IMG/VR virus record: IMGVR_UViG_3300027996_002186
Location: 372,001 to 436,000 of that record
Reading direction: 5' to 3' (one strand)
Length of the DNA stretch: 64,000 nucleotides
Shown: piece by piece, positions 1-64,000 of the stretch
Layout: each line of letters begins with the position of its first letter
How positions within the stretch are numbered: position 1 is the first letter of the stretch
The notes under the pieces: generated by a model
The model's input: the letters and a program-made list of their open reading frames with translations, nothing else
Database searches by the model: none
Told to the model about the DNA's origin: nothing
Translations under genes and position numbers: made by a program

Positions 1-522
1 TTTGTTAATAAAGTTTTGATAGTTCTCTGGTAAGAATAACTTTTCTTTATTATACATTTCATTAGTCATCATATTAACCCAAAGTGGATCAAAACTATGC
101 TTAACCATTTGTTTAATATCATAATCATTCGATACTATTATAGTAGATCTTCCTTCTTCATTAGCCTTCTCAACTAAATAAGCTATCCAGTCATCACCCT
201 CTATATGTGGTGCTTCTAATATTTTGAAAGTACCCTCCATTGATTCTTTGAATTCACCATAAGCCTCATAAACAAACTTCCAATCAATATCAGTATTTTT
301 CTTTCGGGTGCCTTTATACTCGTCTATGTATTTCTTTCTCCAAGATTTTTCTTTGGAATCAGAAACTAGGTAAACGTTAGCAAACGGATACCATTTCTTA
401 TATTTTAACATAGCATTTTCTAATGCTTTATGTAATGCTCCGTAAAGTAAATTATTTTTGTGTAAAGTGAAAACTAAACGACTAAGAATATAATTTCCAT
501 CGATGATTAAGTCACATCTCAT
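1..522 (-). CDS. rnh: T4 RNase H-like 5'-3' exonuclease (PIN/FEN fold), runs off the window edge
   Basis: Not in ORF track. Manual translation from ATG at 522: MRCDLIIDGNY..LVSDSKEKSWRKKYIDEYKGTRKK..IEGDDWIAY..IVSNDYDIKQ. These are the DG, D..SWR..YKxxR, EADD-like and SxDxD motifs of 5'-3' exonucleases. Confidence 0.9.
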   Translation of the reverse strand, partial: MRCDLIIDGNYILSRLVFTLHKNNLLYGALHKALENAMLKYKKWYPFANVYLVSDSKEKSWRKKYIDEYKGTRKKNTDIDWKFVYEAYGEFKESMEGTFKILEAPHIEGDDWIAYLVEKANEEGRSTIIVSNDYDIKQMVKHSFDPLWVNMMTNEMYNKEKLFLPENYQNFINK

Positions 523-566
523 AGCGTAAAAGTATTATTTAATATATATATGAAAAAAGGTCAATT

Positions 567-2066
567 ATGTTGTTAACTATTGAGATAAAAGTAAAAATGA
601 ACAGAGGTAATCTTGGATATTATAATAAAAAAATGAATAGGAAGTTTAAAATTGATGATGAGGTATTAATACCAATAGATAAAATACCAAAGAGTTCGTA
701 TTTTGATGTTGGTGTAATGTGTGATATTTGCTCAATGGAGAAAGAAACAACATATAGAAATTATAATGATTGTTTGAAATATGGATTTTATTCTTGTCAA
801 AAATGCAAACACATCAAAAGGAGAATGACTAATAAGATTAAATATGATGATGAAAATTTCACAAACATAAAGAAGCGAAAAGAAACTATGATATCCAAAC
901 ATGGTTGTTATTTTAACAATAATGAAAAATCCAAAAAAACCGTTAAGGATAAATATGGTGTTTGTAACATTTCACAATTAGATTCAATTAAATGTAAAAA
1001 GAAAGAAACAACATTATTGAATTGGGGAGTTGATAATCCAACTTATATAAAGGATAATAAGTTTATCTATACACAAGATGGTTATATCGAATATAACAAA
1101 GTAGATAAATATCACAAAATTAAATGTGGAGTTGGTCATGAGTTTAATATAACTACAAATTTATTTTATAGTAGATATTATAGAGGATCAACAATATGCA
1201 CTACATGTAATCATATAAACAAACTAACATCCGAGGGTGAGAATGAAGTATATGATCTAATAAATGATAATTATGATGGGAGAATAATTCAATCATATAG
1301 GGATGTTTTGGAGATAGATATTTATCTACCGGATTTGAATATAGGATTTGAATTCAATGGATTATATTGGCACTCAGAAGAACATAAAAATAAAAATTAT
1401 CACCTACACAAAACCGAACATTTCAAGGAAAGGGGTATCAGGATTATACACATATGGGAAGATGATTGGTTGAAAAGGAGAGAAATAATGAAATCAATTA
1501 TTTTAAATAAAGTAAAAAAATCTAATAGAATATTTGCACGAAAATGTAAAGCATGTGAAATTAATAATATAACAGAAGTTAAAGATTTTTTGAATACCAA
1601 CCATATTCAAGGGTTTAATAATAATATCAAAAAATCAATTGGTTTATATTATAATGGTGAATTGGTATCAATAATGTCATTTAATGATATCGAAGGAAGA
1701 AAAAGAATGAAAAATGGGTTTAATATAACTAGATTTTGTAATAAGTTAAACACATCAGTCATAGGAGGAGCTTCAAAAATAATAAGCTTATTTAAATCCA
1801 AGTACAGATATGACTATATGATAAGTTATGCTGATTATTCACTATCAGATGGTGGTCTTTATAAATCAATTGGATTTGAATTGGTTAATAAAAGCTACCC
1901 GGATTATACTTATATAGTTGGTGGAGTTAGAAAACATAAATCAAATTATAAGAAAGATAAATTAGGTATAAAGGGTAAATCAATCACGGAATCAGAGTTC
2001 ATGAAAAATATTGGTATATATAGAATATATGATTGTGGTAAGCTAAAATTTATTATGAATTTTTAA
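567..2066 (+). CDS. Free-standing homing-endonuclease-like protein (Zn-ribbon/KYGV repeats, Vsr/Hef-like nuclease, C-terminal domain)
   Basis: CxxC pairs, KYGVxN-type repeats, EIDIYLP..GFEFNGLYWHSE..IHIWEDDW Vsr-like core, and RFC..GGASK..SYAD..IYDCG tail typical of huge-phage mobile endonucleases. Confidence 0.75.
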   Translation: MLLTIEIKVKMNRGNLGYYNKKMNRKFKIDDEVLIPIDKIPKSSYFDVGVMCDICSMEKETTYRNYNDCLKYGFYSCQKCKHIKRRMTNKIKYDDENFTNIKKRKETMISKHGCYFNNNEKSKKTVKDKYGVCNISQLDSIKCKKKETTLLNWGVDNPTYIKDNKFIYTQDGYIEYNKVDKYHKIKCGVGHEFNITTNLFYSRYYRGSTICTTCNHINKLTSEGENEVYDLINDNYDGRIIQSYRDVLEIDIYLPDLNIGFEFNGLYWHSEEHKNKNYHLHKTEHFKERGIRIIHIWEDDWLKRREIMKSIILNKVKKSNRIFARKCKACEINNITEVKDFLNTNHIQGFNNNIKKSIGLYYNGELVSIMSFNDIEGRKRMKNGFNITRFCNKLNTSVIGGASKIISLFKSKYRYDYMISYADYSLSDGGLYKSIGFELVNKSYPDYTYIVGGVRKHKSNYKKDKLGIKGKSITESEFMKNIGIYRIYDCGKLKFIMNF

Positions 2067-2436
2067 GTATATCCTCGATCTTCTTGTCTCTCTCTAGTAT
2101 TATGAATCTTTGTTCTAGGAATTCTTCTATTTCAACTGGAAGATGAACATTTTGTTTTTTCAAATCATCATAGAATGGCTTACCCATTATATTTATAGAT
2201 GATATTATAATTGCGGTTGTTGAGTCTTGATATCCATCCACTTCCACTTCTTCGCCTAATATAATATATTTAGCTTTGTGTGAATATAATGTAGCACCAC
2301 CGGATGATGCCAATATTCGTCCTGGTGTAGTGGTTGAGTTTGTGTAAATACCAATTCCCCCATAAATACTAGACGTACCTACGAGGTTGATATTAGATGT
2401 ATGTACTTGCTGACTATTTACATTTATGAATCCCAT
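2053..2436 (-). CDS. Hypothetical protein with C-terminal RxxKI tag
   Basis: 127-aa ORF ending ERDKKIEDILKNS. Confidence 0.75.
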   Translation of the reverse strand: MGFINVNSQQVHTSNINLVGTSSIYGGIGIYTNSTTTPGRILASSGGATLYSHKAKYIILGEEVEVDGYQDSTTAIIISSINIMGKPFYDDLKKQNVHLPVEIEEFLEQRFIILERDKKIEDILKNS

Positions 2437-2465
2437 GTAAATTATAACAATTTTAATAAAAAAGT

Positions 2466-4091
2466 TTATTTAACTACTAAGTGTGGTGCTGACCAAATAG
2501 ATTCTGATTTAGCAAAATCAACTATTTTTGTTATATAATCATCTCTTATTTCTTGTGGTAGATTATATAACCAATCTATGAATACTATTGATTGTAGTCT
2601 TGAATTCTCCGCATTTGACTTTTCTCCATCACCAGATAAATCTTGATTGAATATACCGCTGAGGTAATCATTTTCAACCACAAACATCTCACCAACTAAA
2701 TATTCTCTTATTTCAGATTTATCCTTTTTCTTTCTTATAAACTCCTTGATTTGATACAAATTATCTGGCATTAAATGATTTATCATTGATCCAGCTTTAC
2801 CACTAACATACCCACCCTTACTCTTAAGCTCAAGTGATATGTTTGATGTTTGATTACTATCAAATGTTCTACAATCTATACCTGAACCATCTTTCCAATT
2901 ATTAGCAACATCGGCCTCGTTCTCAAATTTCCAGGAAAAGTCTATATTAGCTGTTTTTCTAGAAGGCTTTACCACTTTATCCAGGTTATCAGCTTTTAAC
3001 TTATTATCTATATCTTTATTACCAGAATTAACTATCATTAATTTTGGAGTATTTATCGTTTGCTTAAGTGATACTCCAACTAATCCTTTTCGATGAATAA
3101 CAGACTCACCTAAGAAATCATTAAGATCATCAATATTATCCATATCATAATATGAATTATAATTAGATAAAGATTCATTTCCCTTAAAAACTATCCAGAA
3201 ATCGCTTGGGTTCCATTTAGCCATATTTGAAAGCTCTGGTATATCATAAAAATTATAATCACCTAATAACTCACCAGCCTCGAGTATTATTCCTTTTTTA
3301 TTTTGTATTTCTTCTTTAAATATAAAATGAGCAAATTTATTAATAAGTAGATCTTTACTATTCTTCACTATATAAGAAATATTACTTATATCATCCTCAC
3401 TAAGGTATCCATCTTTAATTCTATTACCGCTTTTATCATATCCCAGTAGAAAATCACATTGATTTTCCATACCTTCCATGATTTTTTTACCTGTTGTAAA
3501 TATATCATATGAGTTATTAATATCATCCATAGATTTATTATTTGATATACTAGCAAATCTTATATCCTTTCTAGTCTCATACCTCATAAGTATTTTACCA
3601 TGATGTGTTTGTATGTTTAACTTAACACCAGCGTTTAACCAAGCTCTAATAGCTAATGTTATTAGAAAGGCAGTTTCTCTAAAATGGTTACCTCTTTTAG
3701 AAGGACCAACACGATCATATTGTCTAACCATATTGGATATTGATCCTCTCTTGGCTACAGCCCAGTCAATGTTAATATCATCAGAATCGGTATGATATAT
3801 CATTAAATCATCATTTGATTCAACTTCTAATTTTAATTTTAAGTCTGAGAAATTTATTTCAGTAACAGTTGAATTTCTTATCCAAATAACCTTTTCATCA
3901 TCACCTGGGATATCCCCCTTTGATAAATCTAATTTTATATCAAAATTATTAATGTTAGATGTTTCTATCTCATTTACTAATTTTTTCATCGCCACTGATT
4001 TCCCCTTTCTAGAAAGGCTATAAGGCATTTTTTTATCACCACTAAGAGTAGCTTCTTTAATAAACCTATTATACCTTAGTATTTTTTTCAT
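2466..4091 (-). CDS. Large hypothetical protein, possible PD-(D/E)xK-like nuclease, N-terminal capsid-targeting-like motif
   Basis: Start moved to ATG 4091 (MKKILRYNRFIKEA), 5 nt after TAATATATA; KWNPSDFW...LVGVSLK motif. Confidence 0.6.
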   Translation of the reverse strand: MKKILRYNRFIKEATLSGDKKMPYSLSRKGKSVAMKKLVNEIETSNINNFDIKLDLSKGDIPGDDEKVIWIRNSTVTEINFSDLKLKLEVESNDDLMIYHTDSDDINIDWAVAKRGSISNMVRQYDRVGPSKRGNHFRETAFLITLAIRAWLNAGVKLNIQTHHGKILMRYETRKDIRFASISNNKSMDDINNSYDIFTTGKKIMEGMENQCDFLLGYDKSGNRIKDGYLSEDDISNISYIVKNSKDLLINKFAHFIFKEEIQNKKGIILEAGELLGDYNFYDIPELSNMAKWNPSDFWIVFKGNESLSNYNSYYDMDNIDDLNDFLGESVIHRKGLVGVSLKQTINTPKLMIVNSGNKDIDNKLKADNLDKVVKPSRKTANIDFSWKFENEADVANNWKDGSGIDCRTFDSNQTSNISLELKSKGGYVSGKAGSMINHLMPDNLYQIKEFIRKKKDKSEIREYLVGEMFVVENDYLSGIFNQDLSGDGEKSNAENSRLQSIVFIDWLYNLPQEIRDDYITKIVDFAKSESIWSAPHLVVK

Positions 4092-4173
4092 AACATTATA
4101 TATTAATATCATGAAATCAGAATCATGTTATCTCACTCATTATTCAAAATGTATATTTCGAATATGTAATAAT

Positions 4174-5199
4174 TTAATTATTGTTATAAACCCTATTATA
4201 CTCTGTTCTATATTTATATGAAATCACTTGTATGGAATATCCTGTATTTGGTTCATATTTCAATTCTTTACCCAAAATATTATAGTACTTTATGGATATT
4301 GGACTTTCAGAATCTTTGTTTATTGATATTATATTAAAGTATTCGAAATCTCCATTATAATCTATTTGTTTTAATCGGTAATAAACTAAGTCTGTGGTTG
4401 TTTTATTATCATAATAATATGATAGTGTTTCACTAGAGTTACCGGCACCAGCAACCTGACCAACAAAATTCCATTGTTCTCCGTTAATAGATGAATAGAT
4501 TTCAAATCTATCATTGTTAGATTCAGATGCAGTTAACCATTTTAACTCATCAAGGCCGTTATTCTCGTTGTATTCACCAGTAAAAGATAATAATTCAATT
4601 GGTAGAGCAATAGAGCAAGTTGTTTCATAAACAAAGATATCATCAAAGTAATATTCTTCGGTATCAGCTTGATTACCTAATAATACTCTAATTTTCAATA
4701 TAGATCCTGTTCCAATATCTATACAATCTATTTGTGAATAACCATTAACAGCCCCACAGACTGCCATAAAGTTTATCCAAACACCGCCATCAATTTGATA
4801 TTCGGCATTTAGTAGGTCCTCACCAGAACCACAACTATTACACTCCATGTTACCCTCAGCTCTCATTGAGATGGATATAGACATAGTAGTATATCCTATT
4901 ATATTAATATCTTCTGATATCCAAATATTATCAGATTCACCTTGGCTATTAACACAACAAGTTAAACCCTCAATATCCTCACAACAAAATTCTTTATCAC
5001 CAAAGGTTGTTCTTGTTCCCCAATAATTATTACCAACTGTACCGGGAGCTCCATCAGCATCACAATTATTAGCAGATGTAGTCCACTTGGTAGTATTTTG
5101 TGTACCGTCTGTATATGATTCGAAATCTTCTGACCAAATAACTGTTTGTGAATTAAGAATAAATGGTAGTAATAAAACTAAAAATGTAAATATCTTCAT
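4174..5199 (-). CDS. Secreted Bacteroidota-type protein (signal peptide, Cys-rich beta domain, LPIEL Ig-like domain, degenerate T9SS-like tail)
   Basis: MKIFTFLVLLLPFILNSQ signal peptide; LPIELLSFTG..LKWLTASESNNDRFEI..GAGNS..YYRLKQIDYNG; tail YYNILGKEL. Confidence 0.8.
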   Translation of the reverse strand: MKIFTFLVLLLPFILNSQTVIWSEDFESYTDGTQNTTKWTTSANNCDADGAPGTVGNNYWGTRTTFGDKEFCCEDIEGLTCCVNSQGESDNIWISEDINIIGYTTMSISISMRAEGNMECNSCGSGEDLLNAEYQIDGGVWINFMAVCGAVNGYSQIDCIDIGTGSILKIRVLLGNQADTEEYYFDDIFVYETTCSIALPIELLSFTGEYNENNGLDELKWLTASESNNDRFEIYSSINGEQWNFVGQVAGAGNSSETLSYYYDNKTTTDLVYYRLKQIDYNGDFEYFNIISINKDSESPISIKYYNILGKELKYEPNTGYSIQVISYKYRTEYNRVYNNN

Positions 5200-5233
5200 A
5201 TAGAATATATATTAAATATACTTAATTGTTTGA

Positions 5234-7078
5234 TTATTTTAATAACTCTGTTTTTCTTAGATCAGAGTTTTTACCAAACCAAATATTAAGAGAGTCTTTT
5301 GAAACATCATCTTTGGTTATAAGTGTTAACCTAGGTCTGTTTATAATATCTTCATACTCATCATCAACTAGAGCTGCTAAACCTTTCTTATACTTAATAT
5401 CATATTTCTTTAAGTCTTTATTCTTCTCCCATTCATTATATTCACTTTGATTATAGAATAGAATTTTCTTTTCTTTCTTAGCTCTTGGTATAGCTACCAC
5501 GATTGGTGTTTCAACCTTATATAACATACGTCTTTCGAACATATCTGGCCAATACTTATAAAAGAAGTTTATCAATAATGCGGCAATTGCATTTCCATCA
5601 ACATCAGCATCAACATATAAAAGAACTCGGCCATACCTAAGTGATTTTAATTCAATATCATGGCCCAATTTCAACCCAATAGAGGCCATTAAGTTAACCG
5701 CCTCTGTATTCTGAACTAATTTCTGACTTGATATATCAGACACGTTTATAAACTTACCTTTCAATGCAAAGGCTCCCATTGATTGAGAATCTCTATACTT
5801 TCTAAAAGCACCAGCAGCAGAATCTCCCTCAAATAACCCTAGTGAATACTTCCATCTATCCTTACCCTTAGCATCAATAAGTTTTTCAACCTTTATCTTA
5901 GATAACTTTTTATTTAGATTTCTTTGTAATTTATTCTCATCTGCATTTTTCTTTTGTTCTATCCAATCTAATATAGAGTTAACTATTTCGGATTTCAATA
6001 TAGATTGAACCATCTTCTTACTAACTTCAAAGGAAGTTCCAAAATCTTTAATCTCAGTAATTAACTTTTCTTTCGTCTGTGATGAGAATGATGGGTTAAT
6101 AACAGTAGAGTCTAAGAATAAGAACATATGGTTCTTTAATTCTGACGGTTTAACATCAGTCTTATGTTTCTTCAAGAAATAGGCTCTAAGATCTAATATA
6201 ATTTGATTCATAATATAATCTACGTGCGTACCACCATCATAAGTTTCTGTTGAGTTAGCAAAACTAACTTGTTGGAATCCATTTTCTGATAAAGCAATAC
6301 CAACAGACCAACTATTACCCTTTTTAGTTTCAAAGAAAAAGTCATCAACATATAATTTTATATAATCTTCATATGATTTGAAATTAATAACTTTACCATT
6401 GAAATAGATTTTAATCTTAGTGTTACATGCGGCTAAATCATAAACTCTTTTTTCCAATAATTGATAGTGTGATTCATCTAAACCATCCATCGTGAATTTC
6501 TCAAAATCTGGATTGAATGATATTTTAGTATGACTCCTGGTAGCCTTTTTAATCTTAGGAGAAGTTCTTTCTCTCATATTGTTAGTAAATGTCTGACTAA
6601 ATTGATTTTTACCATCACAAGTCTCAATAGTGAACTCATTTGAGTATATGTTTGTTAGTGTAGATCCAACACCATTAGTACCAGCCCAAGATCTTTCTTC
6701 ATCATCATTGAAATTAGAACCAGCTTTAAGGTTTGAGAATATCATCTCCGGAATCCACTCTTTATGTTCTTTGTGTTTAACAACTGGTATACCACCATTA
6801 TCCCAAATAGATATTGAATTCTTATCCTTATCTATTGTTACTTTAATTATATTAAGTTTGGATCCTTTTCTTTTACTCTCATCAACTGAATTAGTAATTA
6901 TCTCATCAAATATTTTTAGAAATCCCGGATTGTATGTTATTTCTTTTTGAATTGCCTTCTCTCCTTCGATTAACCATTTGTTAGATGTGTGTGGTTTTAT
7001 AGAACCGATATACATTCCAGGTCTTAGTATAACGTGGTCTATATCATCTAACTTCTTGAATTTCTTATCTATCGACAT
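5234..7078 (-). CDS. DNA topoisomerase II large subunit (T4 gp39+gp60-like; GyrB/ParE-type ATPase + TOPRIM)
   Basis: HVILRPGMYIGS, EIITNSVDE, DNGGIP, GTNGVG, EGDSA, DADVDG, YKKGL. Confidence 0.97.
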   Translation of the reverse strand: MSIDKKFKKLDDIDHVILRPGMYIGSIKPHTSNKWLIEGEKAIQKEITYNPGFLKIFDEIITNSVDESKRKGSKLNIIKVTIDKDKNSISIWDNGGIPVVKHKEHKEWIPEMIFSNLKAGSNFNDDEERSWAGTNGVGSTLTNIYSNEFTIETCDGKNQFSQTFTNNMRERTSPKIKKATRSHTKISFNPDFEKFTMDGLDESHYQLLEKRVYDLAACNTKIKIYFNGKVINFKSYEDYIKLYVDDFFFETKKGNSWSVGIALSENGFQQVSFANSTETYDGGTHVDYIMNQIILDLRAYFLKKHKTDVKPSELKNHMFLFLDSTVINPSFSSQTKEKLITEIKDFGTSFEVSKKMVQSILKSEIVNSILDWIEQKKNADENKLQRNLNKKLSKIKVEKLIDAKGKDRWKYSLGLFEGDSAAGAFRKYRDSQSMGAFALKGKFINVSDISSQKLVQNTEAVNLMASIGLKLGHDIELKSLRYGRVLLYVDADVDGNAIAALLINFFYKYWPDMFERRMLYKVETPIVVAIPRAKKEKKILFYNQSEYNEWEKNKDLKKYDIKYKKGLAALVDDEYEDIINRPRLTLITKDDVSKDSLNIWFGKNSDLRKTELLK

Positions 7079-7166
7079 TTTTAATTTACTTGAATTTAGT
7101 TTATATATAGTAAAATAAAAACTTTGTTTTGGAAGTTTAGTAATTCGAATGATGTATTTTTAGAAA

Positions 7167-7580
7167 TTACTCACCTTTGATGAAGCTTATTTGATACGAA
7201 GCTTTCCTGTATGTGAATTCAAATTTAATAGGATCCGGATTGCTATTATCGAAACAATTATTCACTTTGAATCCTCTTGAATTCATATATCCGGTTATAT
7301 CTTCTATATTAGAATCGACAAGATATTTTTCGTGGAAATCACCATCTTCAGTTTTATTAATATTTATGTATAACTCTGGTGTTTTTCTTGCTTTAGCCAT
7401 TGTCATTGGTGAGAAACTAGCAATTGTTTCATATCCAATATCATCTAGTTCTGATAATTTATCTTCAATGAATTCAAAACAATCATTCATATCAACAATT
7501 ACATCACCATATACATTATAAAGATTTTTAGGAACTTTATTAAATGATTCAAATATTTTATATGTGTTTATGTGTTTCAT
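7167..7580 (-). CDS. Hypothetical protein, CTS-like N-terminus, dispersed paralog family
   Basis: MKHINTYKIFESF; DKLSELDDIGY. Confidence 0.75.
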   Translation of the reverse strand: MKHINTYKIFESFNKVPKNLYNVYGDVIVDMNDCFEFIEDKLSELDDIGYETIASFSPMTMAKARKTPELYININKTEDGDFHEKYLVDSNIEDITGYMNSRGFKVNNCFDNSNPDPIKFEFTYRKASYQISFIKGE

Positions 7581-7590
7581 TCAACATACT

Positions 7591-8256
7591 TTAGATATTC
7601 ATCAATGGAATTTTAGGCTTGATTTCAAATCTTTCATTTAAATACATTTTCAATTCATTCTCGATATAATGTTCTGGAACCTCCATAGATGGATCCATAT
7701 GTTCCATTCTATCTGATAATTCTATTGAGAACTCGTGGAGTACAGTAGGTTTTATAGCTTGTACTAATCTATCAGAAACAACAAAAGCTCTAGTAAATCT
7801 ATCCTTTGGTGATATTTCACCTTCTGCCAATTTCATTGAACTCTTTATAACCTTTTTCAAAAAGGAATTGTAATTGTTACCTGGATCTTCTAAGATTGGT
7901 TTCATAATTTTATTAAATGCTCTAGTTGATCCGAATAAAAACCCTGCGATTGCTATTATTGGGAAGAAAGGAGCTAAAGCCATGGGTGTAATTCTATGCA
8001 CCATTTTAATAACACCAACTTTCATAGCTGATCTTTTCTTGGCTACTTGAGCATCTTTGAATAATGCATTCAACATACCAAATGTGAAAGATGTTCCATT
8101 CTCATTTAAATACTGACCAAGATTACCTCTATGAGCGTGATATAAATGTGTTTTTATATCTTTCTTAGTAACACCTAACCTTTTTAATTCGGCCTTAATG
8201 TTCTTATCATATTTTTCTTGAATTAAAAATTCATCATATTTCTTAATACTCTTCAT
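7591..8256 (-). CDS. Hypothetical protein with hydrophobic segment, CTS-like N-terminus
   Basis: Track start 8400 overlaps the gp52-like gene; the likely start is ATG 8256 (MKSIKKYDEFLIQE). Hydrophobic stretch ALAPFFPIIAIAGFLFG. Confidence 0.7.
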   Translation of the reverse strand: MKSIKKYDEFLIQEKYDKNIKAELKRLGVTKKDIKTHLYHAHRGNLGQYLNENGTSFTFGMLNALFKDAQVAKKRSAMKVGVIKMVHRITPMALAPFFPIIAIAGFLFGSTRAFNKIMKPILEDPGNNYNSFLKKVIKSSMKLAEGEISPKDRFTRAFVVSDRLVQAIKPTVLHEFSIELSDRMEHMDPSMEVPEHYIENELKMYLNERFEIKPKIPLMNI

Positions 8257-8293
8257 ACAAAAACAAAATATACTTTTTACTATATATAAAACT

Positions 8294-9637
8294 ATGATGA
8301 CAGAAAAATCGATCTCAGAATTTTTATCTGATGAATACAAAGAGTTTGCGATGTACTCTATTGAGGGGAGGGCGATGCCTTCCGTCATTGATGGATTCAA
8401 ACCAACTCAACGAAAAGTAATACACATATCTAACCAAATATGGAAAACAGGAGGCGAGAAAACACTAAAAGTCTTTCAATTAGCTGGTAAAGTAGCATCT
8501 GATGCTTTTTATCATCATGGTAATACATCACTTGAGAATTCTATTGTAACGATGGCTCAAAAATTCAAGAACAACGCAGCTTTATTAGAAGAAGATGGTC
8601 AATATGGCTCACTTAGATCTCCTCAACCAGGAGCTCCTAGATACATTGGTACTAAATTAAACGAAAACTTTAGATTAATTTATAAAGATTTTGAACTTCT
8701 AAATTATAAAGAGGAAGAAGGAGAAACAATTGAACCAGAATTCTTTTTACCAATAATACCAACTGTTTTATTAAATGGATCATCAGGTATTGCTGTTGGA
8801 TTTGCATCAAACGTATTAAACAGAAACGTAGAACAACTAATAAACTCTTGTGTTAAGGTGTTAGATGGTAAGAAAATAAAGTCTATAAAACCTTCATACG
8901 CTGAATTTACTGGTGAGTTCATACAAGATGAAGAGAATAATAAGAGATGGATAATAAGAGGTGAATTCGAAAGAGTTAACACATCAACAGTAAGGATAAC
9001 TGAATTACCACCATCAATGACTTATGAGAAATATGAAGATCATTTAGATAAAATATCTGATAATAAAGACATTGTTTCTTATGATGATAATTGTAAAGAT
9101 AATATAGATTATACTATTAAATTCAACAGAAGTGTATTAGCCGATTTGGATGATACAAAACTAAGAAAGTTATTAAAATTAGAAGAATCATCTACTGAGA
9201 TATTCTCCACACTCGATGAGTTTGGTAAATTAAAAATATTTGAAACCTGTGAAGAGATAGTTGAATATTTTGTCAATTTCAGACTTACTTATTATCACAC
9301 CAGAAAAGAATTTCTACTAGAAAAGTTAAATAGAGAATTAAAAATACTTTCTAATAGAGGAAGGTTCATAAAAGCTATACTTGATGAAAAGTTAAAGATA
9401 AATAATGTTGCTAAATCCGAAATAATTTCACAAATTGTGGATATGGGGTTAGAACAAATTGATGATTCATATGATTACCTTTTAAGGATGCCTATATATT
9501 CACTAACAAAAGAATTATTTGAAAAATTAAAAATGGATTTCTCTGCTAAGAAAGAAGAGATTCAAATTTTAGAGAATACCGATCCAAAAGATATGTATCG
9601 ATTGGATTTGAGTGATCTAAAAAAGAAATTCAAATAA
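8294..9637 (+). CDS. DNA topoisomerase II medium subunit (T4 gp52-like; GyrA/ParC-type)
   Basis: RAMPSVIDGFKPTQRK, YHHG, GQYGS, GAPRYI (catalytic Tyr), LLNGSSGIAVGFA, ITELP. Confidence 0.97.
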   Translation: MMTEKSISEFLSDEYKEFAMYSIEGRAMPSVIDGFKPTQRKVIHISNQIWKTGGEKTLKVFQLAGKVASDAFYHHGNTSLENSIVTMAQKFKNNAALLEEDGQYGSLRSPQPGAPRYIGTKLNENFRLIYKDFELLNYKEEEGETIEPEFFLPIIPTVLLNGSSGIAVGFASNVLNRNVEQLINSCVKVLDGKKIKSIKPSYAEFTGEFIQDEENNKRWIIRGEFERVNTSTVRITELPPSMTYEKYEDHLDKISDNKDIVSYDDNCKDNIDYTIKFNRSVLADLDDTKLRKLLKLEESSTEIFSTLDEFGKLKIFETCEEIVEYFVNFRLTYYHTRKEFLLEKLNRELKILSNRGRFIKAILDEKLKINNVAKSEIISQIVDMGLEQIDDSYDYLLRMPIYSLTKELFEKLKMDFSAKKEEIQILENTDPKDMYRLDLSDLKKKFK

Positions 9638-9758
9638 TTCAAATATTATTCTTATATTTGTGACAATGATAAAATACATTTCTAAGAATATGAAGTTAGA
9701 TTAATCTAAATCAAAAAATCAGAAAGTAAGTTTACAAATTAAATAAATAATAACACAT

Positions 9759-10388
9759 ATGGGTATTTTTCAAATTATAATGGTATTTTTCAGCGGTATT
9801 ACACTTGGTGGTATAATACATAAATATATTAGTGATTGGTCAGAGAAGAATAAGAAAGATCATTTATTATCAAGCATTACTAAACAATTCAAACAAATAC
9901 AACTGAATATAACAAGAGGAAAATCTTCATTTAAAAACCGAGTGAATAATACGGTTTTTATAAAATCTTCATTAGAAGATCACGGTGATGTTGATATTGT
10001 TTATATAATGGATAGTAATATCAGTAATAGAATATCTATATTTCAAGAATCCAAATGTATCTACACATCAGACTCTATTGAAAAAGATATTATTGATGAA
10101 ATTTCATTCATAATCGAAAAGAGATATAAGAAACAAATTGAAGATGTTGTTGATATATTAGGTTTGAAATTTTATAGACCAGATTTTGAAAAAACGTTTG
10201 ATTTTGAAAAAGCGTTTAAGGACTCCGGTATTGATGAACATGATTCTGATATAGAAAAGATACAAATGGATAATGATTCTCGGTTTGATATCGATGATGT
10301 ATTAGATAAGATTAGTAAAGAAGGAATGGAAAGTCTTTCTGATAGTGAAAAGTTATTTCTAGAAGATTATAGTAGAAATAATGGATAA
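9759..10388 (+). CDS. Membrane-anchored protein with C-terminal DUF6576-like helical module
   Basis: N-terminal TM helix; C-terminus FDIDDVLDKISKEGMESLSDSEKLFL. Confidence 0.7.
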   Translation: MGIFQIIMVFFSGITLGGIIHKYISDWSEKNKKDHLLSSITKQFKQIQLNITRGKSSFKNRVNNTVFIKSSLEDHGDVDIVYIMDSNISNRISIFQESKCIYTSDSIEKDIIDEISFIIEKRYKKQIEDVVDILGLKFYRPDFEKTFDFEKAFKDSGIDEHDSDIEKIQMDNDSRFDIDDVLDKISKEGMESLSDSEKLFLEDYSRNNG

Positions 10389-10734
10389 TATAGAAATAAA
10401 TATTGAACCATGGGTAATAATTTCACAGGTAGGTGAGTATGAACACCACACACTAATAATGATGTTGACACTCATTGTTGAGTTTAATGGTAATTATTTT
10501 TATATCAAAGATGATGATCAAAAACTCAAAGATGTTTCTAATATGCCAAATTATATAAAGGAAGATTGGTTAAACTACAATAAGAAAGAATTGGGTATAT
10601 CTGTTATTAATAAACAGATAAGGAACCTAGAAATGATTTTAGAGAAAAAAAGTCCTTATGATCCAAAAGATGAAGAATCTCTCACACAACTAATATCAAT
10701 ACGTAGAGATTTAATTATCAACGGTATCATTTAA
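10381..10734 (+). CDS. Hypothetical protein, C-terminal tag variant
   Basis: Overlaps upstream stop; ends IRRDLIINGII. Confidence 0.7.
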   Translation: MDNIEINIEPWVIISQVGEYEHHTLIMMLTLIVEFNGNYFYIKDDDQKLKDVSNMPNYIKEDWLNYNKKELGISVINKQIRNLEMILEKKSPYDPKDEESLTQLISIRRDLIINGII

Positions 10735-11178
10735 TTCAAAAGCTATATCAATAGAAGAAATCCAACTAAGTGCTGCTTCTGACATAGATTCAATATATTT
10801 CTTGAAGTTATCAACATTACTTACCCACACAACATTATTTTTCACTAGATAAATATTAGATAACTTACAATTATATCTACTCTCAAAGTGATCAATTGTT
10901 AATTTTAATTCTTCATAAAAATCATTACTAAAATTAAATTCCGAGTTTTTATGTGCTTCTCTAATCATAATTAGATCTATCATCAGACCGCGTTTTATAT
11001 TAGTCATATCTAATTCATTGTGGTCCTCAATAATGTCTTTGCCGCCCATTGATGCTATATTTACAAGATTAACATCGTGAAATCTCATACCAAAATCACA
11101 GACATTACCAAATATATCTTTAATATCATGAAAATTCATATCATCAGTAAAGTCCTCGAATAATTTAATATACTTCAT
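10711..11178 (-). CDS. Hypothetical protein, CTS-like N-terminus, dispersed paralog family
   Basis: MKYIKLFEDF; DIKDIFGNVCDFG; TAATATATA 4 nt upstream. Confidence 0.8.
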   Translation of the reverse strand: MKYIKLFEDFTDDMNFHDIKDIFGNVCDFGMRFHDVNLVNIASMGGKDIIEDHNELDMTNIKRGLMIDLIMIREAHKNSEFNFSNDFYEELKLTIDHFESRYNCKLSNIYLVKNNVVWVSNVDNFKKYIESMSEAALSWISSIDIAFELNDTVDN

Positions 11179-11215
11179 ATTGTATATATTAATATAATTT
11201 CGTATATTTGTTTAA

Positions 11216-11380
11216 ATGGAAAAAATAAGAACTAAAAGAAAAGGACCCACTGATGGTTATACTCCTATTGGAGAAGCATTATGTCAGGGTAAATGTGATA
11301 CAGAAGCTAGAAGAACTAAATCTGGTATTGTAGTAGTTTGTGATGCTTGTAAAAGAGTTGTTATTGATAATAGAGACTAG
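11216..11380 (+). CDS. Small zinc-ribbon-like protein (54 aa), not in ORF track
   Basis: MEKIRTKRKGPTDGYTPIGEALCQGKCDTEARRTKSGIVVVCDACKRVVIDNRD*; 5 nt after TATATTTG; stop abuts next ATG at 11381. Confidence 0.75.
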   Translation: MEKIRTKRKGPTDGYTPIGEALCQGKCDTEARRTKSGIVVVCDACKRVVIDNRD

Positions 11381-11647
11381 ATGAAATGTAGATGTATTGA
11401 ATCGTTTAAGATAAATGATTTTATTTGGGAAGTTGGTCAGGTATATGAATATACAACCAACACACATGAAGAAACTGGATTTATTATTTATTCTGTACAT
11501 AGTGACTCTCTCTACTTAAATCGTATGCAGCTTACTGATAGTTTACCAATGATGGAAGATAAATTCCGAAAAAGATTTGATGATAGAGAAGAATTAAGAG
11601 AAAAAAAACTAAAACAATTATTTAATGAAACTAACGAAAATAGTTAA
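11381..11647 (+). CDS. Hypothetical protein with C-terminal RxxKL tag
   Basis: Ends LREKKLKQLFNE; N-terminus resembles the 15673 and 17614 proteins. Confidence 0.75.
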   Translation: MKCRCIESFKINDFIWEVGQVYEYTTNTHEETGFIIYSVHSDSLYLNRMQLTDSLPMMEDKFRKRFDDREELREKKLKQLFNETNENS

Positions 11648-12191
11648 ACAGATTGCATTATTAAATGTGATAATTTTTATCATATCATATTCTATGGAGT
11701 TTTCATTTTATGATCAATTCGCTCTTTTCCCAAATGGTAGCGAATTATTCCAAACACACCAATATATAACACATATGTTTCTACATGCATCACCAACACA
11801 TATAATTTTTAATATGTTGGCTTTTTTATCCTTTGGATCTAATGTTGAGAATTTCTTTGGTAGTAATAAATTTATAGTATTCTACTTACTATCAGGACTA
11901 GGAGCAGCCTTTCTGCATATAATCATAACCGGGAGTCAATCTCCGGTGGTTGGTGCGTCAGGTGCAATCTTTGGTGTACTATTAATCGCCGCTATTCTTA
12001 ACCCAGAACAGAAATTTTACTTATTCTTTATACTACCAATAAAAGCAAAAATAATTATACCATTAATACTAATATCTGAATTATATTTCGGATTAATGTA
12101 TCCTACTGACCATATAGCACACTTTGCTCATATAGGTGGATCACTAACTGGAGGGTTATTTTACTTAGGAAATAAATTCATAAAAAAATGA
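11625..12191 (+). CDS. Rhomboid family intramembrane serine protease
   Basis: THMFLH..HIIFNM, GASGA (catalytic Ser), AHFAHIGG (catalytic His), about 6 TM helices. Confidence 0.95.
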   Translation: MKLTKIVKQIALLNVIIFIISYSMEFSFYDQFALFPNGSELFQTHQYITHMFLHASPTHIIFNMLAFLSFGSNVENFFGSNKFIVFYLLSGLGAAFLHIIITGSQSPVVGASGAIFGVLLIAAILNPEQKFYLFFILPIKAKIIIPLILISELYFGLMYPTDHIAHFAHIGGSLTGGLFYLGNKFIKK

Positions 12192-12754
12192 AAAACAAAT
12201 TATTAATACTAGACCTAGACGAATGTTTATTTCACTCAGTTTATAAAAGTGAATTTAGTACTCAAAGTTACGACTTCATAAAAAACTCATTTGAGGTTTT
12301 AGATGGTGTGTATAGAACTATGTTTCGGCCTCACTTACTAGAATTCCTAGAATTCGCATTTGAAAACTTTAATGTTGCTGTTTGGACAGCGGCTGGGAAA
12401 GAATATGCTGAATTCATTTTAAACGAAATGGAACTTGATACAACAAAATTAGAATTCTTTTACACTGAGAAAAACTGTACTCCGAAATATGATTATGGTG
12501 AAGGATGGGGAATGGGTCACTATGTATATAAGAAAAACATTACTAAGCTAAGTAAGAAGGGATATGATATGAATAAAGTATTGATGGTTGATGATAAACC
12601 AGAACATATTGATTCGTATGGTAACGTTATTAAAATACCTCCTTTTTATGGAGACACTAATGATACTTACTTATTGAAGTTAAAGGAATACTTAAAGGAA
12701 ATAAAAGATGAACCCAATTATCGAAAAATCGAAAAAAGAGGGTGGTCTAATTAA
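12188..12754 (+). CDS. HAD-superfamily phosphatase, FCP1/NIF-like
   Basis: LILDLDECL, RPHLLEFL, VWTAA, MVDDKP. Confidence 0.9.
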   Translation: MKNKLLILDLDECLFHSVYKSEFSTQSYDFIKNSFEVLDGVYRTMFRPHLLEFLEFAFENFNVAVWTAAGKEYAEFILNEMELDTTKLEFFYTEKNCTPKYDYGEGWGMGHYVYKKNITKLSKKGYDMNKVLMVDDKPEHIDSYGNVIKIPPFYGDTNDTYLLKLKEYLKEIKDEPNYRKIEKRGWSN

Positions 12755-12792
12755 CTCTAATTAGGAAATATTTTTATTATGGATTGTATATT

Positions 12793-12801
12793 TAATATAT
12801 A
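12793..12801 (+). promoter_or_regulatory. Putative late promoter TAATATATA (representative of about 17 copies)
   Basis: 4 nt before ATG 12806. Confidence 0.65.
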
Positions 12802-12805
12802 ATTT

Positions 12806-13210
12806 ATGAATCATTTAAAAAAATATGATGAATTTGTAAACGAGAATTTTTCAGATAGTATTAAGAAAGCTTATAATAGTACTAAACAGAAAGTAAAAGA
12901 CTTTAGTATTAAAGGATTATATAGAGATAGTGTTGATTTTACTAAGAGTTTTTGGGAAGCTACTAAACGTGAAGGTAAAGAAACTAGTCAAGCAATTGGT
13001 ATTTTAAGAAAAATGATTAAAGGACAAGAGGTTAGTGACCAAGAGAAATCATTCTTTAAAAAACAAGCTGGTGATGTTGCTAAGATATTCCCACTTATTG
13101 CAATACAAGGAATACCAGGTGGGTCGGTTGCTATAACTCCATTATTGAAAATTATCGGTAATAAATATAACTTTAATCCATTCCCATCCAAGACTGAGTT
13201 AGGTGAGTAA
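12806..13210 (+). CDS. LETM1-like domain protein with CTS-like N-terminus
   Basis: MNHLKKYDEFVNE; EGKET..EK..FKKQAGDVAK..PLIAIQGIPGG..PFPS. Confidence 0.55.
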   Translation: MNHLKKYDEFVNENFSDSIKKAYNSTKQKVKDFSIKGLYRDSVDFTKSFWEATKREGKETSQAIGILRKMIKGQEVSDQEKSFFKKQAGDVAKIFPLIAIQGIPGGSVAITPLLKIIGNKYNFNPFPSKTELGE

Positions 13211-13301
13211 AATTCTTGACAATATATCCTTATCTTAAATTTATCTTATAATTTTACCAGATAAGTATCAATACTAAATAATATTTCCTTACTTTTATAC
13301 T

Positions 13302-13673
13302 ATGAATCCAAGTAGAATAGAAAAATTTATAGACCAAAAAATAAAAAAGCTTTTAGTTGAAGGTGAATCATACTCTGTTGTGATTAATAATCTTAAAGAT
13401 AGTATTGATAGATTCCAAAAAAGACCGGATTTTATAAGAGTAAGTAAAAAATACTTATTAAAAAACTGGATTCAAATTAATTTCAAAAAAAGATATACAA
13501 CTTATTATGTTATATACTCAACTAAGAGGTTGCATGATATGGAATGGATTATTAAAAATACAAGTAAGTTCCCAACTTATCAAAGATCTAAGATGTTTGG
13601 TCTTGTTAATTTGAAAGATAAGTTATCAGAAAAGAAATTATCCTCGAATATTTTCATTGAGGTTACTGTCTAA
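13302..13673 (+). CDS. Hypothetical basic protein
   Basis: 123-aa ORF after TACTTTTA promoter variant. Confidence 0.65.
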   Translation: MNPSRIEKFIDQKIKKLLVEGESYSVVINNLKDSIDRFQKRPDFIRVSKKYLLKNWIQINFKKRYTTYYVIYSTKRLHDMEWIIKNTSKFPTYQRSKMFGLVNLKDKLSEKKLSSNIFIEVTV

Positions 13674-13712
13674 ATCCTTTGATAATTCAATAGTTTTCCT
13701 TATCTTTATAGT

Positions 13713-13937
13713 ATGAAAGATAGAAAGGAAATATTATGGTCAGTACTCGAAAAATATGATGGTATCTCGAAGTTAAATAAATTTTGTGACTCTATCTCTA
13801 AATTCATACAAGATAAGCAAAATGGTGACGATATAATTAACGTGTACCAATCTTTTGATAATATCGAAAAATCAGATCTTAGAAAAATAAAAAATACAAT
13901 TGGTGTAGATATAGACTATTTTTTATTTTCTATCTAA
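13713..13937 (+). CDS. Hypothetical protein
   Basis: 74-aa ORF after TTTG-N19-TATCTTTA. Confidence 0.65.
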   Translation: MKDRKEILWSVLEKYDGISKLNKFCDSISKFIQDKQNGDDIINVYQSFDNIEKSDLRKIKNTIGVDIDYFLFSI

Positions 13938-14010
13938 ACTTCATGTAACATCATGATACCCTATACTATAATATTACTCGGTTTTTTACTGTTTATCACA
14001 TATGGATTTT

Positions 14011-14844
14011 TTATGGAACACCTCTTCTTCCCGCATGATTTCTTGGTACTGGTGTTGTTTTAATTCTTAATTCTTCTTCTTTTATTTCTATATCCCTAAG
14101 GGCATCTTTAATTTCTTCTTCTTTATACAAAAGTATATCTTCTCTATTCTTAATATCTTTTATATTAATTTCTAAATTCTTTTCTTTTTCTGTTACAATT
14201 TTCAAATCTTTATCAATTTTTGATTTTAACTCTATATACTTTCCATCAATGTCTTTTGATGATTCTAGTATAGTTCTATCAAGGTTTCTTTCCTTTTCGT
14301 TTATATCTTGTAGTTTATCTTGAACATCTAATTCTCTATCTTTTACTTCTTTATATTTATTTCTTAAATCATCTTCTTTTTTATCTAATGATTTGATATC
14401 CTCTTTATATTCATTCTCTCTCTTTTCAACTCTATTGAGTCTAATATCAATTTCTTCTTCTTTACTCTCAATCACTTTTTCTCTACTATTTAATTCAGAT
14501 TCTTTATTTTCTATTTCCTTTAAACGATATTCATCGACTTGTATACCATCATCTTTACTCATAGATGATAATATCATATCCTCCATGAATGGAATCAATT
14601 TATTAGCCAAGGTCTTTGGTGATGGTAACTTATTTATTTTTATAAGTGAGTGTAGTTCTGCCTTCCAATCGACCAATTCAAAAAAGTCAGGGTTGTTGTC
14701 GATTATATCTCTATCTATCTTTACATCTTCTCCTTTTACGTTATAAACGTATTCGTTTAATATAGTACCTAACTTCAATATAAAAATTTTCTTATCAGGG
14801 CTCAAGTATTGAAACTCTTTTATACATTTATGTTTGATTTTCAT
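14011..14844 (-). CDS. Coiled-coil protein
   Basis: Long heptad-like K/E/R-rich repeats (KEEE/RE) in the C-terminal half. Confidence 0.75.
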   Translation of the reverse strand: MKIKHKCIKEFQYLSPDKKIFILKLGTILNEYVYNVKGEDVKIDRDIIDNNPDFFELVDWKAELHSLIKINKLPSPKTLANKLIPFMEDMILSSMSKDDGIQVDEYRLKEIENKESELNSREKVIESKEEEIDIRLNRVEKRENEYKEDIKSLDKKEDDLRNKYKEVKDRELDVQDKLQDINEKERNLDRTILESSKDIDGKYIELKSKIDKDLKIVTEKEKNLEINIKDIKNREDILLYKEEEIKDALRDIEIKEEELRIKTTPVPRNHAGRRGVP

Positions 14845-14881
14845 AATAAATTTTTCAAATTTTAATTATATATAAAAAACC

Positions 14882-14912
14882 TTTGTTTTTCTTTCAATTT
14901 TGACTATATTTG
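14882..14912 (+). promoter_or_regulatory. Bacteroidota housekeeping-sigma promoter (-33/-7); probably also drives the RNase P RNA
   Basis: TTTG(14882)-N19-TATATTTG(14905). Confidence 0.8.
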
Positions 14913-14918
14913 TTAGAT

Positions 14919-15419
14919 ATGACAAAAGAGCAATTAGATAATCTTATTTACTTCACATTTCATTTCCACCAAACTATGGATATAAAAGTGTTTGAGTGTG
15001 ATAGAGATTATCTAATTGAAAAATGGAATAAATATATTGGTGTAAAACCAAAATCAGTAAATTTATCATTTGAGTTTTTTTCTGAAAATATGATTTATTT
15101 TCATTTAAATATAAGAAGATGGTTTACAAAATGGGATAAAAAAGGAGAACACTGGAATGAAATATTACCAGTTATTAACTTCATCAATGAAATTAACCTT
15201 TTAGACCCAGTTGGTAGACGATACCATCTCCATGAGCAGCAATTTACAAAGCAAATGACACCAGAAGATTTGGTTATGTTATTTAATAAACATATTGGTG
15301 ACGAAAAAGAAATTAATAAAAAAGAATACAATTCACTACATCAGTTAATTAGAAACAAAGTAACGAATTGGAAAACTAAATTACAAAGAGAATATAATCT
15401 GATGTTAGTGTTGGATTAA
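14919..15419 (+). CDS. Hypothetical protein, C-terminal tag variant
   Basis: Start moved to ATG 14919 (the track's TTG lies inside the promoter); ends LQREYNLMLVLD. Confidence 0.7.
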   Translation: MTKEQLDNLIYFTFHFHQTMDIKVFECDRDYLIEKWNKYIGVKPKSVNLSFEFFSENMIYFHLNIRRWFTKWDKKGEHWNEILPVINFINEINLLDPVGRRYHLHEQQFTKQMTPEDLVMLFNKHIGDEKEINKKEYNSLHQLIRNKVTNWKTKLQREYNLMLVLD

Positions 15420-15423
15420 AAAG

Positions 15424-15655
15424 ATTAGTATAAGTCAGAGAAGCTATCGCCGGTCCCGAAAGGGTGGAATATACTGGAGAAACCTCGACACTACTGAACC
15501 TAACGTGGGAGACAGTCTTCGGATAGTCGTTTTTACCACGGAAGTAGCGACACGTACAGACCTAGGGTATCGGTTCCCCTTTGATGGTCGGGTTTGTGGC
15601 AATAGATAGATGATAGCATAAAGCAAAATGTTGGGTAAGCTCAACTTATACTAAT
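15424..15655 (+). ncRNA. rnpB: RNase P RNA, minimal bacterial type A-like (catalytic domain only)
   Basis: P1 15424-35/15644-55 (12 bp perfect). P2 GCUAUCG/UGAUAGC. P3 CCGGU/ACUGG. P4 ACC-U-CGACA/UGUUG-GGU with bulged U15485. P5 CUAC/GUAG. P6 GAACC/GGUUC pseudoknot. P7 CGUGG/CCACG. P15 CACG/UGUG, P16 GACC/GGUC, P17 AGGG/CCCU. L15 GGGUU. CR-I GAGAAACCUC, CR-IV AGAUAGAU, CR-V GCAAAAUGUUGGGUA. Confidence 0.93.
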
Positions 15656-15672
15656 TTTTTAATAAAAAATAT

Positions 15673-15879
15673 ATGAAGAAAGGTGATAAATTAATCTGTA
15701 TTAATGAAGTAAATAACTTTTTAAAACAACCTCTTTTTGAAAAGAGTAAAACATATGATGTACTTTATGTAGATAATGAGGATGTTGAAGTTATGGTTTG
15801 TTTAAATCATAACTTATACGCGAATGAATATAATTCCTTCCCATTAGATTGGGTTAATAAAAACTTTAAACATGTATGA
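15673..15879 (+). CDS. Small hypothetical protein (SH3-like MKKGDKLIC start)
   Basis: 68-aa ORF directly after the RNA gene. Confidence 0.7.
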   Translation: MKKGDKLICINEVNNFLKQPLFEKSKTYDVLYVDNEDVEVMVCLNHNLYANEYNSFPLDWVNKNFKHV

Positions 15880-15943
15880 TAGAGAAACTAAATAAGGTTT
15901 AGACAATATAAGATAATATAGGATAAAAAAATATAAGAATAAT

Positions 15944-16531
15944 ATGTTTATAATTGACACAAATAGAGAAGATGTACTAAAAGATTTCCCATTCGTACAA
16001 GAATGGATAGACACTGCTCAGAAAGTTTTTATTAAAAAAGAAATCGATGAATCAAAAATAGAGTTTTATTACTCCTATGGGTTTTTTGTACCTAAGGTTG
16101 ATGATAAACAAGAACTATATGAAGATATGTATGAAAAGAGTTCTAAGATGTTATTTGAAGACAGATTAACTTTTGAGTTATCTAAGGTACGAGTTAATAT
16201 AACTATGAAGATCGGTAAATTTATACTATCTAATAGATTAGAGAAAGGAAGTATACCAGAAATAATTAATAGTATTGTTAAGGAAATAACTAAAGTTAAA
16301 ATGACAATAGAGTCAGAATATCATGACAACCAAGATGTGGTTGATTCTATTCCAGAAATTGATCCAGAGATAATAAAATTCGAATCGGTTAAAGAAATTG
16401 TGAGTAGTGATTACTCCGAGACTCCTGATTTTGATATTGATTTAATACTTGATAAAATCAATAAAAAGGGATTGGATGCATTATCTGATGAAGAAAAAGA
16501 ATACTTAGATAAGAAAAGCAAAGACCTTTAA
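15944..16531 (+). CDS. Hypothetical protein with C-terminal DUF6576-like module
   Basis: C-terminus FDIDLILDKINKKGLDALSDEEKEYL. Confidence 0.7.
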   Translation: MFIIDTNREDVLKDFPFVQEWIDTAQKVFIKKEIDESKIEFYYSYGFFVPKVDDKQELYEDMYEKSSKMLFEDRLTFELSKVRVNITMKIGKFILSNRLEKGSIPEIINSIVKEITKVKMTIESEYHDNQDVVDSIPEIDPEIIKFESVKEIVSSDYSETPDFDIDLILDKINKKGLDALSDEEKEYLDKKSKDL

Positions 16532-17343
16532 TGGATAGTAATAAAATATACAAAGGTGATTCTTTACAATTATTAAAGAGTATGTCTGATAATTCGGTAG
16601 ATCTAATTATCACATCGCCACCTTATGCTGATTTAAAAACTTATATTGATTTTAAGGGAATACTTGCTGATGATTATGTAGAGTGGTTTTTACCTTATTG
16701 TAGTGAAATATGTAGAGTTATGAAACCCACTGGTTCTTTTATTTTAAATATAAACGATAAAGTAGAAAAAAGATTTAGACACCCTTATGTTTTTGATTTA
16801 ATATCAGAGTTACATAAGAGAACAGACTTAAAATTATTCGAGAGGTTGTTTTGGAATAAAATGAAAGGTCTTCCTAATAGATATAGGTTTGGTGATAGAG
16901 TTGAATATTTATTCTGGTTTGCTAAAGATAAAAGTTTCTATTTCAATATAGATGAAATGAGAACAGAATATTCTGAAACTTCTATCAAAAGGATGAAGAA
17001 ACCACTAAAGAAGAGATATGCTAGGGATGGAGATTGTGATGAATATAAATCTTGGGCACCAAATCCAAAAGGAGCATTACCAACAACACTTATAAATATA
17101 TCATCAGAGTCTAAAAAGATTGCTGATAGTCACGTTGCGGTTTATCCCATCGAGTTGGTCAAGTATTTTATAAATGGATCAACCAAAGAAGGTGATGTTG
17201 TTTTGGATCCATTTATGGGAACTGGTACAACAGCTATAGCCGCAAAAGAATTGAATAGGAATTATATTGGATTTGAATTACAACCTAATTATATAACTAT
17301 TGCTGAAAAAAGAATAAAAGATTATGATAAGAATATCAAATAA
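16531..17343 (+). CDS. Orphan beta-class DNA methyltransferase (probably m4C)
   Basis: Catalytic TSPPY precedes SAM-binding LDPFMGTGTT. Confidence 0.92.
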   Translation: MDSNKIYKGDSLQLLKSMSDNSVDLIITSPPYADLKTYIDFKGILADDYVEWFLPYCSEICRVMKPTGSFILNINDKVEKRFRHPYVFDLISELHKRTDLKLFERLFWNKMKGLPNRYRFGDRVEYLFWFAKDKSFYFNIDEMRTEYSETSIKRMKKPLKKRYARDGDCDEYKSWAPNPKGALPTTLINISSESKKIADSHVAVYPIELVKYFINGSTKEGDVVLDPFMGTGTTAIAAKELNRNYIGFELQPNYITIAEKRIKDYDKNIK

Positions 17344-17617
17344 TACTAGTAAAGTAATATCAATTAAAAGGTATTATAAAGAAACTGATGATAGTACTGA
17401 TGTTGATAGCTTCGTAATAATACCTGGTGTTACTATTTATAGTAGTATCTACCAAAGAAAAAATACGCTTGTTTTTGTAGAACAAACAGGAAATTCTTTA
17501 ATTGTTGAGTTTCTTTCAGAAGGTGATCTTGAAAGATTTTTTATACAACTAATGAGAGATACTAAATTAAATCAACTAATGTATAATGTTGATCCAAAAA
17601 ATAATATCAATGGTTGA
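17324..17617 (+). CDS. Hypothetical protein with RxxKL tag
   Basis: LMRDTKLNQLM near C-terminus. Confidence 0.7.
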   Translation: MIRISNNTSKVISIKRYYKETDDSTDVDSFVIIPGVTIYSSIYQRKNTLVFVEQTGNSLIVEFLSEGDLERFFIQLMRDTKLNQLMYNVDPKNNING

Positions 17618-17850
17618 AAGCTTATTGTAAAAGGACATTTATAAACAATGATGAAATTAGGTGGGGTAGAGATAAGTATTATCAAACAATAACACCAGAA
17701 GATTATGAGGTGGAAAATGGTATTCATATTTATATATTGATGGAAAACCATATTCAAAAGTTTTATCCCTTATCGAAAAAGGATTTCGATAAGTATTTTA
17801 TCGGAATTGATGAAATTAGAAGTAGTAAAATTGAGAAAATATTAAAATGA
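17614..17850 (+). CDS. Hypothetical protein with RxxKI tag
   Basis: TTG start overlapping upstream stop; ends EIRSSKIEKILK. Confidence 0.7.
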   Translation: MKAYCKRTFINNDEIRWGRDKYYQTITPEDYEVENGIHIYILMENHIQKFYPLSKKDFDKYFIGIDEIRSSKIEKILK

Positions 17851-18602
17851 AAAAATTCTTAACTGATAAAGAAATAATGAAATGGAATGATATTGTGAAA
17901 AATTATATCATAAAATCATACGATGGTCGTTATTCATCTGTTCCTGATATACTAATATTTAAAGATGTAAGTGATCCTTGGGGTGGTCAGTCTATGGAAC
18001 AAGTACCAGAACCAAACATTAAATATAACTTAACATTCTCTGTTAGTTCTAACAGAACTGAATCTTTTTTTGATATTCTTGAAAAGACTTTAAGTGCTGA
18101 ATTCTTGACAAATTTATCTATTACGAATAATGATAATTCATCGGACAAAATGACTAATGAGACAAGGAAATTAATTAAACCTGATGTCGGTGTCTTGGTA
18201 AGTAAAAAATCAGAACAACATGAAGTTATAAATAGAACATTCACCAGATATACTTATAAGTTCTCTGGTGAGTTAACTAGTATAATGGCTTATGTTTCTT
18301 GTATAACGGATACTATAAACTATTTCCAAATGATATGGGGATATGATGATAATAAAGAACATTGCTTATTACAATACCCTATTGGATCAATTGTTTCAAA
18401 AATAAAAGATAAATCAAAAGATTATTTAATATTAGAATATGATTTTTCAAAAAACACAAATGATATATTTGAGATAAAATATTATGTTTCTGAAATGTTA
18501 AATACTAACTCAAGTATTATACAATATGGAGAATCTATATTGTGTGATGAAGATGAATTATGCCATAGTCGAAATAATAGAATTGATGATATTTTAAATT
18601 GA
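17847..18602 (+). CDS. Hypothetical protein with RxxRI tag
   Basis: ATGA overlap; ends SRNNRIDDILN. Confidence 0.75.
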   Translation: MKKFLTDKEIMKWNDIVKNYIIKSYDGRYSSVPDILIFKDVSDPWGGQSMEQVPEPNIKYNLTFSVSSNRTESFFDILEKTLSAEFLTNLSITNNDNSSDKMTNETRKLIKPDVGVLVSKKSEQHEVINRTFTRYTYKFSGELTSIMAYVSCITDTINYFQMIWGYDDNKEHCLLQYPIGSIVSKIKDKSKDYLILEYDFSKNTNDIFEIKYYVSEMLNTNSSIIQYGESILCDEDELCHSRNNRIDDILN

Positions 18603-18633
18603 TTTGTTTAATTGATTTTTATCCTTATATTTG
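18603..18633 (+). promoter_or_regulatory. Bacteroidota -33/-7 promoter
   Basis: TTTG-N19-TATATTTG. Confidence 0.8.
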
Positions 18634-18656
18634 TTCAATAACTTAAATTATTAATA

Positions 18657-18974
18657 ATGAAAAAGGGTGAATGGAACGGTCAAACTAAGACCGAATTTAA
18701 TAAGAACTCAAAAAGAGTTAAAGATATCGTTACTAAGAGTAACGGTAATAAAGATAAGGCTATTGCTTTATCAACGACACAAGCAAATAGAATAACTGAT
18801 GAATGGAAAGCTATCAACAGAGCTATGGCTGCTAAACAAGCACCTTACTTAGATGATAAAGAATATGGAATGTATGAAAGTGTATTTGAGGTATTCTTCC
18901 AAAGAGCTTTTGAATTAGGATCGGTTTCAAAACAAGATTATCGAAATTACAAACTTGAGAAATTAGGAATATAG
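18657..18974 (+). CDS. Hypothetical early protein with RxxKL tag
   Basis: Perfect host-type promoter upstream; ends YRNYKLEKLGI. Confidence 0.8.
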   Translation: MKKGEWNGQTKTEFNKNSKRVKDIVTKSNGNKDKAIALSTTQANRITDEWKAINRAMAAKQAPYLDDKEYGMYESVFEVFFQRAFELGSVSKQDYRNYKLEKLGI

Positions 18975-19023
18975 CATGTGTGAATTTAGAGACAAATTAG
19001 AAACAAAAACAAAAAAGTAAATT

Positions 19024-19419
19024 ATGGATAGTAAAGAAGTGCAAAAAATAAAAGTATCAAATGAATTCGTTGATATTTATACAAATTTTAATGTTGTGAC
19101 TCAAGTAGAGAACATGAAAAGATTATCAAAAAGAGAACAATATCTTTTGTTATTAGTTTGTTTGGATAAACATTCAGATGAAGACCCTGTTGTTGTACAC
19201 AACTTCATAGATTTCAAAGATCAGTGTATGCAAATATTTGATATACAAGATGATAAAGAAACAGAAGATGAAGTTCTAAAAGAATTAATAAAAGAAACTG
19301 GTGATAAATATATCGAAACTGATAACTTAATTTGTCAAAATGGTGATTCATTACCATCACCTTTCAGTAAAGAAGAAGTAAGAGATGCTAAAATTGATAT
19401 CATTAATAGTGTCGTATAA
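19024..19419 (+). CDS. Hypothetical protein with RxxKI tag
   Basis: Ends VRDAKIDIINSVV. Confidence 0.75.
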   Translation: MDSKEVQKIKVSNEFVDIYTNFNVVTQVENMKRLSKREQYLLLLVCLDKHSDEDPVVVHNFIDFKDQCMQIFDIQDDKETEDEVLKELIKETGDKYIETDNLICQNGDSLPSPFSKEEVRDAKIDIINSVV

Positions 19420-19451
19420 TTTGGTATTTTAATATAAATTGAGTATATTTG
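19420..19451 (+). promoter_or_regulatory. Bacteroidota -33/-7 promoter
   Basis: TTTG-N20-TATATTTG. Confidence 0.8.
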
Positions 19452-19470
19452 TATAATTATAAATTATAAC

Positions 19471-20742
19471 ATGGAAGAAAATAAACAAAATAGTGAGAAA
19501 GAAACACCAATAGTGATTGGTGAATTTAAACCAAAGAGAAAATTCTTAACTTTCGTATCAGCAATTAATGGAGCGAGAGTTCGTTTAATTCGTGATATTG
19601 CCTTTCTAAAAGGAGAGAAACTCTCAGGAGTTTTAGAAGGAGTTATTTTCAAATTAACGATTTGTGATGAAGGTACTATAAAATTTGAAGAAGAAGGTAC
19701 TAAACAAACAGACGCAGCTCAGCGTCAAAGATTACTTGATGATATTGATGTAATAGATGTAACAGGATACGCACAGAAGTTCGTTGTTAATGGTCTAGAA
19801 TTTGCTGATGTTGATGGTAATCTTTGTTACTTAGAAGTAGAACACCAAAAACCAATTGATAAACTAAAATCATTTTTTGAAGATATGGATAAAGAAACAG
19901 AGGAAGTAATACTTTCCAATAAGGGTCTTAGTGCTCTTGATGCACTACTTAACATGACTAAAGATGTTGAGGAAGATGTTGAAGAATTTGACGAAGAACA
20001 CACAACAGACATGGTTATGAACTCAATGGTTGAGGATATGACTGATGAAGAAGTAAATGAAATTGATGAAGAAGTAAATGAAATTGTTGAAGAAGTAAAA
20101 CCTAAGAGTTATATGGAAGAGCAATTCGAAAGAATGAATGATGAAAAAGTAACTGAATTAAAAACTAGAGTATCTGATAAACAAGATGATGTTAGAAAAT
20201 ATCAAAAAGAGATTTCATTCTCTGAGTCTAAGTTAAAAGAAACACAAGATGCACTTGGTATACTTGAGACAAGACTCGATAGTATGTCTGGTGGAGAAGA
20301 TTCAAATGGATTTGTATTCTTTGTATCAGAAGAACAAAAGAATGAAACTGGCCTTGACGAAAACACAAAAGAAATAGCTGATAAGATTGCTGATTTAATG
20401 AATCTTAAAAAAGATGTTTTGTTTAAGTATTTAACCGGTGGATTCTATAAAATAAGAATTAATACAAAGGATGATTTTGAAAACAATGAATCTGAATTTA
20501 GTAAAGAAATTTTATCAAATGTTATTGATATCGACTCGTCTGGTAAATTCACATTAATTGGGAATGGAGAATTTGAATATAGAGGTGAATTAAATTGGCA
20601 TCAACTTGTTGGTAAAATGATACGTACCGGTTTTGAACAAGAGCCAGATTTTGATAAATTCTGCAATTCGAATTCTTATGACACATCAGTCTTAAATGAT
20701 TTATCCGAAGATGATATTGGTAAAGATGATATCACAACTTAA
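19471..20742 (+). CDS. Acidic hypothetical protein with coiled coil
   Basis: 423 aa; host-type promoter; acidic linker. Confidence 0.8.
   Translation: MEENKQNSEKETPIVIGEFKPKRKFLTFVSAINGARVRLIRDIAFLKGEKLSGVLEGVIFKLTICDEGTIKFEEEGTKQTDAAQRQRLLDDIDVIDVTGYAQKFVVNGLEFADVDGNLCYLEVEHQKPIDKLKSFFEDMDKETEEVILSNKGLSALDALLNMTKDVEEDVEEFDEEHTTDMVMNSMVEDMTDEEVNEIDEEVNEIVEEVKPKSYMEEQFERMNDEKVTELKTRVSDKQDDVRKYQKEISFSESKLKETQDALGILETRLDSMSGGEDSNGFVFFVSEEQKNETGLDENTKEIADKIADLMNLKKDVLFKYLTGGFYKIRINTKDDFENNESEFSKEILSNVIDIDSSGKFTLIGNGEFEYRGELNWHQLVGKMIRTGFEQEPDFDKFCNSNSYDTSVLNDLSEDDIGKDDITT
20044..20099 (+). repeat. In-frame 21-bp tandem repeat (2 full copies plus a partial)
   Basis: gatgaagaagtaaatgaaatt x2 + gttgaagaagtaaa, encoding DEEVNEI repeats. 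Confidence 0.85.
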
Positions 20743-20819
20743 AACTTGAAAAGATATTAACTTAAACCTAGATTATTAGAATAATATTTGTATATTTGTA
20801 AAAACAATAAATAGTTAAG

Positions 20820-22304
20820 ATGATTATAAAAAACATACACGAAAAACTTTTAAATGGTATCCAAACAATGTTAATTGATACTAAAGTAAATTTACCATAC
20901 TACGGTGAGTTTAACTTACATATCAATTTTGTTGAACAAGATTCTATCGGTACTTGCGCCGTAAACGTATCTTCAAAAGGTATGAACTTCTTTTATTCTC
21001 CTAAATTCTTAGAGGATATGTCACAAAAAGAAGTAAACTTCATTACTATACATGAGGATTTCCACTTATTATTCAATCACCCACAACGTACTGTTAGTGG
21101 TCAATACGACCACAAGATGTCTAACATCGCACAAGATATGATTATTAATCACGTTATTTGGGAAGATATTCCACACTCATTTGTTGAGATTCCTAAGTCG
21201 AAAGATGGTAAGAATATGGCACTTTTTGTACCTAAAGATTACCCTGGTAAACTTATCTTTGAAGAGTTATACGAATGGTTGAAAGACGAGAAAGAGAAAT
21301 GGGATAAAGAAAAGAAAGAACAAGACAAGTGTAAATCTTGTGATGGATCTGGAAAGAAAGAAGATAAAGACGAAAAAGGAGAAAAGTCTAAAGAAAAAGG
21401 CGAAGGTCAGAAGCCTGGTGAAGGTGACGGAGAAGGTGAGTCTAAAGAAAAGGGTCAAGACGAAGGTCAAGGTGACGGAGAAGGAGAATCTTGTCCTGAT
21501 TGTGATGGAACTGGAAACAAGGGTGGTAAAGATTCTGGTGGTAAAGACGCTTACGGACCTTATGGACAAAACCCATCAAAAGATTCTGAGTCATTAGATA
21601 CTTGGTCTAAAGAACAAATTTTCCAAGATATGGAAGATGGGAATGGTGAGTATATGGATAAACACATTGCTGATGATGTCCCGGAAGAAATGAGAGAAGG
21701 AATGGTTAAAGACGTTATGGAAAGACTTGCGGCTCGTGGGTTATCAGCGGGTAACGTTGAACAAACACTTAACAAACTTCGTAAGAGAAGAAAAGATTAC
21801 TTAAAAGATATAAAGAGAGCAGTTTCTAATGTGATTTTCGGTACTAAGAAACAAAAGACGATTGTTAAACCAAACAGACGACAGATTAAGGGTCTTAAAG
21901 GAAATCGTAAAGTTAAGACTAAGATAAACTGTATCCTTGATACCTCTGGTTCAATGGGTGGTACGTTTGAGAAAGTTCTTTCTTATGTATATAGAAATGA
22001 TATTGAAATCAACTTAATTGAGGCTGATACCGAAGTTAAGTGGGTTGAAACCATAAAGAAGAAAAGAGGGTTAGAAACACTTAAAATTAAAGGACTTGGT
22101 GGAACAATACTACAACCAGCAATTGATATGGTGGCGGCAGACTTCAACGACTTCAACACTGTTGTATTAACAGATGGTTATTGTGATTCACTTGACCTAA
22201 CAAGAATTAAAGGTAAAGTACTACTGATTTCAATTGGAGTTAAAGTACCTATCACGAGATCTAATGGAAAAGTAAAACAAATACTTGTCGAAAGAAACGA
22301 CTAA
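20820..22304 (+). CDS. DUF2201-type HExxH metallopeptidase-like + VWA domain protein
   Basis: IHEDFH, NIAQDMIIN, two CxxCxGxG motifs flanking a G/E/K linker, MIDAS DTSGSM, GGT, LTDGY. Confidence 0.88.
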   Translation: MIIKNIHEKLLNGIQTMLIDTKVNLPYYGEFNLHINFVEQDSIGTCAVNVSSKGMNFFYSPKFLEDMSQKEVNFITIHEDFHLLFNHPQRTVSGQYDHKMSNIAQDMIINHVIWEDIPHSFVEIPKSKDGKNMALFVPKDYPGKLIFEELYEWLKDEKEKWDKEKKEQDKCKSCDGSGKKEDKDEKGEKSKEKGEGQKPGEGDGEGESKEKGQDEGQGDGEGESCPDCDGTGNKGGKDSGGKDAYGPYGQNPSKDSESLDTWSKEQIFQDMEDGNGEYMDKHIADDVPEEMREGMVKDVMERLAARGLSAGNVEQTLNKLRKRRKDYLKDIKRAVSNVIFGTKKQKTIVKPNRRQIKGLKGNRKVKTKINCILDTSGSMGGTFEKVLSYVYRNDIEINLIEADTEVKWVETIKKKRGLETLKIKGLGGTILQPAIDMVAADFNDFNTVVLTDGYCDSLDLTRIKGKVLLISIGVKVPITRSNGKVKQILVERND

Positions 22305-22364
22305 AATAAAATTAAAAATATCCAGGTATAAATCTGTATAAACATAAATTAAATTAAAATAAAA

Positions 22365-22763
22365 ATGAGTGAATTTAAATGGTTTTTATCAGTATCAACA
22401 ATGATAATAGTGATAATAATTGGACTAATGATTGGGTTACCCAAGTATAACGTATGGAGATCATCAATTTCGATTGAAAAGGCCCAAAACTACGGTAAGG
22501 CTGCTATGGCTGAAGCTGAAGAAAATAGAAAGATTGCCATCGAGGAAGGTAAAGCAGACCTAGAAGTACAGAAGCTTAAATCACAAGCAGAGGTTATACG
22601 AGCAACTGGTATGGCTGAAGCTATCGAAATAGAGAATGGAAAATTAACAGCGATGTATATTCATTACCTTTGGGTAAGGAATATTGACAAGATGGACGGT
22701 GAAAAAATCTATATCCCAACAGAAGCTGGTCTACCTATATTAGAAGCTAGTCATTCTAAGTAG
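22365..22763 (+). CDS. Membrane protein related to the Band-7/SPFH coiled-coil region
   Basis: N-terminal TM, PKYNVW, GKAAMAEAE, AEVIRATG, IYIPTEAGLPILEA. Confidence 0.65.
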   Translation: MSEFKWFLSVSTMIIVIIIGLMIGLPKYNVWRSSISIEKAQNYGKAAMAEAEENRKIAIEEGKADLEVQKLKSQAEVIRATGMAEAIEIENGKLTAMYIHYLWVRNIDKMDGEKIYIPTEAGLPILEASHSK

Positions 22764-22783
22764 ATTTTAAAATTAATGTGAAA

Positions 22784-22813
22784 AAAAAGACCTAGATTTC
22801 TCTAGGTCTTTTT
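22784..22813. terminator. Bidirectional intrinsic terminator
   Basis: aaaaagacctaga-tttc-tctaggtcttttt between convergent genes. Confidence 0.85.
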
Positions 22814-22840
22814 ATATACAAATTTTTAATTTATTTCATC

Positions 22841-23095
22841 TTAAAACTCAATCTTCTTGATATTACGTAAGTCTATCCCATATTCATTATTATCATATTC
22901 TATGGTGACTAATCCATCCTCATCTACACTAACAGCTCTCAAAGGATCCTCTTCTTCTATACCAGGTAAATCCTTAATAGCTGTTGCATAAACAACACCT
23001 TCTCCTTTAATACATTTTATGATATCATCTTGTGTTATCAAAGATCCTTCTTCGTTATTTTGCTTAAAATCCTCAAATAATTTAATCCATTTCAT
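22841..23095 (-). CDS. Small hypothetical protein, CTS-like N-terminus
   Basis: MKWIKLFEDF. Confidence 0.75.
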   Translation of the reverse strand: MKWIKLFEDFKQNNEEGSLITQDDIIKCIKGEGVVYATAIKDLPGIEEEDPLRAVSVDEDGLVTIEYDNNEYGIDLRNIKKIEF

Positions 23096-23235
23096 GTTTG
23101 AATTTAATATTTTTTATTCACTTTTCTACAAACGTGTTGTATATTTTTGTTTATGAAACATATTGAGTTACATAACTTCACCACATTTATTGCACTTTTT
23201 CATCTTTCTATATATAAAAAATAATATATAATGTT

Positions 23236-24063
23236 ATGGAATGGATTAAAAGATTTGAAGAATTAAACTCAAATACATATAGATCAGCTGGAGATCATCT
23301 TATAAATATCAATAAGATATCAAGAGGTCAAAAACTAATTGATTATGCTGATGAAAAAGATTTCGGATTCTATAATGTTTGGTGGGGAAACACAAATAGT
23401 GCCATTAGTAAAAAACCTTTAGTGTTTACTAATCCAAAGTCTGATTTTATTTACAACGTTTTTAAGATAACTCGAGGAGGACCGAAAGCTAATGACATTA
23501 AACATAAACTTTCCAATAAGGGTCCAGAAGAATTAGTTAAAGATTGGTATGATGGAGTTTCTTCTTTATCATTCACCATAAATTTCACATTCAAAACCGC
23601 AGGTGAATCTTTAAAAGTACATGATAGATTAAAAAGATGGAAAGTTCCATTATTTTCTATAAACTTTCAAATAGCTGAGTGGGTAGAAAAAGAAGATTTT
23701 GAAGGTGTAGATGACGATCCGATAGTAAAAAATGCTCTTGATTTATATCAACACATGGATGGTTATCATTATCCACAGATTTCTATACAAAGACCTTTAG
23801 ATGATCACTACTTTGGTATATTTAGTGATAGAAAATCAGCCAATAAATTTAAAAGAGATGTACTTGGTCCTGCTATAGAAGAACATCATGATAAAATATT
23901 TGAGATATTCTCTATCATAGGAGCTTCTGCAAAAGATTTTGAAAAAGCAATTAAAGCATTTAAAAATATCAGAACCAACTATCTATATGATGAATCAATA
24001 GGAAGATCAAACCCAGAGCAATTATGGTATAATAATTATGGTTGGGATAATGAGATGCATTGA
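23236..24063 (+). CDS. Tandem paralog 1 of 4, CTS-like N-terminus
   Basis: MEWIKRFEELNSNTYRSAG; FSDRKSANKF; IRTNYLY. Confidence 0.8.
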   Translation: MEWIKRFEELNSNTYRSAGDHLININKISRGQKLIDYADEKDFGFYNVWWGNTNSAISKKPLVFTNPKSDFIYNVFKITRGGPKANDIKHKLSNKGPEELVKDWYDGVSSLSFTINFTFKTAGESLKVHDRLKRWKVPLFSINFQIAEWVEKEDFEGVDDDPIVKNALDLYQHMDGYHYPQISIQRPLDDHYFGIFSDRKSANKFKRDVLGPAIEEHHDKIFEIFSIIGASAKDFEKAIKAFKNIRTNYLYDESIGRSNPEQLWYNNYGWDNEMH

Positions 24064-24090
24064 TATGGTAATAAATAAAGATATAAAGAT

Positions 24091-24834
24091 ATGAAATACT
24101 TAAAACGATTTAACGAAGAGTTAAAACCTCAAACATATAGAAGAGCGGCTCATAAACTTGATAAAATGGGTCATACTGGTAGAGCTAAGGAATTAAAGGA
24201 TTGGTCTTATAAAATAGAAGATGATGTCAATATCACTAAATGGAAAAATAACTTAGAAGAATATAGTAAATTTGGAACATATAAATTGAATATTAAAACA
24301 GAGAAAGGTGACATAAGTGGTGATTTTTTCTTAGATATTATTTTTGATGGTGATAGTTTTGTGGATTCATTATATGACAATGAAGAAACCTCTAATAAAT
24401 CTGGTGGTATATGGTTCTTTGTTGGTATTATTCCAACAACAGAAGAACTTTTAAAAGAATGTAAAGATAAATTTCCGGATAATGATATGGGTAATGGTTT
24501 TTTCTGGGGATTGTCTGTTGGTTTAGATTATGAAATAGAAGATGATAAAGTTAATTTCAAGAAATTTGAAATTCATAATTATGACAAACACATATCAGGT
24601 GATATTTCTTTAGGTGATAGAGGAACCGCAAATAGATTTAGAAATATCTTAAAGAAGATGTTTACTGATCCATCATTCAATTATCCAAGTGGTAGAAATG
24701 ATGTTGAATATGTGTATCAAGCATTTGAACAAGTTATTTTAAGCGAAGCTGGATTCTCATCAGATTATGGATTTAAATTAGAAGATGTTGCTGAGTTTAT
24801 AAATACTATATCAATAAATACACTATATAAATAA
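24091..24834 (+). CDS. Tandem paralog 2 of 4
   Basis: MKYLKRFNEELKPQTYRRAAHKLDKMGH; DRGTANRF; ISINTLY. Confidence 0.8.
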   Translation: MKYLKRFNEELKPQTYRRAAHKLDKMGHTGRAKELKDWSYKIEDDVNITKWKNNLEEYSKFGTYKLNIKTEKGDISGDFFLDIIFDGDSFVDSLYDNEETSNKSGGIWFFVGIIPTTEELLKECKDKFPDNDMGNGFFWGLSVGLDYEIEDDKVNFKKFEIHNYDKHISGDISLGDRGTANRFRNILKKMFTDPSFNYPSGRNDVEYVYQAFEQVILSEAGFSSDYGFKLEDVAEFINTISINTLYK

Positions 24835-25736
24835 TGAAATACTTAAAACGATTTAACGAAGAATTAAACTCTTATACTTATACTAAAGCGGCGAATGCTC
24901 TTAAAAAAATGGGTCATAATAGAAGATCTAGTGTTTTAACAAAATGGGGAGAAGAAACCAAGAAAAGAGAAAAAATAAAAGCTGCGAATGAATTAAGAGC
25001 TAAGCTTGAAAAGACACCACCATTTAGTATGAAAATTTTCAGAGATAAGTGGAATAGTGCCACGAAAAGTAGAGATTTCTCACAAGGTCCTTATCTTGAA
25101 GGTAATTTTTACTTAGGAGCTTATTTTGAAGAAGACTGGGCTTATGATGGTGAATATTTTATGGAATATGAACAGGATAATAAATCAACGATGCAATTTT
25201 CATTTGGTTTATCACTTTTTCCAGCTGATGAAGAAACACAATTAAAGTTTGATAAAGAAGAATGGGAAAATGAATGGAATAATCAAATCTGGCCAGTTAT
25301 TTTCACAATTAGATTAAATAATGATAAAACTACTTTAGATCAAGAAAAATCAGCATTCTTTTGGGAAGAAAGAGAGGATGGTAATTTTTTATTTTCAAGT
25401 AGGTCTGAAGCTATGAAATTCAAAAGATACTTAATATACTCATTGAGTGGTGTTGATAATGATTTTAGTAAAGCATTTAGTGGTGTTAAATCAATAATTA
25501 GTGATATGATTAAACGTTATAATGATAAAGATGGTTATTACTTGACTAGGGTTCCAAAAAACGTTGTTGGGAACGGTATTGTTTTCGATAGAGATGATTA
25601 TGAAATAATAAAAAAAGGTAATTTTGAATATTATTGGCCATTTGGTGATAAAGAATGTAATCTAAAGGAAAGTGATTATAATTATTTTGAGAAAGCGATT
25701 AAACGTATGGGTCTAAATAATTTATATAGAGATTAA
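24834..25736 (+). CDS. Tandem paralog 3 of 4
   Basis: MKYLKRFNEELNSYTYTKAANALKKMGH; FSSRSEAMKF; MGLNNLYRD. Confidence 0.8.
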   Translation: MKYLKRFNEELNSYTYTKAANALKKMGHNRRSSVLTKWGEETKKREKIKAANELRAKLEKTPPFSMKIFRDKWNSATKSRDFSQGPYLEGNFYLGAYFEEDWAYDGEYFMEYEQDNKSTMQFSFGLSLFPADEETQLKFDKEEWENEWNNQIWPVIFTIRLNNDKTTLDQEKSAFFWEEREDGNFLFSSRSEAMKFKRYLIYSLSGVDNDFSKAFSGVKSIISDMIKRYNDKDGYYLTRVPKNVVGNGIVFDRDDYEIIKKGNFEYYWPFGDKECNLKESDYNYFEKAIKRMGLNNLYRD

Positions 25737-26524
25737 TGAGATATTTAAGAAAATATAATGAAGAGTTAGATGGTAAGACTTACTTAGATGCCGCTCGTAA
25801 GCTAGGTAAACTAGGTCATAAAAATAGAGTATCTAAATTAAAAGACTGGGCCAAAAAAAGTGCATACAATTCTCTTAGGAAAGGAATTGAAAGTTTAGGA
25901 ACCTTTGAGTTAACTATTGATAGCAATTATGGCTCAACATATACTGGTGAGTTTTATATAGATTTACAATTCGATGAGGATCAATTCAATGATAGATATT
26001 ACAACTGGATTTGTGGTGATGTTATTGATCTTTGGCTTTATTTTAATATTAGTATTTTACCAGTAGATGATTCTTTCAAAAAACATGATTCTGCTAGTTC
26101 TGGAGAGATTAATGAAAAACTTAATGGATCCTATGGAATAGGTGAGATATCAATACATTTGGGTAATATTCCTGAGGATTTGGATGTGCATGATATGGAA
26201 AAAGTTTATCAAATATACCAAAAGGATAAGTACTCATCTAAAATACCACATGTGGTTAACCCCTTAGGTAAGGTTTCTATGGATTATTTTGATGTTCCTT
26301 TCTACTTTACTGATAGAAAATCAGCATCTAGGTTTAGAAAGGGTTTAATAGATATATTTAAGGGTAATATCGTTTATAAAGAAACTAGTAAACAACCTGG
26401 CGGATTAAAGGAAGAAATTATTGACTTTCTAATATCAGATAATAACTATCTTGATTTTGATGAATTCCAAATTTGGCTAGAAAGGTTAGGAAGAATAAAT
26501 ATTAATAGATTATATAAAGATTAA
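25736..26524 (+). CDS. Tandem paralog 4 of 4
   Basis: MRYLRKYNEELDGKTYLDAARKLGKLGH; FTDRKSASRF; ININRLYKD. Confidence 0.8.
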   Translation: MRYLRKYNEELDGKTYLDAARKLGKLGHKNRVSKLKDWAKKSAYNSLRKGIESLGTFELTIDSNYGSTYTGEFYIDLQFDEDQFNDRYYNWICGDVIDLWLYFNISILPVDDSFKKHDSASSGEINEKLNGSYGIGEISIHLGNIPEDLDVHDMEKVYQIYQKDKYSSKIPHVVNPLGKVSMDYFDVPFYFTDRKSASRFRKGLIDIFKGNIVYKETSKQPGGLKEEIIDFLISDNNYLDFDEFQIWLERLGRININRLYKD

Positions 26525-26539
26525 AACTTATATTTACAA

Positions 26540-27742
26540 ATGATAATCAAAAAATACAAAAAATTTTTAGAATCAACTAAAACAGAACAAGATATGTGGA
26601 ACATAATTCCAGATTCAGTTAAAGATTTGCATAAACTTTTCCAATCAAGTGGTAAGAAATTATACCTTGTTGGAGGATCAGTTCGTGATTTTTTAACAAA
26701 TGACACCCCAAAAGATTTTGATTTAGCAACTGATGCACTTCCGGATGAAGTGTTAGAGATTGTTAAAGGTAAATACAGAACTAACTTACAAGGTAAGGCA
26801 TTTGGTGTTGTAGTTGTTTATACAGATGAAATTCCAGAAGGAATGGAAGTGGCTACATTCAGAGAAGATATAAGTAAAGGTAGAAATCCTGAGGTTAAAC
26901 TTGGTGTTACTATTGAAGATGATGTTAAGCGTAGAGATATAACTTACAACGCTCTTTTCTATGACTTAGATAAGAAAGAAATTATAGATTTAACTGGCGG
27001 TAAGGCAGATTTAGAATCTGGTATCACTAGAATGGTTGGTGAGCCAATAGAGAGGTTTGATGAAGATTCGCTTCGTATTCTTCGAGCATTTAGATTTGCA
27101 TCTAGATATGAACATCCATTACACAAAGATACAGAACGTGCAATAGAGAAGAGAAAACAACTTGAGAACATCGATCCTGAGACAGGAGACATGAAAAGAA
27201 TATCACAAGAAAGAGTTTGGGAAGAAATGACTAAAGCTTGGAAGCAAGCTAAAGATTACAGATACTACTTAAACTTCTTTACTAAGTTTGATATGTGGGA
27301 TCAAGTATTTCCTGGAGCTAACATCAACACAGAGTTGGTTGATAGTAAAAACTTTGCTGTTGTTATATCTAACCTATTTAAGAACGAATCTACTAGTGGT
27401 TTGGCTACTAAATTGATACAAGAGTATAAAATGGATTCTTGTTCAGATGTTACTGGTGTAGATAACTTAGTATCTAAGATAATATTCTTAATTGACTTCT
27501 TAAAATTCGATACTGATAAGGTATTTGAAACTTTCAAAAAGAAACAACAATGCGCTATTGATGATACAACCATTTTAGAGTGGTTAGATGTTAATAACAT
27601 AACAGATGATTATTTTATCAAGTTTGTTGAATACAAACCATCTGTCTCTGCAAAAGATTTGATGTTACAAGGGTTCAAGGGATCTAACTTGGGTAAGGAA
27701 ATCAAGAGATTGGAGATTGAAAAATTCAAGAATATTCTATAA
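26540..27742 (+). CDS. cca: Class II tRNA nucleotidyltransferase (CCA-adding enzyme family)
   Basis: LVGGSVRD, DFDLAT, EVATFR, RRDITYNA, EDSLRILRAFRF, ERVWEE. Confidence 0.93.
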   Translation: MIIKKYKKFLESTKTEQDMWNIIPDSVKDLHKLFQSSGKKLYLVGGSVRDFLTNDTPKDFDLATDALPDEVLEIVKGKYRTNLQGKAFGVVVVYTDEIPEGMEVATFREDISKGRNPEVKLGVTIEDDVKRRDITYNALFYDLDKKEIIDLTGGKADLESGITRMVGEPIERFDEDSLRILRAFRFASRYEHPLHKDTERAIEKRKQLENIDPETGDMKRISQERVWEEMTKAWKQAKDYRYYLNFFTKFDMWDQVFPGANINTELVDSKNFAVVISNLFKNESTSGLATKLIQEYKMDSCSDVTGVDNLVSKIIFLIDFLKFDTDKVFETFKKKQQCAIDDTTILEWLDVNNITDDYFIKFVEYKPSVSAKDLMLQGFKGSNLGKEIKRLEIEKFKNIL

Positions 27743-27788
27743 TTTCAAATTAATATTTTTTTAATAATTTTTTACAATATATACTCAT

Positions 27789-28526
27789 ATGATAAACTTC
27801 GTTACATATGTAAAAGATGTCGTTGGTAATAACTACCTGGCTATCAAATTCGATAAAGGAACAATAGAAACATACTTAAACCAATTAAAAGAAATTATTG
27901 GTTCTGATTTCGAAAACTTTACAGAGAACCAACAAAAAAGAGATGGTGGATCACATCACATGACCGTTATTAACGTAATGGATTATAATAAACTTTCTAA
28001 AGAAGTTGGTATGGATAAGTTTGTATCATCACTTGACTCAGTTTTCAACTATGAGATAGATGATTTGAAATTCATGGGTATTGGTACCGCTGAACGAAAT
28101 ACAAACAGAGCTTATTTTATTGTTTGTAAAAGTGATAAATTAGATGCTATTAGAACTAGATATGGGTTAAAAGATCACGACTTTCATATAACTTTAGGAT
28201 TTAAACACAAAGATGTTTTTGGTGTTAGAAAAAATGAGATAGTAAAAAAAGAGGGTAAGTTTCTGAAACTTTTGAAGCAGGAATTTTATAAGAGTGATAA
28301 TTGGAATTTTATAAGAAAGATTGAAAACTACCAACTCGACCCAAAATCAGAGATTATTCCTGTGTCTATAAGTGATTCACACTTGAAAGTAAAATGTTCT
28401 GGGTATTATATAGATATAACTTATATGGATGATGGTGAGAAATTTTGGATAGTTACAAAATATCCAATCGAAGAGGAATTACCTCGTATGTCAGAGACAG
28501 AAATTGCTAAAAAATTGAATAAATAA
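27789..28526 (+). CDS. 2H phosphoesterase (two HxT motifs)
   Basis: HHMTVI and DFHITLGF. Confidence 0.8.
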   Translation: MINFVTYVKDVVGNNYLAIKFDKGTIETYLNQLKEIIGSDFENFTENQQKRDGGSHHMTVINVMDYNKLSKEVGMDKFVSSLDSVFNYEIDDLKFMGIGTAERNTNRAYFIVCKSDKLDAIRTRYGLKDHDFHITLGFKHKDVFGVRKNEIVKKEGKFLKLLKQEFYKSDNWNFIRKIENYQLDPKSEIIPVSISDSHLKVKCSGYYIDITYMDDGEKFWIVTKYPIEEELPRMSETEIAKKLNK

Positions 28527-28527
28527 T

Positions 28528-28776
28528 ATGGAGTTACTTTACAGCTTAGATGAGTGCATAGATAGAGAAAGAGTAGTAGGTAGGTTAGAACTACTTAAAT
28601 TAGCAGGAAAATTATATTATGATATAGAATATGATATACTAGAAATAGAAGATTTAGATTTATCTGATGATGAGTTAGATAAGTTATTAAAGCTTCTAGA
28701 TAAAAACGATGTTATTGAATACACTGAAAGAGAGAATGATATTGATAAAGATGATTTTCTTAATGAAGATTATTAA
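28528..28776 (+). CDS. Small acidic hypothetical protein
   Basis: 82-aa ORF, D/E-rich. Confidence 0.65.
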   Translation: MELLYSLDECIDRERVVGRLELLKLAGKLYYDIEYDILEIEDLDLSDDELDKLLKLLDKNDVIEYTERENDIDKDDFLNEDY

Positions 28777-28836
28777 ACATCAACAAGTCTGATATTGGTG
28801 ATCAAATATCGAGTTGAATAAACTAATATATAGTAT

Positions 28837-29205
28837 ATGAAAAAGTTCACCGACATAACAGATAAAGATTCTTCAATGGAATTCAATAAAGATAAGGAGT
28901 CAGATTTATCAAATGATATAACAGAATTGAATGACCAAGTATCGGATGAAGTTAAGAATACTATTCTTGATGGTGAGTGGGAGATTTGTAATGTGATTGA
29001 TGTATCAGCTAACAAACCAACAAACGAAGCTATTATAATCAATGCTGAGTTGGGTGATAAACAAGTTAAAAGAGGAGAGTTTCTTTATGTAACAGCACTT
29101 ATAAATAAAAAAGGTCGACCATATCACCAGAGTCAAATGGGTGTTTTAAAGGTTAGAGTAGTGGAGATATATAACACACTATTAGTCCTAAATTCATTAA
29201 GATAA
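28837..29205 (+). CDS. Hypothetical late protein
   Basis: TAATATATA 4 nt upstream of ATG. Confidence 0.7.
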   Translation: MKKFTDITDKDSSMEFNKDKESDLSNDITELNDQVSDEVKNTILDGEWEICNVIDVSANKPTNEAIIINAELGDKQVKRGEFLYVTALINKKGRPYHQSQMGVLKVRVVEIYNTLLVLNSLR

Positions 29206-29276
29206 CATGAAATGTGTTAAAATACACATAAAATATTAACAACTAAATCAATATTTATATCTAAACACCACATCAC

Positions 29277-30248
29277 ATGAAAAATCTATTAATAACCATA
29301 TTACTATCAATAACAAATACTATACCAGCTATGTGCACACTGGTTGTAGATAATGGTAATTGGAGTAGTGCTTCATCTTGGGATTGTGGGTATATACCTG
29401 CATCGGATGGGGATACTATGGTTATCCCTTCTTCTATGACTGTTGTAGTTGATTTAAACAGCCCTACCTATGTTGATATGAGGATTGAAGTTTATGGAAC
29501 AATGCAGTTCAGTAATGGAAAGAAAATCAACATGGATAGTGATGGTATTGTTGAAATTTATACTGGAGGAACATTAACCGGTGGTAATTCTGGTTCTAGA
29601 TTAACGATAGGTGGAACTACTTGGTGGAGTGGAACAGATCCTCCCTTAATAGGCCCAACCATTGTTAGTAATAGCGGGTTTTTACCAATTGAATTAGTAG
29701 AATTTAATGCTATTGTAAATGAAGATAGAGTAGAAATATCATGGACAACTGCATCCGAAATAAACAATGACTATTTTATTGTTGAGAAAAGTAAAGATAC
29801 ATTTATATGGAGTAAGGTAATTGAAGCCAAGGGAGCAGGTAATAGTAATATCATAATCAATTATTTTGAAATTGATAACAACCCACTAATGGGGCTATTT
29901 TACTATCGCCTCACTCAAGTCGATTTTGATGGTAAGCAAGAGACATTTAATATTATTCCTGTTGAAAACGCTATAAAAGGTGAGGGTATTATGAACATCT
30001 ACCCCAACCCAGTAAATAAAGGAGAATGTATTAGTCTTTCATTTGAAAGTTTACATCGAGATAAGCAGGGAATTCTAGTTGTTCTTAGAGACATAAGAGG
30101 TAATGAAGCATATTCTATAATAAAATTTGTTGATTGTAAAGATGGGTTGGTTGTTATTGATATTCCTCATCACCTTACATCAGGCACATATTTAGTAGTT
30201 GCTACTTCTGAAAATTTATTATACAGTAAAAAAATAATCATAAAATAA
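29277..30248 (+). CDS. Secreted protein with type IX secretion (type A) C-terminal sorting domain
   Basis: Signal peptide; GNWSSASSW G8-like beta region; LPIELVEFNA..WTTASEINNDYF..YYRLTQVDFDG; CTD IYPNPV..GTYLVV..KKIIIK. Confidence 0.88.
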   Translation: MKNLLITILLSITNTIPAMCTLVVDNGNWSSASSWDCGYIPASDGDTMVIPSSMTVVVDLNSPTYVDMRIEVYGTMQFSNGKKINMDSDGIVEIYTGGTLTGGNSGSRLTIGGTTWWSGTDPPLIGPTIVSNSGFLPIELVEFNAIVNEDRVEISWTTASEINNDYFIVEKSKDTFIWSKVIEAKGAGNSNIIINYFEIDNNPLMGLFYYRLTQVDFDGKQETFNIIPVENAIKGEGIMNIYPNPVNKGECISLSFESLHRDKQGILVVLRDIRGNEAYSIIKFVDCKDGLVVIDIPHHLTSGTYLVVATSENLLYSKKIIIK

Positions 30249-30628
30249 TGATAATCAAGGGCGATCAAAGTACTCCATACGTAAAGTTAGATAAAGAAAA
30301 CTGTACACTTACTATTATAGGTAAATCTTACCCAGAACACCCATCATTATTTTATGATCCGATAGTGGAAGAGATTGATAAATGTAAAAGTGATTTGGGA
30401 AAATCTAAAATCACAATCAGAATAGCATTAGAAATATTAAATTCAGTTTCAACTAAATACCTTTTCCATTTGGTAAAAGAGTTATATGAATCAGCTATGG
30501 AGACGGAGGTTAATTGGTATTATGAAGAAGATGATGAAAGTATGTTAGAAGAAGGTAATTATTTAAAATCATCCCTCCCTAAATCAAATTTTAATTTAAT
30601 AGGTGTGTTGGATCTTAGATCAATCTAA
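30248..30628 (+). CDS. SiaC family (DUF1987) regulatory phosphoprotein
   Basis: STPYV, GKSYPE..FYDPI, NSVSTK, VNWYYEEDDESMLEEG. Confidence 0.85.
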   Translation: MIIKGDQSTPYVKLDKENCTLTIIGKSYPEHPSLFYDPIVEEIDKCKSDLGKSKITIRIALEILNSVSTKYLFHLVKELYESAMETEVNWYYEEDDESMLEEGNYLKSSLPKSNFNLIGVLDLRSI

Positions 30629-30710
30629 TAGTCTTGTAATATTCTAACCATTCTTCACTTTGACCAGAAATGAACTCCGGTGTTAAACAAGTTGGTATTT
30701 TTAATCATTT

Positions 30711-31085
30711 TTATCTCTTCTTGTCTAACAGAAGTCGAACAGATCGAAGAATATCTGTGTGATCAAATGGTTTAAATATGTAATCAGCGGCTCCTAAATT
30801 CATTCCTTTTTGAAGGTCCAAAGTATCTACTTTTGCTGTTACAAATAGGAAAGGAGGAATTACTTCCGTTGTCCAAATCAATTGTAACTCCCAGAGTAAT
30901 TCAAACCCGTCTAATTCAGGCATAGCAACGTCACAAATAACCAAGTCTGGACAATCTTTCATAATTGCATCATAACCTAATCTACCATTAGTAGCAGTTG
31001 AAACTTTGTATCCTGATAATTCAAATATTTCTTGTAATGTTTCTCGGATGTTTATATCATCTTCAACAATTAGTATGTGATCCAT
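30711..31085 (-). CDS. Single-domain response regulator receiver
   Basis: ILIVEDD, ICDVAMPELDG, VTAK, YIFKPF. Confidence 0.93.
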   Translation of the reverse strand: MDHILIVEDDINIRETLQEIFELSGYKVSTATNGRLGYDAIMKDCPDLVICDVAMPELDGFELLWELQLIWTTEVIPPFLFVTAKVDTLDLQKGMNLGAADYIFKPFDHTDILRSVRLLLDKKR

Positions 31086-31217
31086 AGTTACATCTTTCTT
31101 TTCTTCCTCTTCATATCACCCTCTATTATATGAGTCTCATACATATCTATATATTAATTTGGTAGTTTAATAAATAATGTGTATATTGTATTATTAATCA
31201 CTATAAAAGAAATAACT

Positions 31218-31508
31218 ATGGAATTTAAAATTGACGGAATAACACTCTATACTTGTGATAAGTATGGTAATAAAGGAAGAAAGATTGCTGATAATACATC
31301 ATTTGCATCATTTGATGAGTCTAGAAATATATTTATTGTTACTGATTTAGATGGTATCGTACAAACAAGAGATGGATATGGAAATCCTATTCGAAAAATC
31401 TGCGAAAATGCTATTGAGGCTAGATTTGTTGATAAAGATATCATTGTTCGTACTAGAAATGGAAATGAGCAACGTGATGAATACGGGAATTTAATTAGAA
31501 AAATATAA
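31218..31508 (+). CDS. Small protein with three DxYGNxxRKI repeats
   Basis: DKYGNKGRKI / DGYGNPIRKI / DEYGNLIRKI; start moved to ATG 31218. Confidence 0.7.
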   Translation: MEFKIDGITLYTCDKYGNKGRKIADNTSFASFDESRNIFIVTDLDGIVQTRDGYGNPIRKICENAIEARFVDKDIIVRTRNGNEQRDEYGNLIRKI

Positions 31509-31617
31509 CCATTTAATTAGGTGTGTTATAATATTATGATTATATTTGTAATAACAATATGAGGGATATATCATTTGTCAAAATCAGAATAAAAAAGTTA
31601 AAATAACTTAAAAAAGG

Positions 31618-31649
31618 TTTGGTAGAAGAGATAAAGTTCCGTATATTTG
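31618..31649 (+). promoter_or_regulatory. Bacteroidota -33/-7 promoter
   Basis: TTTG-N20-TATATTTG. Confidence 0.8.
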
Positions 31650-31699
31650 TAAGACAAGAAACAATATTATTAATCACTACATAAAAAAAAACAAAAACT

Positions 31700-32317
31700 A
31701 TGTCATTATTTACAAAAGCAAAGAAATCACCAGCTAAAACTACTAAAGCAAAAGCTGAAAAAGTAAGAATTACTATCGAGGATACAACATTCTTCGATAA
31801 AGTTACAAAACTAGAGGCACTTCAATCAACTATGAAATCATCTAAGGCGAAAGCAGATATGATTTCTGATGAACTAAAAGACCTTGGAAAAGAAAAATGG
31901 GCTGAACTTTACACCGAAACGGGTAAAAACCCAGGATCTGTGATGTTAGAACAAATTAATGATTCTGACGATGTTGCACAAGTAATGTTCCTTCCTACTG
32001 ATAAGTATATCACTATCAATGAGGAAAGATCTGAAGAGTTACGTGAGACTTACGGAGAAGAAATTGTTAACGAAGATACTACTTTCTCTTTCGATTCAAA
32101 AATGATTGAGAAGTATGGAGAAGTTCTTTCTCAGTTGATTATGGATTCTGTGGAAATTGCAGATAAAGACAAAGAAAAAATCATCAAAGCAACTACTAAA
32201 TTCTCTGTGGCTAAGGGAACCATCGATAACTTCAAAACTTACGGAGAAATTGGTGAAGTAATGGAGTCAGTTAGACCAGTAATCGCTTTGAAAAACGTAG
32301 AAGTAATTAAAGGATAA
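31700..32317 (+). CDS. Hypothetical early protein, probably highly expressed
   Basis: Perfect host-type promoter, own terminator, codon bias (aac/ttc/atc). Confidence 0.8.
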   Translation: MSLFTKAKKSPAKTTKAKAEKVRITIEDTTFFDKVTKLEALQSTMKSSKAKADMISDELKDLGKEKWAELYTETGKNPGSVMLEQINDSDDVAQVMFLPTDKYITINEERSEELRETYGEEIVNEDTTFSFDSKMIEKYGEVLSQLIMDSVEIADKDKEKIIKATTKFSVAKGTIDNFKTYGEIGEVMESVRPVIALKNVEVIKG

Positions 32318-32321
32318 AACT

Positions 32322-32353
32322 AAGAGAGTGTTATAATATATAACACTCTCTTT
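32322..32353 (+). terminator. Intrinsic terminator-like hairpin
   Basis: aagagagtgttata-ata-tataacactctctt, 14-bp stem after stop at 32317. Confidence 0.75.
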
Positions 32354-32367
32354 AAAAATAAAATAAA

Positions 32368-32544
32368 ATGAATTTATTTAAAAATACACATATATTGAAA
32401 CAATTTGCTAAATCGTATCCAAATGATGAGGATTTAGGTAATATAGTTAGGAAATCTTTTCCTATTGATGAATTTGTTAAGAGTATTCCTAATGACCGAA
32501 CTTTGGGAACAGAAATTAGAAAAAAATTAATTCAAATTAATTAG
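32368..32544 (+). CDS. 58-aa protein with duplicated PNDxxLGxxxRK motif, not in ORF track
   Basis: MNLFKNTHILKQFAKSYPNDEDLGNIVRKSFPIDEFVKSIPNDRTLGTEIRKKLIQIN*. Confidence 0.75.
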   Translation: MNLFKNTHILKQFAKSYPNDEDLGNIVRKSFPIDEFVKSIPNDRTLGTEIRKKLIQIN

Positions 32545-32602
32545 GTAGTATAAATTAATAATTAGTATATTCGTAAAAGTTAAAATTAAAAATAATAAAA
32601 AT

Positions 32603-33739
32603 ATGTCGAAAATTTCAAAATCAAAACAAGTAAGTCCAGAATTACAAGAGAAATTATCTCTTTTAACTCCTAAAGAAAGAAAATACTTCTCTGTTATGTG
32701 GGCCAAGTATGGTGTTCTTAACATCATTTCTAAACCAGGAGTTGCGAAGTCTGCGATTGGTCGTTCAATCTGTGATAAATTAGGTTTCCGATATATGGAT
32801 ATCAGATTATCAATGGTTGATGAAACTGATGTAGGACTTTATCCAGATGTCTCAGAGATTGAGGTTGATGGTAAAAAAGTTAAATGTTTGGACTTCGTTG
32901 TTCCTAGATGGGCAATTGAATCTAACAAACAACCAACGATTATTCACTTTGAAGAGTTGAACAGAGCTTCTCAACAAGTTCGAAACGCGGCTCTACAAAT
33001 CTTACTTGAGCGTCAGATTGGAACAGAGTTTGAATTTAATGATAATGTCCTTATGATGTCTTCTGGTAACCTTGGAGACGAAGATGGGACAGATGTTGAA
33101 GAGTTCGATGCGGCACTTAACAACCGTTTAGTTCATATCAACCACGTACTTGGTGTTGACGAGTGGATTGAAAATTTCGCTGAAGAGAATGTTCACCGTT
33201 TAATTACGTCATTCATCAAAGCACACCCTGAGCAAATGTATAAAACTAGTGATAACGCTAAAGCATACGCTACTCCCCGTTCTTGGACGATGTTGTCTGA
33301 GTTCATCATTACCAACTTTGGTGAAGATGCTTCTCCTAAAGATTTCCTTCCATTAGTGAAAGAAGTCGCAACTGGTTACCTTGGTAACTCGTCTATGAAG
33401 TTCGTACAGTACTGTGAGGATATGTTAAATATCTCTATTGAAGATGTTCTTAACAACTATGATGGTATTAAGAAAGACTTGGCTAAATACAACCGTGATA
33501 AAAACTCCGAATTAATTCAATCATTAAAAGAGATCGAAATCACTAAATTAACTAATAAACAACTTAAAAACATTGTTAAGTTTCTTGAGAATGTTGGTGA
33601 TGATGAAAAAACGGCTTACTTACTTTACATCTTGGATAACGTAGCTGATGTTACAAATCCAAAATTAAAGAACTTCCTTTTAGAGTTCGAGGAATTGTTG
33701 AGAACTATTAAGAAAATCAACAAACCGGGTAGTAAATAA
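32603..33739 (+). CDS. MoxR-like AAA+ ATPase (partner type of DUF2201/VWA proteins)
   Basis: Walker A variant SKPGVAKS, DIRLS, Walker B variant IHFEELNRA, SGN, ALNNR, ATPRSW. Confidence 0.88.
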   Translation: MSKISKSKQVSPELQEKLSLLTPKERKYFSVMWAKYGVLNIISKPGVAKSAIGRSICDKLGFRYMDIRLSMVDETDVGLYPDVSEIEVDGKKVKCLDFVVPRWAIESNKQPTIIHFEELNRASQQVRNAALQILLERQIGTEFEFNDNVLMMSSGNLGDEDGTDVEEFDAALNNRLVHINHVLGVDEWIENFAEENVHRLITSFIKAHPEQMYKTSDNAKAYATPRSWTMLSEFIITNFGEDASPKDFLPLVKEVATGYLGNSSMKFVQYCEDMLNISIEDVLNNYDGIKKDLAKYNRDKNSELIQSLKEIEITKLTNKQLKNIVKFLENVGDDEKTAYLLYILDNVADVTNPKLKNFLLEFEELLRTIKKINKPGSK

Positions 33740-33761
33740 TCTTAGTAATAAGATTCACAAC

Positions 33762-33794
33762 AGGGGGGTATCGGTTGGATATCCCCTTTTTTTT
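33762..33794 (+). terminator. Intrinsic terminator
   Basis: gggggtatc-ggttg-gatatcccc followed by T8. Confidence 0.85.
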
Positions 33795-33829
33795 GCTCAA
33801 ACAAATAAAAATAAAATGATATATAATAT

Positions 33830-34063
33830 ATGAATGATGATAAAGTCGAGATACAAATAGTTTTAAAGAATCACTTTGGTGAATTTCTTGGTAAGAAATC
33901 AGTTCTTAGTGAAGATCAGTACAAAAATCTATTACAGATGTCTAAGAGTTTTTATAATGGATCAGGGTTTGAATTAACGTGTGAGGATGGATCATTTGTT
34001 GTTTTCCCACCAGAGATAGTTCGGCAGTCTATATTACTAGTAAAAAAAATAAAGAATGTTTAA
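33830..34063 (+). CDS. Small hypothetical protein
   Basis: 77-aa ORF, overlaps next start. Confidence 0.7.
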   Translation: MNDDKVEIQIVLKNHFGEFLGKKSVLSEDQYKNLLQMSKSFYNGSGFELTCEDGSFVVFPPEIVRQSILLVKKIKNV

Positions 34064-34706
34064 AAATAGATTCAAGAGATTTGGTGGTGATTATATACCT
34101 GATATAATAGAATATCTTAGAGAGATCGTTAAAAACGATCCTACATCAACTATAACAGTTGGTTGTGACTCAATACAAAAGCGTAGAAAGACAGTCTATG
34201 CAAATACTATAATGATTTACAATTCGGATATTAAAAGGGGAGCACACGTTGTTTTCTTTAGAGAGGAATGTAGTAAGATTAGGGATAATCAAGAAAGGTT
34301 ATATAAAGAAGCTCAATGGTTACATGATATTGGAACTTATCTTGATAAGGAATTATCTGATTTTTATATTAGAAAAGATTTAACCGATAATGAGATAAAG
34401 AGATATAAGTATCACTTATTAAAATGTGTTGGTGAGTATTCTAATGTTGAAACACATCATGAAGATGGAGTTATGACTAACCTTGTTATAACCCCACTTG
34501 ATAGATTACAACCTAGATTAGTTGACTTACACGTTGACTTCAATCCATTTGAGGGTAATATGAATGAAAAGGGAGTTCGTAAGAATAAATCATATGCTGC
34601 TTATAAGGCTTACGTTCCTTGGTTGAGAGGTATGGGTTTTAGAACTTGGAGTAAACCGCAAGCATTCGCTGCAACTTCAGCAGCAGATTTATTATTAAAA
34701 GATTGA
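34056..34706 (+). CDS. RNase H-like YkuK (DUF458) family protein
   Basis: ITVGCDS, GAHV, ERLYKEA, LHVDFN, KPQAFAATSAAD. Confidence 0.8.
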   Translation: MFKNRFKRFGGDYIPDIIEYLREIVKNDPTSTITVGCDSIQKRRKTVYANTIMIYNSDIKRGAHVVFFREECSKIRDNQERLYKEAQWLHDIGTYLDKELSDFYIRKDLTDNEIKRYKYHLLKCVGEYSNVETHHEDGVMTNLVITPLDRLQPRLVDLHVDFNPFEGNMNEKGVRKNKSYAAYKAYVPWLRGMGFRTWSKPQAFAATSAADLLLKD

Positions 34707-35086
34707 TGTTTGAGATAAATAAATACCTTTTAAGAAAGATGGGATGGGTTGACTATTGCCGATCAACGGGAATCGGACTGTACATAACTTGTATTAATAA
34801 CAATAAGATATTGAATTTATTTGAGGATGATGATTTGATAAAGTTTTTTATTGATATAAAGGATAGAAAATTTTGCTATTTAATAAAAGAACTTTCGGAT
34901 TTCGAAAAACAAAAATCAAAAAATACATATAAATTTATAATAACTGATTATATAGATCAATTACCCGTTATTGATTATGTTGAGTTTAACTCAAATGAGA
35001 GTCTATTTAAGATGATAATTATTAACGAAGCTTGTAACGATGAATATGAAAGACATTTTAAAATAAATAAACTATTAAATAGATGA
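34706..35086 (+). CDS. Hypothetical protein with RxxKI tag
   Basis: Ends ERHFKINKLLNR. Confidence 0.7.
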   Translation: MFEINKYLLRKMGWVDYCRSTGIGLYITCINNNKILNLFEDDDLIKFFIDIKDRKFCYLIKELSDFEKQKSKNTYKFIITDYIDQLPVIDYVEFNSNESLFKMIIINEACNDEYERHFKINKLLNR

Positions 35087-35694
35087 AGAGAAGAGAATTA
35101 AAAATATTAGGATTATCATATAGTCAGAGCCAAGTTGGATCTTATGTTTTGGTACTTTCTGATAAAAATGGTAGTCGAAAATTACCATTGATAATTAAAC
35201 CACTAGAAGCTCAGAGAATAGCTCTTGAGTTAGAGGGTATTAAATCACCTAGACCATTAACACATGATTTGATAAAATCAATGAGTGATTCATATGGTAT
35301 TGATATACAAGAGGTTTATATACATTCTTTATTAGAGGGTGTTTTTTATACTAAACTTGTTACATCAAATGGTATAGAGGAATTTGAGATTGAATGTACT
35401 GCTGGTGATGCTATGGCTTTATCCGTAATTTACAAGTGTCCTATTTTTGTAACAACTGATATATTAGAATCTGCGGGTATAGTTATATCAAGTGAGGATG
35501 AAGAAGGCAGTATTTATGAATTTGGGGATGATGAAATTGACTCAGAACTTAATGATATTTTTGAACCGAAGCCAGAGAGAATTGTATCTATTGAGGACCT
35601 TGAAATAATGATGAATAGCGCTATTGATAATGAAGAGTATGAGATAGCAGCAGAGATTCGAGATAGGATCAATGAATTAAAAGAGGGTGAGTAA
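35083..35694 (+). CDS. Bifunctional nuclease (DUF151) with C-terminal UVR domain, Bacteroidota-type
   Basis: LSYSQSQVGSYVLVL, LPLII..EAQRIA, RPLTHDL, EGVFY, EEYEIAAEIRD. Confidence 0.9.
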   Translation: MKRRELKILGLSYSQSQVGSYVLVLSDKNGSRKLPLIIKPLEAQRIALELEGIKSPRPLTHDLIKSMSDSYGIDIQEVYIHSLLEGVFYTKLVTSNGIEEFEIECTAGDAMALSVIYKCPIFVTTDILESAGIVISSEDEEGSIYEFGDDEIDSELNDIFEPKPERIVSIEDLEIMMNSAIDNEEYEIAAEIRDRINELKEGE

Positions 35695-35723
35695 TTCAAC
35701 ATTATAAAAATAAATAAAAAGTT

Positions 35724-36599
35724 ATGGCATTAAGTTATATTGGCGGAAAGAGTCGCATTGGTACATGGATAAGGAATTACATTCCAAATGACGTAGAGAC
35801 TTACGTAGAACCCTTTTCGGGTATGTTTTGGGTATTCTTTAAGTTAGATGTTCCACAATTCAAAAATTTAAAGAGAGTTGTTTATAATGACTTTAATCCA
35901 TTAAATGTTAACCTATTTAATTGTATTGTAAACTATGATGATTTTTATGATGTGATTAAAGATTATAAATCACAGGATAAGGAATTATTCAATAGATGTC
36001 AGAGTGAAATATTTCATCCCGATTTCCAAGTTGATTTATCTGAACCTGATTATCATACAGCTGCAAAATATGCGTATGTTCTTAGTCAAGTTTGGTCTGG
36101 TACTAATCCAGAGAAAGGTAAGTTTATTGACTTAAAGGGTAAATATAAATCTAAGTTTGATTCATTCAAAGGTAAGTTAACCAATGATAAGTGGAAAGGT
36201 TATTTTGATAAGATTACTGTTTGTGAGAATATGGACTTCCAAGATGTTATTGAGAAGTATGATTCACCATCAACATATTTTTATTGTGACCCACCTTACT
36301 ATAAAACAGAAAAGTATTATGCTAATCATGATTTCGGTTTAGATACACATGAAAGATTAGCTGATTCATTAAAAGCAACAACTGGTAAATTCTCATTGAG
36401 TTACTACCACTTTGATCAATTAGAAGAATGGTTCGTGAGAGGTGATTATAGATGGGAGCAGAAAGACTTTCATAAAGCTTCTATGGCAAAGTCTGGTAAG
36501 GCACAAACAAAGGGAACAGAAATTCTGATAATGAATTATGGTATACCTAAAGATGATTTGGAATCCTCAGAAGAGGAAGAAGAAACATTTGAGATATAA
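35724..36599 (+). CDS. dam: Dam-like (D12 class) DNA adenine methyltransferase
   Basis: YIGGKS, YVEPFSG, YNDFN, YCDPPY, EILIMNY. Confidence 0.9.
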   Translation: MALSYIGGKSRIGTWIRNYIPNDVETYVEPFSGMFWVFFKLDVPQFKNLKRVVYNDFNPLNVNLFNCIVNYDDFYDVIKDYKSQDKELFNRCQSEIFHPDFQVDLSEPDYHTAAKYAYVLSQVWSGTNPEKGKFIDLKGKYKSKFDSFKGKLTNDKWKGYFDKITVCENMDFQDVIEKYDSPSTYFYCDPPYYKTEKYYANHDFGLDTHERLADSLKATTGKFSLSYYHFDQLEEWFVRGDYRWEQKDFHKASMAKSGKAQTKGTEILIMNYGIPKDDLESSEEEEETFEI

Positions 36600-37013
36600 A
36601 TGAAAAGGATTCTTAAATCCAAGACTTATCCAGATGAGGGATCGTTTGCACCAATTATCTATATAATGTATTATGATGAAGACTTTGTTATATATGATAC
36701 TAGGATAAAATTAAGTGCTGAATTTATACAAGAACTTAATTCGATGGGTGTCCCATGTTTTGCCACGCGAGGAGATCAAGAAAGTAAATTACTTAATGAT
36801 ATGATTGAATTTTATCAAGTTCTTGAAAAAAATGAATTAGATATCAATGATATAGATATCAATGAAATTGAAAAAGAATATTTAGATGAGCTTTTAAAAA
36901 TTGAAATTAATTCTGTAAATGCAATCGCTAGATATGATGAAATGTATCTATTGAGATTAGATAACGTTAAACAATTAAGAAGGTTAAAAAATCTTAGTGA
37001 TTTGGGAGTATGA
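36600..37013 (+). CDS. Hypothetical protein, C-terminal tag variant
   Basis: Ends LRRLKNLSDLGV. Confidence 0.7.
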   Translation: MKRILKSKTYPDEGSFAPIIYIMYYDEDFVIYDTRIKLSAEFIQELNSMGVPCFATRGDQESKLLNDMIEFYQVLEKNELDINDIDINEIEKEYLDELLKIEINSVNAIARYDEMYLLRLDNVKQLRRLKNLSDLGV

Positions 37014-37076
37014 ACGTGATAAAAAATAGATGAGGTACTTAGTTAATTAATAAATAATAAAATAACATTTTATTTT

Positions 37077-37289
37077 ATGAAATATAAATCAGGAGACTTA
37101 GTTATAAAAACAACCGGTGGGAATAAAATGTCGGTTTTTAGTATTAGTGACGGAATTTATAAGTGTATTTGGTGTGTTGGTAGTAAAATGAATGAATCAT
37201 TATTTAATGAAGACGAGATAATACCAATAGAAGATTATAAAATACTTGAGGAAAGACAATACAAGATAAGTCAGATATTAGATAACTGA
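37077..37289 (+). CDS. YodC/DUF2158-like small protein with RxxKI tag
   Basis: GDLVIKTTGGNKMSV..CIW..FNEDEI; ends ERQYKISQILDN. Confidence 0.7.
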   Translation: MKYKSGDLVIKTTGGNKMSVFSISDGIYKCIWCVGSKMNESLFNEDEIIPIEDYKILEERQYKISQILDN

Positions 37290-37307
37290 TTCTAACGAAC
37301 TTCCCTA

Positions 37308-37940
37308 TCAATCTCCGTTGAGATGATTATTGAAGTCATCTGAGTTTTTTATCACTTCACCAGAAGATGTTATAAAGGTTCCCCAAGTACAATCCATTTT
37401 AAAATAAACTCTAATCTCTAATGGATCTACCTCTCGTAAGGCTGTATCGAACTTTGTTTGCCAAAAACAAATTTTCATTTCATAACCCATTAATTTCAAT
37501 CTATTCTTAGCTTCAATTATATCATCAATCGAATCTATACCATTTTCATTTAACCAACCACCATGTGTACCATCATAAGTAAAATCAACACCGATTGATA
37601 TAAAAGTATTTTCAAACTCAGCATAGTATTTAGGTACAAAAAATTCAGATATCGATTCTAAATCTTTCTTTGATGGTTCTCTGTGAAATTTATTTCCAGA
37701 TATTGATGGTGAATAATTTATATTTAAATCTCTAGGTGTATCTTTCTTTGGGTTATAAATACCACCAAATTTATAACCATTTATAATACCTTTATCCTCA
37801 AATGATATAAAACAATTTCTAACATCATCAATAACTTTTTTAATCTGAGGTGTATTTTCAGCAGCTAATCTATCTTTCATATCTAAATATGATGGTATCT
37901 CATCATTATTTTCATTGAATTTGCTCCAGCCTTGAATCAT
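37308..37940 (-). CDS. Hypothetical protein, CTS-like N-terminus, dispersed paralog family
   Basis: MIQGWSKFNEN; DVRNCFISFEDKG; KNRLKLMGY. Confidence 0.75.
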   Translation of the reverse strand: MIQGWSKFNENNDEIPSYLDMKDRLAAENTPQIKKVIDDVRNCFISFEDKGIINGYKFGGIYNPKKDTPRDLNINYSPSISGNKFHREPSKKDLESISEFFVPKYYAEFENTFISIGVDFTYDGTHGGWLNENGIDSIDDIIEAKNRLKLMGYEMKICFWQTKFDTALREVDPLEIRVYFKMDCTWGTFITSSGEVIKNSDDFNNHLNGD

Positions 37941-37942
37941 AA

Positions 37943-37954
37943 TAATATATATTA
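37943..37954. promoter_or_regulatory. Palindromic bidirectional late-type promoter TAATATATATTA
   Basis: Perfect 12-bp palindrome in the 17-bp gap between divergent ATGs at 37940 and 37958. Confidence 0.65.
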
Positions 37955-37957
37955 AAT

Positions 37958-38302
37958 ATGAAACTGGATATTAATGAAATATATCATCAATACATAATTA
38001 GAGTTATAATATTCTCACTTTTTCTTTATAAAAGGCAAATTAGACAACCATCGGTTTATAGACAATCTGTATTATCATTTGTTAATAAAAGATTGCCTTG
38101 GAAAATAAATCTGTATGTTGATACAGGTCTTAAATTAGGGAAAGAGGATGAGAGAGATATTATATTAGATGAGTTATTAAATGGTATTGAATCGGAACAA
38201 ATATCACTTGTCACAATAACATTTACTTCACCACTGAAGGAAGTTACAATGGAGATTGATCTAAAGAGCGAAGAAAAATATCAAAAGTTTTTATATAAAT
38301 AA
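37958..38302 (+). CDS. Hypothetical protein
   Basis: 114-aa ORF. Confidence 0.6.
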   Translation: MKLDINEIYHQYIIRVIIFSLFLYKRQIRQPSVYRQSVLSFVNKRLPWKINLYVDTGLKLGKEDERDIILDELLNGIESEQISLVTITFTSPLKEVTMEIDLKSEEKYQKFLYK

Positions 38303-38304
38303 TT

Positions 38305-38913
38305 CTAAATAATATGTTTATGAAGAACACTACTTTCTGTCCATATTTGTAAATTACTTTCTCCTTTTTTTGATAAATCTAAAAGCTCATCATACGTTAA
38401 ATTACCAACAACACCACCTTTTATTAATAGGTTCTGATAATTAGAAATTTCTTTTAAAAAATCAGATTTATTTTCCTCCATGTCAGGAAAATCCCAATAA
38501 CCACTCCAAAGTGGGTTATCTATATCCAAAAATTCCTCTATTGTTCTTTCTACAAACCACCAAGTAGATCCCAACCCACCATTTCTTAATTCCCTACTAA
38601 ATGAGAATTTAGCATCCTTATTTGGAATTGGTTTGTATGGATTTCCATACCAAGATAAGTATTTTGTTTGGCTTTCTGTTGGATTTAAATAAAAATGAAT
38701 AGATTTTGTAGGATTTTGTAAACCAAGGTTTTTATAATTATTAAGAAAAGAAACATAGTCTTCATCCATAGATTGACCTGTTGATACATTCCTTAATTTA
38801 GGATCATCAATATATTCTTCTTTATCAACTTTAACTCCCCTGAGTAATGAATTTCCGAAAATATCCGGGAATTCATCTTCATAGAATTTTTCAAATAATC
38901 TTATATGTTTCAT
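38305..38913 (-). CDS. Hypothetical protein, CTS-like N-terminus, possible ADP-ribosyltransferase-like fold
   Basis: MKHIRLFEKFYE; LLRGV..KSIHF..YGNPY. Confidence 0.6.
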   Translation of the reverse strand: MKHIRLFEKFYEDEFPDIFGNSLLRGVKVDKEEYIDDPKLRNVSTGQSMDEDYVSFLNNYKNLGLQNPTKSIHFYLNPTESQTKYLSWYGNPYKPIPNKDAKFSFSRELRNGGLGSTWWFVERTIEEFLDIDNPLWSGYWDFPDMEENKSDFLKEISNYQNLLIKGGVVGNLTYDELLDLSKKGESNLQIWTESSVLHKHII

Positions 38914-38961
38914 CAAGTTATATATTAAAATAAGTAATAAGGATTTTTAATATATACTTTG

Positions 38962-39648
38962 ATGGAACATTTAGATAAATATAAATCTTTTAGTATAAAC
39001 GAAGCTGATGAAAAGGAAGTTGAATCGAAAGAGCAACCAAAACGATCAGAGAGAGTTTTGAACCAAGCTCAAAAAGAATGGGATGATGAACAAGAATCCG
39101 GTATAGAAAAAACTGAAAACATGCCAACTATGCTATTTAGTGATGTTGTTGGTTCTTCTAAGATGTGGTCTGATGATCCACTAAGTATGTCAAAGCAATT
39201 ATTAGATCATCATGAACTTGTAAATAATTTATCTGAAAAATATGGTGGATGGGTTGTTAAAACAATCGGTGACGCTTTTATGGTATACTTTGAAAGTAGT
39301 GATAAATCTTTAGTAAATGCTCTTAAATTCTCAAAAGATTTAACTAAATTAGAGAAAAAATATAAACTAAGAATAGGTGTTTGTTCTGGTAATATGGAAG
39401 CCAGATCTTATAGATTACAAAAGGTTGACTTAAAAGATTTCTTCGGGAATGCTGTTAATACCGCTTCTAGAATGGAATCTAAAGTATCTGATGCTAGAGG
39501 AGTAGCTTTCACATCAGTTAAACCAATTTCAAAAAAATTATTAAGTATAATAAAAAAGGAAGTTGGTAACTTAGATAAGGCTGATTTATCCAAGATTGAT
39601 TTAAAAGGTGTTACTGTTGATGCTGCTTATAAAATGAAATTTAGATAA
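38962..39648 (+). CDS. Class III nucleotidyl (probably adenylate) cyclase with CTS-like N-terminus
   Basis: FSDVVGSS, VVKTIGDAFMV, LRIGV, DFFGNAVNTASRMES; N-terminus MEHLDKYKSFSINE. Confidence 0.9.
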   Translation: MEHLDKYKSFSINEADEKEVESKEQPKRSERVLNQAQKEWDDEQESGIEKTENMPTMLFSDVVGSSKMWSDDPLSMSKQLLDHHELVNNLSEKYGGWVVKTIGDAFMVYFESSDKSLVNALKFSKDLTKLEKKYKLRIGVCSGNMEARSYRLQKVDLKDFFGNAVNTASRMESKVSDARGVAFTSVKPISKKLLSIIKKEVGNLDKADLSKIDLKGVTVDAAYKMKFR

Positions 39649-39649
39649 A

Positions 39650-40378
39650 TTATTCTGGATTTGGATCTGGGTTTATCCAGAACTTAACACTTAACCAATC
39701 AGTTCCGGTTAATTCATGTTCGTAATAATCAAATCCAAGTACTTCTATCATTCTATCTAATTTATCTTCGATATCATCTGGTATACTACCATCATATTCA
39801 AATGATTCAGCACCAACGTGACACATATTATCATCAACTTCATACTCAATATCTTCAGCATTTAATCCAAAGTTAGCGAACTTAGCCTTTATCTCTTCCA
39901 CACTTGGTAATTCATCATCGGTTACTTCATCTGGTTTATTAAATGAATATTTTATATTAGTAAATCTAAAATTTGTATTATCTTTGTTTGATGATCTAGG
40001 TGTTGATACATTAAAATTATCAAATATCCACCCAATATCAGCTAGTCTATCAATGGCGGTTGTCATTTCACTTACTATATCACCAAACTCTTCATTACCC
40101 ATATGTTTACTAGCAGAATTTGAATTTATAACTATATTTAATTTATTTTTAATTTTATTACCAGCTTTGAATGTTGGTTTGAAGTCAGATACATCACCAT
40201 TATCAATATAATCACTTATTGATATTTTACCATTAGGTGATTCAAACCAAATAAGATATCCCTTATCAGCAATATCTTGGACTATATCAACCAAGTCAGG
40301 TAATAATTGATTTATATTTTCTTCCTCGAATTTGCTCTCATTTAAGGAAAATTTGTTATATTTGTTCAAATACTTCAT
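39650..40378 (-). CDS. Hypothetical protein, CTS-like N-terminus, dispersed paralog family
   Basis: MKYLNKYNKFSLNES; DLVDIVQDIADKGY; AIDRLADIGW. Confidence 0.75.
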   Translation of the reverse strand: MKYLNKYNKFSLNESKFEEENINQLLPDLVDIVQDIADKGYLIWFESPNGKISISDYIDNGDVSDFKPTFKAGNKIKNKLNIVINSNSASKHMGNEEFGDIVSEMTTAIDRLADIGWIFDNFNVSTPRSSNKDNTNFRFTNIKYSFNKPDEVTDDELPSVEEIKAKFANFGLNAEDIEYEVDDNMCHVGAESFEYDGSIPDDIEDKLDRMIEVLGFDYYEHELTGTDWLSVKFWINPDPNPE

Positions 40379-40401
40379 TGTTATTATATATTAAATTAAA
40401 T

Positions 40402-40432
40402 TTTGAAAAACGAATAATAATATGTATATTTG
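40402..40432 (+). promoter_or_regulatory. Bacteroidota -33/-7 promoter
   Basis: TTTG-N19-TATATTTG. Confidence 0.8.
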
Positions 40433-40447
40433 TTAAAACGAAAAAAT

Positions 40448-41314
40448 ATGAGAGGATTTAGAAGCTACAATAAAAAAGAATTATTTAACCAGATAGACCA
40501 GTTATCTATTGAAAGGATTAATAATCAGATAATTACCAAGTATGGTGGTCGCGTGATCAAAACTGCTAATGTGTCTAACCGATATGAGATATTTGATATT
40601 GTTAAATATCTTAAAGATAAGATTAATGATATTGAGAATAATTTTACCATCACGAATTACCAACTATCAATTAAGGGTGGTCAACAATACCTTAAGCTAA
40701 TTTCTGATAAGATTGATGTTGGTGGTGTTGAATTTTATAAATCATTTTATATACTAAACTCAAGTGATAAATCAAGAAGATTGAGCTTCAACGTAGGACT
40801 TTACTCAGAAACATCTAAGTTCCATGTAGTTAACAGTTCAAAAAACATTGGTCTAACTAAAAAACATCTTAAAGGTGTTACACAAGCGGCTGAAGAAGCA
40901 ACGCTTGGGTTGAATGATGAAACATTCGATGAACAAATAAAATCATTAAAATCATTAGTCGGTCATAGAATATCATTCTCTAAATTAAGAGAAGTTATTT
41001 TAGGAGACAAAGAAGATATACCAAGAATCAACCACCTTAAATTTGACGCATTTAAGAACTCTGTGAGAACTACTCCATTTACGGGGGTTAGTATAACAAA
41101 AGAACAGAGAACGATGTTATATACACATTCTGAGGATTTATCAGAGGTGCCAAATGATAAAGATTTTTACCTTGATGCTTTTTGGTCATTCCAAGTTTAT
41201 CTTAGAATTTTCAATAAACAAGATTCTCATATAATAAAGAATGAAACTGATAGAATTATGAAAATGACTCAATGGTCAGTTAGAAATGCAGTTTTAGAAT
41301 CATTAGGAATTTAA
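40448..41314 (+). CDS. DUF932/DUF945-like protein, C-terminal tag variant
   Basis: VSNRYEI, ILNSSDKS..FNVGLY, KKHLKG; ends VRNAVLESLGI; start moved to ATG 40448. Confidence 0.55.
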   Translation: MRGFRSYNKKELFNQIDQLSIERINNQIITKYGGRVIKTANVSNRYEIFDIVKYLKDKINDIENNFTITNYQLSIKGGQQYLKLISDKIDVGGVEFYKSFYILNSSDKSRRLSFNVGLYSETSKFHVVNSSKNIGLTKKHLKGVTQAAEEATLGLNDETFDEQIKSLKSLVGHRISFSKLREVILGDKEDIPRINHLKFDAFKNSVRTTPFTGVSITKEQRTMLYTHSEDLSEVPNDKDFYLDAFWSFQVYLRIFNKQDSHIIKNETDRIMKMTQWSVRNAVLESLGI

Positions 41315-41317
41315 TTT

Positions 41318-41779
41318 ATGTTAAGAGAAGATAATAGTGGTTTTGTGACCTTTCCGATAGAAGGTAAATATTTCAGTAGATCCAATGGTAAAACATTTAT
41401 TTACTTGGTAGCTTTTGATTCAGAAGATTTCCTCAATAAAGGATATGATTTATCTAATATTAACCTTAACCTTAGAGGAAATTTTGTATCGGATGATGTA
41501 TCAATGAGAAGTAAAGATTTTTCAAAATCTTTGATTGATACCGGTAGATATTTCCCAAACACCTTCATTAAAAATGAGAAAGATTTTGTATCTTCAATAC
41601 CACTAACAGCATGTATTTGTGTAGGGTGGGACACATCAACATTTGATTTTAGGGAGGAAGATATTCCTTGGTGTGCTACTTTTAGAGACTTAACAAGCGA
41701 AGGTAGAAGATTATACTATTCAATAAAAAAATTACACAACACAAAAGAAGTTCGAATTTTGACCTTCAATAATATATAA
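41318..41779 (+). CDS. Hypothetical protein
   Basis: 153-aa ORF. Confidence 0.7.
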   Translation: MLREDNSGFVTFPIEGKYFSRSNGKTFIYLVAFDSEDFLNKGYDLSNINLNLRGNFVSDDVSMRSKDFSKSLIDTGRYFPNTFIKNEKDFVSSIPLTACICVGWDTSTFDFREEDIPWCATFRDLTSEGRRLYYSIKKLHNTKEVRILTFNNI

Positions 41780-41815
41780 AATAAGAATTAATTAATTATA
41801 TTTGTAAAAAAAATT

Positions 41816-43099
41816 ATGCCATACGAAAGAAAAACAGTTGATATTTATATCTCAAATAATTTGAAAAAAGTTTTACAAGAAATCGAGCACGATTCATTAG
41901 TAGCTCAACTTTTATTGAAAAAAAGACATGATAAGGTTGATGTAGCGGAGGATTTCGTGAATTACATATCTCTATCATCACAAGATAAACGTAGAATATC
42001 TTATCTAACAACAGATAGAATTGAATCATTATCCGAAGGTGAATATTGGAGTTCTTCTCGTAGATATCACGCAAAACCTGGATCTTTTATCACCAAGATA
42101 TTCAAAAATATACCATCAAAGGAGGTTGAGAAATTCTCTAACCTTTTCAAAGCGGAAGTTTCAAAACCAGCATTTAAATTCGAGGTGGTGACTGGACACC
42201 GAATAAAAGACCTTTATTACTGGGAATCTTATGCTTCTGATAGAGGACCACTTGGTATCTCTTGTATGAAACATGAGCATTGTCAGAAATTTCTTGATAT
42301 ATATGTTGATAATAAGGAAGTTTCTATGGTGGCAATGTTTAATCCAGAAGGTAAACTTATCGGTAGAGCTTTATTGTGGAGTTTCGAATCTTATAAATTG
42401 ATGGATAGAATCTATACAATTTGTGATGAAAAATACTCTTCTTATTTTAAGCAGTGGGCGGTTAAAAATGATTTCTTACATAAGAAAGAACAAAATTGGT
42501 ATAACACAATTTTGTTCGAACAATTTGGACAAAAACGAGTTGAGTTGAAGTTAGAATTGAAATTAAGATACAGCTCATATGACTATTACCCATATATGGA
42601 TACATTTAAGTTCTTAGGAACTAATGGTACTTTATATAATTATCAACCAACGTGTGTTGATTATAGAACACTTTGTTCTACTGATGGTTATAAACAAGAA
42701 AGTGATTATCTGAGATATGATGCAATCTCTAAGGTATTTAGATATCCTGGTGATACTGTTTGGTTAGAATATCAATCAATTTACACACACCACGATAACT
42801 GTAACTACTCAGAATCTAATGATAAATATATCTTAAATGTTGATGCAATATACTGCGAAGACGCCCAAGATTATATATTCAACAGAGAAAATGAGTATAA
42901 TAATAATAGAGAAAGAATTGATGATAGAATATCATACAACAAACAAAGATTAGAAGAAAGAAATAGATATCTGGCTCGCAAAAAGAAACGTGACAGCGGG
43001 TTGGTCAGAAGTGATCTGTTAACAGGAGGGGAAATTATGGAAATTATCGAAGGTAGATCTGATAGTGATCAGATTGACACACTTAGAATTCGATGTTGA
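41816..43099 (+). CDS. Conserved-type phage hypothetical protein (SCM..GRALLW..MDRIY..YPYMDT)
   Basis: 427-aa ORF after TATATTTG; motif set recognised from large-phage proteins, function unknown. Confidence 0.7.
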   Translation: MPYERKTVDIYISNNLKKVLQEIEHDSLVAQLLLKKRHDKVDVAEDFVNYISLSSQDKRRISYLTTDRIESLSEGEYWSSSRRYHAKPGSFITKIFKNIPSKEVEKFSNLFKAEVSKPAFKFEVVTGHRIKDLYYWESYASDRGPLGISCMKHEHCQKFLDIYVDNKEVSMVAMFNPEGKLIGRALLWSFESYKLMDRIYTICDEKYSSYFKQWAVKNDFLHKKEQNWYNTILFEQFGQKRVELKLELKLRYSSYDYYPYMDTFKFLGTNGTLYNYQPTCVDYRTLCSTDGYKQESDYLRYDAISKVFRYPGDTVWLEYQSIYTHHDNCNYSESNDKYILNVDAIYCEDAQDYIFNRENEYNNNRERIDDRISYNKQRLEERNRYLARKKKRDSGLVRSDLLTGGEIMEIIEGRSDSDQIDTLRIRC

Positions 43100-43213
43100 G
43101 CCGGCGGATAGACTAACCGACAGAGAGGGTTTTGTACCTCCACCTATATTTGAAGGATTTTAATACACCTTAACGTTTCAAACAACTTTGATTATTATCT
43201 GTATATAATACAT

Positions 43214-44047
43214 ATGGATATATTTTCATCAATACCCGATATAAATGGTGATGTTCCGGAAGAAATAATCTTACCGGAACAAACGGATTCTATCAGAAGG
43301 GTAAATATCAATGGTAAAAGACATTATGAAGTAACAACAAAAGATGGTGTTATAATTGGTGCTTTCCCAAGTATAACAACAATTTTATCAGAGACACAAG
43401 ATAAAACTTTTTTAAAAAAGTGGAAAGATCGTGTTGGGGATGCCGAAGCTTATAAGATAAGTGTTGACGCTACAGAACGTGGTAATGTTATGCACAGACT
43501 TTGTGAGCTATATTGTGAGCTACCAGATATGGATAAACACAAGAGATTGCAATTGATGTTGGAGACAGCTCGGACTGACGGTGAGGTTAATCAACATGAT
43601 ACTAGAGCAATCATAGTAGGAACACAATTATTTTTCAACTTCTACCACACTGGATTCTTTGATAATATCAAAAAGGGAATATTCCAAGAGAAATTCTTAT
43701 GGAACTATTTTATATACAAAGGTGAGGATTTATCTTATGCTGGTACTGTTGATAATTTTAGTGTTGTTATTGAAAACGGACATAAGAAAGTTATTGATTT
43801 CAAAACGTCTAAGAAAAGAAAACCAGATAAATGGATAATATCTTATAAAAAGCAATGTGCTGCTTATTCATATGCTATAAAAGCAAGGTATGATATCATG
43901 CCTGATGGTTGTGAGATATGGATTAGTAATGAGATGGATAATGATCCACAATGTTTCAAGATGAATTCGGATGATATAAAATATTATTTCAAGGAATTTA
44001 TGAAAGACAGGAGAAAACTTAATCAAATAAAAAAAGAGACTGTTTAA
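43214..44047 (+). CDS. PD-(D/E)xK exonuclease
   Basis: PSITTIL, RGNVMH, YAGTVD, IDFKTS, YKKQCAAY. Confidence 0.9.
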   Translation: MDIFSSIPDINGDVPEEIILPEQTDSIRRVNINGKRHYEVTTKDGVIIGAFPSITTILSETQDKTFLKKWKDRVGDAEAYKISVDATERGNVMHRLCELYCELPDMDKHKRLQLMLETARTDGEVNQHDTRAIIVGTQLFFNFYHTGFFDNIKKGIFQEKFLWNYFIYKGEDLSYAGTVDNFSVVIENGHKKVIDFKTSKKRKPDKWIISYKKQCAAYSYAIKARYDIMPDGCEIWISNEMDNDPQCFKMNSDDIKYYFKEFMKDRRKLNQIKKETV

Positions 44048-44058
44048 GTCTCTTTTTT
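44030..44058. terminator. Bidirectional intrinsic terminator
   Basis: aaaaaagagact-gttta-agtctctttttt between convergent genes. Confidence 0.85.
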
Positions 44059-44076
44059 ATTTGATGTTTTAATTAA

Positions 44077-44538
44077 TTAAACAGTCTCTAACATTTCAAT
44101 AAATAATTCCTTCTTCTTTAGTAAAGTTAATATATTATCAGTAACCTCAAATTTAGGATTTGAATAAACAACTTCCATTTTACCAGTAATTAAATCAATT
44201 TTGTTATTACTACCCCATTCTGATATAATTACGGATAATTCTTCATATATTTTAGTGTTAAGATCATCACGTAATTTTTTCATCGAATTTTTGAATTCTC
44301 CATCAATTTCAACAGCTTCTTCTTGTAATTGTTGAAACCTTTCAGCTCTTGTTTTTTGTGTTTTTTGATCGACAACCACTCCACTATTAGAGGTTCTGAT
44401 AATTGATTCCATTTCTGTTTTTAATGGTGTCATTTTATCTACAAATCTTTCTCTTTCGGTATTTATTTCTTTAACACCGTCTTGGTAGTTTATGTAATGT
44501 TTTGTTAAGATTTCGAAATCTACTATTCTGGTTTCCAT
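44077..44538 (-). CDS. OmpH/Skp-like chaperone lacking a signal peptide
   Basis: IVDFEIL start, long coiled-coil hairpin, IDLI..VVYSNPKFEVTDNILTLL C-terminus. Confidence 0.7.
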   Translation of the reverse strand: METRIVDFEILTKHYINYQDGVKEINTERERFVDKMTPLKTEMESIIRTSNSGVVVDQKTQKTRAERFQQLQEEAVEIDGEFKNSMKKLRDDLNTKIYEELSVIISEWGSNNKIDLITGKMEVVYSNPKFEVTDNILTLLKKKELFIEMLETV

Positions 44539-44576
44539 AATTTAAAATTTTATTTACATATTATAGTATAATAATC

Positions 44577-45455
44577 TTAAATGTTGGGTATTAAAATATC
44601 TAAAGCTGTCTTATACCTATTTAATAGGTTTTGATCGAATGATAATGATGTATTATTTGCATCTATTAATGTTGTTTCTCCATTTAGTTCTGTTACTTCT
44701 AAGTAATAAATAACCTCACCAACTATTCTAGCATATTGTTGGTTCTCTAAATAATATTTAGCATTTGCTGTATATGTATCAATCTCTCTTATTTGACCAA
44801 TGATATTGTTTTTAACAACATCTAATTTATAATTTAATTCTAAGAAACTAGATCTTTCGTATGTTTTTATCAGGTATTCTCTAGAGTGTGTTGTTGGTAT
44901 TTGAGTTTCTATTGATGATTGAGTACCAATATTTATATTTTGTAATATTTCAATATTCGTTGGTAAATCATCCACCCATTCAGCTCTTGATATTTGAATA
45001 AGATAAGTATCCGAATTTAAAACATTAATACTAACTACATCCTCTTGTCGTGTAAATGATATTGATTGTGTGTATCCAGTTTGTGAGAATGTGCTTGATA
45101 ATGGATTAGATAAATTCATCTGTATAGCATTTGCATCAGATGTTAGTATATCAAATGAGCTTTGATAAACATTATTTTTGTTATAAAGGTTAGATAATTT
45201 TTTTAGAAATGAGGATGTTGTTTGGAATAAAATAGGATCCCAAGTTTTCTTTTTAACAACATCTACATCAGCAGCATCGATTATATCAATATAATAATAA
45301 TCATATAAAACTTGTTCAAGTTCAGCATAATCACCATTCGATACCAACTCATCAATATATTTAGTGTATTCAAAAACATTATCTCTACCTTTAGTAGCGA
45401 TACTATCAATTTTTTTATAAATTTTTTCTTGTTTTCTTCTGTATAAAGTGCTCAT
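44577..45455 (-). CDS. Hypothetical late (probably virion) protein
   Basis: TAATATATA 4 nt upstream; T/S/N-rich beta-type composition. Confidence 0.7.
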   Translation of the reverse strand: MSTLYRRKQEKIYKKIDSIATKGRDNVFEYTKYIDELVSNGDYAELEQVLYDYYYIDIIDAADVDVVKKKTWDPILFQTTSSFLKKLSNLYNKNNVYQSSFDILTSDANAIQMNLSNPLSSTFSQTGYTQSISFTRQEDVVSINVLNSDTYLIQISRAEWVDDLPTNIEILQNINIGTQSSIETQIPTTHSREYLIKTYERSSFLELNYKLDVVKNNIIGQIREIDTYTANAKYYLENQQYARIVGEVIYYLEVTELNGETTLIDANNTSLSFDQNLLNRYKTALDILIPNI

Positions 45456-45516
45456 AACTTATATATTAAGAAACTAAATATACATTAGTCATTACTGATA
45501 CATATAGCGAATGAAA

Positions 45517-45942
45517 TCACCAAAATTGCCGTCTGTTCTGACTATCTAATGTGGTATCAACATCTGAAATATATTGCATATGGCACACAAAGTATAACAT
45601 TGGTCCTAATCCGAAATTGAATTCAAATTCAAACCCAATTTTATATCCTATGGATTCTAACCTTTGTTTAATTTCTTCGATTGTTTTTAGAAAATTCATT
45701 TGATTTGTTATCTCACTTATATTTGTTATTCCATAAGCACTACCAACATCAATCGGATCAAGTATCGATTCTTCTAAATTTTTTCTAAATTCAAAGAAAT
45801 AAGATCCATGTGAAGCAGTATCAAAAAATTTTATATCGAATCCATCATCAATAATTTCAATGAATAAATCATTAACATCATCATTACTTAGATAATTGTG
45901 GCTCGACTCAAATACTTTGAATTTCTTAACCTTCTTCCTCAC
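45517..45942 (-). CDS. Hypothetical protein, CTS-like N-terminus, dispersed paralog family
   Basis: GTG start, MRKKVKKFKVFES; DVNDLFIEIIDDGF; KQRLESIGY. Confidence 0.7.
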   Translation of the reverse strand: MRKKVKKFKVFESSHNYLSNDDVNDLFIEIIDDGFDIKFFDTASHGSYFFEFRKNLEESILDPIDVGSAYGITNISEITNQMNFLKTIEEIKQRLESIGYKIGFEFEFNFGLGPMLYFVCHMQYISDVDTTLDSQNRRQFW

Positions 45943-47038
45943 CTGTTATTATCTTTTTGATTTCTTCTACTTGGTCTTTTTTAGAATCATCTTGTAACAT
46001 ATCAGCTAAATCAGCGACAGTTTTCATTTTATCAGCATCATCCTTTATATTACCCAAAGATTCTGCTGCTTTTTTAGCTTCTTCACTTTGGTCAACCTCA
46101 ATTTTCATTAAGATATCTTCCTTTGTCTTTTTAAAATCAGCATCTTCGAAAGATATATCATCACCAGAAACATCTTTAACCTTTTTAACACCAATCATTT
46201 CCTTATCTTGTAAGTCTTGCATTGGTCCTTCATCAGTTTTTTTCTTATCATCATCACTTAACTTTTCCCACTCATCCGCACTGAATTTATCTCTTTTATA
46301 AACAATTGTATCTCCAGATTTAAGTTCACCTGGTCCTTCTGATGATGCTTCTATACCTTTAGAATCCAAGTATTCTTCAACTTTTGAAGAATCAACTTCC
46401 TCTACGTATTTTAATAATGTCGGTGTTAGTGTTTTATTAACCCATCCAAGAGCTGCTTCTTTTCTTTTCACACCATCTTCTCCCGCGCTTTGTAAAACCT
46501 TCTTAAAATCTGGTAAATGTGTTGTGTCAGCCATATCCATCTTCTTAGAAGCCGGGTCAATCTTAGCTTCTCCAATTTTCAAGTCTGGTCCCCCAGCATA
46601 TTTAAATTGTTTTATTGCTCTGTTTCTAGCTGTTTCAAAATAATATTTAATAGTTTCTAATGGTGCTAAATTATCACCATAAACCTTTTTAAGACTTTCG
46701 TATAATGGTTCAAGTCCTTGTGTACCAAGAGCTCCTGTTTCAGGATCTAGAATATTATCAACCAAGGTTAAGCAATCTTCATTGTTTGCTTCTGGTTTCT
46801 TTTCAAACTCTTCAATAACAGATTTGAATAAATAAGTACCATCTGATGGGTTAAATATCTTAGTTTCTATCCAAGTGTCTATATCTTCTGTTTTTGGGTT
46901 ATCTCCTCCCATTTTTTCTAGATCTTGTACAGCCTTACCCCACATTTTCTTAAAAAAATCAATTAAACCACCAAACAATTCCTCATTAACGGGAGCATTT
47001 CTAAACGATTCAAATGTTTTTATGTAATTCTTTTTCAT
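45926..47038 (-). CDS. Putative internal virion protein, paralog of 47050-48114
   Basis: MKKNYIKTFESF..VNEE|LFGGLIDFFKKMWGKA; shared domain IVYKRDKF..EWEKLSDDDK. Confidence 0.75.
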   Translation of the reverse strand: MKKNYIKTFESFRNAPVNEELFGGLIDFFKKMWGKAVQDLEKMGGDNPKTEDIDTWIETKIFNPSDGTYLFKSVIEEFEKKPEANNEDCLTLVDNILDPETGALGTQGLEPLYESLKKVYGDNLAPLETIKYYFETARNRAIKQFKYAGGPDLKIGEAKIDPASKKMDMADTTHLPDFKKVLQSAGEDGVKRKEAALGWVNKTLTPTLLKYVEEVDSSKVEEYLDSKGIEASSEGPGELKSGDTIVYKRDKFSADEWEKLSDDDKKKTDEGPMQDLQDKEMIGVKKVKDVSGDDISFEDADFKKTKEDILMKIEVDQSEEAKKAAESLGNIKDDADKMKTVADLADMLQDDSKKDQVEEIKKIITGEEEG

Positions 47039-47049
47039 ATTATTTATAT

Positions 47050-48114
47050 TTATTTTTTAGAATCTTCCGATGCTCTATCAGCTTTTGCTTTTACACCAGC
47101 AGCTTTAGCGTCTTCTTGCTCCTTATCCATTAACTTATTAGCCTTATCCTCAGTTGTTTCTTCTGTGGATTCATCAGTTTCCTCTTTAGGTTCTTCCTTA
47201 ACCTTAACTTTAAGTAAAATATCAGTAAGAGGTTTTGTTATATCTTTATCATCTTTATTCTTGAATGTGAAATTATCACCATCAATTTTAGTAATTGATT
47301 TACTACCAACTTGAACATCATCCCACTTATCCTCATCTGTTTTTTCTTCATCTGAAAGTTTATTCCATTCCTCTTCTTTGAAATCCTTTCTTTTATAAAT
47401 AACAACATCATCTTCTTTATACTCAACTGGTTTTCCAGTTTTTTCAAATTTAACCCAGTCTTCTCTTTGTTTCTCTCCAAGTGTTTTAGCTTCTATTTGT
47501 TTAGCTGCGGCTAGTTTCTTAGATTCTGGATCCTCTGATTTTTCTAAAGATGATATTTCAGCATTCAATAAATCCAATGTGAATTGATCCTTTTTAATAT
47601 TAATTATTATTTGTAATTGTGGGTTCTTAGAACCACCACCCTGTTTTACTAATACAGCATCCATCTCTTTAATAGCCATACCTTTCATTTGTACAATTAT
47701 CTTTTTTAAGATATCTTGCTTTTGTTTTAATATCTTAGGATCTACAGCTGGTTTCTTTTCGGCCTCTCCTGGTTTTTTATCAGTAGTTTCCTCTGCTCCT
47801 TCTTCTGCTACTGCTCCTTCTTCTCCTTCTTCTGCTACTGCTTCTTCTGCTTCGAATACTTTAGACTCTTTGACAGAAACTTTACCTAATTCTAAGTTTA
47901 AACCAGTTTGTTTAACAATAGCATCATTTATCAACTTCAGATATTTTTTATAAATAACCTCAATCTCATTACCACCCTGCGTCTTTCTTATATTTTCTCC
48001 AGCTTTTTTAAACATTTTTCCGAAGAATTTACCAATAGCACCAAGAAATTCTTCATTGACTGGTTTATTATTATTATTATTCTTGAAAGATTCAAAGGTT
48101 CTTACATATTTCAT
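47050..48114 (-). CDS. Putative internal virion protein, paralog of 45926-47038
   Basis: MKYVRTFESF..VNEE|FLGAIGKFFGKMFKKA; VIYKRKDF..EWNKLSDEEK. Confidence 0.75.
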   Translation of the reverse strand: MKYVRTFESFKNNNNNKPVNEEFLGAIGKFFGKMFKKAGENIRKTQGGNEIEVIYKKYLKLINDAIVKQTGLNLELGKVSVKESKVFEAEEAVAEEGEEGAVAEEGAEETTDKKPGEAEKKPAVDPKILKQKQDILKKIIVQMKGMAIKEMDAVLVKQGGGSKNPQLQIIINIKKDQFTLDLLNAEISSLEKSEDPESKKLAAAKQIEAKTLGEKQREDWVKFEKTGKPVEYKEDDVVIYKRKDFKEEEWNKLSDEEKTDEDKWDDVQVGSKSITKIDGDNFTFKNKDDKDITKPLTDILLKVKVKEEPKEETDESTEETTEDKANKLMDKEQEDAKAAGVKAKADRASEDSKK

Positions 48115-48202
48115 AATTTTATAATATTTTTATATAATCTATATATTAGTTTTCTAAACTATAATTTAATTTAAACATATAAACAAAAAGTATTATATAA
48201 TT

Positions 48203-48673
48203 ATGGAAAAGATAGATTCTTTAAATCAAGTGGCTGAATTCCACAAAACTTTCAAAGCTCCCATTTTAGATACCCCACAAATACCAGGTGAGGATAGATG
48301 TGAACTACGTGTAAACCTTCTACAAGAAGAATTAGATGAGTTATCACAAGCAATAAAAGAAAACGACCTTGTTGAGGTAGCTGATGCTCTTTGTGACTTA
48401 CAATATGTATTGTCTGGTGCAGTTCTTGAATTTGGTTTAGGTGATAAATTTGTTGAGTTATTCGATGAGGTACAAAGAAGTAATATGTCAAAGGCATGTG
48501 ATACAATGAAAGAAGCTTTGGCTACATTATCACACTACAAAAAGAAAGATGGTACAGAGGGTAATTATAAAGAAGTAAATGGTAAATATGTTGTTTACAG
48601 AAACTCTGATAATAAAGTATTGAAGTCAATTAACTACTCACCTACTAGTTTAAAAAACATAATAGAAGGATGA
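48203..48673 (+). CDS. MazG-like/PRA-PH nucleoside triphosphate pyrophosphohydrolase
   Basis: VAEFHKTF, LLQEELDEL, EVADALCDLQYV, EVQRSNMSK, KVLKS. Confidence 0.9.
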   Translation: MEKIDSLNQVAEFHKTFKAPILDTPQIPGEDRCELRVNLLQEELDELSQAIKENDLVEVADALCDLQYVLSGAVLEFGLGDKFVELFDEVQRSNMSKACDTMKEALATLSHYKKKDGTEGNYKEVNGKYVVYRNSDNKVLKSINYSPTSLKNIIEG

Positions 48674-49671
48674 AAACAATTTTAGTCACTGGTGGTGCTG
48701 GGTATATTGGATCACACACAATTTTAGAATTATTGAAAGAAGGAAGTGAAGAATGTGAAGTTTTAATACTTGATGACTTTTCTAATTCAAACCCTTTGAT
48801 TATTAATAAACTTAATAAGATGGTTAATAATGTAAAAGTGTATGCTAGAGATTGTAGAGATACAATAGATGATATATTAACTAATCATAAGATTGATGGT
48901 GTTATACATTTTGCAGCATCTAAAGCAGTTGGTGAATCGGTTAATAACCCATTAGAATATTATGATAATAACATTAATTCTTTATTAAATATTTTGGATG
49001 CTTGTAAAAGATTTGATATTAGAAGTTTAGTATTTTCATCTTCTTGTTCTCTTTATGGTGATGTTGATAAATTACCAGTAAATGAAGATACTGAGTTATC
49101 TGATCCACAATCACCATACGCTTATACTAAGTTGGTTGGTGAGAGAATAATATCAGATTTTTGTAATTCAAATTCGAATATTAGTGTTGTATCACTTAGA
49201 TACTTTAATCCTGTTGGTGCTCACGAAAGTGGAGAGATAGGAGAATATCCAATAACAAAACCAAATAATATACTTCCGGTTATATGTAACTCTGCTGATA
49301 CAGGAGAAGAAATGGTGGTGTTTGGTGATACTTATGATACTCGTGATGGTTCTTGTATAAGGGATTATGTTCATGTCTCAGATATAGCTAGAGCTCATGT
49401 TGACTCTCTTAATTATATGTCATCAAATGTTGGTATTTGTGATGTTATTAATTTAGGATCAGGTGATGGTGTTTCTGTTTTAGAGTTGATTAAAACATTT
49501 GAAGAGGTAAATGGTGTTAATATAAACTATAAAATAAGTGATGCGAGAGAAGGTGATATAGTTCAAATATACTCTGATTCATCAAAAGCTAAAAAACTTT
49601 TGGGATGGGAAACTAAATATGATATTAAAGATATGGTATCATCTGCTTGGAAATGGCATAAAAACTTGTAA
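48670..49671 (+). CDS. galE: UDP-glucose 4-epimerase
   Basis: TGGAGYIGSH, HFAASKAVGES, SSS, YAYTK, LRYFNPVGAH, RDYVHVSD. Confidence 0.95.
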   Translation: MKTILVTGGAGYIGSHTILELLKEGSEECEVLILDDFSNSNPLIINKLNKMVNNVKVYARDCRDTIDDILTNHKIDGVIHFAASKAVGESVNNPLEYYDNNINSLLNILDACKRFDIRSLVFSSSCSLYGDVDKLPVNEDTELSDPQSPYAYTKLVGERIISDFCNSNSNISVVSLRYFNPVGAHESGEIGEYPITKPNNILPVICNSADTGEEMVVFGDTYDTRDGSCIRDYVHVSDIARAHVDSLNYMSSNVGICDVINLGSGDGVSVLELIKTFEEVNGVNINYKISDAREGDIVQIYSDSSKAKKLLGWETKYDIKDMVSSAWKWHKNL

Positions 49672-49695
49672 TAACTAATAATTTTAATTACCTTT

Positions 49696-50076
49696 ATGTA
49701 TATGATTTCAAATAAATCGAAAAAAAGAAAACAACATCAAAAAGAATTAAACTCTCTTAGAAATAGGATGGGTTCTAATATCGTTTGGTTTAATTCTCTT
49801 TCTGAAAAAAACCAGTGTGATATATTATTTCAATGGAAAAAAGAAAAATATCATAATAAATTAACACAACCAGAAAAGGTTATAGATAAACTATTCCTAC
49901 CAAGAAATAGAAAACCACTAAGATATGGATATGGTAATAAAAGGTTCAAATGGGTTGAGCGAATAAATTACCCACCAAATATAAAACATTTCATCAATAG
50001 TGTGAAGTTACGTTACAAACCAAATGTGGTTCAGTTACGTGAATCTGCTATTGACTTACTTTTAAAAAATAAATAA
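49696..50076 (+). CDS. Basic hypothetical protein, C-terminal tag variant
   Basis: Ends LRESAIDLLLKNK; start may be 49702. Confidence 0.7.
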   Translation: MYMISNKSKKRKQHQKELNSLRNRMGSNIVWFNSLSEKNQCDILFQWKKEKYHNKLTQPEKVIDKLFLPRNRKPLRYGYGNKRFKWVERINYPPNIKHFINSVKLRYKPNVVQLRESAIDLLLKNK

Positions 50077-50081
50077 ATAAT

Positions 50082-51065
50082 ATGAAAATTTTCAACGGAT
50101 CAACTAGTGAGAAATTAGCAAATAGTATTTGTAATATACTATGTGTAGAGTTTGACATCGATATCAAACCAGGCAAACTAAAGATAGACAAGTTCTTAGA
50201 TGGTGAGATATTGCCATTATTCGAAGAGACTGTTAGAGATGAAGATGTTTTCTTTATTCAATCAACAATGTCTTCTGATACAATTATGGAAACTCTATTA
50301 ATAATAGATGCTGCTAAGAGAGCAGGGTGTAAATCATTTACGTTAGTTTCTCCGTTTCAAGGATATTCAAGACAAGATAAAACAGACCATTTGAGATCAT
50401 CTATTGGTTCTAAACTATTAGCCGATATATTAGAGAAAGCTGGTATGACGAGAATTATCACTATTGACTTACACGCATCTGCTATTCAGGGATTTTATAA
50501 TGTTCCGGTTGTTCACCTTAATGGTAACAAGATATTCATTGAACATATCAAAAATAACCAAATTGATGATTTAACTATTATTGCACCTGATCAAGGAGCT
50601 GTTAAGAGAGCAACAGATTTCTGTAAAGCTTTCCCTGAAGCAACATTTGCAATGATTAATAAGAAAAGAATTAAACCAAATGAAATTCACTCTATGGAAT
50701 TGGTTGGTGATGTTGAGGGTAGAAATGTTGTTATCGTTGATGATATGGCTGATACACTTGGTACATTAAAAAAAGCTAGTGAATTGGTTATGAAGATGGG
50801 AGCTAAGAGTGTTAGAGCAATAGCTACACATGGAGTATTGAGTGGTAAAGCACTTGATAATTTAGAAACATCTATGTTAACTGAGTTAATGGTTTCTGAT
50901 AGTATCTCAACAGTTGTTGATAAAAAGTTTAATGAGTCATTGAAAAACAGAGAAGGTGTTATGGGTGGTCAAAAATTAAACATCATTTCTTGTGATAGAA
51001 TTTTAGCTAAGTCTATTAATTTTATCTCAAAGAAAAAGAGTATTCATGAATTGAATATAGTGTAA
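50082..51065 (+). CDS. prs: Ribose-phosphate pyrophosphokinase
   Basis: FLDGE, YSRQDK, DLHASAIQGFY, APDQGAVKRA, VDDMADTLGTL, ATHGVLSG. Confidence 0.95.
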   Translation: MKIFNGSTSEKLANSICNILCVEFDIDIKPGKLKIDKFLDGEILPLFEETVRDEDVFFIQSTMSSDTIMETLLIIDAAKRAGCKSFTLVSPFQGYSRQDKTDHLRSSIGSKLLADILEKAGMTRIITIDLHASAIQGFYNVPVVHLNGNKIFIEHIKNNQIDDLTIIAPDQGAVKRATDFCKAFPEATFAMINKKRIKPNEIHSMELVGDVEGRNVVIVDDMADTLGTLKKASELVMKMGAKSVRAIATHGVLSGKALDNLETSMLTELMVSDSISTVVDKKFNESLKNREGVMGGQKLNIISCDRILAKSINFISKKKSIHELNIV

Positions 51066-51080
51066 AAAATAATAATTAGT

Positions 51081-51446
51081 ATGAAAGTATTTTTAGTAGA
51101 TATAGATGGAACCTGTTGTGATGATATTAGTAATGAAGATTCACACTTATATGCAACTGCAAAAGTTATTGAGGGTTCATTAGAACAAATTAATAAGTGG
51201 TATGATGATGGACATCATATTACATTTTTCACGGCTCGTGAATCAAAAGATAGAGATGTTACAATAAAATGGTTAGATGATAATGGGTTTAAATATAATG
51301 GCCTAATAACAGATAAACCAAGGTGTAAAGGTGAGGATGATGAATATATCTGGATAGATAATCGTAAAGTACGCGGGATAACATATAGTGAAGTGTGGGG
51401 AGATTTGAAGAAAGTGAATAAAGAAATTTTAACATTCGGAGACTAA
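51081..51446 (+). CDS. Small HAD-superfamily phosphatase
   Basis: LVDIDGT, FFTAR, KP, WIDN. Confidence 0.85.
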   Translation: MKVFLVDIDGTCCDDISNEDSHLYATAKVIEGSLEQINKWYDDGHHITFFTARESKDRDVTIKWLDDNGFKYNGLITDKPRCKGEDDEYIWIDNRKVRGITYSEVWGDLKKVNKEILTFGD

Positions 51447-51460
51447 AAATAACCTTTGTA

Positions 51461-51754
51461 ATGAATGAGTGGGTAATAAAAGATATGATAAAACGAGGAA
51501 TAATCTCCTTTAGTAAGGGAGATGAGGTCGTTCTATTGAAGAGAAAAAAAAATGGTTATCCAAAATCTGTTAAGGGAGATGAGGTTTATATAATCACTCA
51601 TATAGAAAATGATAATATAACTATTGCTCAACATTCCACTGATGGTGTTGGTTGGGTAAACCATAATAAAGTAAATAAAATATATCTAATAAATAAATCA
51701 AAATTAAGAGATATCAAAATAAACTCTATACTGAATGAAACAAATCGGTTATAG
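51461..51754 (+). CDS. Hypothetical protein with RxxKI tag
   Basis: Ends LRDIKINSILNE. Confidence 0.7.
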   Translation: MNEWVIKDMIKRGIISFSKGDEVVLLKRKKNGYPKSVKGDEVYIITHIENDNITIAQHSTDGVGWVNHNKVNKIYLINKSKLRDIKINSILNETNRL

Positions 51755-51784
51755 TAGATATAAATAAAAAATAATAATATTTAA

Positions 51785-52963
51785 ATGGGGAAATTAGCGC
51801 TTAATTTCATATGTAAGGACGAATCACATGTGATAGGAAAGATGTTAGAAAGTGCAAAATCATTCACTGATCTAATTGTCGTAACAGATACCGGATCTAC
51901 TGATGGTACACAGGATATAATAAGAAAGTTCGGAGAAGATAACAACATACCAACGTATGTTTATGATAGACCGTTTGATAACTTTGAAAATAGTAGAAAC
52001 CATTCAATGGAGAAGCTAAGAGAGGTTGTTAAAGAATTGGATTGGAATGCAGATAAAACATACGGGTATTGGTTTGATTGTGATGAAACTGTAATCATAC
52101 AGCCAAAATTCGATAAGAGACAATTCACAAAAGATTTATATATGATGAATACGTATATCGGTCAAATGAAATATACTAGAAATACTTTCTTTAGAGTGTC
52201 TAAGCCATTTAAGTGGTATGGTCCTGTTCATGAATTTATCATATGTGAAGATAAGAATATTACCTCGGCACTTGCTGAGAATATTCATGTTGATGTTAAG
52301 ATGACTGGTAACTCTTGGCAAGGTGATATACCAGCTAAATATAAATCTCATGCTCACGTATTAGAAAATTATATTGATAATGATAGAAAAGATCCAAGGT
52401 GGATTTTCTATACAGCTCAATCATATCATGATTCAGCATCTTTACCAAATAACAAAGACGAGAATGAAGAAAGGTTAAGAAGATCTCTTAAATATTATAG
52501 AGAAAGAACTTCTAGGCCTGATGGTTATGCTGAAGAAATTTACTATTCACAATTTAGAATAGGAACAGTTATGAGACTTCTTGAAGAACCTTGGTCTTTA
52601 ACACATCAAGAGTGTTTGAAAGCTTATTCTATGGATCCAATGAGAGGTGAGTCTATAAAAACAATAATAGATTATTACTTACAAGTTGGTGAATGGCATA
52701 TGGCTTATCTTTATACGAAGTTCTGTAAGGTTAATTTCCACGGTAAAAATCCTTATCCTAAGAGATTATTATTTGTTGATGAGGCTCTTTATACTTGGAA
52801 GTTTGCTGAGGCACACGCCGCGGCTAGTTTTTATACTGGTAGAATGGATGAAGCTAAGGCTAATTTTCAAGAGATAGTCAATTTAGTTAAAACACAACCA
52901 CAATCTTTTACTCCGGATGATTTGAAGAAGATTGAAACAAATGGTCAATTCTTTAATAAATAA
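51785..52963 (+). CDS. GT2-like glycosyltransferase with TPR-like C-terminal region
   Basis: ICKDES, DTGSTDGT, NFENSRN, FDCDE, GPVHE; helical FYTAQSY.. repeats. Confidence 0.85.
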   Translation: MGKLALNFICKDESHVIGKMLESAKSFTDLIVVTDTGSTDGTQDIIRKFGEDNNIPTYVYDRPFDNFENSRNHSMEKLREVVKELDWNADKTYGYWFDCDETVIIQPKFDKRQFTKDLYMMNTYIGQMKYTRNTFFRVSKPFKWYGPVHEFIICEDKNITSALAENIHVDVKMTGNSWQGDIPAKYKSHAHVLENYIDNDRKDPRWIFYTAQSYHDSASLPNNKDENEERLRRSLKYYRERTSRPDGYAEEIYYSQFRIGTVMRLLEEPWSLTHQECLKAYSMDPMRGESIKTIIDYYLQVGEWHMAYLYTKFCKVNFHGKNPYPKRLLFVDEALYTWKFAEAHAAASFYTGRMDEAKANFQEIVNLVKTQPQSFTPDDLKKIETNGQFFNK

Positions 52964-53006
52964 TATATCATATACTGGTAAATTATGTTAGTAACAATAA
53001 GTAGAT

Positions 53007-53486
53007 ATGATTAAGATAATTGTAGCAACTTCGAAAAATAGAGTCATTGGTAATGATAACTCTTTGATATGGAATTTACCATCAGATTTGAAGCACTTCA
53101 AGAAACTAACAACTGATAATTCAATTGTTATGGGTAGGAAGACTTATGAATCAATTGGTAGACCTTTACCAAATAGAAGAAATATAATAATAACAAGACA
53201 AGAAGATTATGAGGTGGATGATTGTGAGGTTGTTGGTTCATTAGAAGAAGCTTTATTATTATGTGGTTCTAATTGTTTTATAATTGGTGGAGGTGAGATA
53301 TATAAACAGTCAATTAATATAGCTGATAAAATATATCTCACCCTTATTGATGAGGAGTTTGAAGGAGATACTTATTTTCCTGAGATTGATGAGGATTGGG
53401 TAGAAGTGATAAGAGAGAATAAAGAACAGGATGATAAAAACGAGTATAATTATTCATTTATAGAATATGAAAGATATAAATTTTAA
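53007..53486 (+). CDS. folA: Dihydrofolate reductase
   Basis: VIGNDNSLIW, DLKHFK, VMGRKTYESI, PLPNR, IIGGGEIY, GDTYFP. Confidence 0.97.
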   Translation: MIKIIVATSKNRVIGNDNSLIWNLPSDLKHFKKLTTDNSIVMGRKTYESIGRPLPNRRNIIITRQEDYEVDDCEVVGSLEEALLLCGSNCFIIGGGEIYKQSINIADKIYLTLIDEEFEGDTYFPEIDEDWVEVIRENKEQDDKNEYNYSFIEYERYKF

Positions 53487-54042
53487 GGGTAAATTAATAA
53501 TGATAATGGGTCCTCCTGCTAGTGGTAAATCAACATTAGCTTCTGAGGTACACACTGAATTGAAAAAGAGAAATATTAATTCTGTTTTTGTAGGTGAATC
53601 TGCAACTGATTATATTGCTGAGTATGGTATTCCAGATTCACCTAATGATCAAATGGTTATCTTTTATAAACAATTGAATAAGGAATTAATGTTTTTAGAT
53701 AGTAAGGATTATATAATATGTGATTCTAGTTCGATTCTAAATTATTTCTATTTCAGAAATTTATTCGATTCTAAACTATCTAATAAAGATATAGCATCAA
53801 TAAATCATTTACAGAAGGAAATATTAAAACACATAAATACGATTGATGAAATATTTTATGTACCAGCTATGTCAGTTAATGATAGTGATGATGGTATTAG
53901 ATTTCATGATAAAGGTGAGATTGAGAAGTTAGGAACTTGGATAAAGTCTTATTTAGAAATAGAAAATATAAAACATATTGATTTATCTAATGAGAATATG
54001 GATAATAGAGTTGATTTTATAATAAAAAGTTTAATAAAATAA
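53467..54042 (+). CDS. P-loop kinase/ATPase, AAA_28/NadR-like
   Basis: GPPASGKST, ESA, ICDSS, DDGIR. Confidence 0.75.
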   Translation: MKDINFKGKLIMIMGPPASGKSTLASEVHTELKKRNINSVFVGESATDYIAEYGIPDSPNDQMVIFYKQLNKELMFLDSKDYIICDSSSILNYFYFRNLFDSKLSNKDIASINHLQKEILKHINTIDEIFYVPAMSVNDSDDGIRFHDKGEIEKLGTWIKSYLEIENIKHIDLSNENMDNRVDFIIKSLIK

Positions 54043-54044
54043 AT

Positions 54045-54239
54045 ATGATAATAATTAAAACAGAAAAGAAAATTGGTGAATTTTTAGATAACTCATCCGT
54101 TGATAATATTCCTTTAAGAAGAATCAATTCTTTGGATGAATTAAAAGAATTTGAAGATGACGATTACCAAATAATAAAAATGCCATCGACACCGATTATA
54201 GATATAGAAAAGGCTAAAGGAAATTCTTTTAGAAGGTAG
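54045..54239 (+). CDS. Small hypothetical protein
   Basis: 64-aa ORF at end of operon. Confidence 0.55.
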   Translation: MIIIKTEKKIGEFLDNSSVDNIPLRRINSLDELKEFEDDDYQIIKMPSTPIIDIEKAKGNSFRR

Positions 54240-54240
54240 A

Positions 54241-54672
54241 TTATTTATAAACCTTAAATGGAAGACTTTTAGATTTATAACCTTTAAAATCCTCTCTAAA
54301 CTCTTCAAGTCTAGGTTCTATCTCGTCAGATTTTATTATCCAAAATTGAGCACCAGCTGCTATTGCTTTCGCTTTTTCGGATTCCTCGTTGGATGAGGAT
54401 ATTATTCCGACAACCACCTCATTTCCGTATTCAAAATTTATCTTTCTAATCAATTCTATACCATCGAAAGAACTACCTAATATATTTAAATCTATAAAGG
54501 CACAACTAGGTTTTCCTTTACCACTCTCAAACCATTCTTTAAACATATTACTAGCATCATCTGAACTAGACACACTTGTAAGGCTTAATGTTATATCTAA
54601 AAGACTGCAAGCGTCTTCGAAGACTAGGTGGAATAAGTCTTCATCATCTACTAATAATATTGAATCAATCAT
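54241..54672 (-). CDS. Single-domain response regulator receiver
   Basis: LLVDDED, FIDLNI (phospho-Asp), ISSS, IIKS; start overlaps the kinase stop. Confidence 0.9.
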   Translation of the reverse strand: MIDSILLVDDEDLFHLVFEDACSLLDITLSLTSVSSSDDASNMFKEWFESGKGKPSCAFIDLNILGSSFDGIELIRKINFEYGNEVVVGIISSSNEESEKAKAIAAGAQFWIIKSDEIEPRLEEFREDFKGYKSKSLPFKVYK

Positions 54673-55925
54673 AATGGTATTTCTATTTTTATTTTAGTTC
54701 CTATTTTTATTTTTTCACTACTAACACCAAAACCATGTTCTTTCATTATCGCTAAACATATGTTTAACCCTAATCCCGTTCCAGACTCTTGTTGTTTATT
54801 TTTTCTTATATATGGTTTAGATAAGTCTTCAAATTCCTTTTGCGACATCCCTCTTCCATTGTCTTCTATTATTAGTAAATTTCTATACGAACCTCTATCT
54901 TTATTGTATTTCGCTTCATCCATATATATCTTAACTAACTTTGAATCACTGTCATTATATTTTAACCCATTTCTTATTAGGTTATCTACAGCAGTACAAA
55001 ATAAAGATTCATTAACGTTACATTCTATTAAATTTTCTATAATAACTTGTTTTGAGTATGCGGTAGTACTTAGGTGTGATTTTAATATATCCTTTAAATT
55101 AAAAATTTCTCTTTCTAATGTAGCATCTTTTTTAACAAGATTTGTAAATTCTTTAACACCAGTATATACTTTTTGTGAGTGTTTTAACCCTTCCTCTATT
55201 AACTTTAAAGAGGATTCTAGTTTTAATTTTTTAATAATTTCGGGAGACATCTTTCTTTTTAAAGAACGTAAACCTCTTGGCATATAGGTGTTTATCCCAC
55301 TATGCATATCGTGTCTTAATATTTTTGCAGCATGTTCTAGGTAGGAGTTGGTTTTTTCTATCTCAGCTTTTTGTTCTACCATTTCTGTTATATTGTTTAC
55401 TACTTTTAGTATCTTATAACATTTACCATTACCATCTAGAATAGGGTTGTAATTACCATTGATGTGAACCTCATCACCTTCACTATCTATTCTCACAAAT
55501 TCACCACTTTTAAATTCACCATCTCTTAAATCTTTCCAAAACTTTTTATATTTAAGTGTGTTTTTATATTCATGTTTAACGAACATACTATGATGTTTAC
55601 CTTTAACCTCTTCTATTGTATAACCAAATATGTCTAGGAAATTTTGGTTTGCTTTAATTACGTGTCCATCAGGACAAAATTCTATTACAGAATTAGATTT
55701 GTTAATAGCGTCTAACATGTTGGAATTGAAATTGGAGTTATTACCTATATTTTCTTTTAGTATAATACAAAAAGGTGGTAAAAATAATAACAAACTAATA
55801 AACTCATACCAATCTGTATATACCGAAGAATTAATAAATCCAGATAACAACATAACTTTAACTACAAAAAAAGTAATTATAATAAGGAAAGATGTGTAAA
55901 TTGATATGTGGAAACTTTTGTTCAT
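54669..55925 (-). CDS. Membrane PAS/PAC sensor histidine kinase
   Basis: Two TM helices; PAS AINKSNSVIEF..ANQNFL..GKHHSMFV..FWKDL..YNPILD; H-box LRHDMH, N-box NLIRNGLKY, DNGRGM, GTGLGL. Confidence 0.92.
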   Translation of the reverse strand: MNKSFHISIYTSFLIIITFFVVKVMLLSGFINSSVYTDWYEFISLLLFLPPFCIILKENIGNNSNFNSNMLDAINKSNSVIEFCPDGHVIKANQNFLDIFGYTIEEVKGKHHSMFVKHEYKNTLKYKKFWKDLRDGEFKSGEFVRIDSEGDEVHINGNYNPILDGNGKCYKILKVVNNITEMVEQKAEIEKTNSYLEHAAKILRHDMHSGINTYMPRGLRSLKRKMSPEIIKKLKLESSLKLIEEGLKHSQKVYTGVKEFTNLVKKDATLEREIFNLKDILKSHLSTTAYSKQVIIENLIECNVNESLFCTAVDNLIRNGLKYNDSDSKLVKIYMDEAKYNKDRGSYRNLLIIEDNGRGMSQKEFEDLSKPYIRKNKQQESGTGLGLNICLAIMKEHGFGVSSEKIKIGTKIKIEIPL

Positions 55926-55998
55926 AACTTATTAATTTTATTTAATCGATGAACAGGTTTGAGTTATATCGGAAATCTATCCCAAACCATCTCGAACA

Positions 55999-56277
55999 TC
56001 ACATTTGGTCAAGATTATCATCGGTATATTCACCCGGATAGTCGTCTTCGTCCTCACCAAGTATAGTATTGATTACTTCTCTAGTATATTTATCTGTCAG
56101 AAATGAGACAAAATTATCTAAGGTTGTATGACAAGATGAGTGTACATCATTTTCTTTATGAAAATCATCTAAGTCTGTGAAAAAATCTAAGGTTTTCCAT
56201 GGTCCTTCTTCCTCTTCTTGCATCTCTAAAATTCGATTGACTTTAGTATTTTCATTAAACCTATTTATATGTTTCAT
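55999..56277 (-). CDS. Small acidic protein, CTS-like N-terminus
   Basis: MKHINRFNEN. Confidence 0.7.
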   Translation of the reverse strand: MKHINRFNENTKVNRILEMQEEEEGPWKTLDFFTDLDDFHKENDVHSSCHTTLDNFVSFLTDKYTREVINTILGEDEDDYPGEYTDDNLDQM

Positions 56278-56289
56278 AATCTTTTATTT

Positions 56290-56949
56290 TTATTTTGAAA
56301 GTAATCTAATTAAATCCTCAGTTATTATAGTTATAAGCTTTTTACCTTCAACTGTAACAAGTGGTATATTTTTAACCATTGAATACTTATCATTACCATC
56401 AACATAAACAGATTCTAGTAATTTTTTAAGTTTAGGTTCATTTTTATATTTATCAATATAATAAGATTTTAATTCAGTTACAAATTTACCTAAATCAACA
56501 CCTTCTTTATAGTTATATTTAACCATTTGAAGTTCGTTATCTTGTTTCTCAACCATTATATACCAGATTGATTTCTTAGGTACTTTAACATTTTCAAGGA
56601 AGTTATAAGCTTTAGAAGCTTTAATATTCTTAGGGAATTTAGCAATTTTACCAAAAGTCTCAACCTCTTTATTTTCATTCTCCTCTTCAAACTCATATCC
56701 GAAATCTTCGTTTTCATCATCATTAGATAAATTAATATCTTGATCTTCTGGCATCAGATTCTTTCTAGATGCTGGTTTCTCAATCTTTTTAGAGTCAAGT
56801 GGTAAATTTGGATTCATAGGAATATCAGAATCTTTAAATCCATTAAAGGGTAATGATGGATCTATTTCCTTAATCTTTTTAGATTCGGTTTTAATATCAG
56901 AGAATTTTCTGAAACCTACTATTTTCTTATTGTTTGACTTATCTGACAT
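56290..56949 (-). CDS. Hypothetical late protein
   Basis: TAATATATA upstream; 219 aa. Confidence 0.7.
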   Translation of the reverse strand: MSDKSNNKKIVGFRKFSDIKTESKKIKEIDPSLPFNGFKDSDIPMNPNLPLDSKKIEKPASRKNLMPEDQDINLSNDDENEDFGYEFEEENENKEVETFGKIAKFPKNIKASKAYNFLENVKVPKKSIWYIMVEKQDNELQMVKYNYKEGVDLGKFVTELKSYYIDKYKNEPKLKKLLESVYVDGNDKYSMVKNIPLVTVEGKKLITIITEDLIRLLSK

Positions 56950-56998
56950 TCGTTTAAATTACTTTTGTTTATTATATATTAAAATTTGAAATGGTTTT

Positions 56999-57253
56999 TT
57001 ATCCTTGTTGTTTATAGTAATATTTATCCACCATGTAGTTCTTAAAATTCTTCATAACATTCATATGGTCGAAATTTATAGAAACTAAGGGTTGTAATTT
57101 TTTAAGGAAAGTATTCATGACATCATTCTCATACATATAAGGTGATAATGATTTATCAAGTAAATTATTTTCATAATCAAAATTTGAATCATCATCATCA
57201 TGTCTGTGTTTCATGTAATTAAGTTCACTAAGTTGTTGTCTATCGTATAACAT
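56999..57253 (-). CDS. Small protein coupled to baseplate gene (possible baseplate component)
   Basis: Start overlaps stop of the gp6-like gene. Confidence 0.55.
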   Translation of the reverse strand: MLYDRQQLSELNYMKHRHDDDDSNFDYENNLLDKSLSPYMYENDVMNTFLKKLQPLVSINFDHMNVMKNFKNYMVDKYYYKQQG

Positions 57254-58980
57254 TATATACCCGCTCTATTTTTTGAATCAACAATACCCTTTTTAATAAT
57301 ATTTACTGATTTTAAACCACCACCATCTATATTATCAGAATAATATAGACCGTTTCTATCATACCAACCACCTCTAATAACCGGTATTTCATCTGCTTCA
57401 AATATTATATCATCAAGAACCGGATCTAAACCAATAACTTTATTTGAAATATAATTTGGATCAGCTTTTGGTGTTGATATATCAACATTTATCTTAGAAT
57501 CAAAATTTGATAATTTGTTTTCAACATTTATTTTATTTTCTTTGTGGTAATCCTCATTCTTTTTACACATGAATTGAAGATCAATAGAGTGTACATCATT
57601 TATTGTTGATAGTTCTCTTATTATATCAAGCTTTGGTATTCTATCTATTCTTTTTAAGTCTAAAAAGTATTCTGATATCTTATCTAATATTTGTGCATTA
57701 ACCGAATCGTCAGTTGCATCCGAATAATTCATAACGAATATATTCATTATATAATATGATATTTTTGGTGAATCTACTCTATATTTTCTTGTTAATTGTA
57801 ACTGTCCTCCTGTCCTAAGATATTTATCTATCTTAGATTTCTCATATCTATCAAGCTCAAAAGCTTTTATATCAATTGTGAAATAATCAGCATTTCGATT
57901 CTTAAATAATCTTATATTTGGTGTAGCGACAATAAATATTGTTCCGAATCTCTCATAAGCATTTACATGTGAGAAAACTCCTAACTTCTTAATCTCATAC
58001 GCATATTGTTGTGGTAATCCTAAAACAAAGTTATTACTCGATATTGGTAATATATTTTTTGTAAATAATAGATTTTCAGCATCAGCACCAAAGTTTATAT
58101 CTGTATAAATATCTATGTTGAATACATCAGCGACATCCATGGTTTCACCATTTCCATCTAATACATTTCCAACAAACTCCCAATCATCTCTTGTTCTTCT
58201 AAATATGTTACCAGTCGATCCATCAGATACTAAATAATTTACCTCTATTGAGGAACCAATTGGTGGTTTCAATCCGAACCCACCATTACCAAAAACAATA
58301 TCTACACCACCGTTAAATCCAGTTCTAACAACACAAGCTTGTTCATCAGGCAACATTTCATAAATATGCTTTTTTAATGACCAAAAATCACCATTAACCA
58401 ATATTTCAACGTTGAAGTTCTCGATATCTTTTTGGCTTATTTCTGATAATGATAATGTTTGTAATTGTGTTCCATCACCTGTATAAGTTTTTCTCATCCA
58501 TTTACCTTGTATTATTGGTACGAAGAATTTATAATTAGGAGTTATTTTGTGTGTTACTTTTTCAGTTCCAATACTAAATGAGTAATCAAGAGCGTTTGTT
58601 TTATTCTTAATCAATAATCTATTATTAAATGTCAATCTTGATCCAGGTATTTGATCGGCCACATCAAGATTTGATTTTAAGGTAAACTTCAAAGTACCAG
58701 TAGCACTTATTGATCTACCCGGGATATGTCCAGCAAAAATTGCCGCATTTCTTATAACTTTCCTATTTAAAGCATTTGGGTTACTTAAATCAAATTGGTC
58801 AATTGAATTCTTCAAATATAAGATTGACATTTGGTGTAAATTTTCAATAACAGATAATATCTGACCATATGGAGAAGCAGGACTAAAAAGAAGACCCGCT
58901 TTGTTATGTTCTTTTTTTAAATACCTTTCTATCTCAGCCTTAATACCGGTAAAAGTTATTGATGAAAAATTAGTAGCCAT
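57253..58980 (-). CDS. Baseplate wedge subunit (T4 gp6-like / baseplate J family)
   Basis: ASPYGQILSV, AIFAGHIPGRSISATG, IVFGNGGFG..P, YLVSDGSTGN, FGADAE. Confidence 0.8.
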   Translation of the reverse strand: MATNFSSITFTGIKAEIERYLKKEHNKAGLLFSPASPYGQILSVIENLHQMSILYLKNSIDQFDLSNPNALNRKVIRNAAIFAGHIPGRSISATGTLKFTLKSNLDVADQIPGSRLTFNNRLLIKNKTNALDYSFSIGTEKVTHKITPNYKFFVPIIQGKWMRKTYTGDGTQLQTLSLSEISQKDIENFNVEILVNGDFWSLKKHIYEMLPDEQACVVRTGFNGGVDIVFGNGGFGLKPPIGSSIEVNYLVSDGSTGNIFRRTRDDWEFVGNVLDGNGETMDVADVFNIDIYTDINFGADAENLLFTKNILPISSNNFVLGLPQQYAYEIKKLGVFSHVNAYERFGTIFIVATPNIRLFKNRNADYFTIDIKAFELDRYEKSKIDKYLRTGGQLQLTRKYRVDSPKISYYIMNIFVMNYSDATDDSVNAQILDKISEYFLDLKRIDRIPKLDIIRELSTINDVHSIDLQFMCKKNEDYHKENKINVENKLSNFDSKINVDISTPKADPNYISNKVIGLDPVLDDIIFEADEIPVIRGGWYDRNGLYYSDNIDGGGLKSVNIIKKGIVDSKNRAGI

Positions 58981-59041
58981 TTTAATTTATTAATTTATTT
59001 TAGTTGTAATTTAGTTATCCTTTATCACTCGATTTATTTTA

Positions 59042-59782
59042 TTATAGTAATGATAATAAATCATCTATATTACTATTTAACCAAGTAGTTAATTGTTTAG
59101 CAATAATTGTTTTAGCTTCATCATCATTAACATTTATCCAGTCCCCAACCTTTTTAGTGAATAAACCATGAGTATCACCTAAGTACAACCCATCAGTTCT
59201 GTTTCTACCATAGTCATTAACACCAACATTAGACTTAATTTTTTTAACTAAATCTAATTTATCAATTTTATTAAAATGTTTTATAAGTTTTTCATTGGAT
59301 AATATATCATCTAGTACTGTGTTAAGTTGATTAAGAACATTGATAGATACATCAGCCATATCCCAAGTAATTTGACCATCACTAATTTTATCCATTTCTA
59401 TCTTCATATTACTAACTAAGTCTCGTGACTTATCAATCATTTCTCCTGTTCTATTGAATATAGATAGTTCATTTATATATTCTGAGTTAAATCTATTTTT
59501 TTCAAAAATATCTTTAACATCTTCTATGAATAAACTAATTGAAGAGTTTCTATTCACTAAATCTGAATTCTCATTCAATGGGTTGGTAAAATATTTCCAA
59601 TTGAAATTATCACCTTCTAAATCGGTTTTAGAAACAATTAATTTTAGATTCTTATCACCTTCTAAAATAGACAATTCAATATAGTTTCCTAGTTTTATGT
59701 CACTTTTCTCGAATATAATAACTTCATCGAAGTTATTCGATAACTCAATGTGTATCCTGTTTATATTTTGTTTAAGGTTCAT
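59042..59782 (-). CDS. Hypothetical late protein
   Basis: First gene of the late unit that contains the baseplate gene. Confidence 0.7.
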   Translation of the reverse strand: MNLKQNINRIHIELSNNFDEVIIFEKSDIKLGNYIELSILEGDKNLKLIVSKTDLEGDNFNWKYFTNPLNENSDLVNRNSSISLFIEDVKDIFEKNRFNSEYINELSIFNRTGEMIDKSRDLVSNMKIEMDKISDGQITWDMADVSINVLNQLNTVLDDILSNEKLIKHFNKIDKLDLVKKIKSNVGVNDYGRNRTDGLYLGDTHGLFTKKVGDWINVNDDEAKTIIAKQLTTWLNSNIDDLLSLL

Positions 59783-59798
59783 GTGAAACTTTTTCTTT

Positions 59799-59807
59799 TA
59801 TATATTA
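59799..59807 (-). promoter_or_regulatory. Putative late promoter TAATATATA heading the baseplate operon
   Basis: Upstream of 59782 > 58980 (gp6-like) > 57253. Confidence 0.65.
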
Positions 59808-59907
59808 AAAAATTCTTACTCTTAATGTGTTTTTTGAATTATGAGTACATTTCAAAAATTTTTGAAAAACCATATTAAATATATATATAACAAGAAAATA
59901 CAAATAT

Positions 59908-60624
59908 ATGGGAATAAACGATATAACATCATTAATAGACAAGTATGGTATTAAAGGAGCAATTTTTGTGATATTCCTATTTTTACTTATTGCGATTTTT
60001 AAAAGTAAATGGTTTAGTATGGCATTATCTAAGCTATCAGATAAGTTCATAGAAAGGTTTATGAAAAATAAAACAAAGGATTTAGATAAAGTTAGAAATA
60101 TAAATGTTTCAGATATATCAAATCATGATATATTTAACTACATTGATTTCTGGATGTATTCAAAGATACCAACATTTCAATTCTCTACTGAGTATAGAAC
60201 AATAGTATTTAGAAAATATTTAACACTATATCTTAAAAGTTATAAATCAAATATATCAAAATTTGTTACCAATAAAGATTATCAAGATATGGATGATCCA
60301 AAGGTTTGGAAAGCTTTATTAGATTTAATAAACACAATTGTTTATGATTATGAAAGAGAAATGGTAGAAGCAGGTATACCTAAGGTTGTTATAGAAAAGA
60401 TGAAAGCTAGAAATAATGATACTATAACATTAACAATTGATTTAATACAAGGTGTTTGTAATTCACAATTTTATTCATCTGATAAGAATTATTTGAAAGT
60501 TTATTCGGTGGTAAATATATTACTATCTGTGTTAGAAAACACAATAAGTAATTCCGAAAATATTTGTAATAGTATAAATGGCCAATTAAAAGGACTAGAA
60601 TTTGGTGGTAAAAAAGAGCCTTAA
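59908..60624 (+). CDS. Membrane protein with one N-terminal TM helix (possible T4 gpT-like holin topology)
   Basis: GAIFVIFLFLLIAIF followed by a soluble domain; holin call is inferred from topology only. Confidence 0.5.
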   Translation: MGINDITSLIDKYGIKGAIFVIFLFLLIAIFKSKWFSMALSKLSDKFIERFMKNKTKDLDKVRNINVSDISNHDIFNYIDFWMYSKIPTFQFSTEYRTIVFRKYLTLYLKSYKSNISKFVTNKDYQDMDDPKVWKALLDLINTIVYDYEREMVEAGIPKVVIEKMKARNNDTITLTIDLIQGVCNSQFYSSDKNYLKVYSVVNILLSVLENTISNSENICNSINGQLKGLEFGGKKEP

Positions 60625-60626
60625 TT

Positions 60627-61055
60627 ATGAAACACATTAAAAAGTTTAATGAAGAATTAGTACCAAGATTTCCCACTCATAATAAGGGGGAGGTTATTGT
60701 TTATGCTAAGGATTTAGATTATAGAAATGTTCAAGTATTTGCTAAGAAGCTTGGTTATGAAGTAGTTGGTGAGGTTAGAGATGATGGTTATTTAGTGAAG
60801 ACACCAGTTGGTCAAGAAGAACAAGCCGGTGCTGATTTTGTTGATAACTATCCAGAATTTTTCTATAACCACGAAAGAGAAGATATCAAAGATACTATGG
60901 CTTATGAAGAGTTAGATGATATCAAAAATGATGTTGAAAATTTAAGAGATTCTCTTGGTAGTCTAAATAAGTTTGGAAAAAGTATGTTACCTGATGGTTG
61001 GAATGAGGACATCGACAAAATTATTAATAGATTACAAAATGCCAAACACGAATAA
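60627..61055 (+). CDS. Hypothetical protein, CTS-like N-terminus
   Basis: MKHIKKFNEE. Confidence 0.75.
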   Translation: MKHIKKFNEELVPRFPTHNKGEVIVYAKDLDYRNVQVFAKKLGYEVVGEVRDDGYLVKTPVGQEEQAGADFVDNYPEFFYNHEREDIKDTMAYEELDDIKNDVENLRDSLGSLNKFGKSMLPDGWNEDIDKIINRLQNAKHE

Positions 61056-61407
61056 ATACATAAAATCATTTATATTGTTTGAATCTGATAACATAAATTC
61101 GGATGAAATACCTTGGGAGGTCTTTTGGGAATTTATACAAGATTCTCAAGACGTTTTTATGGAAATAATGGATGATGATTTATTATTAAGTGATTATGGT
61201 AAATACTCTTTTGATTATCAAGATGATTTTATTTTCTTAAAGTTTAAAAAGCCAACAGATTTAGAAACAATTTCTTTTTTATGGGAAGATATTAAAATAG
61301 CAATTAATAGATTGAGTGATAAATATAATATTACTCATAAAGTATCCGATTTACCTGGTATAATTAAGTTAGTTGTTACGTTGGAGAATCAATCCATTAA
61401 ACCATAA
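61039..61407 (+). CDS. Hypothetical protein, CTS-like N-terminus, dispersed paralog family
   Basis: Start moved to ATG 61039 (MPNTNKYIKSFILFES); DSQDVFMEIMDD; AINRL. Confidence 0.7.
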   Translation: MPNTNKYIKSFILFESDNINSDEIPWEVFWEFIQDSQDVFMEIMDDDLLLSDYGKYSFDYQDDFIFLKFKKPTDLETISFLWEDIKIAINRLSDKYNITHKVSDLPGIIKLVVTLENQSIKP

Positions 61408-61928
61408 ACATCATCAGCATTAAACTCTGGGTCGGTTATTTTCAAATCACAATCGATGAAATTGTTAAAATCTATTTCATCCGAATCTAATCTACGTTTG
61501 ATAGAATCATTCTTATCTTCTCTTGTATGTAATCTAGATTCTCTTATATTTCTATCAATATCTAAATAAACAACAAAACAACACTTTCTTTGTTCTTCTG
61601 TGATGTCTTTGAATTCACCAGGAGTCATTATCATAACTTGTGATGAGTTAAACTCATCTTTAGTTAATCCATAATACCACTTTTCTTTATCAGAATCTTC
61701 TGGTGTAACCTCAAATTCTTGGTGTGTTAGGAATTTATTTTCATTGATTGATTGTAAAAATTCAGAATCATCTACGAAGTTATAAGTAGAACCTTGTTCT
61801 TCAAATTTTCTTTTTGGTCTTGTTGTCCACTTTAGACAGGGTTTTAGACCTTTATCAGATAATTTTCTTAATAGAAAGTCTTTCCCCGATCCACTAGGTC
61901 CCATTATTATACATTTTTCATTTTTCAT
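61389..61928 (-). CDS. gmk: Guanylate kinase-like protein
   Basis: GPSGSGKD, TTRPKRKFE, YNFV, WYYG, IKRRL. Confidence 0.88.
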   Translation of the reverse strand: MKNEKCIIMGPSGSGKDFLLRKLSDKGLKPCLKWTTRPKRKFEEQGSTYNFVDDSEFLQSINENKFLTHQEFEVTPEDSDKEKWYYGLTKDEFNSSQVMIMTPGEFKDITEEQRKCCFVVYLDIDRNIRESRLHTREDKNDSIKRRLDSDEIDFNNFIDCDLKITDPEFNADDVYGLMD

Positions 61929-61939
61929 TTCTAATTATA

Positions 61940-62749
61940 TTATCTTTTATCAATTTGTTCATATCTCCAATAGAATCCACGAGATTTCCTATTAATATTC
62001 TTACAACAAAATGAAATATTAGAAGAGTTACTACCTACATGATTTGCAGCTTCTTTGATAGATTTAAATTCCCCAACTAGTTGATTATCATTATCATATT
62101 GATATACTTTCTTACCTATTTTTTCTTTCCTAGTCATATCCACTTTCACCAATTCACTACCGTCATCATATTTCCAAATGAACTTTCTGTGGTGCTTTCT
62201 TATACCGGTTAAACAAGCTGATATTTTACCTGTGCTAAAAAAACCATCACTTTCAACAACAGCGTCTTTAATACACTTATACTTCTTTATTATGTTATAG
62301 TTTATATCATATTGTATTATTGATTTATAACTATTGATATTAGGAATCCCAATTAATTTATTTTTAATTTTCTGCTTGGTTTCTTCACTACAAGGAACTC
62401 CTTTGTTATGTGGTGTATTTCCTTTCTTAAAGGATCCTTTATTACCAAAGGTAGATCCATCACCACCTGATGTATAATTAACTAATGAAAATCCCCATGT
62501 TTTGAATAATGATATATAGAACATTTCCCAATATTGCCATTCAGATACCGGAACCTCATCTATAATAATTAACTCAGGTCTAAATCCATCCTTTCTAACG
62601 TTGTTAATCCAATTTCTTTTATGTGTATTCTTATCCCTAGCAGAATTAAAGTGATTTGTGTATCTATCTTTCGGATTGTTGGCTTTCCCAATATACCTAA
62701 TTTGGTTATTTCTGGGATCAGATAGAGCATATATAAAAACATTTTTCAT
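61940..62749 (-). mobile_element. Free-standing GIY-YIG homing endonuclease with NUMOD3/NUMOD1-type DNA-binding repeats
   Basis: FIYAL..RYIGKA, WEMFYI, NYTSGGDG, SEETKQKI, two QYD..SIKEAA..FxW HTH-type modules. Confidence 0.9.
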
Positions 62750-62801
62750 TTCTTATATATAAAAACACCCAGTACCTCTTTTACCTAAAATTATAACATT
62801 T

Positions 62802-63185
62802 TTAATTTGGTATGAATTGAAGGCTTATTGATTGTAGGATCCATTCTGGGAATTCTTCAATCCTCTTGATATTTATAAATCTAGCACTGCCATTAGATAA
62901 TACAATGTGTATATTTTTAATCTTACAATCCTCTGATATTATAATATCGTTAATTCGTTTAAGATATTCATTGACATCATTCAAACTAAATAAATACTTA
63001 TCTGGATAAACTCCTATTTGGTTGGTTGATTTATCAATATCTATTGTTATTCTTTCTAATGAATCGGATCTCTTTGTAACACTAGTTTTGAAATTTATAT
63101 CATCTAATTCAAGTAATACATCTCTTATATTATTCATCAGAGAATCTTCGTCATTAAATGACTCAAACATCTTTAGATAATTCAT
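62802..63185 (-). CDS. Hypothetical protein, CTS-like N-terminus, dispersed paralog family
   Basis: MNYLKMFESFN; NIRDVLLELDDINF. Confidence 0.75.
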   Translation of the reverse strand: MNYLKMFESFNDEDSLMNNIRDVLLELDDINFKTSVTKRSDSLERITIDIDKSTNQIGVYPDKYLFSLNDVNEYLKRINDIIISEDCKIKNIHIVLSNGSARFINIKRIEEFPEWILQSISLQFIPN

Positions 63186-63448
63186 TATAATGGTTTATAA
63201 TTTGGGATAGCTCCTTTGTAATTCTTATTACCACTCTTTAGTTGTTCTCTTTCTGCTTCAGATGCAGCTCCATATTCTGGATCTTTCTTTTCTTTATCTT
63301 TACAATCCATACAGATTATATCTTCATTGAACATACTCATTGTGGTCATATTATTAGTTGATTCACCACATCTATCACAATTATCTCTTCTCATGTCGAA
63401 GGAACCATGTCGTGCTGAATAATCTTCAAATGTTTTTAAGTTTTTCAT
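63185..63448 (-). CDS. Small CxxC..CxxC zinc-binding protein, CTS-like N-terminus
   Basis: MKNLKTFEDY; CDRC..MSMFNEDIICMDC. Confidence 0.75.
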   Translation of the reverse strand: MKNLKTFEDYSARHGSFDMRRDNCDRCGESTNNMTTMSMFNEDIICMDCKDKEKKDPEYGAASEAEREQLKSGNKNYKGAIPNYKPL

Positions 63449-63804
63449 TCACCTAATTTAGTTTTTAATTCTTCTATGAATGGTTGAAAATTATGTTTAC
63501 CATAATCATCTTTAAGTACTGTTGCAACAGCATCTGCGAAATCTTTATATGACATACTATCATCAATTTGATTGATTGATTTACTTATATCACTTGATAA
63601 TAAATCTGATTCATTTGATTCATTGAATCTTTTAAATTTTTTAATTTCATTCACATCATCACTGACTGTTAATTTTTTAACAACCTTTAAGAGAAAATCT
63701 ACATCTTCTATAGCAGCACTTGGATTATCATAGTAATAATCATCACCCCTTTCTTGTAAATGGGTAAATATATATTCTCTTTCCCAATCAGTTAGTTTAT
63801 CCAT
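63445..63804 (-). CDS. Hypothetical protein with internal CTS-like motif
   Basis: Internal EIKKFKRFNESNE. Confidence 0.65.
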   Translation of the reverse strand: MDKLTDWEREYIFTHLQERGDDYYYDNPSAAIEDVDFLLKVVKKLTVSDDVNEIKKFKRFNESNESDLLSSDISKSINQIDDSMSYKDFADAVATVLKDDYGKHNFQPFIEELKTKLGE

Positions 63805-64000
63805 TATCTAAAACCTTTATTTTTAATGAATCTAACCATTGTTTAGCATCTTCTTCTGAATCAAAATATATCTCACCACCATCTACTGGATGGTTTTGAA
63901 ATTCATAATGATATCCTTCTGTTCCAAAGGATTCTTTTGGTAAAGATATGTAGTGTGTTGGTTCACTAACTTCTGGTTCAATTTCTTTAATTATAGCCAT
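63797..64000 (-). CDS. Hypothetical protein, probably truncated by window edge
   Basis: Open frame reaching position 64000. Confidence 0.55.
   Translation of the reverse strand: MAIIKEIEPEVSEPTHYISLPKESFGTEGYHYEFQNHPVDGGEIYFDSEEDAKQWLDSLKIKVLDNG

What the first reader, a model, noticed from the sequence alone, without database searches (positions are those of the whole stretch)
15424..15655. Phage-encoded minimal RNase P ribozyme: intact catalytic domain, no specificity domain
Seen in sequence: a GC-richer 232-nt intergenic island folds into the bacterial type A RNase P core in the correct order. P1 ATTAGTATAAGT 15424-35 / 15644-55. P2 15443-49 / 15611-17. P3 15450-54 / 15473-77, with a CCC-GAAA-GGG hairpin inside. 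P4 pseudoknot ACC-U-CGACA 15482-90 / UGUUGGGU 15629-36, with the bulged U at 15485. P5 15491-94 / 15544-47. P6 pseudoknot GAACC 15496-500 / GGUUC 15572-76 in the P17 loop. P15, P16 and P17 are present, and L15 reads GGGUU (15590-94), keeping the GGU that pairs with the tRNA 3'-RCCA. P4 differs from the E. coli-type AAG-U-CCGGG/CCCGG-CUU at most positions, yet every pair is kept; this covariation is strong evidence and could also hide the gene from sequence searches. P7 (CGUGG/CCACG) is capped only by a GAC..UC-UUCG-GA..GUC hairpin, so P8-P14 and CR-II/III are missing, as are P18 and P19. Established: the S-domain reads the tRNA T-loop, and the natural S-domain-less RNAs I know of are the archaeal type T of Thermoproteaceae. 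Inference: this is a bacterial-type, phage-borne, catalytic-domain-only RNase P. No rnpA is in the window, so it may borrow host RnpA or use a phage protein. Its substrate range may be relaxed or redirected (phage tRNA arrays, mRNAs, RCCA-ended hairpins), or it may sequester host RnpA.
Basis: partly seen in the sequence, partly recalled or inferred. Interest (0 to 1): 0.95.

Follow-up and report, generated by a model that had tools for sequence, protein, structure and literature searches.

The report
Phage-encoded minimal RNase P ribozyme gene
A giant bacteriophage carries its own stripped-down gene for the RNase P ribozyme, which trims tRNA precursors, and a gene for its protein partner elsewhere in the genome; I found no report of a phage-encoded RNase P RNA.

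Summary
Window 15424-15655 (+) is a GC-rich (~50% vs ~25%) intergenic RNA gene.

- **Structure.** In 17 distinct homologues, 596 of 611 core base-pair cells are canonical and 24 of 36 pairs show double compensatory changes. This includes both pseudoknots: P4 (130/136) and P6 (85/85).
- **Rfam.** The window copy gives no RNase P hit even at E<=10. Homologues with a more canonical P4 do: L066 hits RNaseP_bact_a at 43 bits (E=2e-12) across the whole model, with the S-domain and P18 skipped. Seven relatives score 24-43 bits, far below gathering.
- **Protein partner.** The same phage genome (a 483-kb IMG/VR contig, 100% identical to the window) encodes an RnpA protein (Pfam PF00825) about 350 kb away. 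Two other huge phages, LR745206 and LR756502, also carry both the mini-RNA and rnpA.
- **tRNA link.** LR745206 has 59 tRNA genes in tight arrays. In several other viral contigs the RNA gene sits inside tRNA arrays.

Best reading: a phage-encoded, catalytic-domain-only, bacterial-type RNase P holoenzyme that matures phage tRNAs. Catalysis itself is untested.

The parts
15424..15655 (+). Mini RNase P RNA gene (232 nt): catalytic domain only, no S-domain, no P18
   Evidence: Conserved island. Family HMM finds one copy in the window. Homologues hit the Rfam RNase P clan.
15424..15435 (+). P1 5' strand; pairs with 15644-15655. Extended by P1b, 15438-40 / 15640-42.
   Evidence: 12 perfect pairs. Five compensatory pairs in the 9-sequence set. 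RNAalifold predicts it independently.
15443..15449 (+). P2 5' strand (7 bp, the bacterial length); pairs with 15611-15617
   Evidence: 118/118 cells canonical and 3 pairs with double changes in 17 sequences.
15450..15477 (+). P3 arm: CCGGU/ACUGG enclosing the CCC-GAAA-GGG hairpin and a variable 3' bulge (15465-72)
   Evidence: Length varies between relatives: a 3-bp UACG hairpin in L034 and an extra hairpin in L006/L019. GAAA becomes GUAA, still a GNRA loop.
15478..15490 (+). J3/4 (AGAA) plus the P4 5' strand, ACC-U-CGACA, with bulged U15485 (CR-I equivalent)
   Evidence: P4: 130/136 cells canonical and 5 of 8 pairs covary. U15485 and C15486-G15633 are invariant. RNAalifold picks P4 on its own. 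The Rfam alignment of L066 places it on CR-I.
15491..15494 (+). P5 5' strand; pairs with 15544-15547
   Evidence: 67/68 cells canonical and all 4 pairs covary.
15496..15500 (+). P6 pseudoknot 5' strand, GAACC; pairs with GGUUC at 15572-15576 in the P17 loop
   Evidence: 85/85 cells canonical and 4 of 5 pairs covary. Variants seen: GAACC/GGUUC, UUGCU/AGCAA, CUUCU/AGAAG.
15504..15540 (+). P7 (15504-08 / 15536-40) closed by a stub (GA, UUCG hairpin 15511-28, GUUUUUA) in place of P8-P14
   Evidence: P7: 84/85 cells canonical and 4 pairs covary. The stub hairpin varies in length and loop type (UUCG, GUAA; longer in L066). Rfam skips the S-domain positions.
15548..15598 (+). J5/15 (CGA), P15 (15551-53 / 15596-98), L15 (GUACA / GGGUUU 15590-95), P16 (15559-62 / 15586-89), P17 (15564-67 / 15577-80)
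   Evidence: P16 and P17 show compensatory changes in L034, L066 and LR745206. The Rfam alignment puts CGGGU on the L15 consensus. P15 and P16 are poorly aligned in the more distant subfamilies.
15599..15636 (+). J15/2 (GCAAUAGAUAGA), P2 3' strand, J2/4 (AUAAAGCAAAA) and P4 3' strand (CR-V equivalent)
   Evidence: This is the most conserved stretch of the family. A pattern built on it matched only true copies in 101 loci and recovered 16 new viral contigs.
15656..15660 (+). U tract directly after P1; possible 3' end or termination signal (inferred)
   Evidence: A T run follows P1 in three of the four subfamilies examined first: the window type, L066 and, interrupted, LR756502. L034 has AUAUUGUU instead. 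No canonical terminator was found.
15369..15398 (+). Sigma-70-like promoter match (TGGAAA, 18 nt, TATAAT) 26 nt upstream of P1; weak evidence
   Evidence: not enriched over shuffles. The AGAGAAUAUAAU stretch is conserved in LR745206, L015, L017 and L024, and reads AGAGAGUAUAAA in L012.

Best explanation
Window 15424-15655 (+) encodes a 232-nt RNase P RNA descended from the bacterial type A ribozyme.

**What it keeps.** The catalytic domain: P1-P5, the P4 and P6 pseudoknots, P15/L15, P16, P17, and the J3/4, J5/15, J15/2 and J2/4 junctions.

**What it has lost.** The whole specificity domain (P8-P14) is replaced by one short hairpin. P18 is also gone.

**Proposed mechanism (inferred).** The RNA assembles with the RnpA protein encoded elsewhere in the same phage genome. 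Together they form a phage RNase P holoenzyme that removes 5' leaders from the phage's tRNA precursors. These tRNA genes are densely packed with 3-10 nt spacers, so one cut also frees the upstream tRNA's 3' side. Without the S-domain the enzyme cannot read the T-loop and D-loop. Substrate binding would then rest on the acceptor stem, the leader-RnpA contact and possibly L15.

**Shown:** the structure, homology to RNase P, purifying selection, co-occurrence with rnpA, and linkage to tRNA arrays. **Inferred:** expression, assembly and catalysis.
For: 1. **Homology.** L066 hits RF00010 at 43.3 bits, E=2.1e-12, over the full model with the S-domain and P18 skipped. LR756502 hits the clan at 32.4 bits, E=1.6e-7. 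L104, L106, L109, L115 and L103 score 24-37 bits. The window RNA is 77% identical to L066, blastn E=7e-30.
2. **Structure.** In 17 sequences, 596/611 core cells are canonical and 24/36 pairs have double changes. Slid controls give 31-42% canonical cells and 3-8 pairs. RNAalifold independently predicts P1, P3, P4, P5, P7 and P17, with 29 of 39 pairs compensated.
3. **Selection.** The RNA is 94% identical between phages whose flanking DNA is 62-83% identical.
4. **Protein partner.** RnpA (PF00825) is found in LR745206 (E=6.3e-13), in the window's own contig (E=1.2e-12) and in LR756502 (E=3.5e-13). The window is 100% identical to that contig over 11,884 nt.
5. **Substrates.** LR745206 has 59 tRNA genes in arrays with 3-10 nt spacers. 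In L114, L116 and L117 the RNA gene lies between tRNA genes on the same strand. In L106, L109-L113 and L118 it lies near tRNA genes; the nearest are 70-270 nt away in L110/L111 and about 1-6 kb in the others.
6. **Feasibility.** A type A C-domain alone is catalytically active, with reduced efficiency (abstract of PMC5839562).
Against: - No expression or activity data exist.
- The window subfamily departs from what I recall as the universal P4 consensus (the G72 and G74 equivalents are A) and has G at the A248-equivalent position. LR745206 and L066 keep A there.
- The window copy gets no Rfam hit at all.
- The gene is dispensable in some relatives. Sister lineages have only 28 nt at this locus, and L035 carries an internally deleted copy.
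- The phage tRNA genes do not encode CCA, so the conserved L15 GG has no obvious partner on primary transcripts.
- The tRNA content of the window's own genome was not examined, only that of a relative.
Confidence: 0.72

Rival explanations
1. It is a real RNase P-derived ribozyme whose main substrates are not ordinary pre-tRNAs. Candidates are phage mRNAs, tRNA-like elements or other structured RNAs. Loss of the S-domain would have retargeted it.
For: The S-domain, which reads the T-loop, is absent in every family member. In the window's own lineage the gene sits among protein genes, with no tRNA in 64 kb. The window subfamily's core sequence is unusually divergent.
Against: In other lineages the gene is embedded in tRNA arrays on the same strand. 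The related genome has 59 tRNA genes that need 5' processing. A C-domain alone still cleaves pre-tRNA (PMC5839562).
Confidence: 0.13
2. It is a non-catalytic decoy or regulator. It would bind RnpA (host or phage) or pre-tRNA and so modulate host tRNA maturation, without cutting anything.
For: The window subfamily deviates from the canonical P4 sequence and gives no Rfam hit. The RnpA-contacting regions (P2/P3, J2/4, J15/2) are the best conserved part.
Against: The phage encodes its own RnpA in three genomes. That makes little sense for a sponge of host protein. The bulged U, the C-G pair next to it and the A-rich J3/4 and J2/4 are invariant, and P6 and L15 are maintained. A mere protein-binding site would not need these.
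Confidence: 0.08
3. It is a decaying relic of a captured host rnpB gene with no current function.
For: The RNA is lost at this locus in sister lineages. L035 has an internal deletion. One copy is split by an HNH endonuclease gene.
Against: The RNA is 94% identical where the flanks are 62-83% identical. Compensatory changes preserve every core helix across at least eight distinct subfamilies. A pseudogene would accumulate disruptive changes.
Confidence: 0.04
4. It is a mobile element (MITE-like, with 12-bp terminal inverted repeats) or a cis-regulatory leader of the downstream 68-aa gene.
For: It has perfect 12-bp terminal inverted repeats and is present or absent between related phages. It ends 17 nt before the next start codon.
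Against: The 'inverted repeat' is helix P1 and it covaries. There is only one copy per genome in the window and in the two whole genomes read. G-U pairs and the UUCG and GNRA loops make sense only as + strand RNA. In L066 another gene separates it from the 68-aa homologue, and in other contigs it lies between tRNAs.
Confidence: 0.02

Closest known systems
Bacterial type A RNase P RNA (E. coli M1 RNA; Rfam RF00010)
   Same: The order and topology of P1-P2-P3-P4-P5 match. So do the 7-bp P2 stacked on P3, the P4 geometry (3 bp, bulged U, 5 bp), the P6 pseudoknot to the P17 loop, the P15/L15/P16 arm with GGGU on its 3' side, the 3-nt J5/15, the UAGAU..AUG J15/2 motif and the A-rich 11-nt J2/4. It also has an RnpA-type protein partner. 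A relative aligns to the full model.
   Different: There is no S-domain (P8-P14, CR-II/III) and no P18. It is 205-294 nt long instead of about 350-400. The window subfamily has changed most P4 base pairs. All copies score far below the Rfam gathering threshold. It is encoded by phages.
[quoted passage not shown]
   Same: It is a natural RNase P RNA that keeps the catalytic domain and lacks most of the specificity domain, with P10 ending in a small loop or missing. Standard models likewise miss it.
   Different: Type T has a 3-bp P2, a 2-nt P5/P15 linker and archaeal protein partners. The phage RNA has a 7-bp P2, a 3-nt linker, P6/P16/P17 and a bacterial RnpA partner. The two are independent reductions.
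Engineered C-domain-only type A ribozymes (e.g. Eco CP RPR; PMC5839562)
   Same: It is the same part of the molecule, and that part is known to cleave substrates without the S-domain.
   Different: Those are laboratory deletions with reduced efficiency. This is a natural, selected form that also lacks P18 and comes with its own co-encoded protein.
Strongly reduced organellar RNase P RNAs (yeast mitochondrial type; from my own knowledge, not checked here)
   Same: They show drastic loss of peripheral helices around a retained P1/P4 core, in an AT-rich genome.
   Different: The organellar forms lose much of the C-domain periphery too and use different proteins. The phage RNA keeps a complete bacterial C-domain apart from P18.

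Membership tests
RNase P RNA, bacterial type A (RF00010 / clan CL00002) | Covariance-model match at the curated gathering score | tested here: not met
   Window: no hit at gathering or at E<=10. Relatives score 24-43 bits against thresholds of 84-100.
RNase P RNA, bacterial type A (RF00010 / clan CL00002) | Statistically significant homology to the family, directly or through intermediates | tested here: met
   L066: E=2.1e-12 over model positions 1-367. Window vs L066: 77% identity, E=7e-30. Six more clan hits with E from 1.6e-7 to 4e-3.
RNase P RNA, bacterial type A (RF00010 / clan CL00002) | P4 long-range helix with a bulged U, flanked by A-rich J3/4 and J2/4 (CR-I / CR-V) | tested here: met
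   3 bp, U, 5 bp geometry. 130/136 cells canonical and 5/8 pairs covary. The bulged U and the adjacent C-G pair are invariant.
RNase P RNA, bacterial type A (RF00010 / clan CL00002) | Universal CR-I / CR-V nucleotide identities | tested here: inconclusive
   The window keeps the equivalents of A65, A66, U69 and C70 but has A at the G72 and G74 equivalents and GCAAAA where the consensus is ACAGAA. L066 and LR756502 carry GAGGAAGUUC and AACAGAA. The consensus list is from my memory.
RNase P RNA, bacterial type A (RF00010 / clan CL00002) | P6 pseudoknot between J5/7 and the P17 loop (a type A feature) | tested here: met
   85/85 cells canonical and 4/5 pairs covary, with at least five different helix sequences, three of them quoted in the P6 part entry.
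RNase P RNA, bacterial type A (RF00010 / clan CL00002) | P15-L15-P16 internal loop with GGU on the 3' side | tested here: met
   GGGUUU at 15590-95. The Rfam alignment puts CGGGU on the L15 consensus. GG is kept in all 17 sequences. P15/P16 pairing is weakly supported in distant subfamilies.
RNase P RNA, bacterial type A (RF00010 / clan CL00002) | Specificity domain (P8-P14, CR-II/III) | tested here: not met
   Only 27 nt lie between the P7 strands in the window, and 16-128 nt in relatives. Rfam treats these model positions as skipped.
RNase P RNA, bacterial type A (RF00010 / clan CL00002) | P18 | tested here: not met
   The 24 model positions of P18 are matched by 0 nt. J15/2 is 11-13 nt in the four subfamilies checked.
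RNase P RNA, bacterial type A (RF00010 / clan CL00002) | Works with an RnpA (PF00825) protein | tested here: inconclusive
   rnpA is encoded in the same genome in three phages. Physical association could not be tested.
RNase P RNA, bacterial type A (RF00010 / clan CL00002) | Endonucleolytic removal of pre-tRNA 5' leaders | not testable with these tools
   Needs a biochemical assay.
[quoted passage not shown] | 3-bp P2, 2-nt P5/P15 linker, archaeal type A-like C-domain (PMC3579882) | tested here: not met
   P2 is 7 bp and J5/15 is 3 nt. There was no RF02357 hit. The partner protein is bacterial RnpA.

The most novel reading that the evidence does not exclude
Huge phages carry a complete, self-encoded minimal RNase P holoenzyme: a 205-294 nt C-domain-only bacterial-type ribozyme plus a phage RnpA. 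It would mature their dense tRNA arrays independently of the host enzyme and without T-loop recognition. If so, it would be the first viral RNase P known to me and, as far as I know, the smallest natural bacterial-type RNase P RNA. It would form a family that current models cannot detect.
Probability: 0.65. Interest if true: 0.92.

Novelty: new variant of a known kind. Interest (0 to 1): 0.88.

Why it matters
RNase P is regarded as a universal cellular housekeeping ribozyme. Seven full-text searches of about 8.4 million papers and preprints found no report of a phage-encoded RNase P RNA or RnpA.

If this enzyme is active:
- It extends the list of translation-related functions that huge phages bring with them to tRNA 5' maturation.
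- It gives a natural bacterial-type enzyme that has discarded the specificity domain and P18. That is a ready-made minimal system for asking what the S-domain is really needed for.
- It parallels the independent reduction seen in archaeal type T.

The family also shows a practical blind spot. All members score 24-43 bits or nothing against Rfam models whose thresholds are 84-100 bits, so genome annotation misses them.

Tried and rejected
**Searches that found nothing new.**
- Rfam on the window at gathering and at E<=10 gave no RNase P hit. The same held for L034 and the LR745206-type copy.
- Single-sequence MFE folding was uninformative.
- Exact-pattern scans built on window-type sequence returned only near-identical copies or chance hits (viral; metagenome; genome). 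One viral scan was wasted on a mis-spaced pattern.
- Weak blastn hits of the L066 RNA in LR756500 and LR756511 were not RNase P.
- No RnpA was found in the short flanks of the new viral loci.

**What did work.**
- Walking out through the flanking proteins.
- A pattern built on the conserved J15/2-P2-J2/4 junction.

**Interpretations considered and rejected.**
- Mobile element with terminal inverted repeats: the repeats are a covarying P1.
- Riboswitch or leader of the 68-aa gene: the context is not conserved.
- Retron or DGR RNA: no reverse transcriptase gene is nearby.
- An element on the minus strand: the G-U pairs and tetraloops only fit the + strand.

**Not attempted.**
- I did not build a covariance model.
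- I did not use the count of structure pairs, because it would have needed a long typed structure string. Scripts did the same counts, including the pseudoknots.

Full report
**1. The observation**

Window 15424-15655 lies in a 253-nt gap between two + strand ORFs, 14910-15419 and 15673-15879. Its GC content is 42-52%, against 17-35% around it.
- P1, 12 bp, plus a 3-bp extension.
- P2, 7 bp, abutting P3.
- P3 with a CCC-GAAA-GGG hairpin.
- P4 as 3 bp, bulged U15485, 5 bp.
- P5 directly after P4.
- P6, GAACC/GGUUC.
- P7, closed by a UUCG hairpin.

The thermodynamic fold of the single sequence is not informative (z = -0.57). It cannot draw pseudoknots. The window has no Rfam hit at gathering, no RNase P hit even at E<=10, and no tRNA gene.

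**2. Finding relatives**

blastn against phage records found one relative, the 634,780-bp uncultured phage LR745206. Pattern scans built on window-type sequence returned only near-identical copies or chance hits.

Walking out through the flanking proteins gave the informative sequences:
- L034, 212 nt, 66% identical to the window RNA.
- L066, 262 nt, 77% identical (blastn E=7e-30).

The RNA is under much stronger constraint than its surroundings. Between the window and LR745206 it is 94% identical, while the flanking DNA is 62-83% identical. The upstream protein is 59% identical.

**3. Identity**

The L066 copy has near-canonical core motifs, GGAGGAAGUUCAGG and AACAGAAUCCUGGCUA. It matches Rfam RNaseP_bact_a over the entire model (1-367) with 43.3 bits, E=2.1e-12. 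It skips the S-domain positions and gives P18 zero nucleotides.

Because the window RNA is plainly homologous to L066, it is an RNase P RNA derivative. This is borne out: the window type and L034 are invisible to Rfam.

**4. A family, not a singleton**

A second huge phage, LR756502 (642,428 bp), has a 205-nt homologue. nhmmer gives E=5e-15 and the Rfam RNase P clan hit is 32.4 bits, E=1.6e-7.

I built a pattern on the invariant J15/2-P2-J2/4 stretch. It matched only true copies in the 101 loci held, about 1.7 Mb including two whole huge-phage genomes. It then recovered 16 further IMG/VR contigs, confirmed by nhmmer at E from 1e-15 to 1e-32. Five of these give RNase P clan hits of 24-37 bits.

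Members are 205-294 nt long. All have only a hairpin or short arm inside P7, and none has a P18.

**5. Structure by comparison**

In the first 9 distinct sequences, 26 of 66 proposed pairs show double compensatory changes. Slid controls give 0-3. In 2000 random helix sets the mean is 1.35 and the maximum 7.

In the 17-sequence alignment A5 I scored the core helices P1b, P2, P4, P5, P6, P7 and P17:
- 596 of 611 cells are canonical.
- 24 of 36 pairs have double changes.
- Slid controls give 31-42% canonical cells and 3-8 such pairs.

For the two pseudoknots:
- P4 has 130/136 canonical cells. Five of its eight pairs covary, with up to three pair types at one position.
- P6 has 85/85 canonical cells. 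Four of its five pairs covary.
- The bulged U and the neighbouring C-G pair never change.

RNAalifold was given only the alignment. It independently predicts P1, P3, P4 (with the bulge), P5, P7, the stub hairpin and P17, with 29 of 39 pairs compensated.

The P17 loop has 9 nt and its last five bases form P6. P15 and P16 are not well aligned in the most distant subfamilies and remain the weakest part of the model.

**6. The protein partner**

LR745206, however, encodes a 103-aa protein that matches Pfam Ribonuclease_P (PF00825) at E=6.3e-13, 49 bits against a cut-off of 22, with a recognisable RNR motif.

The window is 100% identical over 11,884 nt to IMG/VR contig 3300027996_002186. That contig encodes an RnpA homologue, 75% identical to the LR745206 protein and matching PF00825 at E=1.2e-12, about 350 kb from the RNA gene. 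LR756502 also has one. So three genomes carry both subunits. Among 50,697 phage records, only those two records have a detectable relative of this RnpA.

**7. Substrates**

LR745206 has 59 tRNA genes, most of them in arrays with 3-10 nt A-rich spacers that usually end in U. None encodes CCA.

In other viral contigs the mini-RNase P gene lies within or beside tRNA arrays on the same strand. In L117 the order is tRNA-Thr, then the RNA, then tRNA-Gly 4 nt later. L114 and L116 carry the same sequence. L106, L109-L113 and L118 have tRNA genes nearby: the nearest are 70-270 nt from the RNA in L110/L111 and about 1-6 kb away in the others.

This context, together with a co-encoded RnpA, favours a working tRNA-processing enzyme over a decoy. 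A type A C-domain alone is known to be catalytically competent at reduced efficiency (PMC5839562).

**8. Caveats**

- Nothing here shows transcription or cleavage.
- The window subfamily has drifted from what I recall as universal P4 identities. It has G where LR745206 and L066 keep the A248-equivalent A.
- The gene is dispensable. Sister lineages have only 28 nt between the same two flanking genes, or no gap at all. One relative, L035, carries an internal deletion between two CGACAC repeats.
- The conserved L15 GG has no encoded CCA to pair with on primary transcripts.
- E. coli numbering and the list of universal nucleotides come from my own knowledge, not from a tool.

**9. Comparison with known systems and novelty**

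The RNA works like, and descends from, bacterial type A RNase P RNA. It fails the curated Rfam threshold and lacks two defining modules, the S-domain and P18.

It resembles archaeal type T in having lost the S-domain, but it differs in P2 length, in the P5/P15 linker and in its protein partner (PMC3579882). The two reductions are therefore independent.

Seven full-text searches found no report of a phage-encoded RNase P RNA or RnpA. I rate it a new variant of a known kind, of high interest.

Noticed in passing
L035:504-663: A relative carries an internally deleted copy of the RNA. The stretch from P4/P5 to J5/15 is missing, with the breakpoint at the direct repeat CGACAC (window 15486-91 and 15548-53), plus a second small deletion. 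The downstream 68-aa gene is also truncated. It looks like gene decay in progress, or an assembly artefact.
   Followed up: partly
L058-L065 (gap 1473-1500 in L058); L069, L070: Sister phage lineages (526-611 kb genomes) keep both flanking genes but have only 28 nt, or no gap, where the RNA gene would be. The RNA is therefore an accessory gene at this locus. Whether those phages also lack rnpA, or carry the RNA elsewhere, could not be checked.
   Followed up: partly
L111:8620-9307 (- strand); same in L110: One family member is split by a 487-nt insertion just before P17. The insertion carries a 136-aa ORF with HNH_3 (E=2.7e-14) and NUMOD4 domains, i.e. a homing-endonuclease gene. No group I intron was detected by Rfam. 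It could be an undetected intron, a two-piece RNase P RNA or a disrupted gene.
   Followed up: partly
L113:312-770 and 934-1179: A GOLLD RNA (155 bits, above gathering) and a group I intron (94.5 bits) lie about 1-1.4 kb upstream of the mini-RNase P gene in one viral contig, among tRNA genes. This is an 'RNA island'.
   Followed up: no
LR745206 record 342554-421559 (loci L077-L079): LR745206 has 59 tRNA genes, mostly in four arrays with 3-10 nt A-rich spacers, and none encodes CCA. There are several odd predictions: 82-92 nt Lys, Asn, Arg, Leu (UAA) and Gln genes, one with a 4-base anticodon (gtag) and one with an undetermined anticodon.
   Followed up: partly
L105:6112-6186: ARAGORN calls a tRNA-Pyl in a contig that carries the mini-RNase P. 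If that label means a CUA anticodon (not shown in the output), this is an amber-suppressor-type tRNA, which would hint at stop-codon recoding in that phage.
   Followed up: no
L006:1265-1510 (-), L019:2916-3161: Two relatives have an extra AUCUC...GAGAU hairpin inserted in the 3' bulge of P3, and a GUAA loop instead of GAAA. P3 is the expansion site of this family. L109, L106 and L108 have longer P3 arms still.
   Followed up: yes
window 15484 and 15632: C15484U always occurs together with U15632C in window-type sequences, apparently in more than one lineage. A C-G pair weakened to U-G comes with a G-U pair strengthened to G-C in the same helix (P4). This suggests selection on helix stability.
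   Followed up: partly
window 15944-17343: Downstream genes: a DUF6576 protein (15944-16531) and an N6/N4 DNA methyltransferase (16531-17343). Neighbours with CHU_C domains in related contigs point to a Bacteroidota host.
   Followed up: no

What the first reader, a model, noticed from the sequence alone, without database searches (positions are those of the whole stretch)
26540..28526. tRNA end-maturation/repair module: CCA-adding enzyme + 2H phosphoesterase, complementing the RNase P RNA
Seen: a class II nucleotidyltransferase with intact DxD, RRD and EDxxR motifs is directly followed by a protein with two HxT motifs. Established: RNase P makes tRNA 5' ends, CCA enzymes build or repair 3' ends, and 2H enzymes open 2',3'-cyclic phosphates left by RNases. 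Inference: the phage controls both tRNA ends, possibly to repair tRNAs cut by host defence nucleases. The CCA enzyme starts MIIKKYKKFLES, matching the capsid-targeting-like motif, so it may be injected with the DNA. Its flexible loop (FREDISKGRNP) looks slightly shorter than in typical CCA enzymes, so CC-only activity is possible.
Basis: partly seen in the sequence, partly recalled or inferred. Interest (0 to 1): 0.7.

Follow-up and report, generated by a model that had tools for sequence, protein, structure and literature searches.

The report
Megaphage CCA enzyme beside 2H phosphoesterase
A very large uncultured phage of Bacteroidota carries a tRNA CCA-adding enzyme next to a 2H phosphoesterase, as part of a scattered RNA-end repair kit of a kind already described in jumbo phages; no RNase P RNA was found.

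Summary
The two genes are real and sit at the stated coordinates. ORF 26540-27742 is a class II nucleotidyltransferase with intact DxD, RRD and EDxxR motifs. Its closest sequence and fold matches are full CCA-adding enzymes. ORF 27789-28526 is a 2H phosphoesterase of Pfam family 2H-SAK, with both HxT motifs conserved and an uncharacterised C-terminal domain.

The window lies in a 312.7-kb fragment of a Mahaphage-type megaphage of at least 483-551 kb. The gene order NTase then 2H-SAK holds in every close relative examined, but not in one more distant phage relative or in bacteria.

The same record also encodes an Rnl1 RNA ligase, a PNKP-type 3'-phosphatase, an AAA_33 kinase and a second 2H domain fused to a DEDD exonuclease. 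It has four tRNA genes, none with an encoded CCA. A tRNA/RNA end-repair role is therefore plausible. It is a known jumbo-phage theme (Iyer 2021; Al-Shayeb 2020).

- No RNase P RNA was detected by any Rfam model.
- CC-only activity is not indicated.
- The substrate of the 2H enzyme is unproven; cyclic-nucleotide immune signals are a live rival.

The most interesting result is the N-terminal leader MIIKKYKKFLES. It occurs on about 60 proteins and resembles the T4 capsid-targeting sequence.

The parts
23236..26524 (+). Array of four paralogous genes (275, 247, 300 and 262 aa), each starting with the leader (MEWIKRFEEL, MKYLKRFNEEL, MKYLKRFNEEL, MRYLRKYNEEL). They lie directly upstream of the NTase on the same strand, with gaps of 0-28 nt.
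   Evidence: No Pfam match. The first gene has the promoter-like motif 5 nt upstream.
26540..27742 (+). Class II tRNA nucleotidyltransferase of CCA-adding type, 400 aa, with head, neck, body and tail domains and no HD domain.
   Evidence: Pfam PolyA_pol 1.7e-30. PHROG 2244 at 1e-56. Best PDB sequence hit is the CCA-adding enzyme 6ibp at 2.5e-30. AF2 model pLDDT 87.7. Foldseek top hits are CCA-adding enzymes at TM 0.62-0.73 over about 390 columns.
26540..26575 (+). N-terminal leader MIIKKYKKFLES (aa 1-12), resembling the T4 capsid-targeting sequence.
   Evidence: F9, E11 and S12 are invariant in orthologues down to 49% identity. All 120 close orthologues keep it. An orthologue at 40% identity lacks it and starts at aa 22. 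It models as a detached low-confidence helix. T4 IPII and IPIII start MKTYQEFIAE.
26714..26722 (+). Motif A catalytic carboxylates D59-F-D61.
   Evidence: invariant.
26864..26929 (+). Flexible loop, 22 aa between TFR108 and RRD131.
   Evidence: pLDDT 54 for aa 111-120.
26930..26938 (+). Motif B, R131-R132-D133.
   Evidence: invariant.
27062..27076 (+). Motif D, E175-D176-S-L-R179 (nucleotide-templating residues).
   Evidence: E175, D176 and R179 invariant.
27776..27784 (+). Promoter-like AATATATAC, 4 nt before the 2H-SAK start codon, inside the 46-nt spacer.
   Evidence: The same motif lies 4-6 or 18-26 nt upstream of 94 of 410 genes, including a tail-fibre gene.
27789..28247 (+). 2H phosphoesterase domain (aa 1-153) of the 2H-SAK protein. 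HxT motifs at 27957-27965 (H57-M-T59) and 28185-28193 (H133-I-T135).
28248..28526 (+). C-terminal alpha/beta domain (aa 154-245) of unknown function. It is kept in the megaphage clade and absent from most 2H-SAK proteins.
28528..28776 (+). Acidic 82-aa protein whose gene starts 1 nt after the 2H-SAK stop. It lies directly downstream of 2H-SAK in nearly all related loci, including those without a nearby NTase.
   Evidence: No Pfam match.

Best explanation
The locus encodes two RNA-end enzymes of a megaphage that probably infects Bacteroidota.

The first is a class II tRNA nucleotidyltransferase of the full CCA-adding type. It would complete the 3' ends of the phage's own tRNAs, which encode only N73-C74. 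It would also rebuild tRNA 3' ends that have been trimmed or cut.

The second is a 2H-SAK phosphoesterase. It most likely opens the 2',3'-cyclic phosphates left on RNA by metal-independent RNases. The phage's stand-alone PNKP-type HAD phosphatase could then remove the remaining phosphate. The resulting 3'-OH end could be extended by the CCA enzyme or sealed by the phage's Rnl1 ligase, after 5' phosphorylation by its AAA_33 kinase.

In effect this is the E. coli Cca protein (nucleotidyltransferase plus HD cyclic phosphodiesterase) split into two genes, set within a T4-like Pnkp/Rnl1 repair kit.

Shown: the domain identities, motif integrity, folds, gene inventory, tRNA 3' ends and synteny.
Inferred: the substrates, the order of steps, and any link to host defence nucleases.
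For: NTase identity rests. Full CCA-adding enzymes rank above poly(A) polymerase (TM 0.54-0.61), A-adding enzymes (0.50-0.60) and CC-adding enzymes (0.45-0.49).

The four tRNA genes lack CCA.

The rest of the repair inventory is in the same record:
- Rnl1, PF09511 at 2.7e-21, plus a T4_Rnl1_C match below Pfam's cut-off (21.7 vs 27 bits)
- HAD_PNKP at 3.4e-29
- AAA_33 kinase at 3.3e-19
- a 2H domain fused to an RNase_T-type exonuclease

NTase lies upstream of 2H-SAK in L001, L002 and L004-L009, at 46-100% NTase identity, and in L040 at 40%. Relative L002 also has two HAD_SAK_2 genes within 4 kb. GenBank megaphages LR745206 and LR756502 carry NTase, 2H-SAK and Rnl1.

Some 2H-SAK proteins are fused to an AAA_33 kinase, like the kinase-CPD pair of tRNA ligases. 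In Bdellovibrionales, 2H-SAK is followed by a U5 RNA methyltransferase.

Precedents: the E. coli Cca HD domain removes 2',3'-cyclic phosphate from tRNA (PMC6961547, citing Yakunin 2004). Jumbo-phage RNA repair with CCA enzymes and 2H phosphoesterases is described in PMC7824862.
Against: - Other 2H-SAK domains are fused to Cap15 cyclic-dinucleotide receptors.
- The 2H gene has its own promoter-like motif.
- A 38%-identity relative (L038) has no NTase within 6 kb, and six bacterial loci have none. The adjacency may be inherited synteny only.
- The repair genes are scattered over more than 200 kb, not in one operon.
- The NTase falls below every NCBIfam equivalog cut-off. It scores about equally for PcnB (156 bits) and CCA (149 bits).
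- The HAD_SAK_2 found in relatives is absent here.
Confidence: 0.5

Rival explanations
1. The 2H-SAK protein is a counter-defence enzyme. It destroys nucleotide immune signals such as CBASS cyclic oligonucleotides, type III CRISPR cyclic oligoadenylates or 2'-5' linked signals, as phage Acb1 and the viral ns2, VP3 and poxvirus 2H phosphodiesterases do. Its position beside the CCA enzyme is incidental.
Against: It is not an Acb1-family member. PF23474 gives no hit, and BLASTP and hhalign against T4 Acb1 are insignificant. Other 2H-SAK contexts are RNA-related: an AAA_33 kinase fusion, HAD_SAK_2 neighbours and a U5 RNA methyltransferase. In Cap15 fusions the 2H domain could be an RNA-cleaving effector rather than a signal degrader.
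Confidence: 0.2
2. The two genes are functionally independent neighbours. The NTase only matures the phage's CCA-less tRNAs or boosts host CCA turnover. The 2H protein serves another pathway, for example hydrolysis of ADP-ribose 1'',2''-cyclic phosphate, Usb1-like 3' trimming, or 2'-5' ligation, possibly together with its tightly linked acidic 82-aa partner.
Against: The order NTase then 2H survives down to 40% NTase identity while intervening genes come and go. The genome holds all other parts of an end-healing and sealing pathway.
Confidence: 0.2
3. The nucleotidyltransferase is not a CCA-adding enzyme. It is a poly(A) polymerase, or a CC-only or A-only enzyme.
For: The NCBIfam PcnB subfamily model scores slightly higher (156 bits) than the best CCA model (149), both far below their cut-offs. 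E. coli poly(A) polymerase is the third PDB sequence hit at 2.2e-25. The loop is 3 residues shorter than in 6ibp.
Against: The best sequence and structure matches are full CCA-adding enzymes. CC-adding enzymes (3wfo-3wfs) rank last, at 1.2e-5 by sequence and TM 0.45-0.49. The loop is present and modelled as flexible, and it is longer in orthologues. The region GKAFGVVVV does not fit the poly(A) polymerase signature as I recall it from Martin and Keller 2004; I did not check this against a source. The phage tRNAs need CCA.
Confidence: 0.08
4. One reading: a phage RNase P RNA, the CCA enzyme and 2H together control both tRNA ends, and the CCA enzyme is injected with the DNA.
For: The leader resembles the T4 capsid-targeting sequence and is conserved. 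The repair genes are present.
Against: No RNase P RNA was found in the window, the record or related records. No T4 gp21-type protease was detected, though that search is inconclusive. The leader is on about 60 genes, so it is not specific to tRNA enzymes.
Confidence: 0.05

Closest known systems
E. coli multifunctional CCA-adding/repair enzyme (Cca: class II NTase plus C-terminal HD domain)
   Same: A class II NTase with the same catalytic motifs, paired with an activity expected to open tRNA 2',3'-cyclic phosphates so that CCA can be rebuilt (PMC6961547; NCBIfam NF008137 match).
   Different: The phage NTase has no HD domain. The candidate cyclic phosphodiesterase is a separate gene of an unrelated fold (2H, metal-independent). 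Phosphate removal would need a third protein, HAD_PNKP. The coupling is inferred, not shown.
T4 Pnkp + Rnl1 tRNA anticodon-loop repair (counter to PrrC)
   Same: The record has an Rnl1-family ligase with a sub-threshold T4_Rnl1_C match, a PNKP-type HAD 3'-phosphatase and a P-loop kinase. The ligase is 31% identical to T4-type Rnl1.
   Different: Kinase and phosphatase are separate small genes, not one Pnkp. There are added 2H enzymes and a CCA enzyme. The genes are dispersed over more than 200 kb. No host anticodon nuclease is known.
Jumbo and huge phage RNA-repair inventories (Iyer et al. 2021, PMC7824862; Al-Shayeb et al. 2020, PMC7162821)
   Same: CCA-adding enzymes, 2H phosphoesterases, ATP-grasp RNA ligases, kinases and HAD phosphatases are described as a recurrent jumbo-phage toolkit. 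CCA-adding enzymes are listed for huge phages. 509 GenBank phage records hold a homologue of this NTase.
   Different: The 2H-SAK form with the extra C-terminal domain occurs in only 3 GenBank phage records, all megaphages over 634 kb. I found no mention of the conserved NTase then 2H-SAK then acidic-protein order, or of the leader peptide, in the papers I searched.
Phage Acb1 (anti-CBASS 2H phosphodiesterase, PF23474)
   Different: No sequence or profile similarity and a different Pfam family. It has an extra C-terminal domain.
[quoted passage not shown]
   Same: A 10-12-residue N-terminal leader of pattern K-x-Y-x-E-F-I-x-E, ending in Glu, on otherwise unrelated proteins.
   Different: About 60 carriers instead of a handful. 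The NTase has F-L-E-S rather than I-x-E. No gp21-type protease or gp23-type capsid protein was detected in this partial record. Packaging is untested.

Membership tests
Class II tRNA nucleotidyltransferase (CCA-adding enzyme) | Pol-beta head domain with motif A (GGxVRD ... DxD) | tested here: met
   PF01743 at 1.7e-30. GGSVRD and D59/D61 are invariant.
Class II tRNA nucleotidyltransferase (CCA-adding enzyme) | Motif B (RRD) and motif D (EDxxR), the protein template for CTP and ATP | tested here: met
   R131-R132-D133 and E175-D176-x-x-R179 are invariant in 20 orthologues.
Class II tRNA nucleotidyltransferase (CCA-adding enzyme) | Head-neck-body-tail architecture like solved CCA-adding enzymes | tested here: met
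   Foldseek: 6qy6, 6q52, 8cbm, 1miv and 3h39 at TM 0.63-0.73 over 385-430 columns, E down to 9e-18.
Class II tRNA nucleotidyltransferase (CCA-adding enzyme) | Flexible loop between motifs A and B, whose deletion marks CC-only enzymes | tested here: inconclusive
   A loop of 22 aa is present and modelled as disordered. It is 3 aa shorter than in 6ibp and 26-29 aa in orthologues. No length threshold could be verified here.
Class II tRNA nucleotidyltransferase (CCA-adding enzyme) | Score above a curated equivalog cut-off (NCBIfam CCA models) | tested here: not met
   Best CCA model NF009814 scores 149 bits against a cut-off of 290. The PcnB subfamily scores 156 against 306. It is a divergent phage lineage.
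Class II tRNA nucleotidyltransferase (CCA-adding enzyme) | Adds exactly C-C-A to tRNA 3' ends | not testable with these tools
   Needs an enzyme assay.
2H phosphoesterase superfamily / Pfam 2H-SAK (PF22547) | Family HMM above the gathering score | tested here: met
   78.9 bits against 27, aa 39-144.
2H phosphoesterase superfamily / Pfam 2H-SAK (PF22547) | Two H-x-T/S motifs | tested here: met
   H57/T59 and H133/T135 are at least 90% conserved in 62 sequences.
2H phosphoesterase superfamily / Pfam 2H-SAK (PF22547) | 2H fold | tested here: met
2H phosphoesterase superfamily / Pfam 2H-SAK (PF22547) | Hydrolysis of RNA 2',3'-cyclic phosphate ends | not testable with these tools
   Needs an enzyme assay.
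'Swiss Army Knife' RNA-repair system (Burroughs and Aravind 2016, as reflected in Pfam names) | HAD_SAK phosphatase partner | tested here: not met
   No PF18143 hit in the own record (though the control was silent) and no phmmer hit with the HAD_SAK_2 proteins of L002. Present in relative L002. A HAD_PNKP phosphatase is present instead.
'Swiss Army Knife' RNA-repair system (Burroughs and Aravind 2016, as reflected in Pfam names) | RNA ligase and kinase in the same system | tested here: inconclusive
   Rnl1 and an AAA_33 kinase exist, but 39 kb and about 88 kb away, not in an operon. The original paper could not be read.
Acb1 anti-CBASS family (PF23474) | Family HMM or sequence similarity to T4 Acb1 | tested here: not met
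   No PF23474 hit. BLASTP E 0.32. hhalign probability about 1%.
Bacterial or archaeal RNase P RNA | Match to an Rfam RNase P covariance model, or conserved P4/CR-V sequence | tested here: not met
T4-type capsid-targeting sequence | Short N-terminal leader resembling MKTYQEFIAE, shared by unrelated proteins | tested here: met
   About 60 carriers against about 1 expected. Selected at the protein level.
T4-type capsid-targeting sequence | Cognate prohead protease (gp21/S77) and cleavage after (L/I)-x-E | tested here: inconclusive
   No PF03420 hit (control silent). No phmmer hit with T4 gp21. The record is a fragment. Many leaders end I/L-x-E-S, but the NTase has F-L-E-S.
T4-type capsid-targeting sequence | Presence of the carrier proteins in virions | not testable with these tools
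   Needs virion proteomics.

The most novel reading that the evidence does not exclude
The conserved N-terminal leader (consensus M-K-Y-L-K-K-Y/F-N-E-F-x-E-S) is a capsid-targeting and propeptide signal like that of the T4 internal proteins. About 60 proteins of this megaphage would then be loaded into the giant capsid and injected with the DNA. They include the CCA-adding enzyme, the Rnl1 RNA ligase and the 2H-exonuclease fusion. The phage would arrive with a ready-made tRNA repair kit that acts before any phage gene is expressed.
Probability: 0.2. Interest if true: 0.8.

Novelty: new member of a known kind. Interest (0 to 1): 0.42.

Why it matters
If the reading is right, megaphages of Bacteroidota carry a complete tRNA end-healing, rebuilding and sealing pathway. 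That would point to tRNA-cleaving host defences as a major selective force on these uncultured viruses. It would also give the uncharacterised 2H-SAK family a first testable substrate.

The idea itself is not new for jumbo phages. What is new is the specific clade, the split 'Cca-like' arrangement, and above all the leader peptide shared by about 15% of the proteome. If that leader is a packaging signal, it would define the injected proteome of a megaphage from sequence alone.

Tried and rejected
- **RNase P RNA.** Rfam at gathering score and at E<=1 on the window, three RNase P models on the whole record, RF00010 on four related records, and conserved-string searches all gave nothing.
- **Other repair genes.** Rnl2 (PF09414), RtcB (PF01139) and HAD_SAK_2 (PF18143) were not found in the record.
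- **Acb1 membership of 2H-SAK.** Rejected.
- **Relation between 2H-SAK and the second 2H domain (L020).** hhalign was insignificant, although both HxT motifs aligned.
- **NTase/2H-SAK complex prediction.** No verdict, score 0.00. This is not evidence either way.
- **T4 head proteins.** T4 gp17, gp18, gp19, gp20, gp21, gp22 and gp23 were run by phmmer against all ORFs. There were no meaningful hits. The PF03420 search had a silent control.
- **Sigma-70 promoter and terminator scan.** Uninformative in this AT-rich DNA.
- **Group I intron in the split NTase of L008.** No Rfam hit.
- **Atlas search of the C-terminal domain.** Scores below 0.8, no lead.
- **Distant viral 2H-SAK loci (L010-L015).** Uninformative neighbours.
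- **Bacterial 2H-SAK loci.** No NTase nearby.
- **Burroughs and Aravind 2016.** Could not be retrieved.
- **The fourth tRNA-like hit in G001 (L054).** Could not be confirmed.
- **Gene counts.** Genome-wide counts rest on my own simple ORF caller, not on a trained gene finder.
Full report
**What is in the sequence.** The stated coordinates match two adjacent ORFs on the + strand exactly.

ORF 26540-27742 (400 aa) matches the Pfam PolyA_pol head domain at 1.7e-30. It matches PHROG 2244 'tRNA nucleotidyltransferase' at 1e-56. Its best solved relatives are CCA-adding enzymes, led by 6ibp at 2.5e-30. All are invariant in an alignment of 20 orthologues reaching down to 49% identity.

ORF 27789-28526 (245 aa) matches Pfam PF22547, 'Swiss Army Knife, 2H phosphoesterase domain', at 5e-22. 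H57-x-T59 and H133-x-T135 are at least 90% conserved among 62 relatives.

**Where it lies.** The window is bases 56099-120098 (minus strand) of a 312,709-bp IMG/VR virus record with about 29% G+C.

The same NTase sequence also sits on contigs of 483 kb and 551 kb. The closest GenBank records are the uncultured phages LR745206 (634,780 bp; NTase 83.5%, 2H 74.7%, Rnl1 83.9% identical) and LR756502 (642,428 bp). These are the genomes over 630 kb of Al-Shayeb et al. 2020. That paper places them in the Mahaphage clade and predicts Bacteroidetes hosts (PMC7162821; PMC9723777). A T9SS sorting-domain protein in the window fits that host.

The record is therefore a fragment of a megaphage, despite CheckV's estimate of 91% completeness.

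**What kind of nucleotidyltransferase.** The model (pLDDT 87.7) aligns over its whole length with solved CCA-adding enzymes.

| Enzyme class | Foldseek TM-score |
|---|---|
| Full CCA-adding enzymes | 0.62-0.73 |
| E. coli poly(A) polymerase | 0.54-0.61 |
| A-adding enzymes | 0.50-0.60 |
| A. aeolicus CC-adding enzyme | 0.45-0.49 |

By sequence the CC-adding enzyme matches at only 1.2e-5.

The flexible loop between TFR108 and RRD131 has 22 residues. That is 3 fewer than in 6ibp. It is invariant in 120 close orthologues, longer (26-29) in more distant ones, and modelled as disordered. This does not look like the loop deletion that marks CC-only enzymes, though only an assay can settle it.

NCBIfam cannot separate PcnB (156 bits) from CCA (149 bits), and both are far below their cut-offs. 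A poly(A) polymerase therefore remains a minor possibility.

No HD domain is present.

- *tRNAs.* There are none in the window and four in the record: Glu, Gln, an initiator-like Met, and Cys. All four encode the discriminator base and C74 and then A or T, so none has CCA. They need a CCA-adding activity.
- *RNA ligases.* An Rnl1-type ligase lies 39 kb away. It matches PF09511 at 2.7e-21, with a weaker match to the T4 Rnl1 C-terminal domain that falls below Pfam's cut-off. Rnl2 and RtcB are absent.
- *Further repair parts.* There is a stand-alone PNKP-type HAD 3'-phosphatase at 3.4e-29. There is a 161-aa AAA_33 kinase at 3.3e-19. A second 2H domain is fused to a DEDD (RNase T-like) exonuclease.
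- *RNase P RNA.* None was found. The window has no Rfam hit at gathering score or at E<=1. The record has none for bacterial A, bacterial B or archaeal RNase P models. Four related records have none. Conserved P4 and CR-V strings occur at chance level. The claim that the module 'complements the RNase P RNA' has no support.

**Are the two genes a unit?** In every relative with a 2H-SAK protein at least 54% identical (L001, L002, L004-L009), the NTase lies upstream on the same strand. It is either directly adjacent or separated by 0.4-2 kb of variable insert. The order persists in L040, where the NTase is 40% identical. It does not persist in L038, where the 2H is 38% identical and there is no NTase within 6 kb. 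Six bacterial loci also lack it.

The tighter pair is 2H-SAK and the acidic 82-aa protein. In the window its gene starts one base after the 2H stop, and it follows 2H-SAK in almost all loci.

The 46-nt spacer before the 2H gene holds AATATATAC four bases before the ATG. The same motif lies 4-6 or 18-26 nt before 94 of 410 genes, among them a tail-fibre gene. The 2H gene probably has its own promoter. The NTase sits directly behind four leader-bearing paralogues, with gaps of 0-28 nt.

A complex prediction gave no verdict. The 'module' is therefore a conserved neighbourhood inside one phage clade, not a demonstrated operon or complex.

**What the 2H enzyme acts on.** Four observations favour RNA ends:
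- Some 2H-SAK proteins are fused to AAA_33 kinases, as in tRNA-ligase kinase-CPD modules.
- HAD_SAK_2 phosphatases flank the pair in L002.
- A U5 RNA methyltransferase follows 2H-SAK in Bdellovibrionales.
- The best fold matches are LigT and CPDase.

Two observations favour nucleotide signals. Other 2H-SAK domains are fused to Cap15 cyclic-dinucleotide receptors. Acb1-type and viral 2',5'-phosphodiesterases match the fold nearly as well. The protein is not an Acb1-family member.

I put RNA 2',3'-cyclic-phosphate healing at about one half and signal degradation at about one fifth.

**Most likely mechanism.** Metal-independent RNases, or spontaneous cleavage, leave 2',3'-cyclic phosphates. The proposed steps are:
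1. 2H-SAK opens the cyclic phosphate.
2. HAD_PNKP removes the remaining phosphate.
3. The CCA enzyme rebuilds the acceptor end, or Rnl1 reseals a nicked loop after 5' phosphorylation by the kinase.

The CCA enzyme also finishes the phage's own tRNAs.

This mirrors E. coli Cca, whose HD domain removes the cyclic phosphate before CCA repair (PMC6961547, citing Yakunin 2004). Here that function would be split into separate genes. It also mirrors T4 Pnkp/Rnl1. The general scheme is already described for jumbo phages (PMC7824862), and CCA-adding enzymes are listed for huge phages (PMC7162821). A homologue of the NTase occurs in 509 GenBank phage records. This is therefore a new member of a known kind.

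**The leader peptide.** A position-specific scan finds the leader (consensus M-K-Y/H-L-K-K-Y/F-N-E-F-x-E-S) at the N terminus of about 60 of 410 ORF-called genes. About one is expected from its internal frequency. Codons vary synonymously and the upstream DNA is not a shared cassette, so selection acts on the peptide.

In the NTase, F9, E11 and S12 are as invariant as the catalytic residues. An orthologue at 40% identity simply lacks the leader and begins at residue 22. The model shows the leader as a detached, low-confidence helix.

T4 internal proteins IPII and IPIII start MKTYQEFIAE. That is the 10-residue capsid-targeting sequence cut off by the gp21 prohead protease (PMC10229621; PMC3012670). 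The resemblance (K-x-Y-x-E-F-I-x-E) is striking.

The Rnl1 ligase (MKKLSKYLEFINES) and the 2H-exonuclease fusion (MLKKYKEFIKES) also carry the leader. 2H-SAK, HAD_PNKP and the kinase do not.

No T4-type protease or capsid protein was detected, but the record is partial and the search was insensitive. With 15% of genes carrying the leader, other roles are possible, such as targeting to another compartment or binding to a chaperone. I rate the packaging reading at about 0.2.

**Verdict.** The finding is a new member of a known class of phage RNA-repair genes, with moderate interest. The leader peptide deserves its own follow-up.

Noticed in passing
Whole record G000. In the window, for example 23236, 24091, 24834, 25736 and 26540 (+), and 2466-4112 (-): About 60 of 410 genes begin with one leader peptide (consensus M-K-Y/H-L-K-K-Y/F-N-E-F-x-E-S), against about 1 expected. 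It is selected at the protein level and resembles the T4 capsid-targeting sequence MKTYQEFIAE. Carriers include the NTase, the Rnl1 ligase and the 2H-exonuclease fusion. The same leader appears in related contigs (L038).
   Followed up: partly
window 27776-27784, and 94 gene starts across G000: A promoter-like motif (T/A)ATATATA lies either 4-6 nt or 18-26 nt before the start codon of 94 of 410 genes (188 copies genome-wide). A tail-fibre gene is among them. The 4-6 nt class would give near-leaderless mRNAs.
   Followed up: partly
G000:C1:146746-148056 (+) = L020: A 436-aa protein joins a LigT-like 2H domain (2_5_RNA_ligase2 at 7.8e-8; Acb1 just below its cut-off) to a DEDD RNase_T-type exonuclease, and it carries the leader. 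It could trim or heal RNA 3' ends, or degrade nucleotide signals. Homologues of the 2H part occur in Maribacter phages.
   Followed up: partly
L008:3956-5976: In one related viral contig the NTase gene is interrupted by about 840 nt exactly at the flexible-loop codons (aa 110-114). No Rfam intron matches. It may be an intron, an intein-less insertion or a mobile element.
   Followed up: partly
G000:C1:4171-4243, 11168-11241, 200972-201044 (-), 278309-278380 (-): All four phage tRNA genes encode N73 plus C74 but not C75-A76. Four C74 by chance is unlikely at 29% G+C. The tRNA-Met has a C1-U72 mismatch and three G-C pairs at the base of the anticodon stem, like an initiator tRNA.
   Followed up: partly
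Whole record G000 compared with G001 (IMGVR_UViG_3300027996_002186, 483,262 bp): The record is rated 91% complete by CheckV. Yet the identical NTase and neighbourhood occur on contigs of 483 kb and 551 kb, and the nearest GenBank relatives are 635-642 kb. The record is probably about half a genome.
   Followed up: partly
Metagenomic proteins P0216, P0270 and P0252; bacterial loci L056 and L058-L060: 2H-SAK domains occur fused to Cap15 cyclic-dinucleotide receptor domains (with TM helices) and to AAA_33 kinases. In Bdellovibrionales the 2H-SAK gene is followed by an overlapping U5 RNA methyltransferase gene.
   Followed up: partly
window 29277-30248, 30248-30628, 30711-31085 (-): The phage encodes a protein with a G8 domain and a weak, sub-threshold match to the type IX secretion sorting domain, a SiaC-family regulatory phosphoprotein and a CheY-type response regulator. 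These suggest a Bacteroidota host and manipulation of host signalling or the cell surface.
   Followed up: no
window 28528-28776 (+): A very acidic 82-aa protein is almost always encoded right after 2H-SAK, even where the NTase is absent. It could be a partner or regulator of the phosphoesterase.
   Followed up: no
window 16531-17343, 35724-36599, 20820-22304: Two DNA methyltransferases (N6_N4_Mtase and D12 class) and a DUF2201 metallopeptidase/VWA protein lie in the same window. The last is syntenic in L001 and L002.
   Followed up: no

What the first reader, a model, noticed from the sequence alone, without database searches (positions are those of the whole stretch)
29277..30248. Phage-encoded cargo for the host type IX secretion system
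Seen: Sec signal peptide, beta-rich domain, LPIEL Ig-like domain and a canonical type A CTD (IYPNP..GxY..KKIIIK). Established: this CTD routes proteins through the Bacteroidota T9SS to the cell surface. Inference: a lytic phage puts its own protein on the surface of the infected cell, possibly for superinfection exclusion, receptor masking, adhesion or jamming T9SS-dependent gliding.
Basis: partly seen in the sequence, partly recalled or inferred. Interest (0 to 1): 0.65.

Follow-up and report, generated by a model that had tools for sequence, protein, structure and literature searches.

The report
Huge-phage gene for T9SS-secreted protein
A very large phage of Flavobacteria-like bacteria carries a well-conserved gene, taken from its host lineage, whose product has all the sequence and fold marks of a protein exported by the host's type IX secretion system; similar phage genes have been predicted twice before, so this is a good new example, not a new principle.

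Summary
ORF 29277-30248 (+, 323 aa) has four parts: a signal-peptide-like N-terminus, a small G8 beta-helix, an FN3-like 'LPIEL' domain and a C-terminal T9SS type A sorting domain. The sorting domain scores above the TIGR04183 cut-off, and its predicted fold matches solved T9SS CTDs (Z 12.4 and 10.9).

The window is phage DNA. The identical 12 kb lies on a 483 kb IMG/VR contig with a terminase, and the flanks are 75-80% identical to the 635 kb huge phage LR745206.

The gene is not contamination. Variants sit on at least eight phage-like contigs in several gene neighbourhoods. All five copies with checked phage context fall in one 20-row tree clade, whose nearest context-checked neighbour is a Flavobacteriales-type bacterial gene (57% identity). 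All domains are under purifying selection (CTD dN/dS 0.01-0.23). N-terminal passenger domains and CTDs have been swapped between copies.

One new detail: in 6 of 8 phage contexts the gene is followed at once by an orphan SiaC-family gene. This was never seen in 83 bacterial loci.

Export by Sec plus T9SS is well supported by inference. Surface display, the benefit to the phage and a lytic lifestyle are untested. Phage-encoded T9SS cargo has been predicted before (Bellas 2020; de Jonge 2019), so this is a new member of a known kind.

The parts
29277..30248 (+). Whole gene: signal peptide, G8 beta-helix, FN3-like domain and T9SS type A CTD; 323 aa plus stop
   Evidence: ORF. Domains. There are 4209 homologues, 33 of them full length at 68-99% identity in metagenomes.
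29277..29330 (+). Sec-type signal peptide, aa 1-18; likely cleavage after Ala18, with Cys20 conserved
   Evidence: Hydrophobicity and sequence; helix 2-12 in the model; Ala and Cys conserved in the alignment consensus; 108 of 120 homologues look like signal peptides. Heuristic only, no SignalP.
29331..29681 (+). G8 domain, aa 19-135: short right-handed beta-helix; the variable passenger module
   Evidence: PF10162 at 36.9 bits, above the gathering score. Domain model pLDDT 97. PDB matches are weak and only to beta-helices (MinC C-terminal domain, autotransporters, adhesins; Z 5.6 or less). Invariant residues are Gly, Trp and Pro, with no invariant Asp, Glu or His. dN/dS is 0.08-0.18 among phage G8 copies.
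29682..29981 (+). FN3/Ig-like 'LPIEL' spacer domain, aa 136-235
   Evidence: Z 10.5-10.7 to FN3 domains. It is the most widely shared module: at least 140 IMG/VR contigs and 592 Bacteroidota genome loci carry it.
29982..30245 (+). T9SS type A C-terminal sorting domain, aa 236-323
   Evidence: TIGR04183 above its cut-off. Fold matches to solved CTDs 8qb1 and 8glk_D. Profile hit to 8glk_D. dN/dS is 0.01-0.23 among phage copies. 98% identical to the CTD of a phage protein with a different N-terminus.
30248..30628 (+). SiaC-family (DUF1987) gene; its start overlaps the cargo gene's stop (ATGA); second gene of the cassette
   Evidence: PF09345 at 100 bits. Related to P. aeruginosa SiaC 6kko at E 2.8e-6. 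It directly follows the CTD gene in 6 of 8 phage contexts and in 0 of 83 bacterial loci.
30711..31085 (-). Stand-alone response-regulator receiver, convergent with the cassette; inside the same variable island but not found next to the cassette in the other phage contigs examined
   Evidence: PF00072 at 90 bits. It is a generic CheY-like receiver. tblastn finds it only in copies of this same phage.
29214..31526 (.). Variable island relative to huge phage LR745206: the flanks are conserved at 75-80% nucleotide identity, and the interior is replaced there by about 1.4 kb of unrelated ORFs
   Evidence: blastn of window 24000-36000 against L001. The replacing ORFs have no Pfam hits.

Best explanation
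The gene is a real phage-borne cargo gene for the host's type IX secretion system. An ancestor of this huge-phage lineage (genome at least 483 kb) took it from a Flavobacteriales-type host, and the lineage has kept it under purifying selection.

Likely mechanism during infection (inferred, not shown):
1. The pre-protein crosses the inner membrane by Sec, and the signal peptide is cut after Ala18.
2. The folded G8 beta-helix, FN3 domain and CTD are recognised through the CTD by the host T9SS translocon and carried across the outer membrane.
3. The CTD is removed. The small passenger is then either anchored on the cell surface or released.

The passenger has no conserved acidic or histidine residues. 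It therefore most likely acts as a binding or adhesin-like surface module rather than an enzyme, changing the surface properties of the infected cell (adhesion, aggregation, or access to phage receptors).

The gene travels as a mobile cassette, usually translationally coupled to an orphan SiaC-family partner-switch protein. The phage has no kinase or phosphatase for this protein, but the candidate host lineages hold several DUF6272-SiaC pairs. This suggests that the cassette couples a surface change with interference in a host signalling switch.
For: Shown by tools:
- Domain architecture and CTD identity.
- Phage origin of the DNA: an identical 12 kb on a 483 kb viral contig with a terminase; baseplate, topoisomerase II and HNH genes in the window; 75-80% nucleotide synteny with LR745206.
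- No compositional anomaly: gene GC3 is 0.223 against 0.203 +/- 0.036 for the phage's ORFs.
- Copies on independent phage-like contigs in different neighbourhoods: L005, L016 and its 90 kb contig, L099, L100, L101, L103, L111.
- Bacterial homologues only in Bacteroidota. The best is 57% identical, on a 242 kb bacterial contig. Others lie next to GldB/GldC or UvrC.
- All five phage-context sequences fall in one clade of 20 rows (SH-aLRT 99). Its nearest neighbours are the bacterial P0036 and P0035 (context not checked).
- dN/dS is well below 1 in G8, FN3 and CTD among phage copies.
- Domain mosaicism: CTD identity to other copies is 98%, 59% or 24% while G8 identity is 31%, 77% or 74%.
- Other T9SS CTD ORFs in this phage and in LR745206 and LR756500.
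- SiaC linkage. The phage has no PP2C or DUF6272. Five candidate-host-type genomes have 1-9 SiaC genes each, and in 5 of 6 loci examined a DUF6272 gene comes directly before SiaC.

From the literature:
- T9SS and gliding mutants of Flavobacterium resist phages, so T9SS-dependent surface components matter for adsorption (bioRxiv 10.1101/2020.10.02.323337; PMC9804748).
Against: - No experiment or expression data.
- The Pfam CTD model scores below its gathering score (23.2 against 27).
- The signal peptide was judged by heuristics only.
- The host is unknown, so the presence of a T9SS in it is inferred from taxonomy.
- G8 function is unknown, and PDB fold matches are weak (Z 5.6 or less).
- Two close phage copies (L101, L103) lack the SiaC neighbour, so the pairing is not obligate.
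- Some relatives (P0037, P0043-P0045) end without a CTD.
- dS values often exceed 1, so dN/dS is only qualitative.
- The tree is a quick search, and 15 of the 20 clade members have no checked context.
Confidence: 0.72

Rival explanations
1. Same export route, different destination: the protein is released into the medium by T9SS before lysis and acts away from the cell. For example, it could bind polysaccharide or particles, or coat neighbouring cells, rather than being displayed on the infected cell.
For: The architecture is the same as in the best explanation. Type A CTD cargo is known to be either anchored or released (my own knowledge). The passenger is small and has no anchor motif of its own. 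Bellas et al. proposed secreted enzymes for Cryophage cargo (PMC7468147).
Against: There is no enzymatic signature and no invariant catalytic-type residues in the G8 domain. A 215-residue binding module would be diluted if released. Sequence alone cannot separate anchoring from release.
Confidence: 0.2
2. It is a virion decoration or fibre-associated protein. On this reading the FN3 and CTD beta-sandwiches are just Ig-like domains of the kind common on phage particles, and the hydrophobic N-terminus is not a working signal peptide.
For: The FN3-like 'LPIEL' domain occurs in at least 140 IMG/VR contigs, mostly without a detectable CTD (65 of 80 loci were FN3 only). Ig-like domains on phage particles are well known (cited in PMC6949934).
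Against: The N-terminal signal-like segment and the extreme C-terminal CTD motifs are both conserved under purifying selection. The protein is homologous over its full length to bacterial T9SS cargo. The gene lies among nucleotide and tRNA-repair and regulatory genes, not in a structural module. PHROGs gives no hit.
Confidence: 0.05
3. It is host DNA: an assembly chimera or a mis-binned bacterial segment, or a recently captured and decaying passenger gene with no role for the phage.
For: The cassette lies in an island absent from LR745206. Read-level checks could not be run.
Against: The identical 12 kb lies on a second, longer viral contig. Variants at 51-91% identity sit on many independent phage-like contigs from ENA, JGI and Logan. 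GC3 matches the phage. The nearest bacterial gene is only 57% identical. dN/dS is far below 1. The ORF is intact.
Confidence: 0.03

Closest known systems
T9SS type A cargo genes of 'Cryophage' (Bellas et al. 2020, Nat Commun, PMC7468147)
   Same: Phage-encoded proteins with T9SS type A sorting domains that lie in variable genome islands. The authors proposed that they hijack the host T9SS and might serve in superinfection exclusion or competition. That work is also in silico only.
   Different: The Cryophage cargo are enzymes or PA14 proteins (an endoglucanase, a GH39 and a PA14 protein). Here the passenger is a small non-enzymatic G8 beta-helix plus FN3. It sits in a Mahaphage-like huge phage, forms a phage-specific clade with swapped modules, and is usually coupled to an orphan SiaC gene.
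T9SS sorting-domain ORFs near BACON ORFs in gut crAss-BACON phage contigs (de Jonge et al. 2019, Viruses, PMC6949934)
   Same: T9SS sorting domains annotated on Bacteroidetes phage contigs, in one case fused to a carbohydrate-binding (BACON) repeat protein.
   Different: Those ORFs lie next to head or structural modules in gut phages and were not analysed further. Here the context is non-structural, the passenger is G8, and selection and phylogeny were examined.
Bacterial G8-FN3-CTD proteins of Flavobacteriales ('T9SS type A sorting domain-containing protein', e.g. P0036, P0060, P0073, P0084)
   Same: The same four-part architecture and length (about 320-350 aa), at 37-57% identity over the full length. 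They are often next to another cargo gene that shares the FN3 and CTD modules.
   Different: They are chromosomal, lie among housekeeping or gliding genes, and are never followed by SiaC in the loci examined. Their function is also unknown.
Solved T9SS CTDs: mirolase CTD (8qb1) and NucA CTD in the F. johnsoniae T9SS complex (8glk)
   Same: The same beta-sandwich fold (Z 12.4 and 10.9, rmsd 1.6-2.1 A over whole domains) at about 20% identity, in the same terminal position.
   Different: Those are bacterial proteins with proven T9SS dependence. The phage CTD is untested.
Phage 'moron' surface proteins that block superinfection (e.g. T5 Llp, phi80/N15 Cor; my own knowledge)
   Same: A phage-encoded, host-exported envelope protein carried in a variable island that changes the infected cell's surface.
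   Different: Those are lipoproteins that use Sec and Lol in Enterobacteria and have known receptor targets. Here the route is T9SS, and both target and effect are unknown.
SiaABCD partner-switch system of Pseudomonas aeruginosa (SiaC structures 6kko, 6k4f)
   Same: The downstream gene belongs to the SiaC/DUF1987 family (PF09345, 100 bits). A Ser aligns with the phospho-Thr position by my own count, which is tentative.
   Different: The phage has no SiaA phosphatase, no SiaB/DUF6272 and no cyclase. The match is below the NCBIfam SiaC equivalog cut-off (50.5 against 150). This SiaC gene is coupled to a secreted cargo gene instead.

Membership tests
T9SS type A CTD cargo (TIGR04183 / PF18962) | Match to the curated type A sorting-domain model at the extreme C-terminus, above the curated cut-off | tested here: met
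   TIGR04183 scores 25.0 bits against a cut-off of 23, aa 241-323, model positions 1-72 of 72. The six-frame search gives 27.1 bits, E 9.7e-7. No type B model was listed at E up to 1.
T9SS type A CTD cargo (TIGR04183 / PF18962) | Pfam Por_Secre_tail match above the gathering score | tested here: inconclusive
   23.2 bits against a gathering score of 27, E 8.7e-5, covering the full model 1-75 of 75. The database's precomputed Pfam lists PF18962 for the 99%-identical P0001 and most homologues.
T9SS type A CTD cargo (TIGR04183 / PF18962) | Conserved CTD motifs (YPNP-type, GxY, basic and hydrophobic C-terminal strand) | tested here: met
   P243, P245, G303 and Y305 are invariant in 65 sequences. 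The terminal K-K-I-I-I-K type ending is conserved.
T9SS type A CTD cargo (TIGR04183 / PF18962) | CTD beta-sandwich fold like solved CTDs | tested here: met
   8qb1 at Z 12.4, rmsd 1.6 A over 79 residues. 8glk_D at Z 10.9, rmsd 2.1 A over 75 of 75 residues. Also PorU, PorZ and FspA CTDs. Model pLDDT in this region is 66-89.
T9SS type A CTD cargo (TIGR04183 / PF18962) | N-terminal Sec signal peptide | tested here: met
   Heuristic only: Lys2, a hydrophobic core, and Ala at position -1 conserved. No SignalP-type predictor was available.
T9SS type A CTD cargo (TIGR04183 / PF18962) | Producer cell has a T9SS | tested here: inconclusive
   The host is not identified. All 80 best bacterial loci are Bacteroidota, mostly Flavobacteriales. 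One homologue lies beside gldB and gldC. Related huge phages of over 634 kb are predicted to infect Bacteroidetes (PMC7162821).
T9SS type A CTD cargo (TIGR04183 / PF18962) | T9SS-dependent export and CTD removal | not testable with these tools
   Needs expression in wild type and in T9SS mutants.
G8 domain (PF10162) | Profile match above the gathering score; beta-rich fold | tested here: met
   36.9 bits against 22.9, aa 35-110. The beta-helix model has pLDDT 97. There is also a weak hit to amnionless, which the Pfam, sequence and fold searches all return only weakly.
Tailed huge phage (Mahaphage-like) | Phage hallmark genes and kinship to known huge phages | tested here: met
   Baseplate wedge phrog_219 and topoisomerase II in the window. 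Terminase_6N at 74 bits on the 483 kb contig that holds the identical region. 77.7% nucleotide identity over 54% of a 6 kb stretch to LR745206. CheckV completeness 91% and 98%.
SiaABCD-type partner switch (for the neighbouring gene) | SiaC-family fold and profile | tested here: met
   PF09345 at 100.3 bits against 24.5. PDB 6kko at E 2.8e-6.
SiaABCD-type partner switch (for the neighbouring gene) | Cognate kinase (SiaB/DUF6272), PP2C phosphatase (SiaA) and output enzyme encoded alongside | tested here: not met
   No SpoIIE/PP2C and no DUF6272 above cut-off in the 312 kb or the 483 kb record. The NCBIfam SiaC equivalog scores 50.5 against 150. So this is a SiaC-family member, not a SiaABCD system.

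The most novel reading that the evidence does not exclude
The cargo gene and the orphan SiaC gene form a dedicated, mobile huge-phage module that reprograms host surface behaviour. The T9SS displays a phage-chosen binding module, with interchangeable N-terminal domains and host-matched CTDs. The cytoplasmic SiaC decoy plugs into the host's multi-copy DUF6272-SiaC partner-switch network. Together they switch the infected cell's adhesion, aggregation or motility state, or close the T9SS-dependent receptor route to competing phages.
Probability: 0.15. Interest if true: 0.75.

Novelty: new member of a known kind. Interest (0 to 1): 0.5.

Why it matters
T9SS-exported surface proteins drive gliding, adhesion and polymer degradation in Bacteroidota, and in Flavobacterium they are tied to phage adsorption. 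A family of phage genes that feeds its own cargo into this system, kept under purifying selection and shuffled module by module, points to a way for huge phages to edit the surface of the infected cell.

This particular gene is small and well defined, and it has clear bacterial counterparts. That makes it a convenient test case:
- Fuse a reporter to the CTD.
- Compare wild type with T9SS mutants.
- Ask whether display alters adsorption or aggregation.

The recurrent coupling to an orphan SiaC gene is, as far as the searched literature goes, undescribed. It gives a second handle on what the cassette does.

Tried and rejected
So there was no read-level check of the junctions, no expression data, and read laying was not used.
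- Promoter and terminator scans of 28500-31800 gave no more sites than shuffled sequence.
- PHROGs has no family for the protein.
- The whole-model Foldseek search gave only generic tandem FN3/Ig hits. A domain-wise search was needed.
- G8 domain fold searches gave only weak beta-helix matches: Foldseek E at least 1.4, VIA Z 5.6 or less. I assign no function from them.
- The ESM Atlas feature search of the G8 part gave only sub-threshold hypothetical clusters.
- A single-protein scan of IMG/VR found only the phage's own longer contig. The alignment-based scan was needed to see relatives.
- I tested whether the neighbouring receiver might resemble the T9SS regulator PorX. It is a generic CheY/OmpR-type receiver, and PorX is not among the best PDB hits.
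- A lipoprotein reading of the N-terminus was rejected. The residue before the conserved Cys is Met, Ile or Leu, not Gly, Ala or Ser.
- The large representative-protein search was not used, because family scans and the word search already settled the identity.
I corrected it by using handles.
Full report
WHAT IS THERE

ORF 29277..30248 on the + strand encodes 323 aa. Family scans give Pfam G8 (PF10162) at aa 35-110, 36.9 bits against a gathering score of 22.9. At the very C-terminus (aa 241-323) the T9SS type A sorting domain matches two models. NCBIfam TIGR04183 scores 25.0 bits against a cut-off of 23. Pfam PF18962 scores 23.2 bits against 27, so it falls below that threshold, although E is 8.7e-5 and the whole model is covered. 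The six-frame search of the whole record gives 27.1 bits, E 9.7e-7, and none of 14 control genomes scores above the cut-off.

An AlphaFold2 model built on 65 homologues (pLDDT 85) shows four parts:
- an N-terminal helix at aa 2-12;
- a run of short strands at aa 19-135;
- a beta-sandwich at aa 136-235;
- a second beta-sandwich at aa 237-323.

A search against one representative per PDB cluster puts two solved T9SS CTDs on top for aa 237-323. These are mirolase 8qb1 (Z 12.4, rmsd 1.6 A over 79 residues) and the NucA CTD bound in the Flavobacterium johnsoniae T9SS complex 8glk_D (Z 10.9, rmsd 2.1 A, 75 of 75 residues). PorU, PorZ and FspA CTDs follow. The middle domain matches FN3 domains at Z about 10.7. 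A sequence profile of the family also finds 8glk_D (E 2.3e-5) and 8qb1 (E 0.012).

The G8 part, folded alone (pLDDT 97), is a compact right-handed beta-helix. Its PDB matches are weak and generic: the MinC C-terminal domain, autotransporter passengers and adhesins, Z 5.6 or less. Its invariant residues are Gly, Trp and Pro, with no invariant Asp, Glu or His. I read it as a binding or structural module, not an enzyme.

The N-terminus has Lys2, a hydrophobic core and a conserved Ala two residues before a conserved Cys. 108 of 120 homologues share this pattern. The residue directly before the Cys is Met, Ile or Leu, so a lipobox is unlikely. No dedicated signal-peptide predictor was available, so this point rests on heuristics.

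IS IT PHAGE DNA?

The window is part of a 312,709 bp IMG/VR virus record. The same gene, together with 12 kb around it at 100% identity, lies on a 483,262 bp IMG/VR contig with 98% CheckV completeness. That contig carries a large terminase; the 312 kb record does not, so it is a fragment.

Within the window there are a baseplate wedge gene, split topoisomerase II genes and HNH endonucleases. The nearest GenBank phages are the huge phages LR745206, LR756502 and LR756504. Al-Shayeb et al. state that the genomes above 634 kb all fall in the Mahaphage clade and are predicted to replicate in Bacteroidetes (PMC7162821).

No tyrosine integrase was found in either record.

IS THE GENE A CONTAMINANT?

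No.
- Its GC3 (0.223) lies within the phage's ORF distribution (0.203 +/- 0.036).
- Full-length variants at 68-99% identity occur in many metagenome assemblies.
- Those I inspected sit on phage-like contigs in several different neighbourhoods:
  - a 268 kb contig (L005) and L099, which share ECF sigma and similar small-ORF neighbours; L099 also carries ClpP;
  - a 90 kb contig with ribonucleotide reductase, PhoH and a 5252-aa protein;
  - L100, with Mom;
  - L101, with DHFR and PrsW;
  - the IMG/VR contigs L103 (125 kb) and L111.
- The closest gene with bacterial context (P0036, 57% identity) lies on a 242 kb contig between shikimate kinase and PBP1/DnaK genes, next to another cargo gene.
- More distant homologues (about 40%) are annotated as T9SS type A sorting-domain proteins of Flavobacteriales and Vicingaceae, one of them beside gldB and gldC.
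- A scan of one genome per species returned 592 relatives. The best 80 are all Bacteroidota, mostly Flavobacteriales families.

In a quick maximum-likelihood tree, all five sequences with checked phage context fall in one clade of 20 rows (SH-aLRT 99). Its nearest neighbours are the bacterial P0036 and P0035 (context not checked), and the clade is nested among Flavobacteriales sequences. This fits one capture from a Flavobacteriales-type host followed by spread within the phage lineage. Two caveats apply: it was a quick search, and 15 clade members have no checked context.

SELECTION AND MODULARITY

Nei-Gojobori estimates among phage copies give dN/dS of 0.08-0.18 for G8, 0.09-0.18 for FN3 and 0.01-0.23 for the CTD. 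For example, the window against L005 gives CTD dN 0.010 and dS 0.68. dS is often above 1, so these values are qualitative, but all three domains are clearly constrained in phages.

Identity by domain is mosaic:

| Copy | N-terminal domain vs window | CTD vs window |
|---|---|---|
| L005 (512 aa) | different N-terminus, 31% | 98% |
| P0031 | G8, 77% | 59% |
| P0042 | G8, 74% | 24% (a different type A CTD) |

So passengers and sorting domains are exchanged as modules. A few relatives end without a CTD (P0037, P0043-P0045).

THE ISLAND AND THE SiaC PARTNER

Against LR745206 the flanks are conserved at 75-80% nucleotide identity. Window 29214-31526 is replaced there by about 1.4 kb of unrelated ORFs. 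The island holds four genes:
- the cargo gene;
- an overlapping (ATGA) SiaC-family gene at 30248-30628 (PF09345, 100 bits);
- a convergent stand-alone receiver at 30711-31085;
- a 109-aa ORF.

The SiaC gene directly follows the CTD-bearing gene in 6 of 8 distinct phage contexts: the window, L005/L006, L016, L099, L100 and L111. Two of these cargo genes have different N-terminal passengers. It does not follow in any of 83 bacterial loci examined. A very divergent bacterial SiaC could have been missed by tblastn at E 1e-5.

The phage has one SiaC gene and no PP2C phosphatase or DUF6272 protein. Five Flavobacteriales genomes of the candidate host type carry 1-9 SiaC genes each, and in 5 of 6 loci examined a DUF6272 gene comes directly before SiaC. 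In the phage cassette the cargo gene thus occupies the place that DUF6272 holds in bacteria. I found no paper linking DUF1987 to phages.

HOW COMMON IS THIS IN PHAGES?

- The same phage has a second FN3 plus CTD ORF at the start of the 483 kb contig (PF18962 at 32.7 bits, above the gathering score).
- It also has a 133-aa ORF with a signal peptide and a CTD-like domain, scoring 22.8 bits.
- LR745206 has a 199-aa ORF with a signal peptide and a CTD at 42 bits, and LR756500 has one at 37 bits.
- With my own HMMs, 14 of the 80 best IMG/VR loci show an FN3-CTD architecture, including contigs of 344-362 kb.

Two papers have noted the phenomenon. Bellas et al. [quoted passage not shown] De Jonge et al. 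2019 saw T9SS sorting-domain ORFs on gut phage contigs (PMC6949934). Both are in silico.

MECHANISM AND VERDICT

Shown:
- the architecture, fold, phage location, origin in Bacteroidota and purifying selection;
- the modular exchange and the SiaC linkage.

Inferred from established T9SS biology:
- Sec export;
- CTD-dependent passage through the host translocon;
- CTD removal, followed by anchoring or release.

Speculative:
- The benefit to the phage. T9SS and gliding mutants of Flavobacterium become phage resistant (bioRxiv 10.1101/2020.10.02.323337; PMC9804748). A phage-driven change of the T9SS-dependent surface could therefore plausibly affect superinfection, but adhesion or aggregation control is equally possible.

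This is a new, well-documented member of a known but little-studied kind. The SiaC coupling is the one feature that seems undescribed.

Noticed in passing
window 30248-30628 (+); bacterial loci L182-L187: The phage has an orphan SiaC-family gene with no kinase or phosphatase. Candidate-host-type Flavobacteriales genomes carry 1-9 SiaC paralogues each, and in 5 of 6 loci examined a DUF6272 gene comes directly before SiaC. By my own tentative count, a Ser in the phage protein aligns with the phospho-Thr of P. aeruginosa SiaC.
   Followed up: partly
window 30711-31085 (-): Stand-alone CheY-like receiver domain (PF00072, 90 bits), convergent with the cassette. It is found only in this phage among the loci fetched, and it is not PorX-like.
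   Followed up: partly
window 26540-28526 (+): A CCA-adding/poly(A) polymerase-family nucleotidyltransferase (400 aa) is followed by a 2H-SAK phosphoesterase (245 aa). This is a likely tRNA/RNA repair pair, and it is conserved in LR745206.
   Followed up: no
window 567-9637: Topoisomerase II subunit genes (5234-7078 on the - strand, 8294-9637 on the + strand) lie near large HNH/homing-endonuclease ORFs (567-2066, and also 20820-22304). This points to mobile endonucleases around replication genes.
   Followed up: no
L013 (483 kb contig, bases 2-700) and L003 1480-1881 (-) = G000:C1 about 191.4 kb, outside the window: Two further candidate T9SS cargo genes in the same phage. One is a 5'-cut ORF with a Gly-rich linker, an LPIEL FN3 domain and a CTD (PF18962 at 32.7 bits) that resembles the swapped CTD of P0042. 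The other is a 133-aa ORF with a signal peptide and a CTD-like domain (22.8 bits), next to a GluRS-like gene.
   Followed up: partly
L005 5541-6095 and L099 3902-4447: In two related phage contigs an ECF-type sigma factor gene lies two genes upstream of the cargo-SiaC cassette. The window has no such gene at that place.
   Followed up: no
window 29211-29228: A perfect 6-bp inverted repeat with a 6-nt loop (ATGTGT-TAAAAT-ACACAT) lies just after the stop of the upstream ORF and 49 nt before the cargo start codon. It could be a regulatory or terminator-like hairpin.
   Followed up: no
proteins P0037, P0043, P0044, P0045: Relatives at 58-71% identity, 271-280 aa long, keep the signal peptide and G8 but end without the CTD. 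They are either CTD-less variants or broken or mis-called genes on short contigs.
   Followed up: no
G000 versus G001: The window's 312 kb record is rated 91% complete but lacks the terminase. An identical region lies on a 483 kb contig rated 98% complete. The 312 kb record is evidently a fragment, and the completeness estimate is unreliable for this lineage.
   Followed up: partly
window 32603-33739 (+): A 378-aa ORF with only weak AAA/MoxR-like ATPase matches (E about 0.01), conserved at 77% nucleotide identity in LR745206.
   Followed up: no
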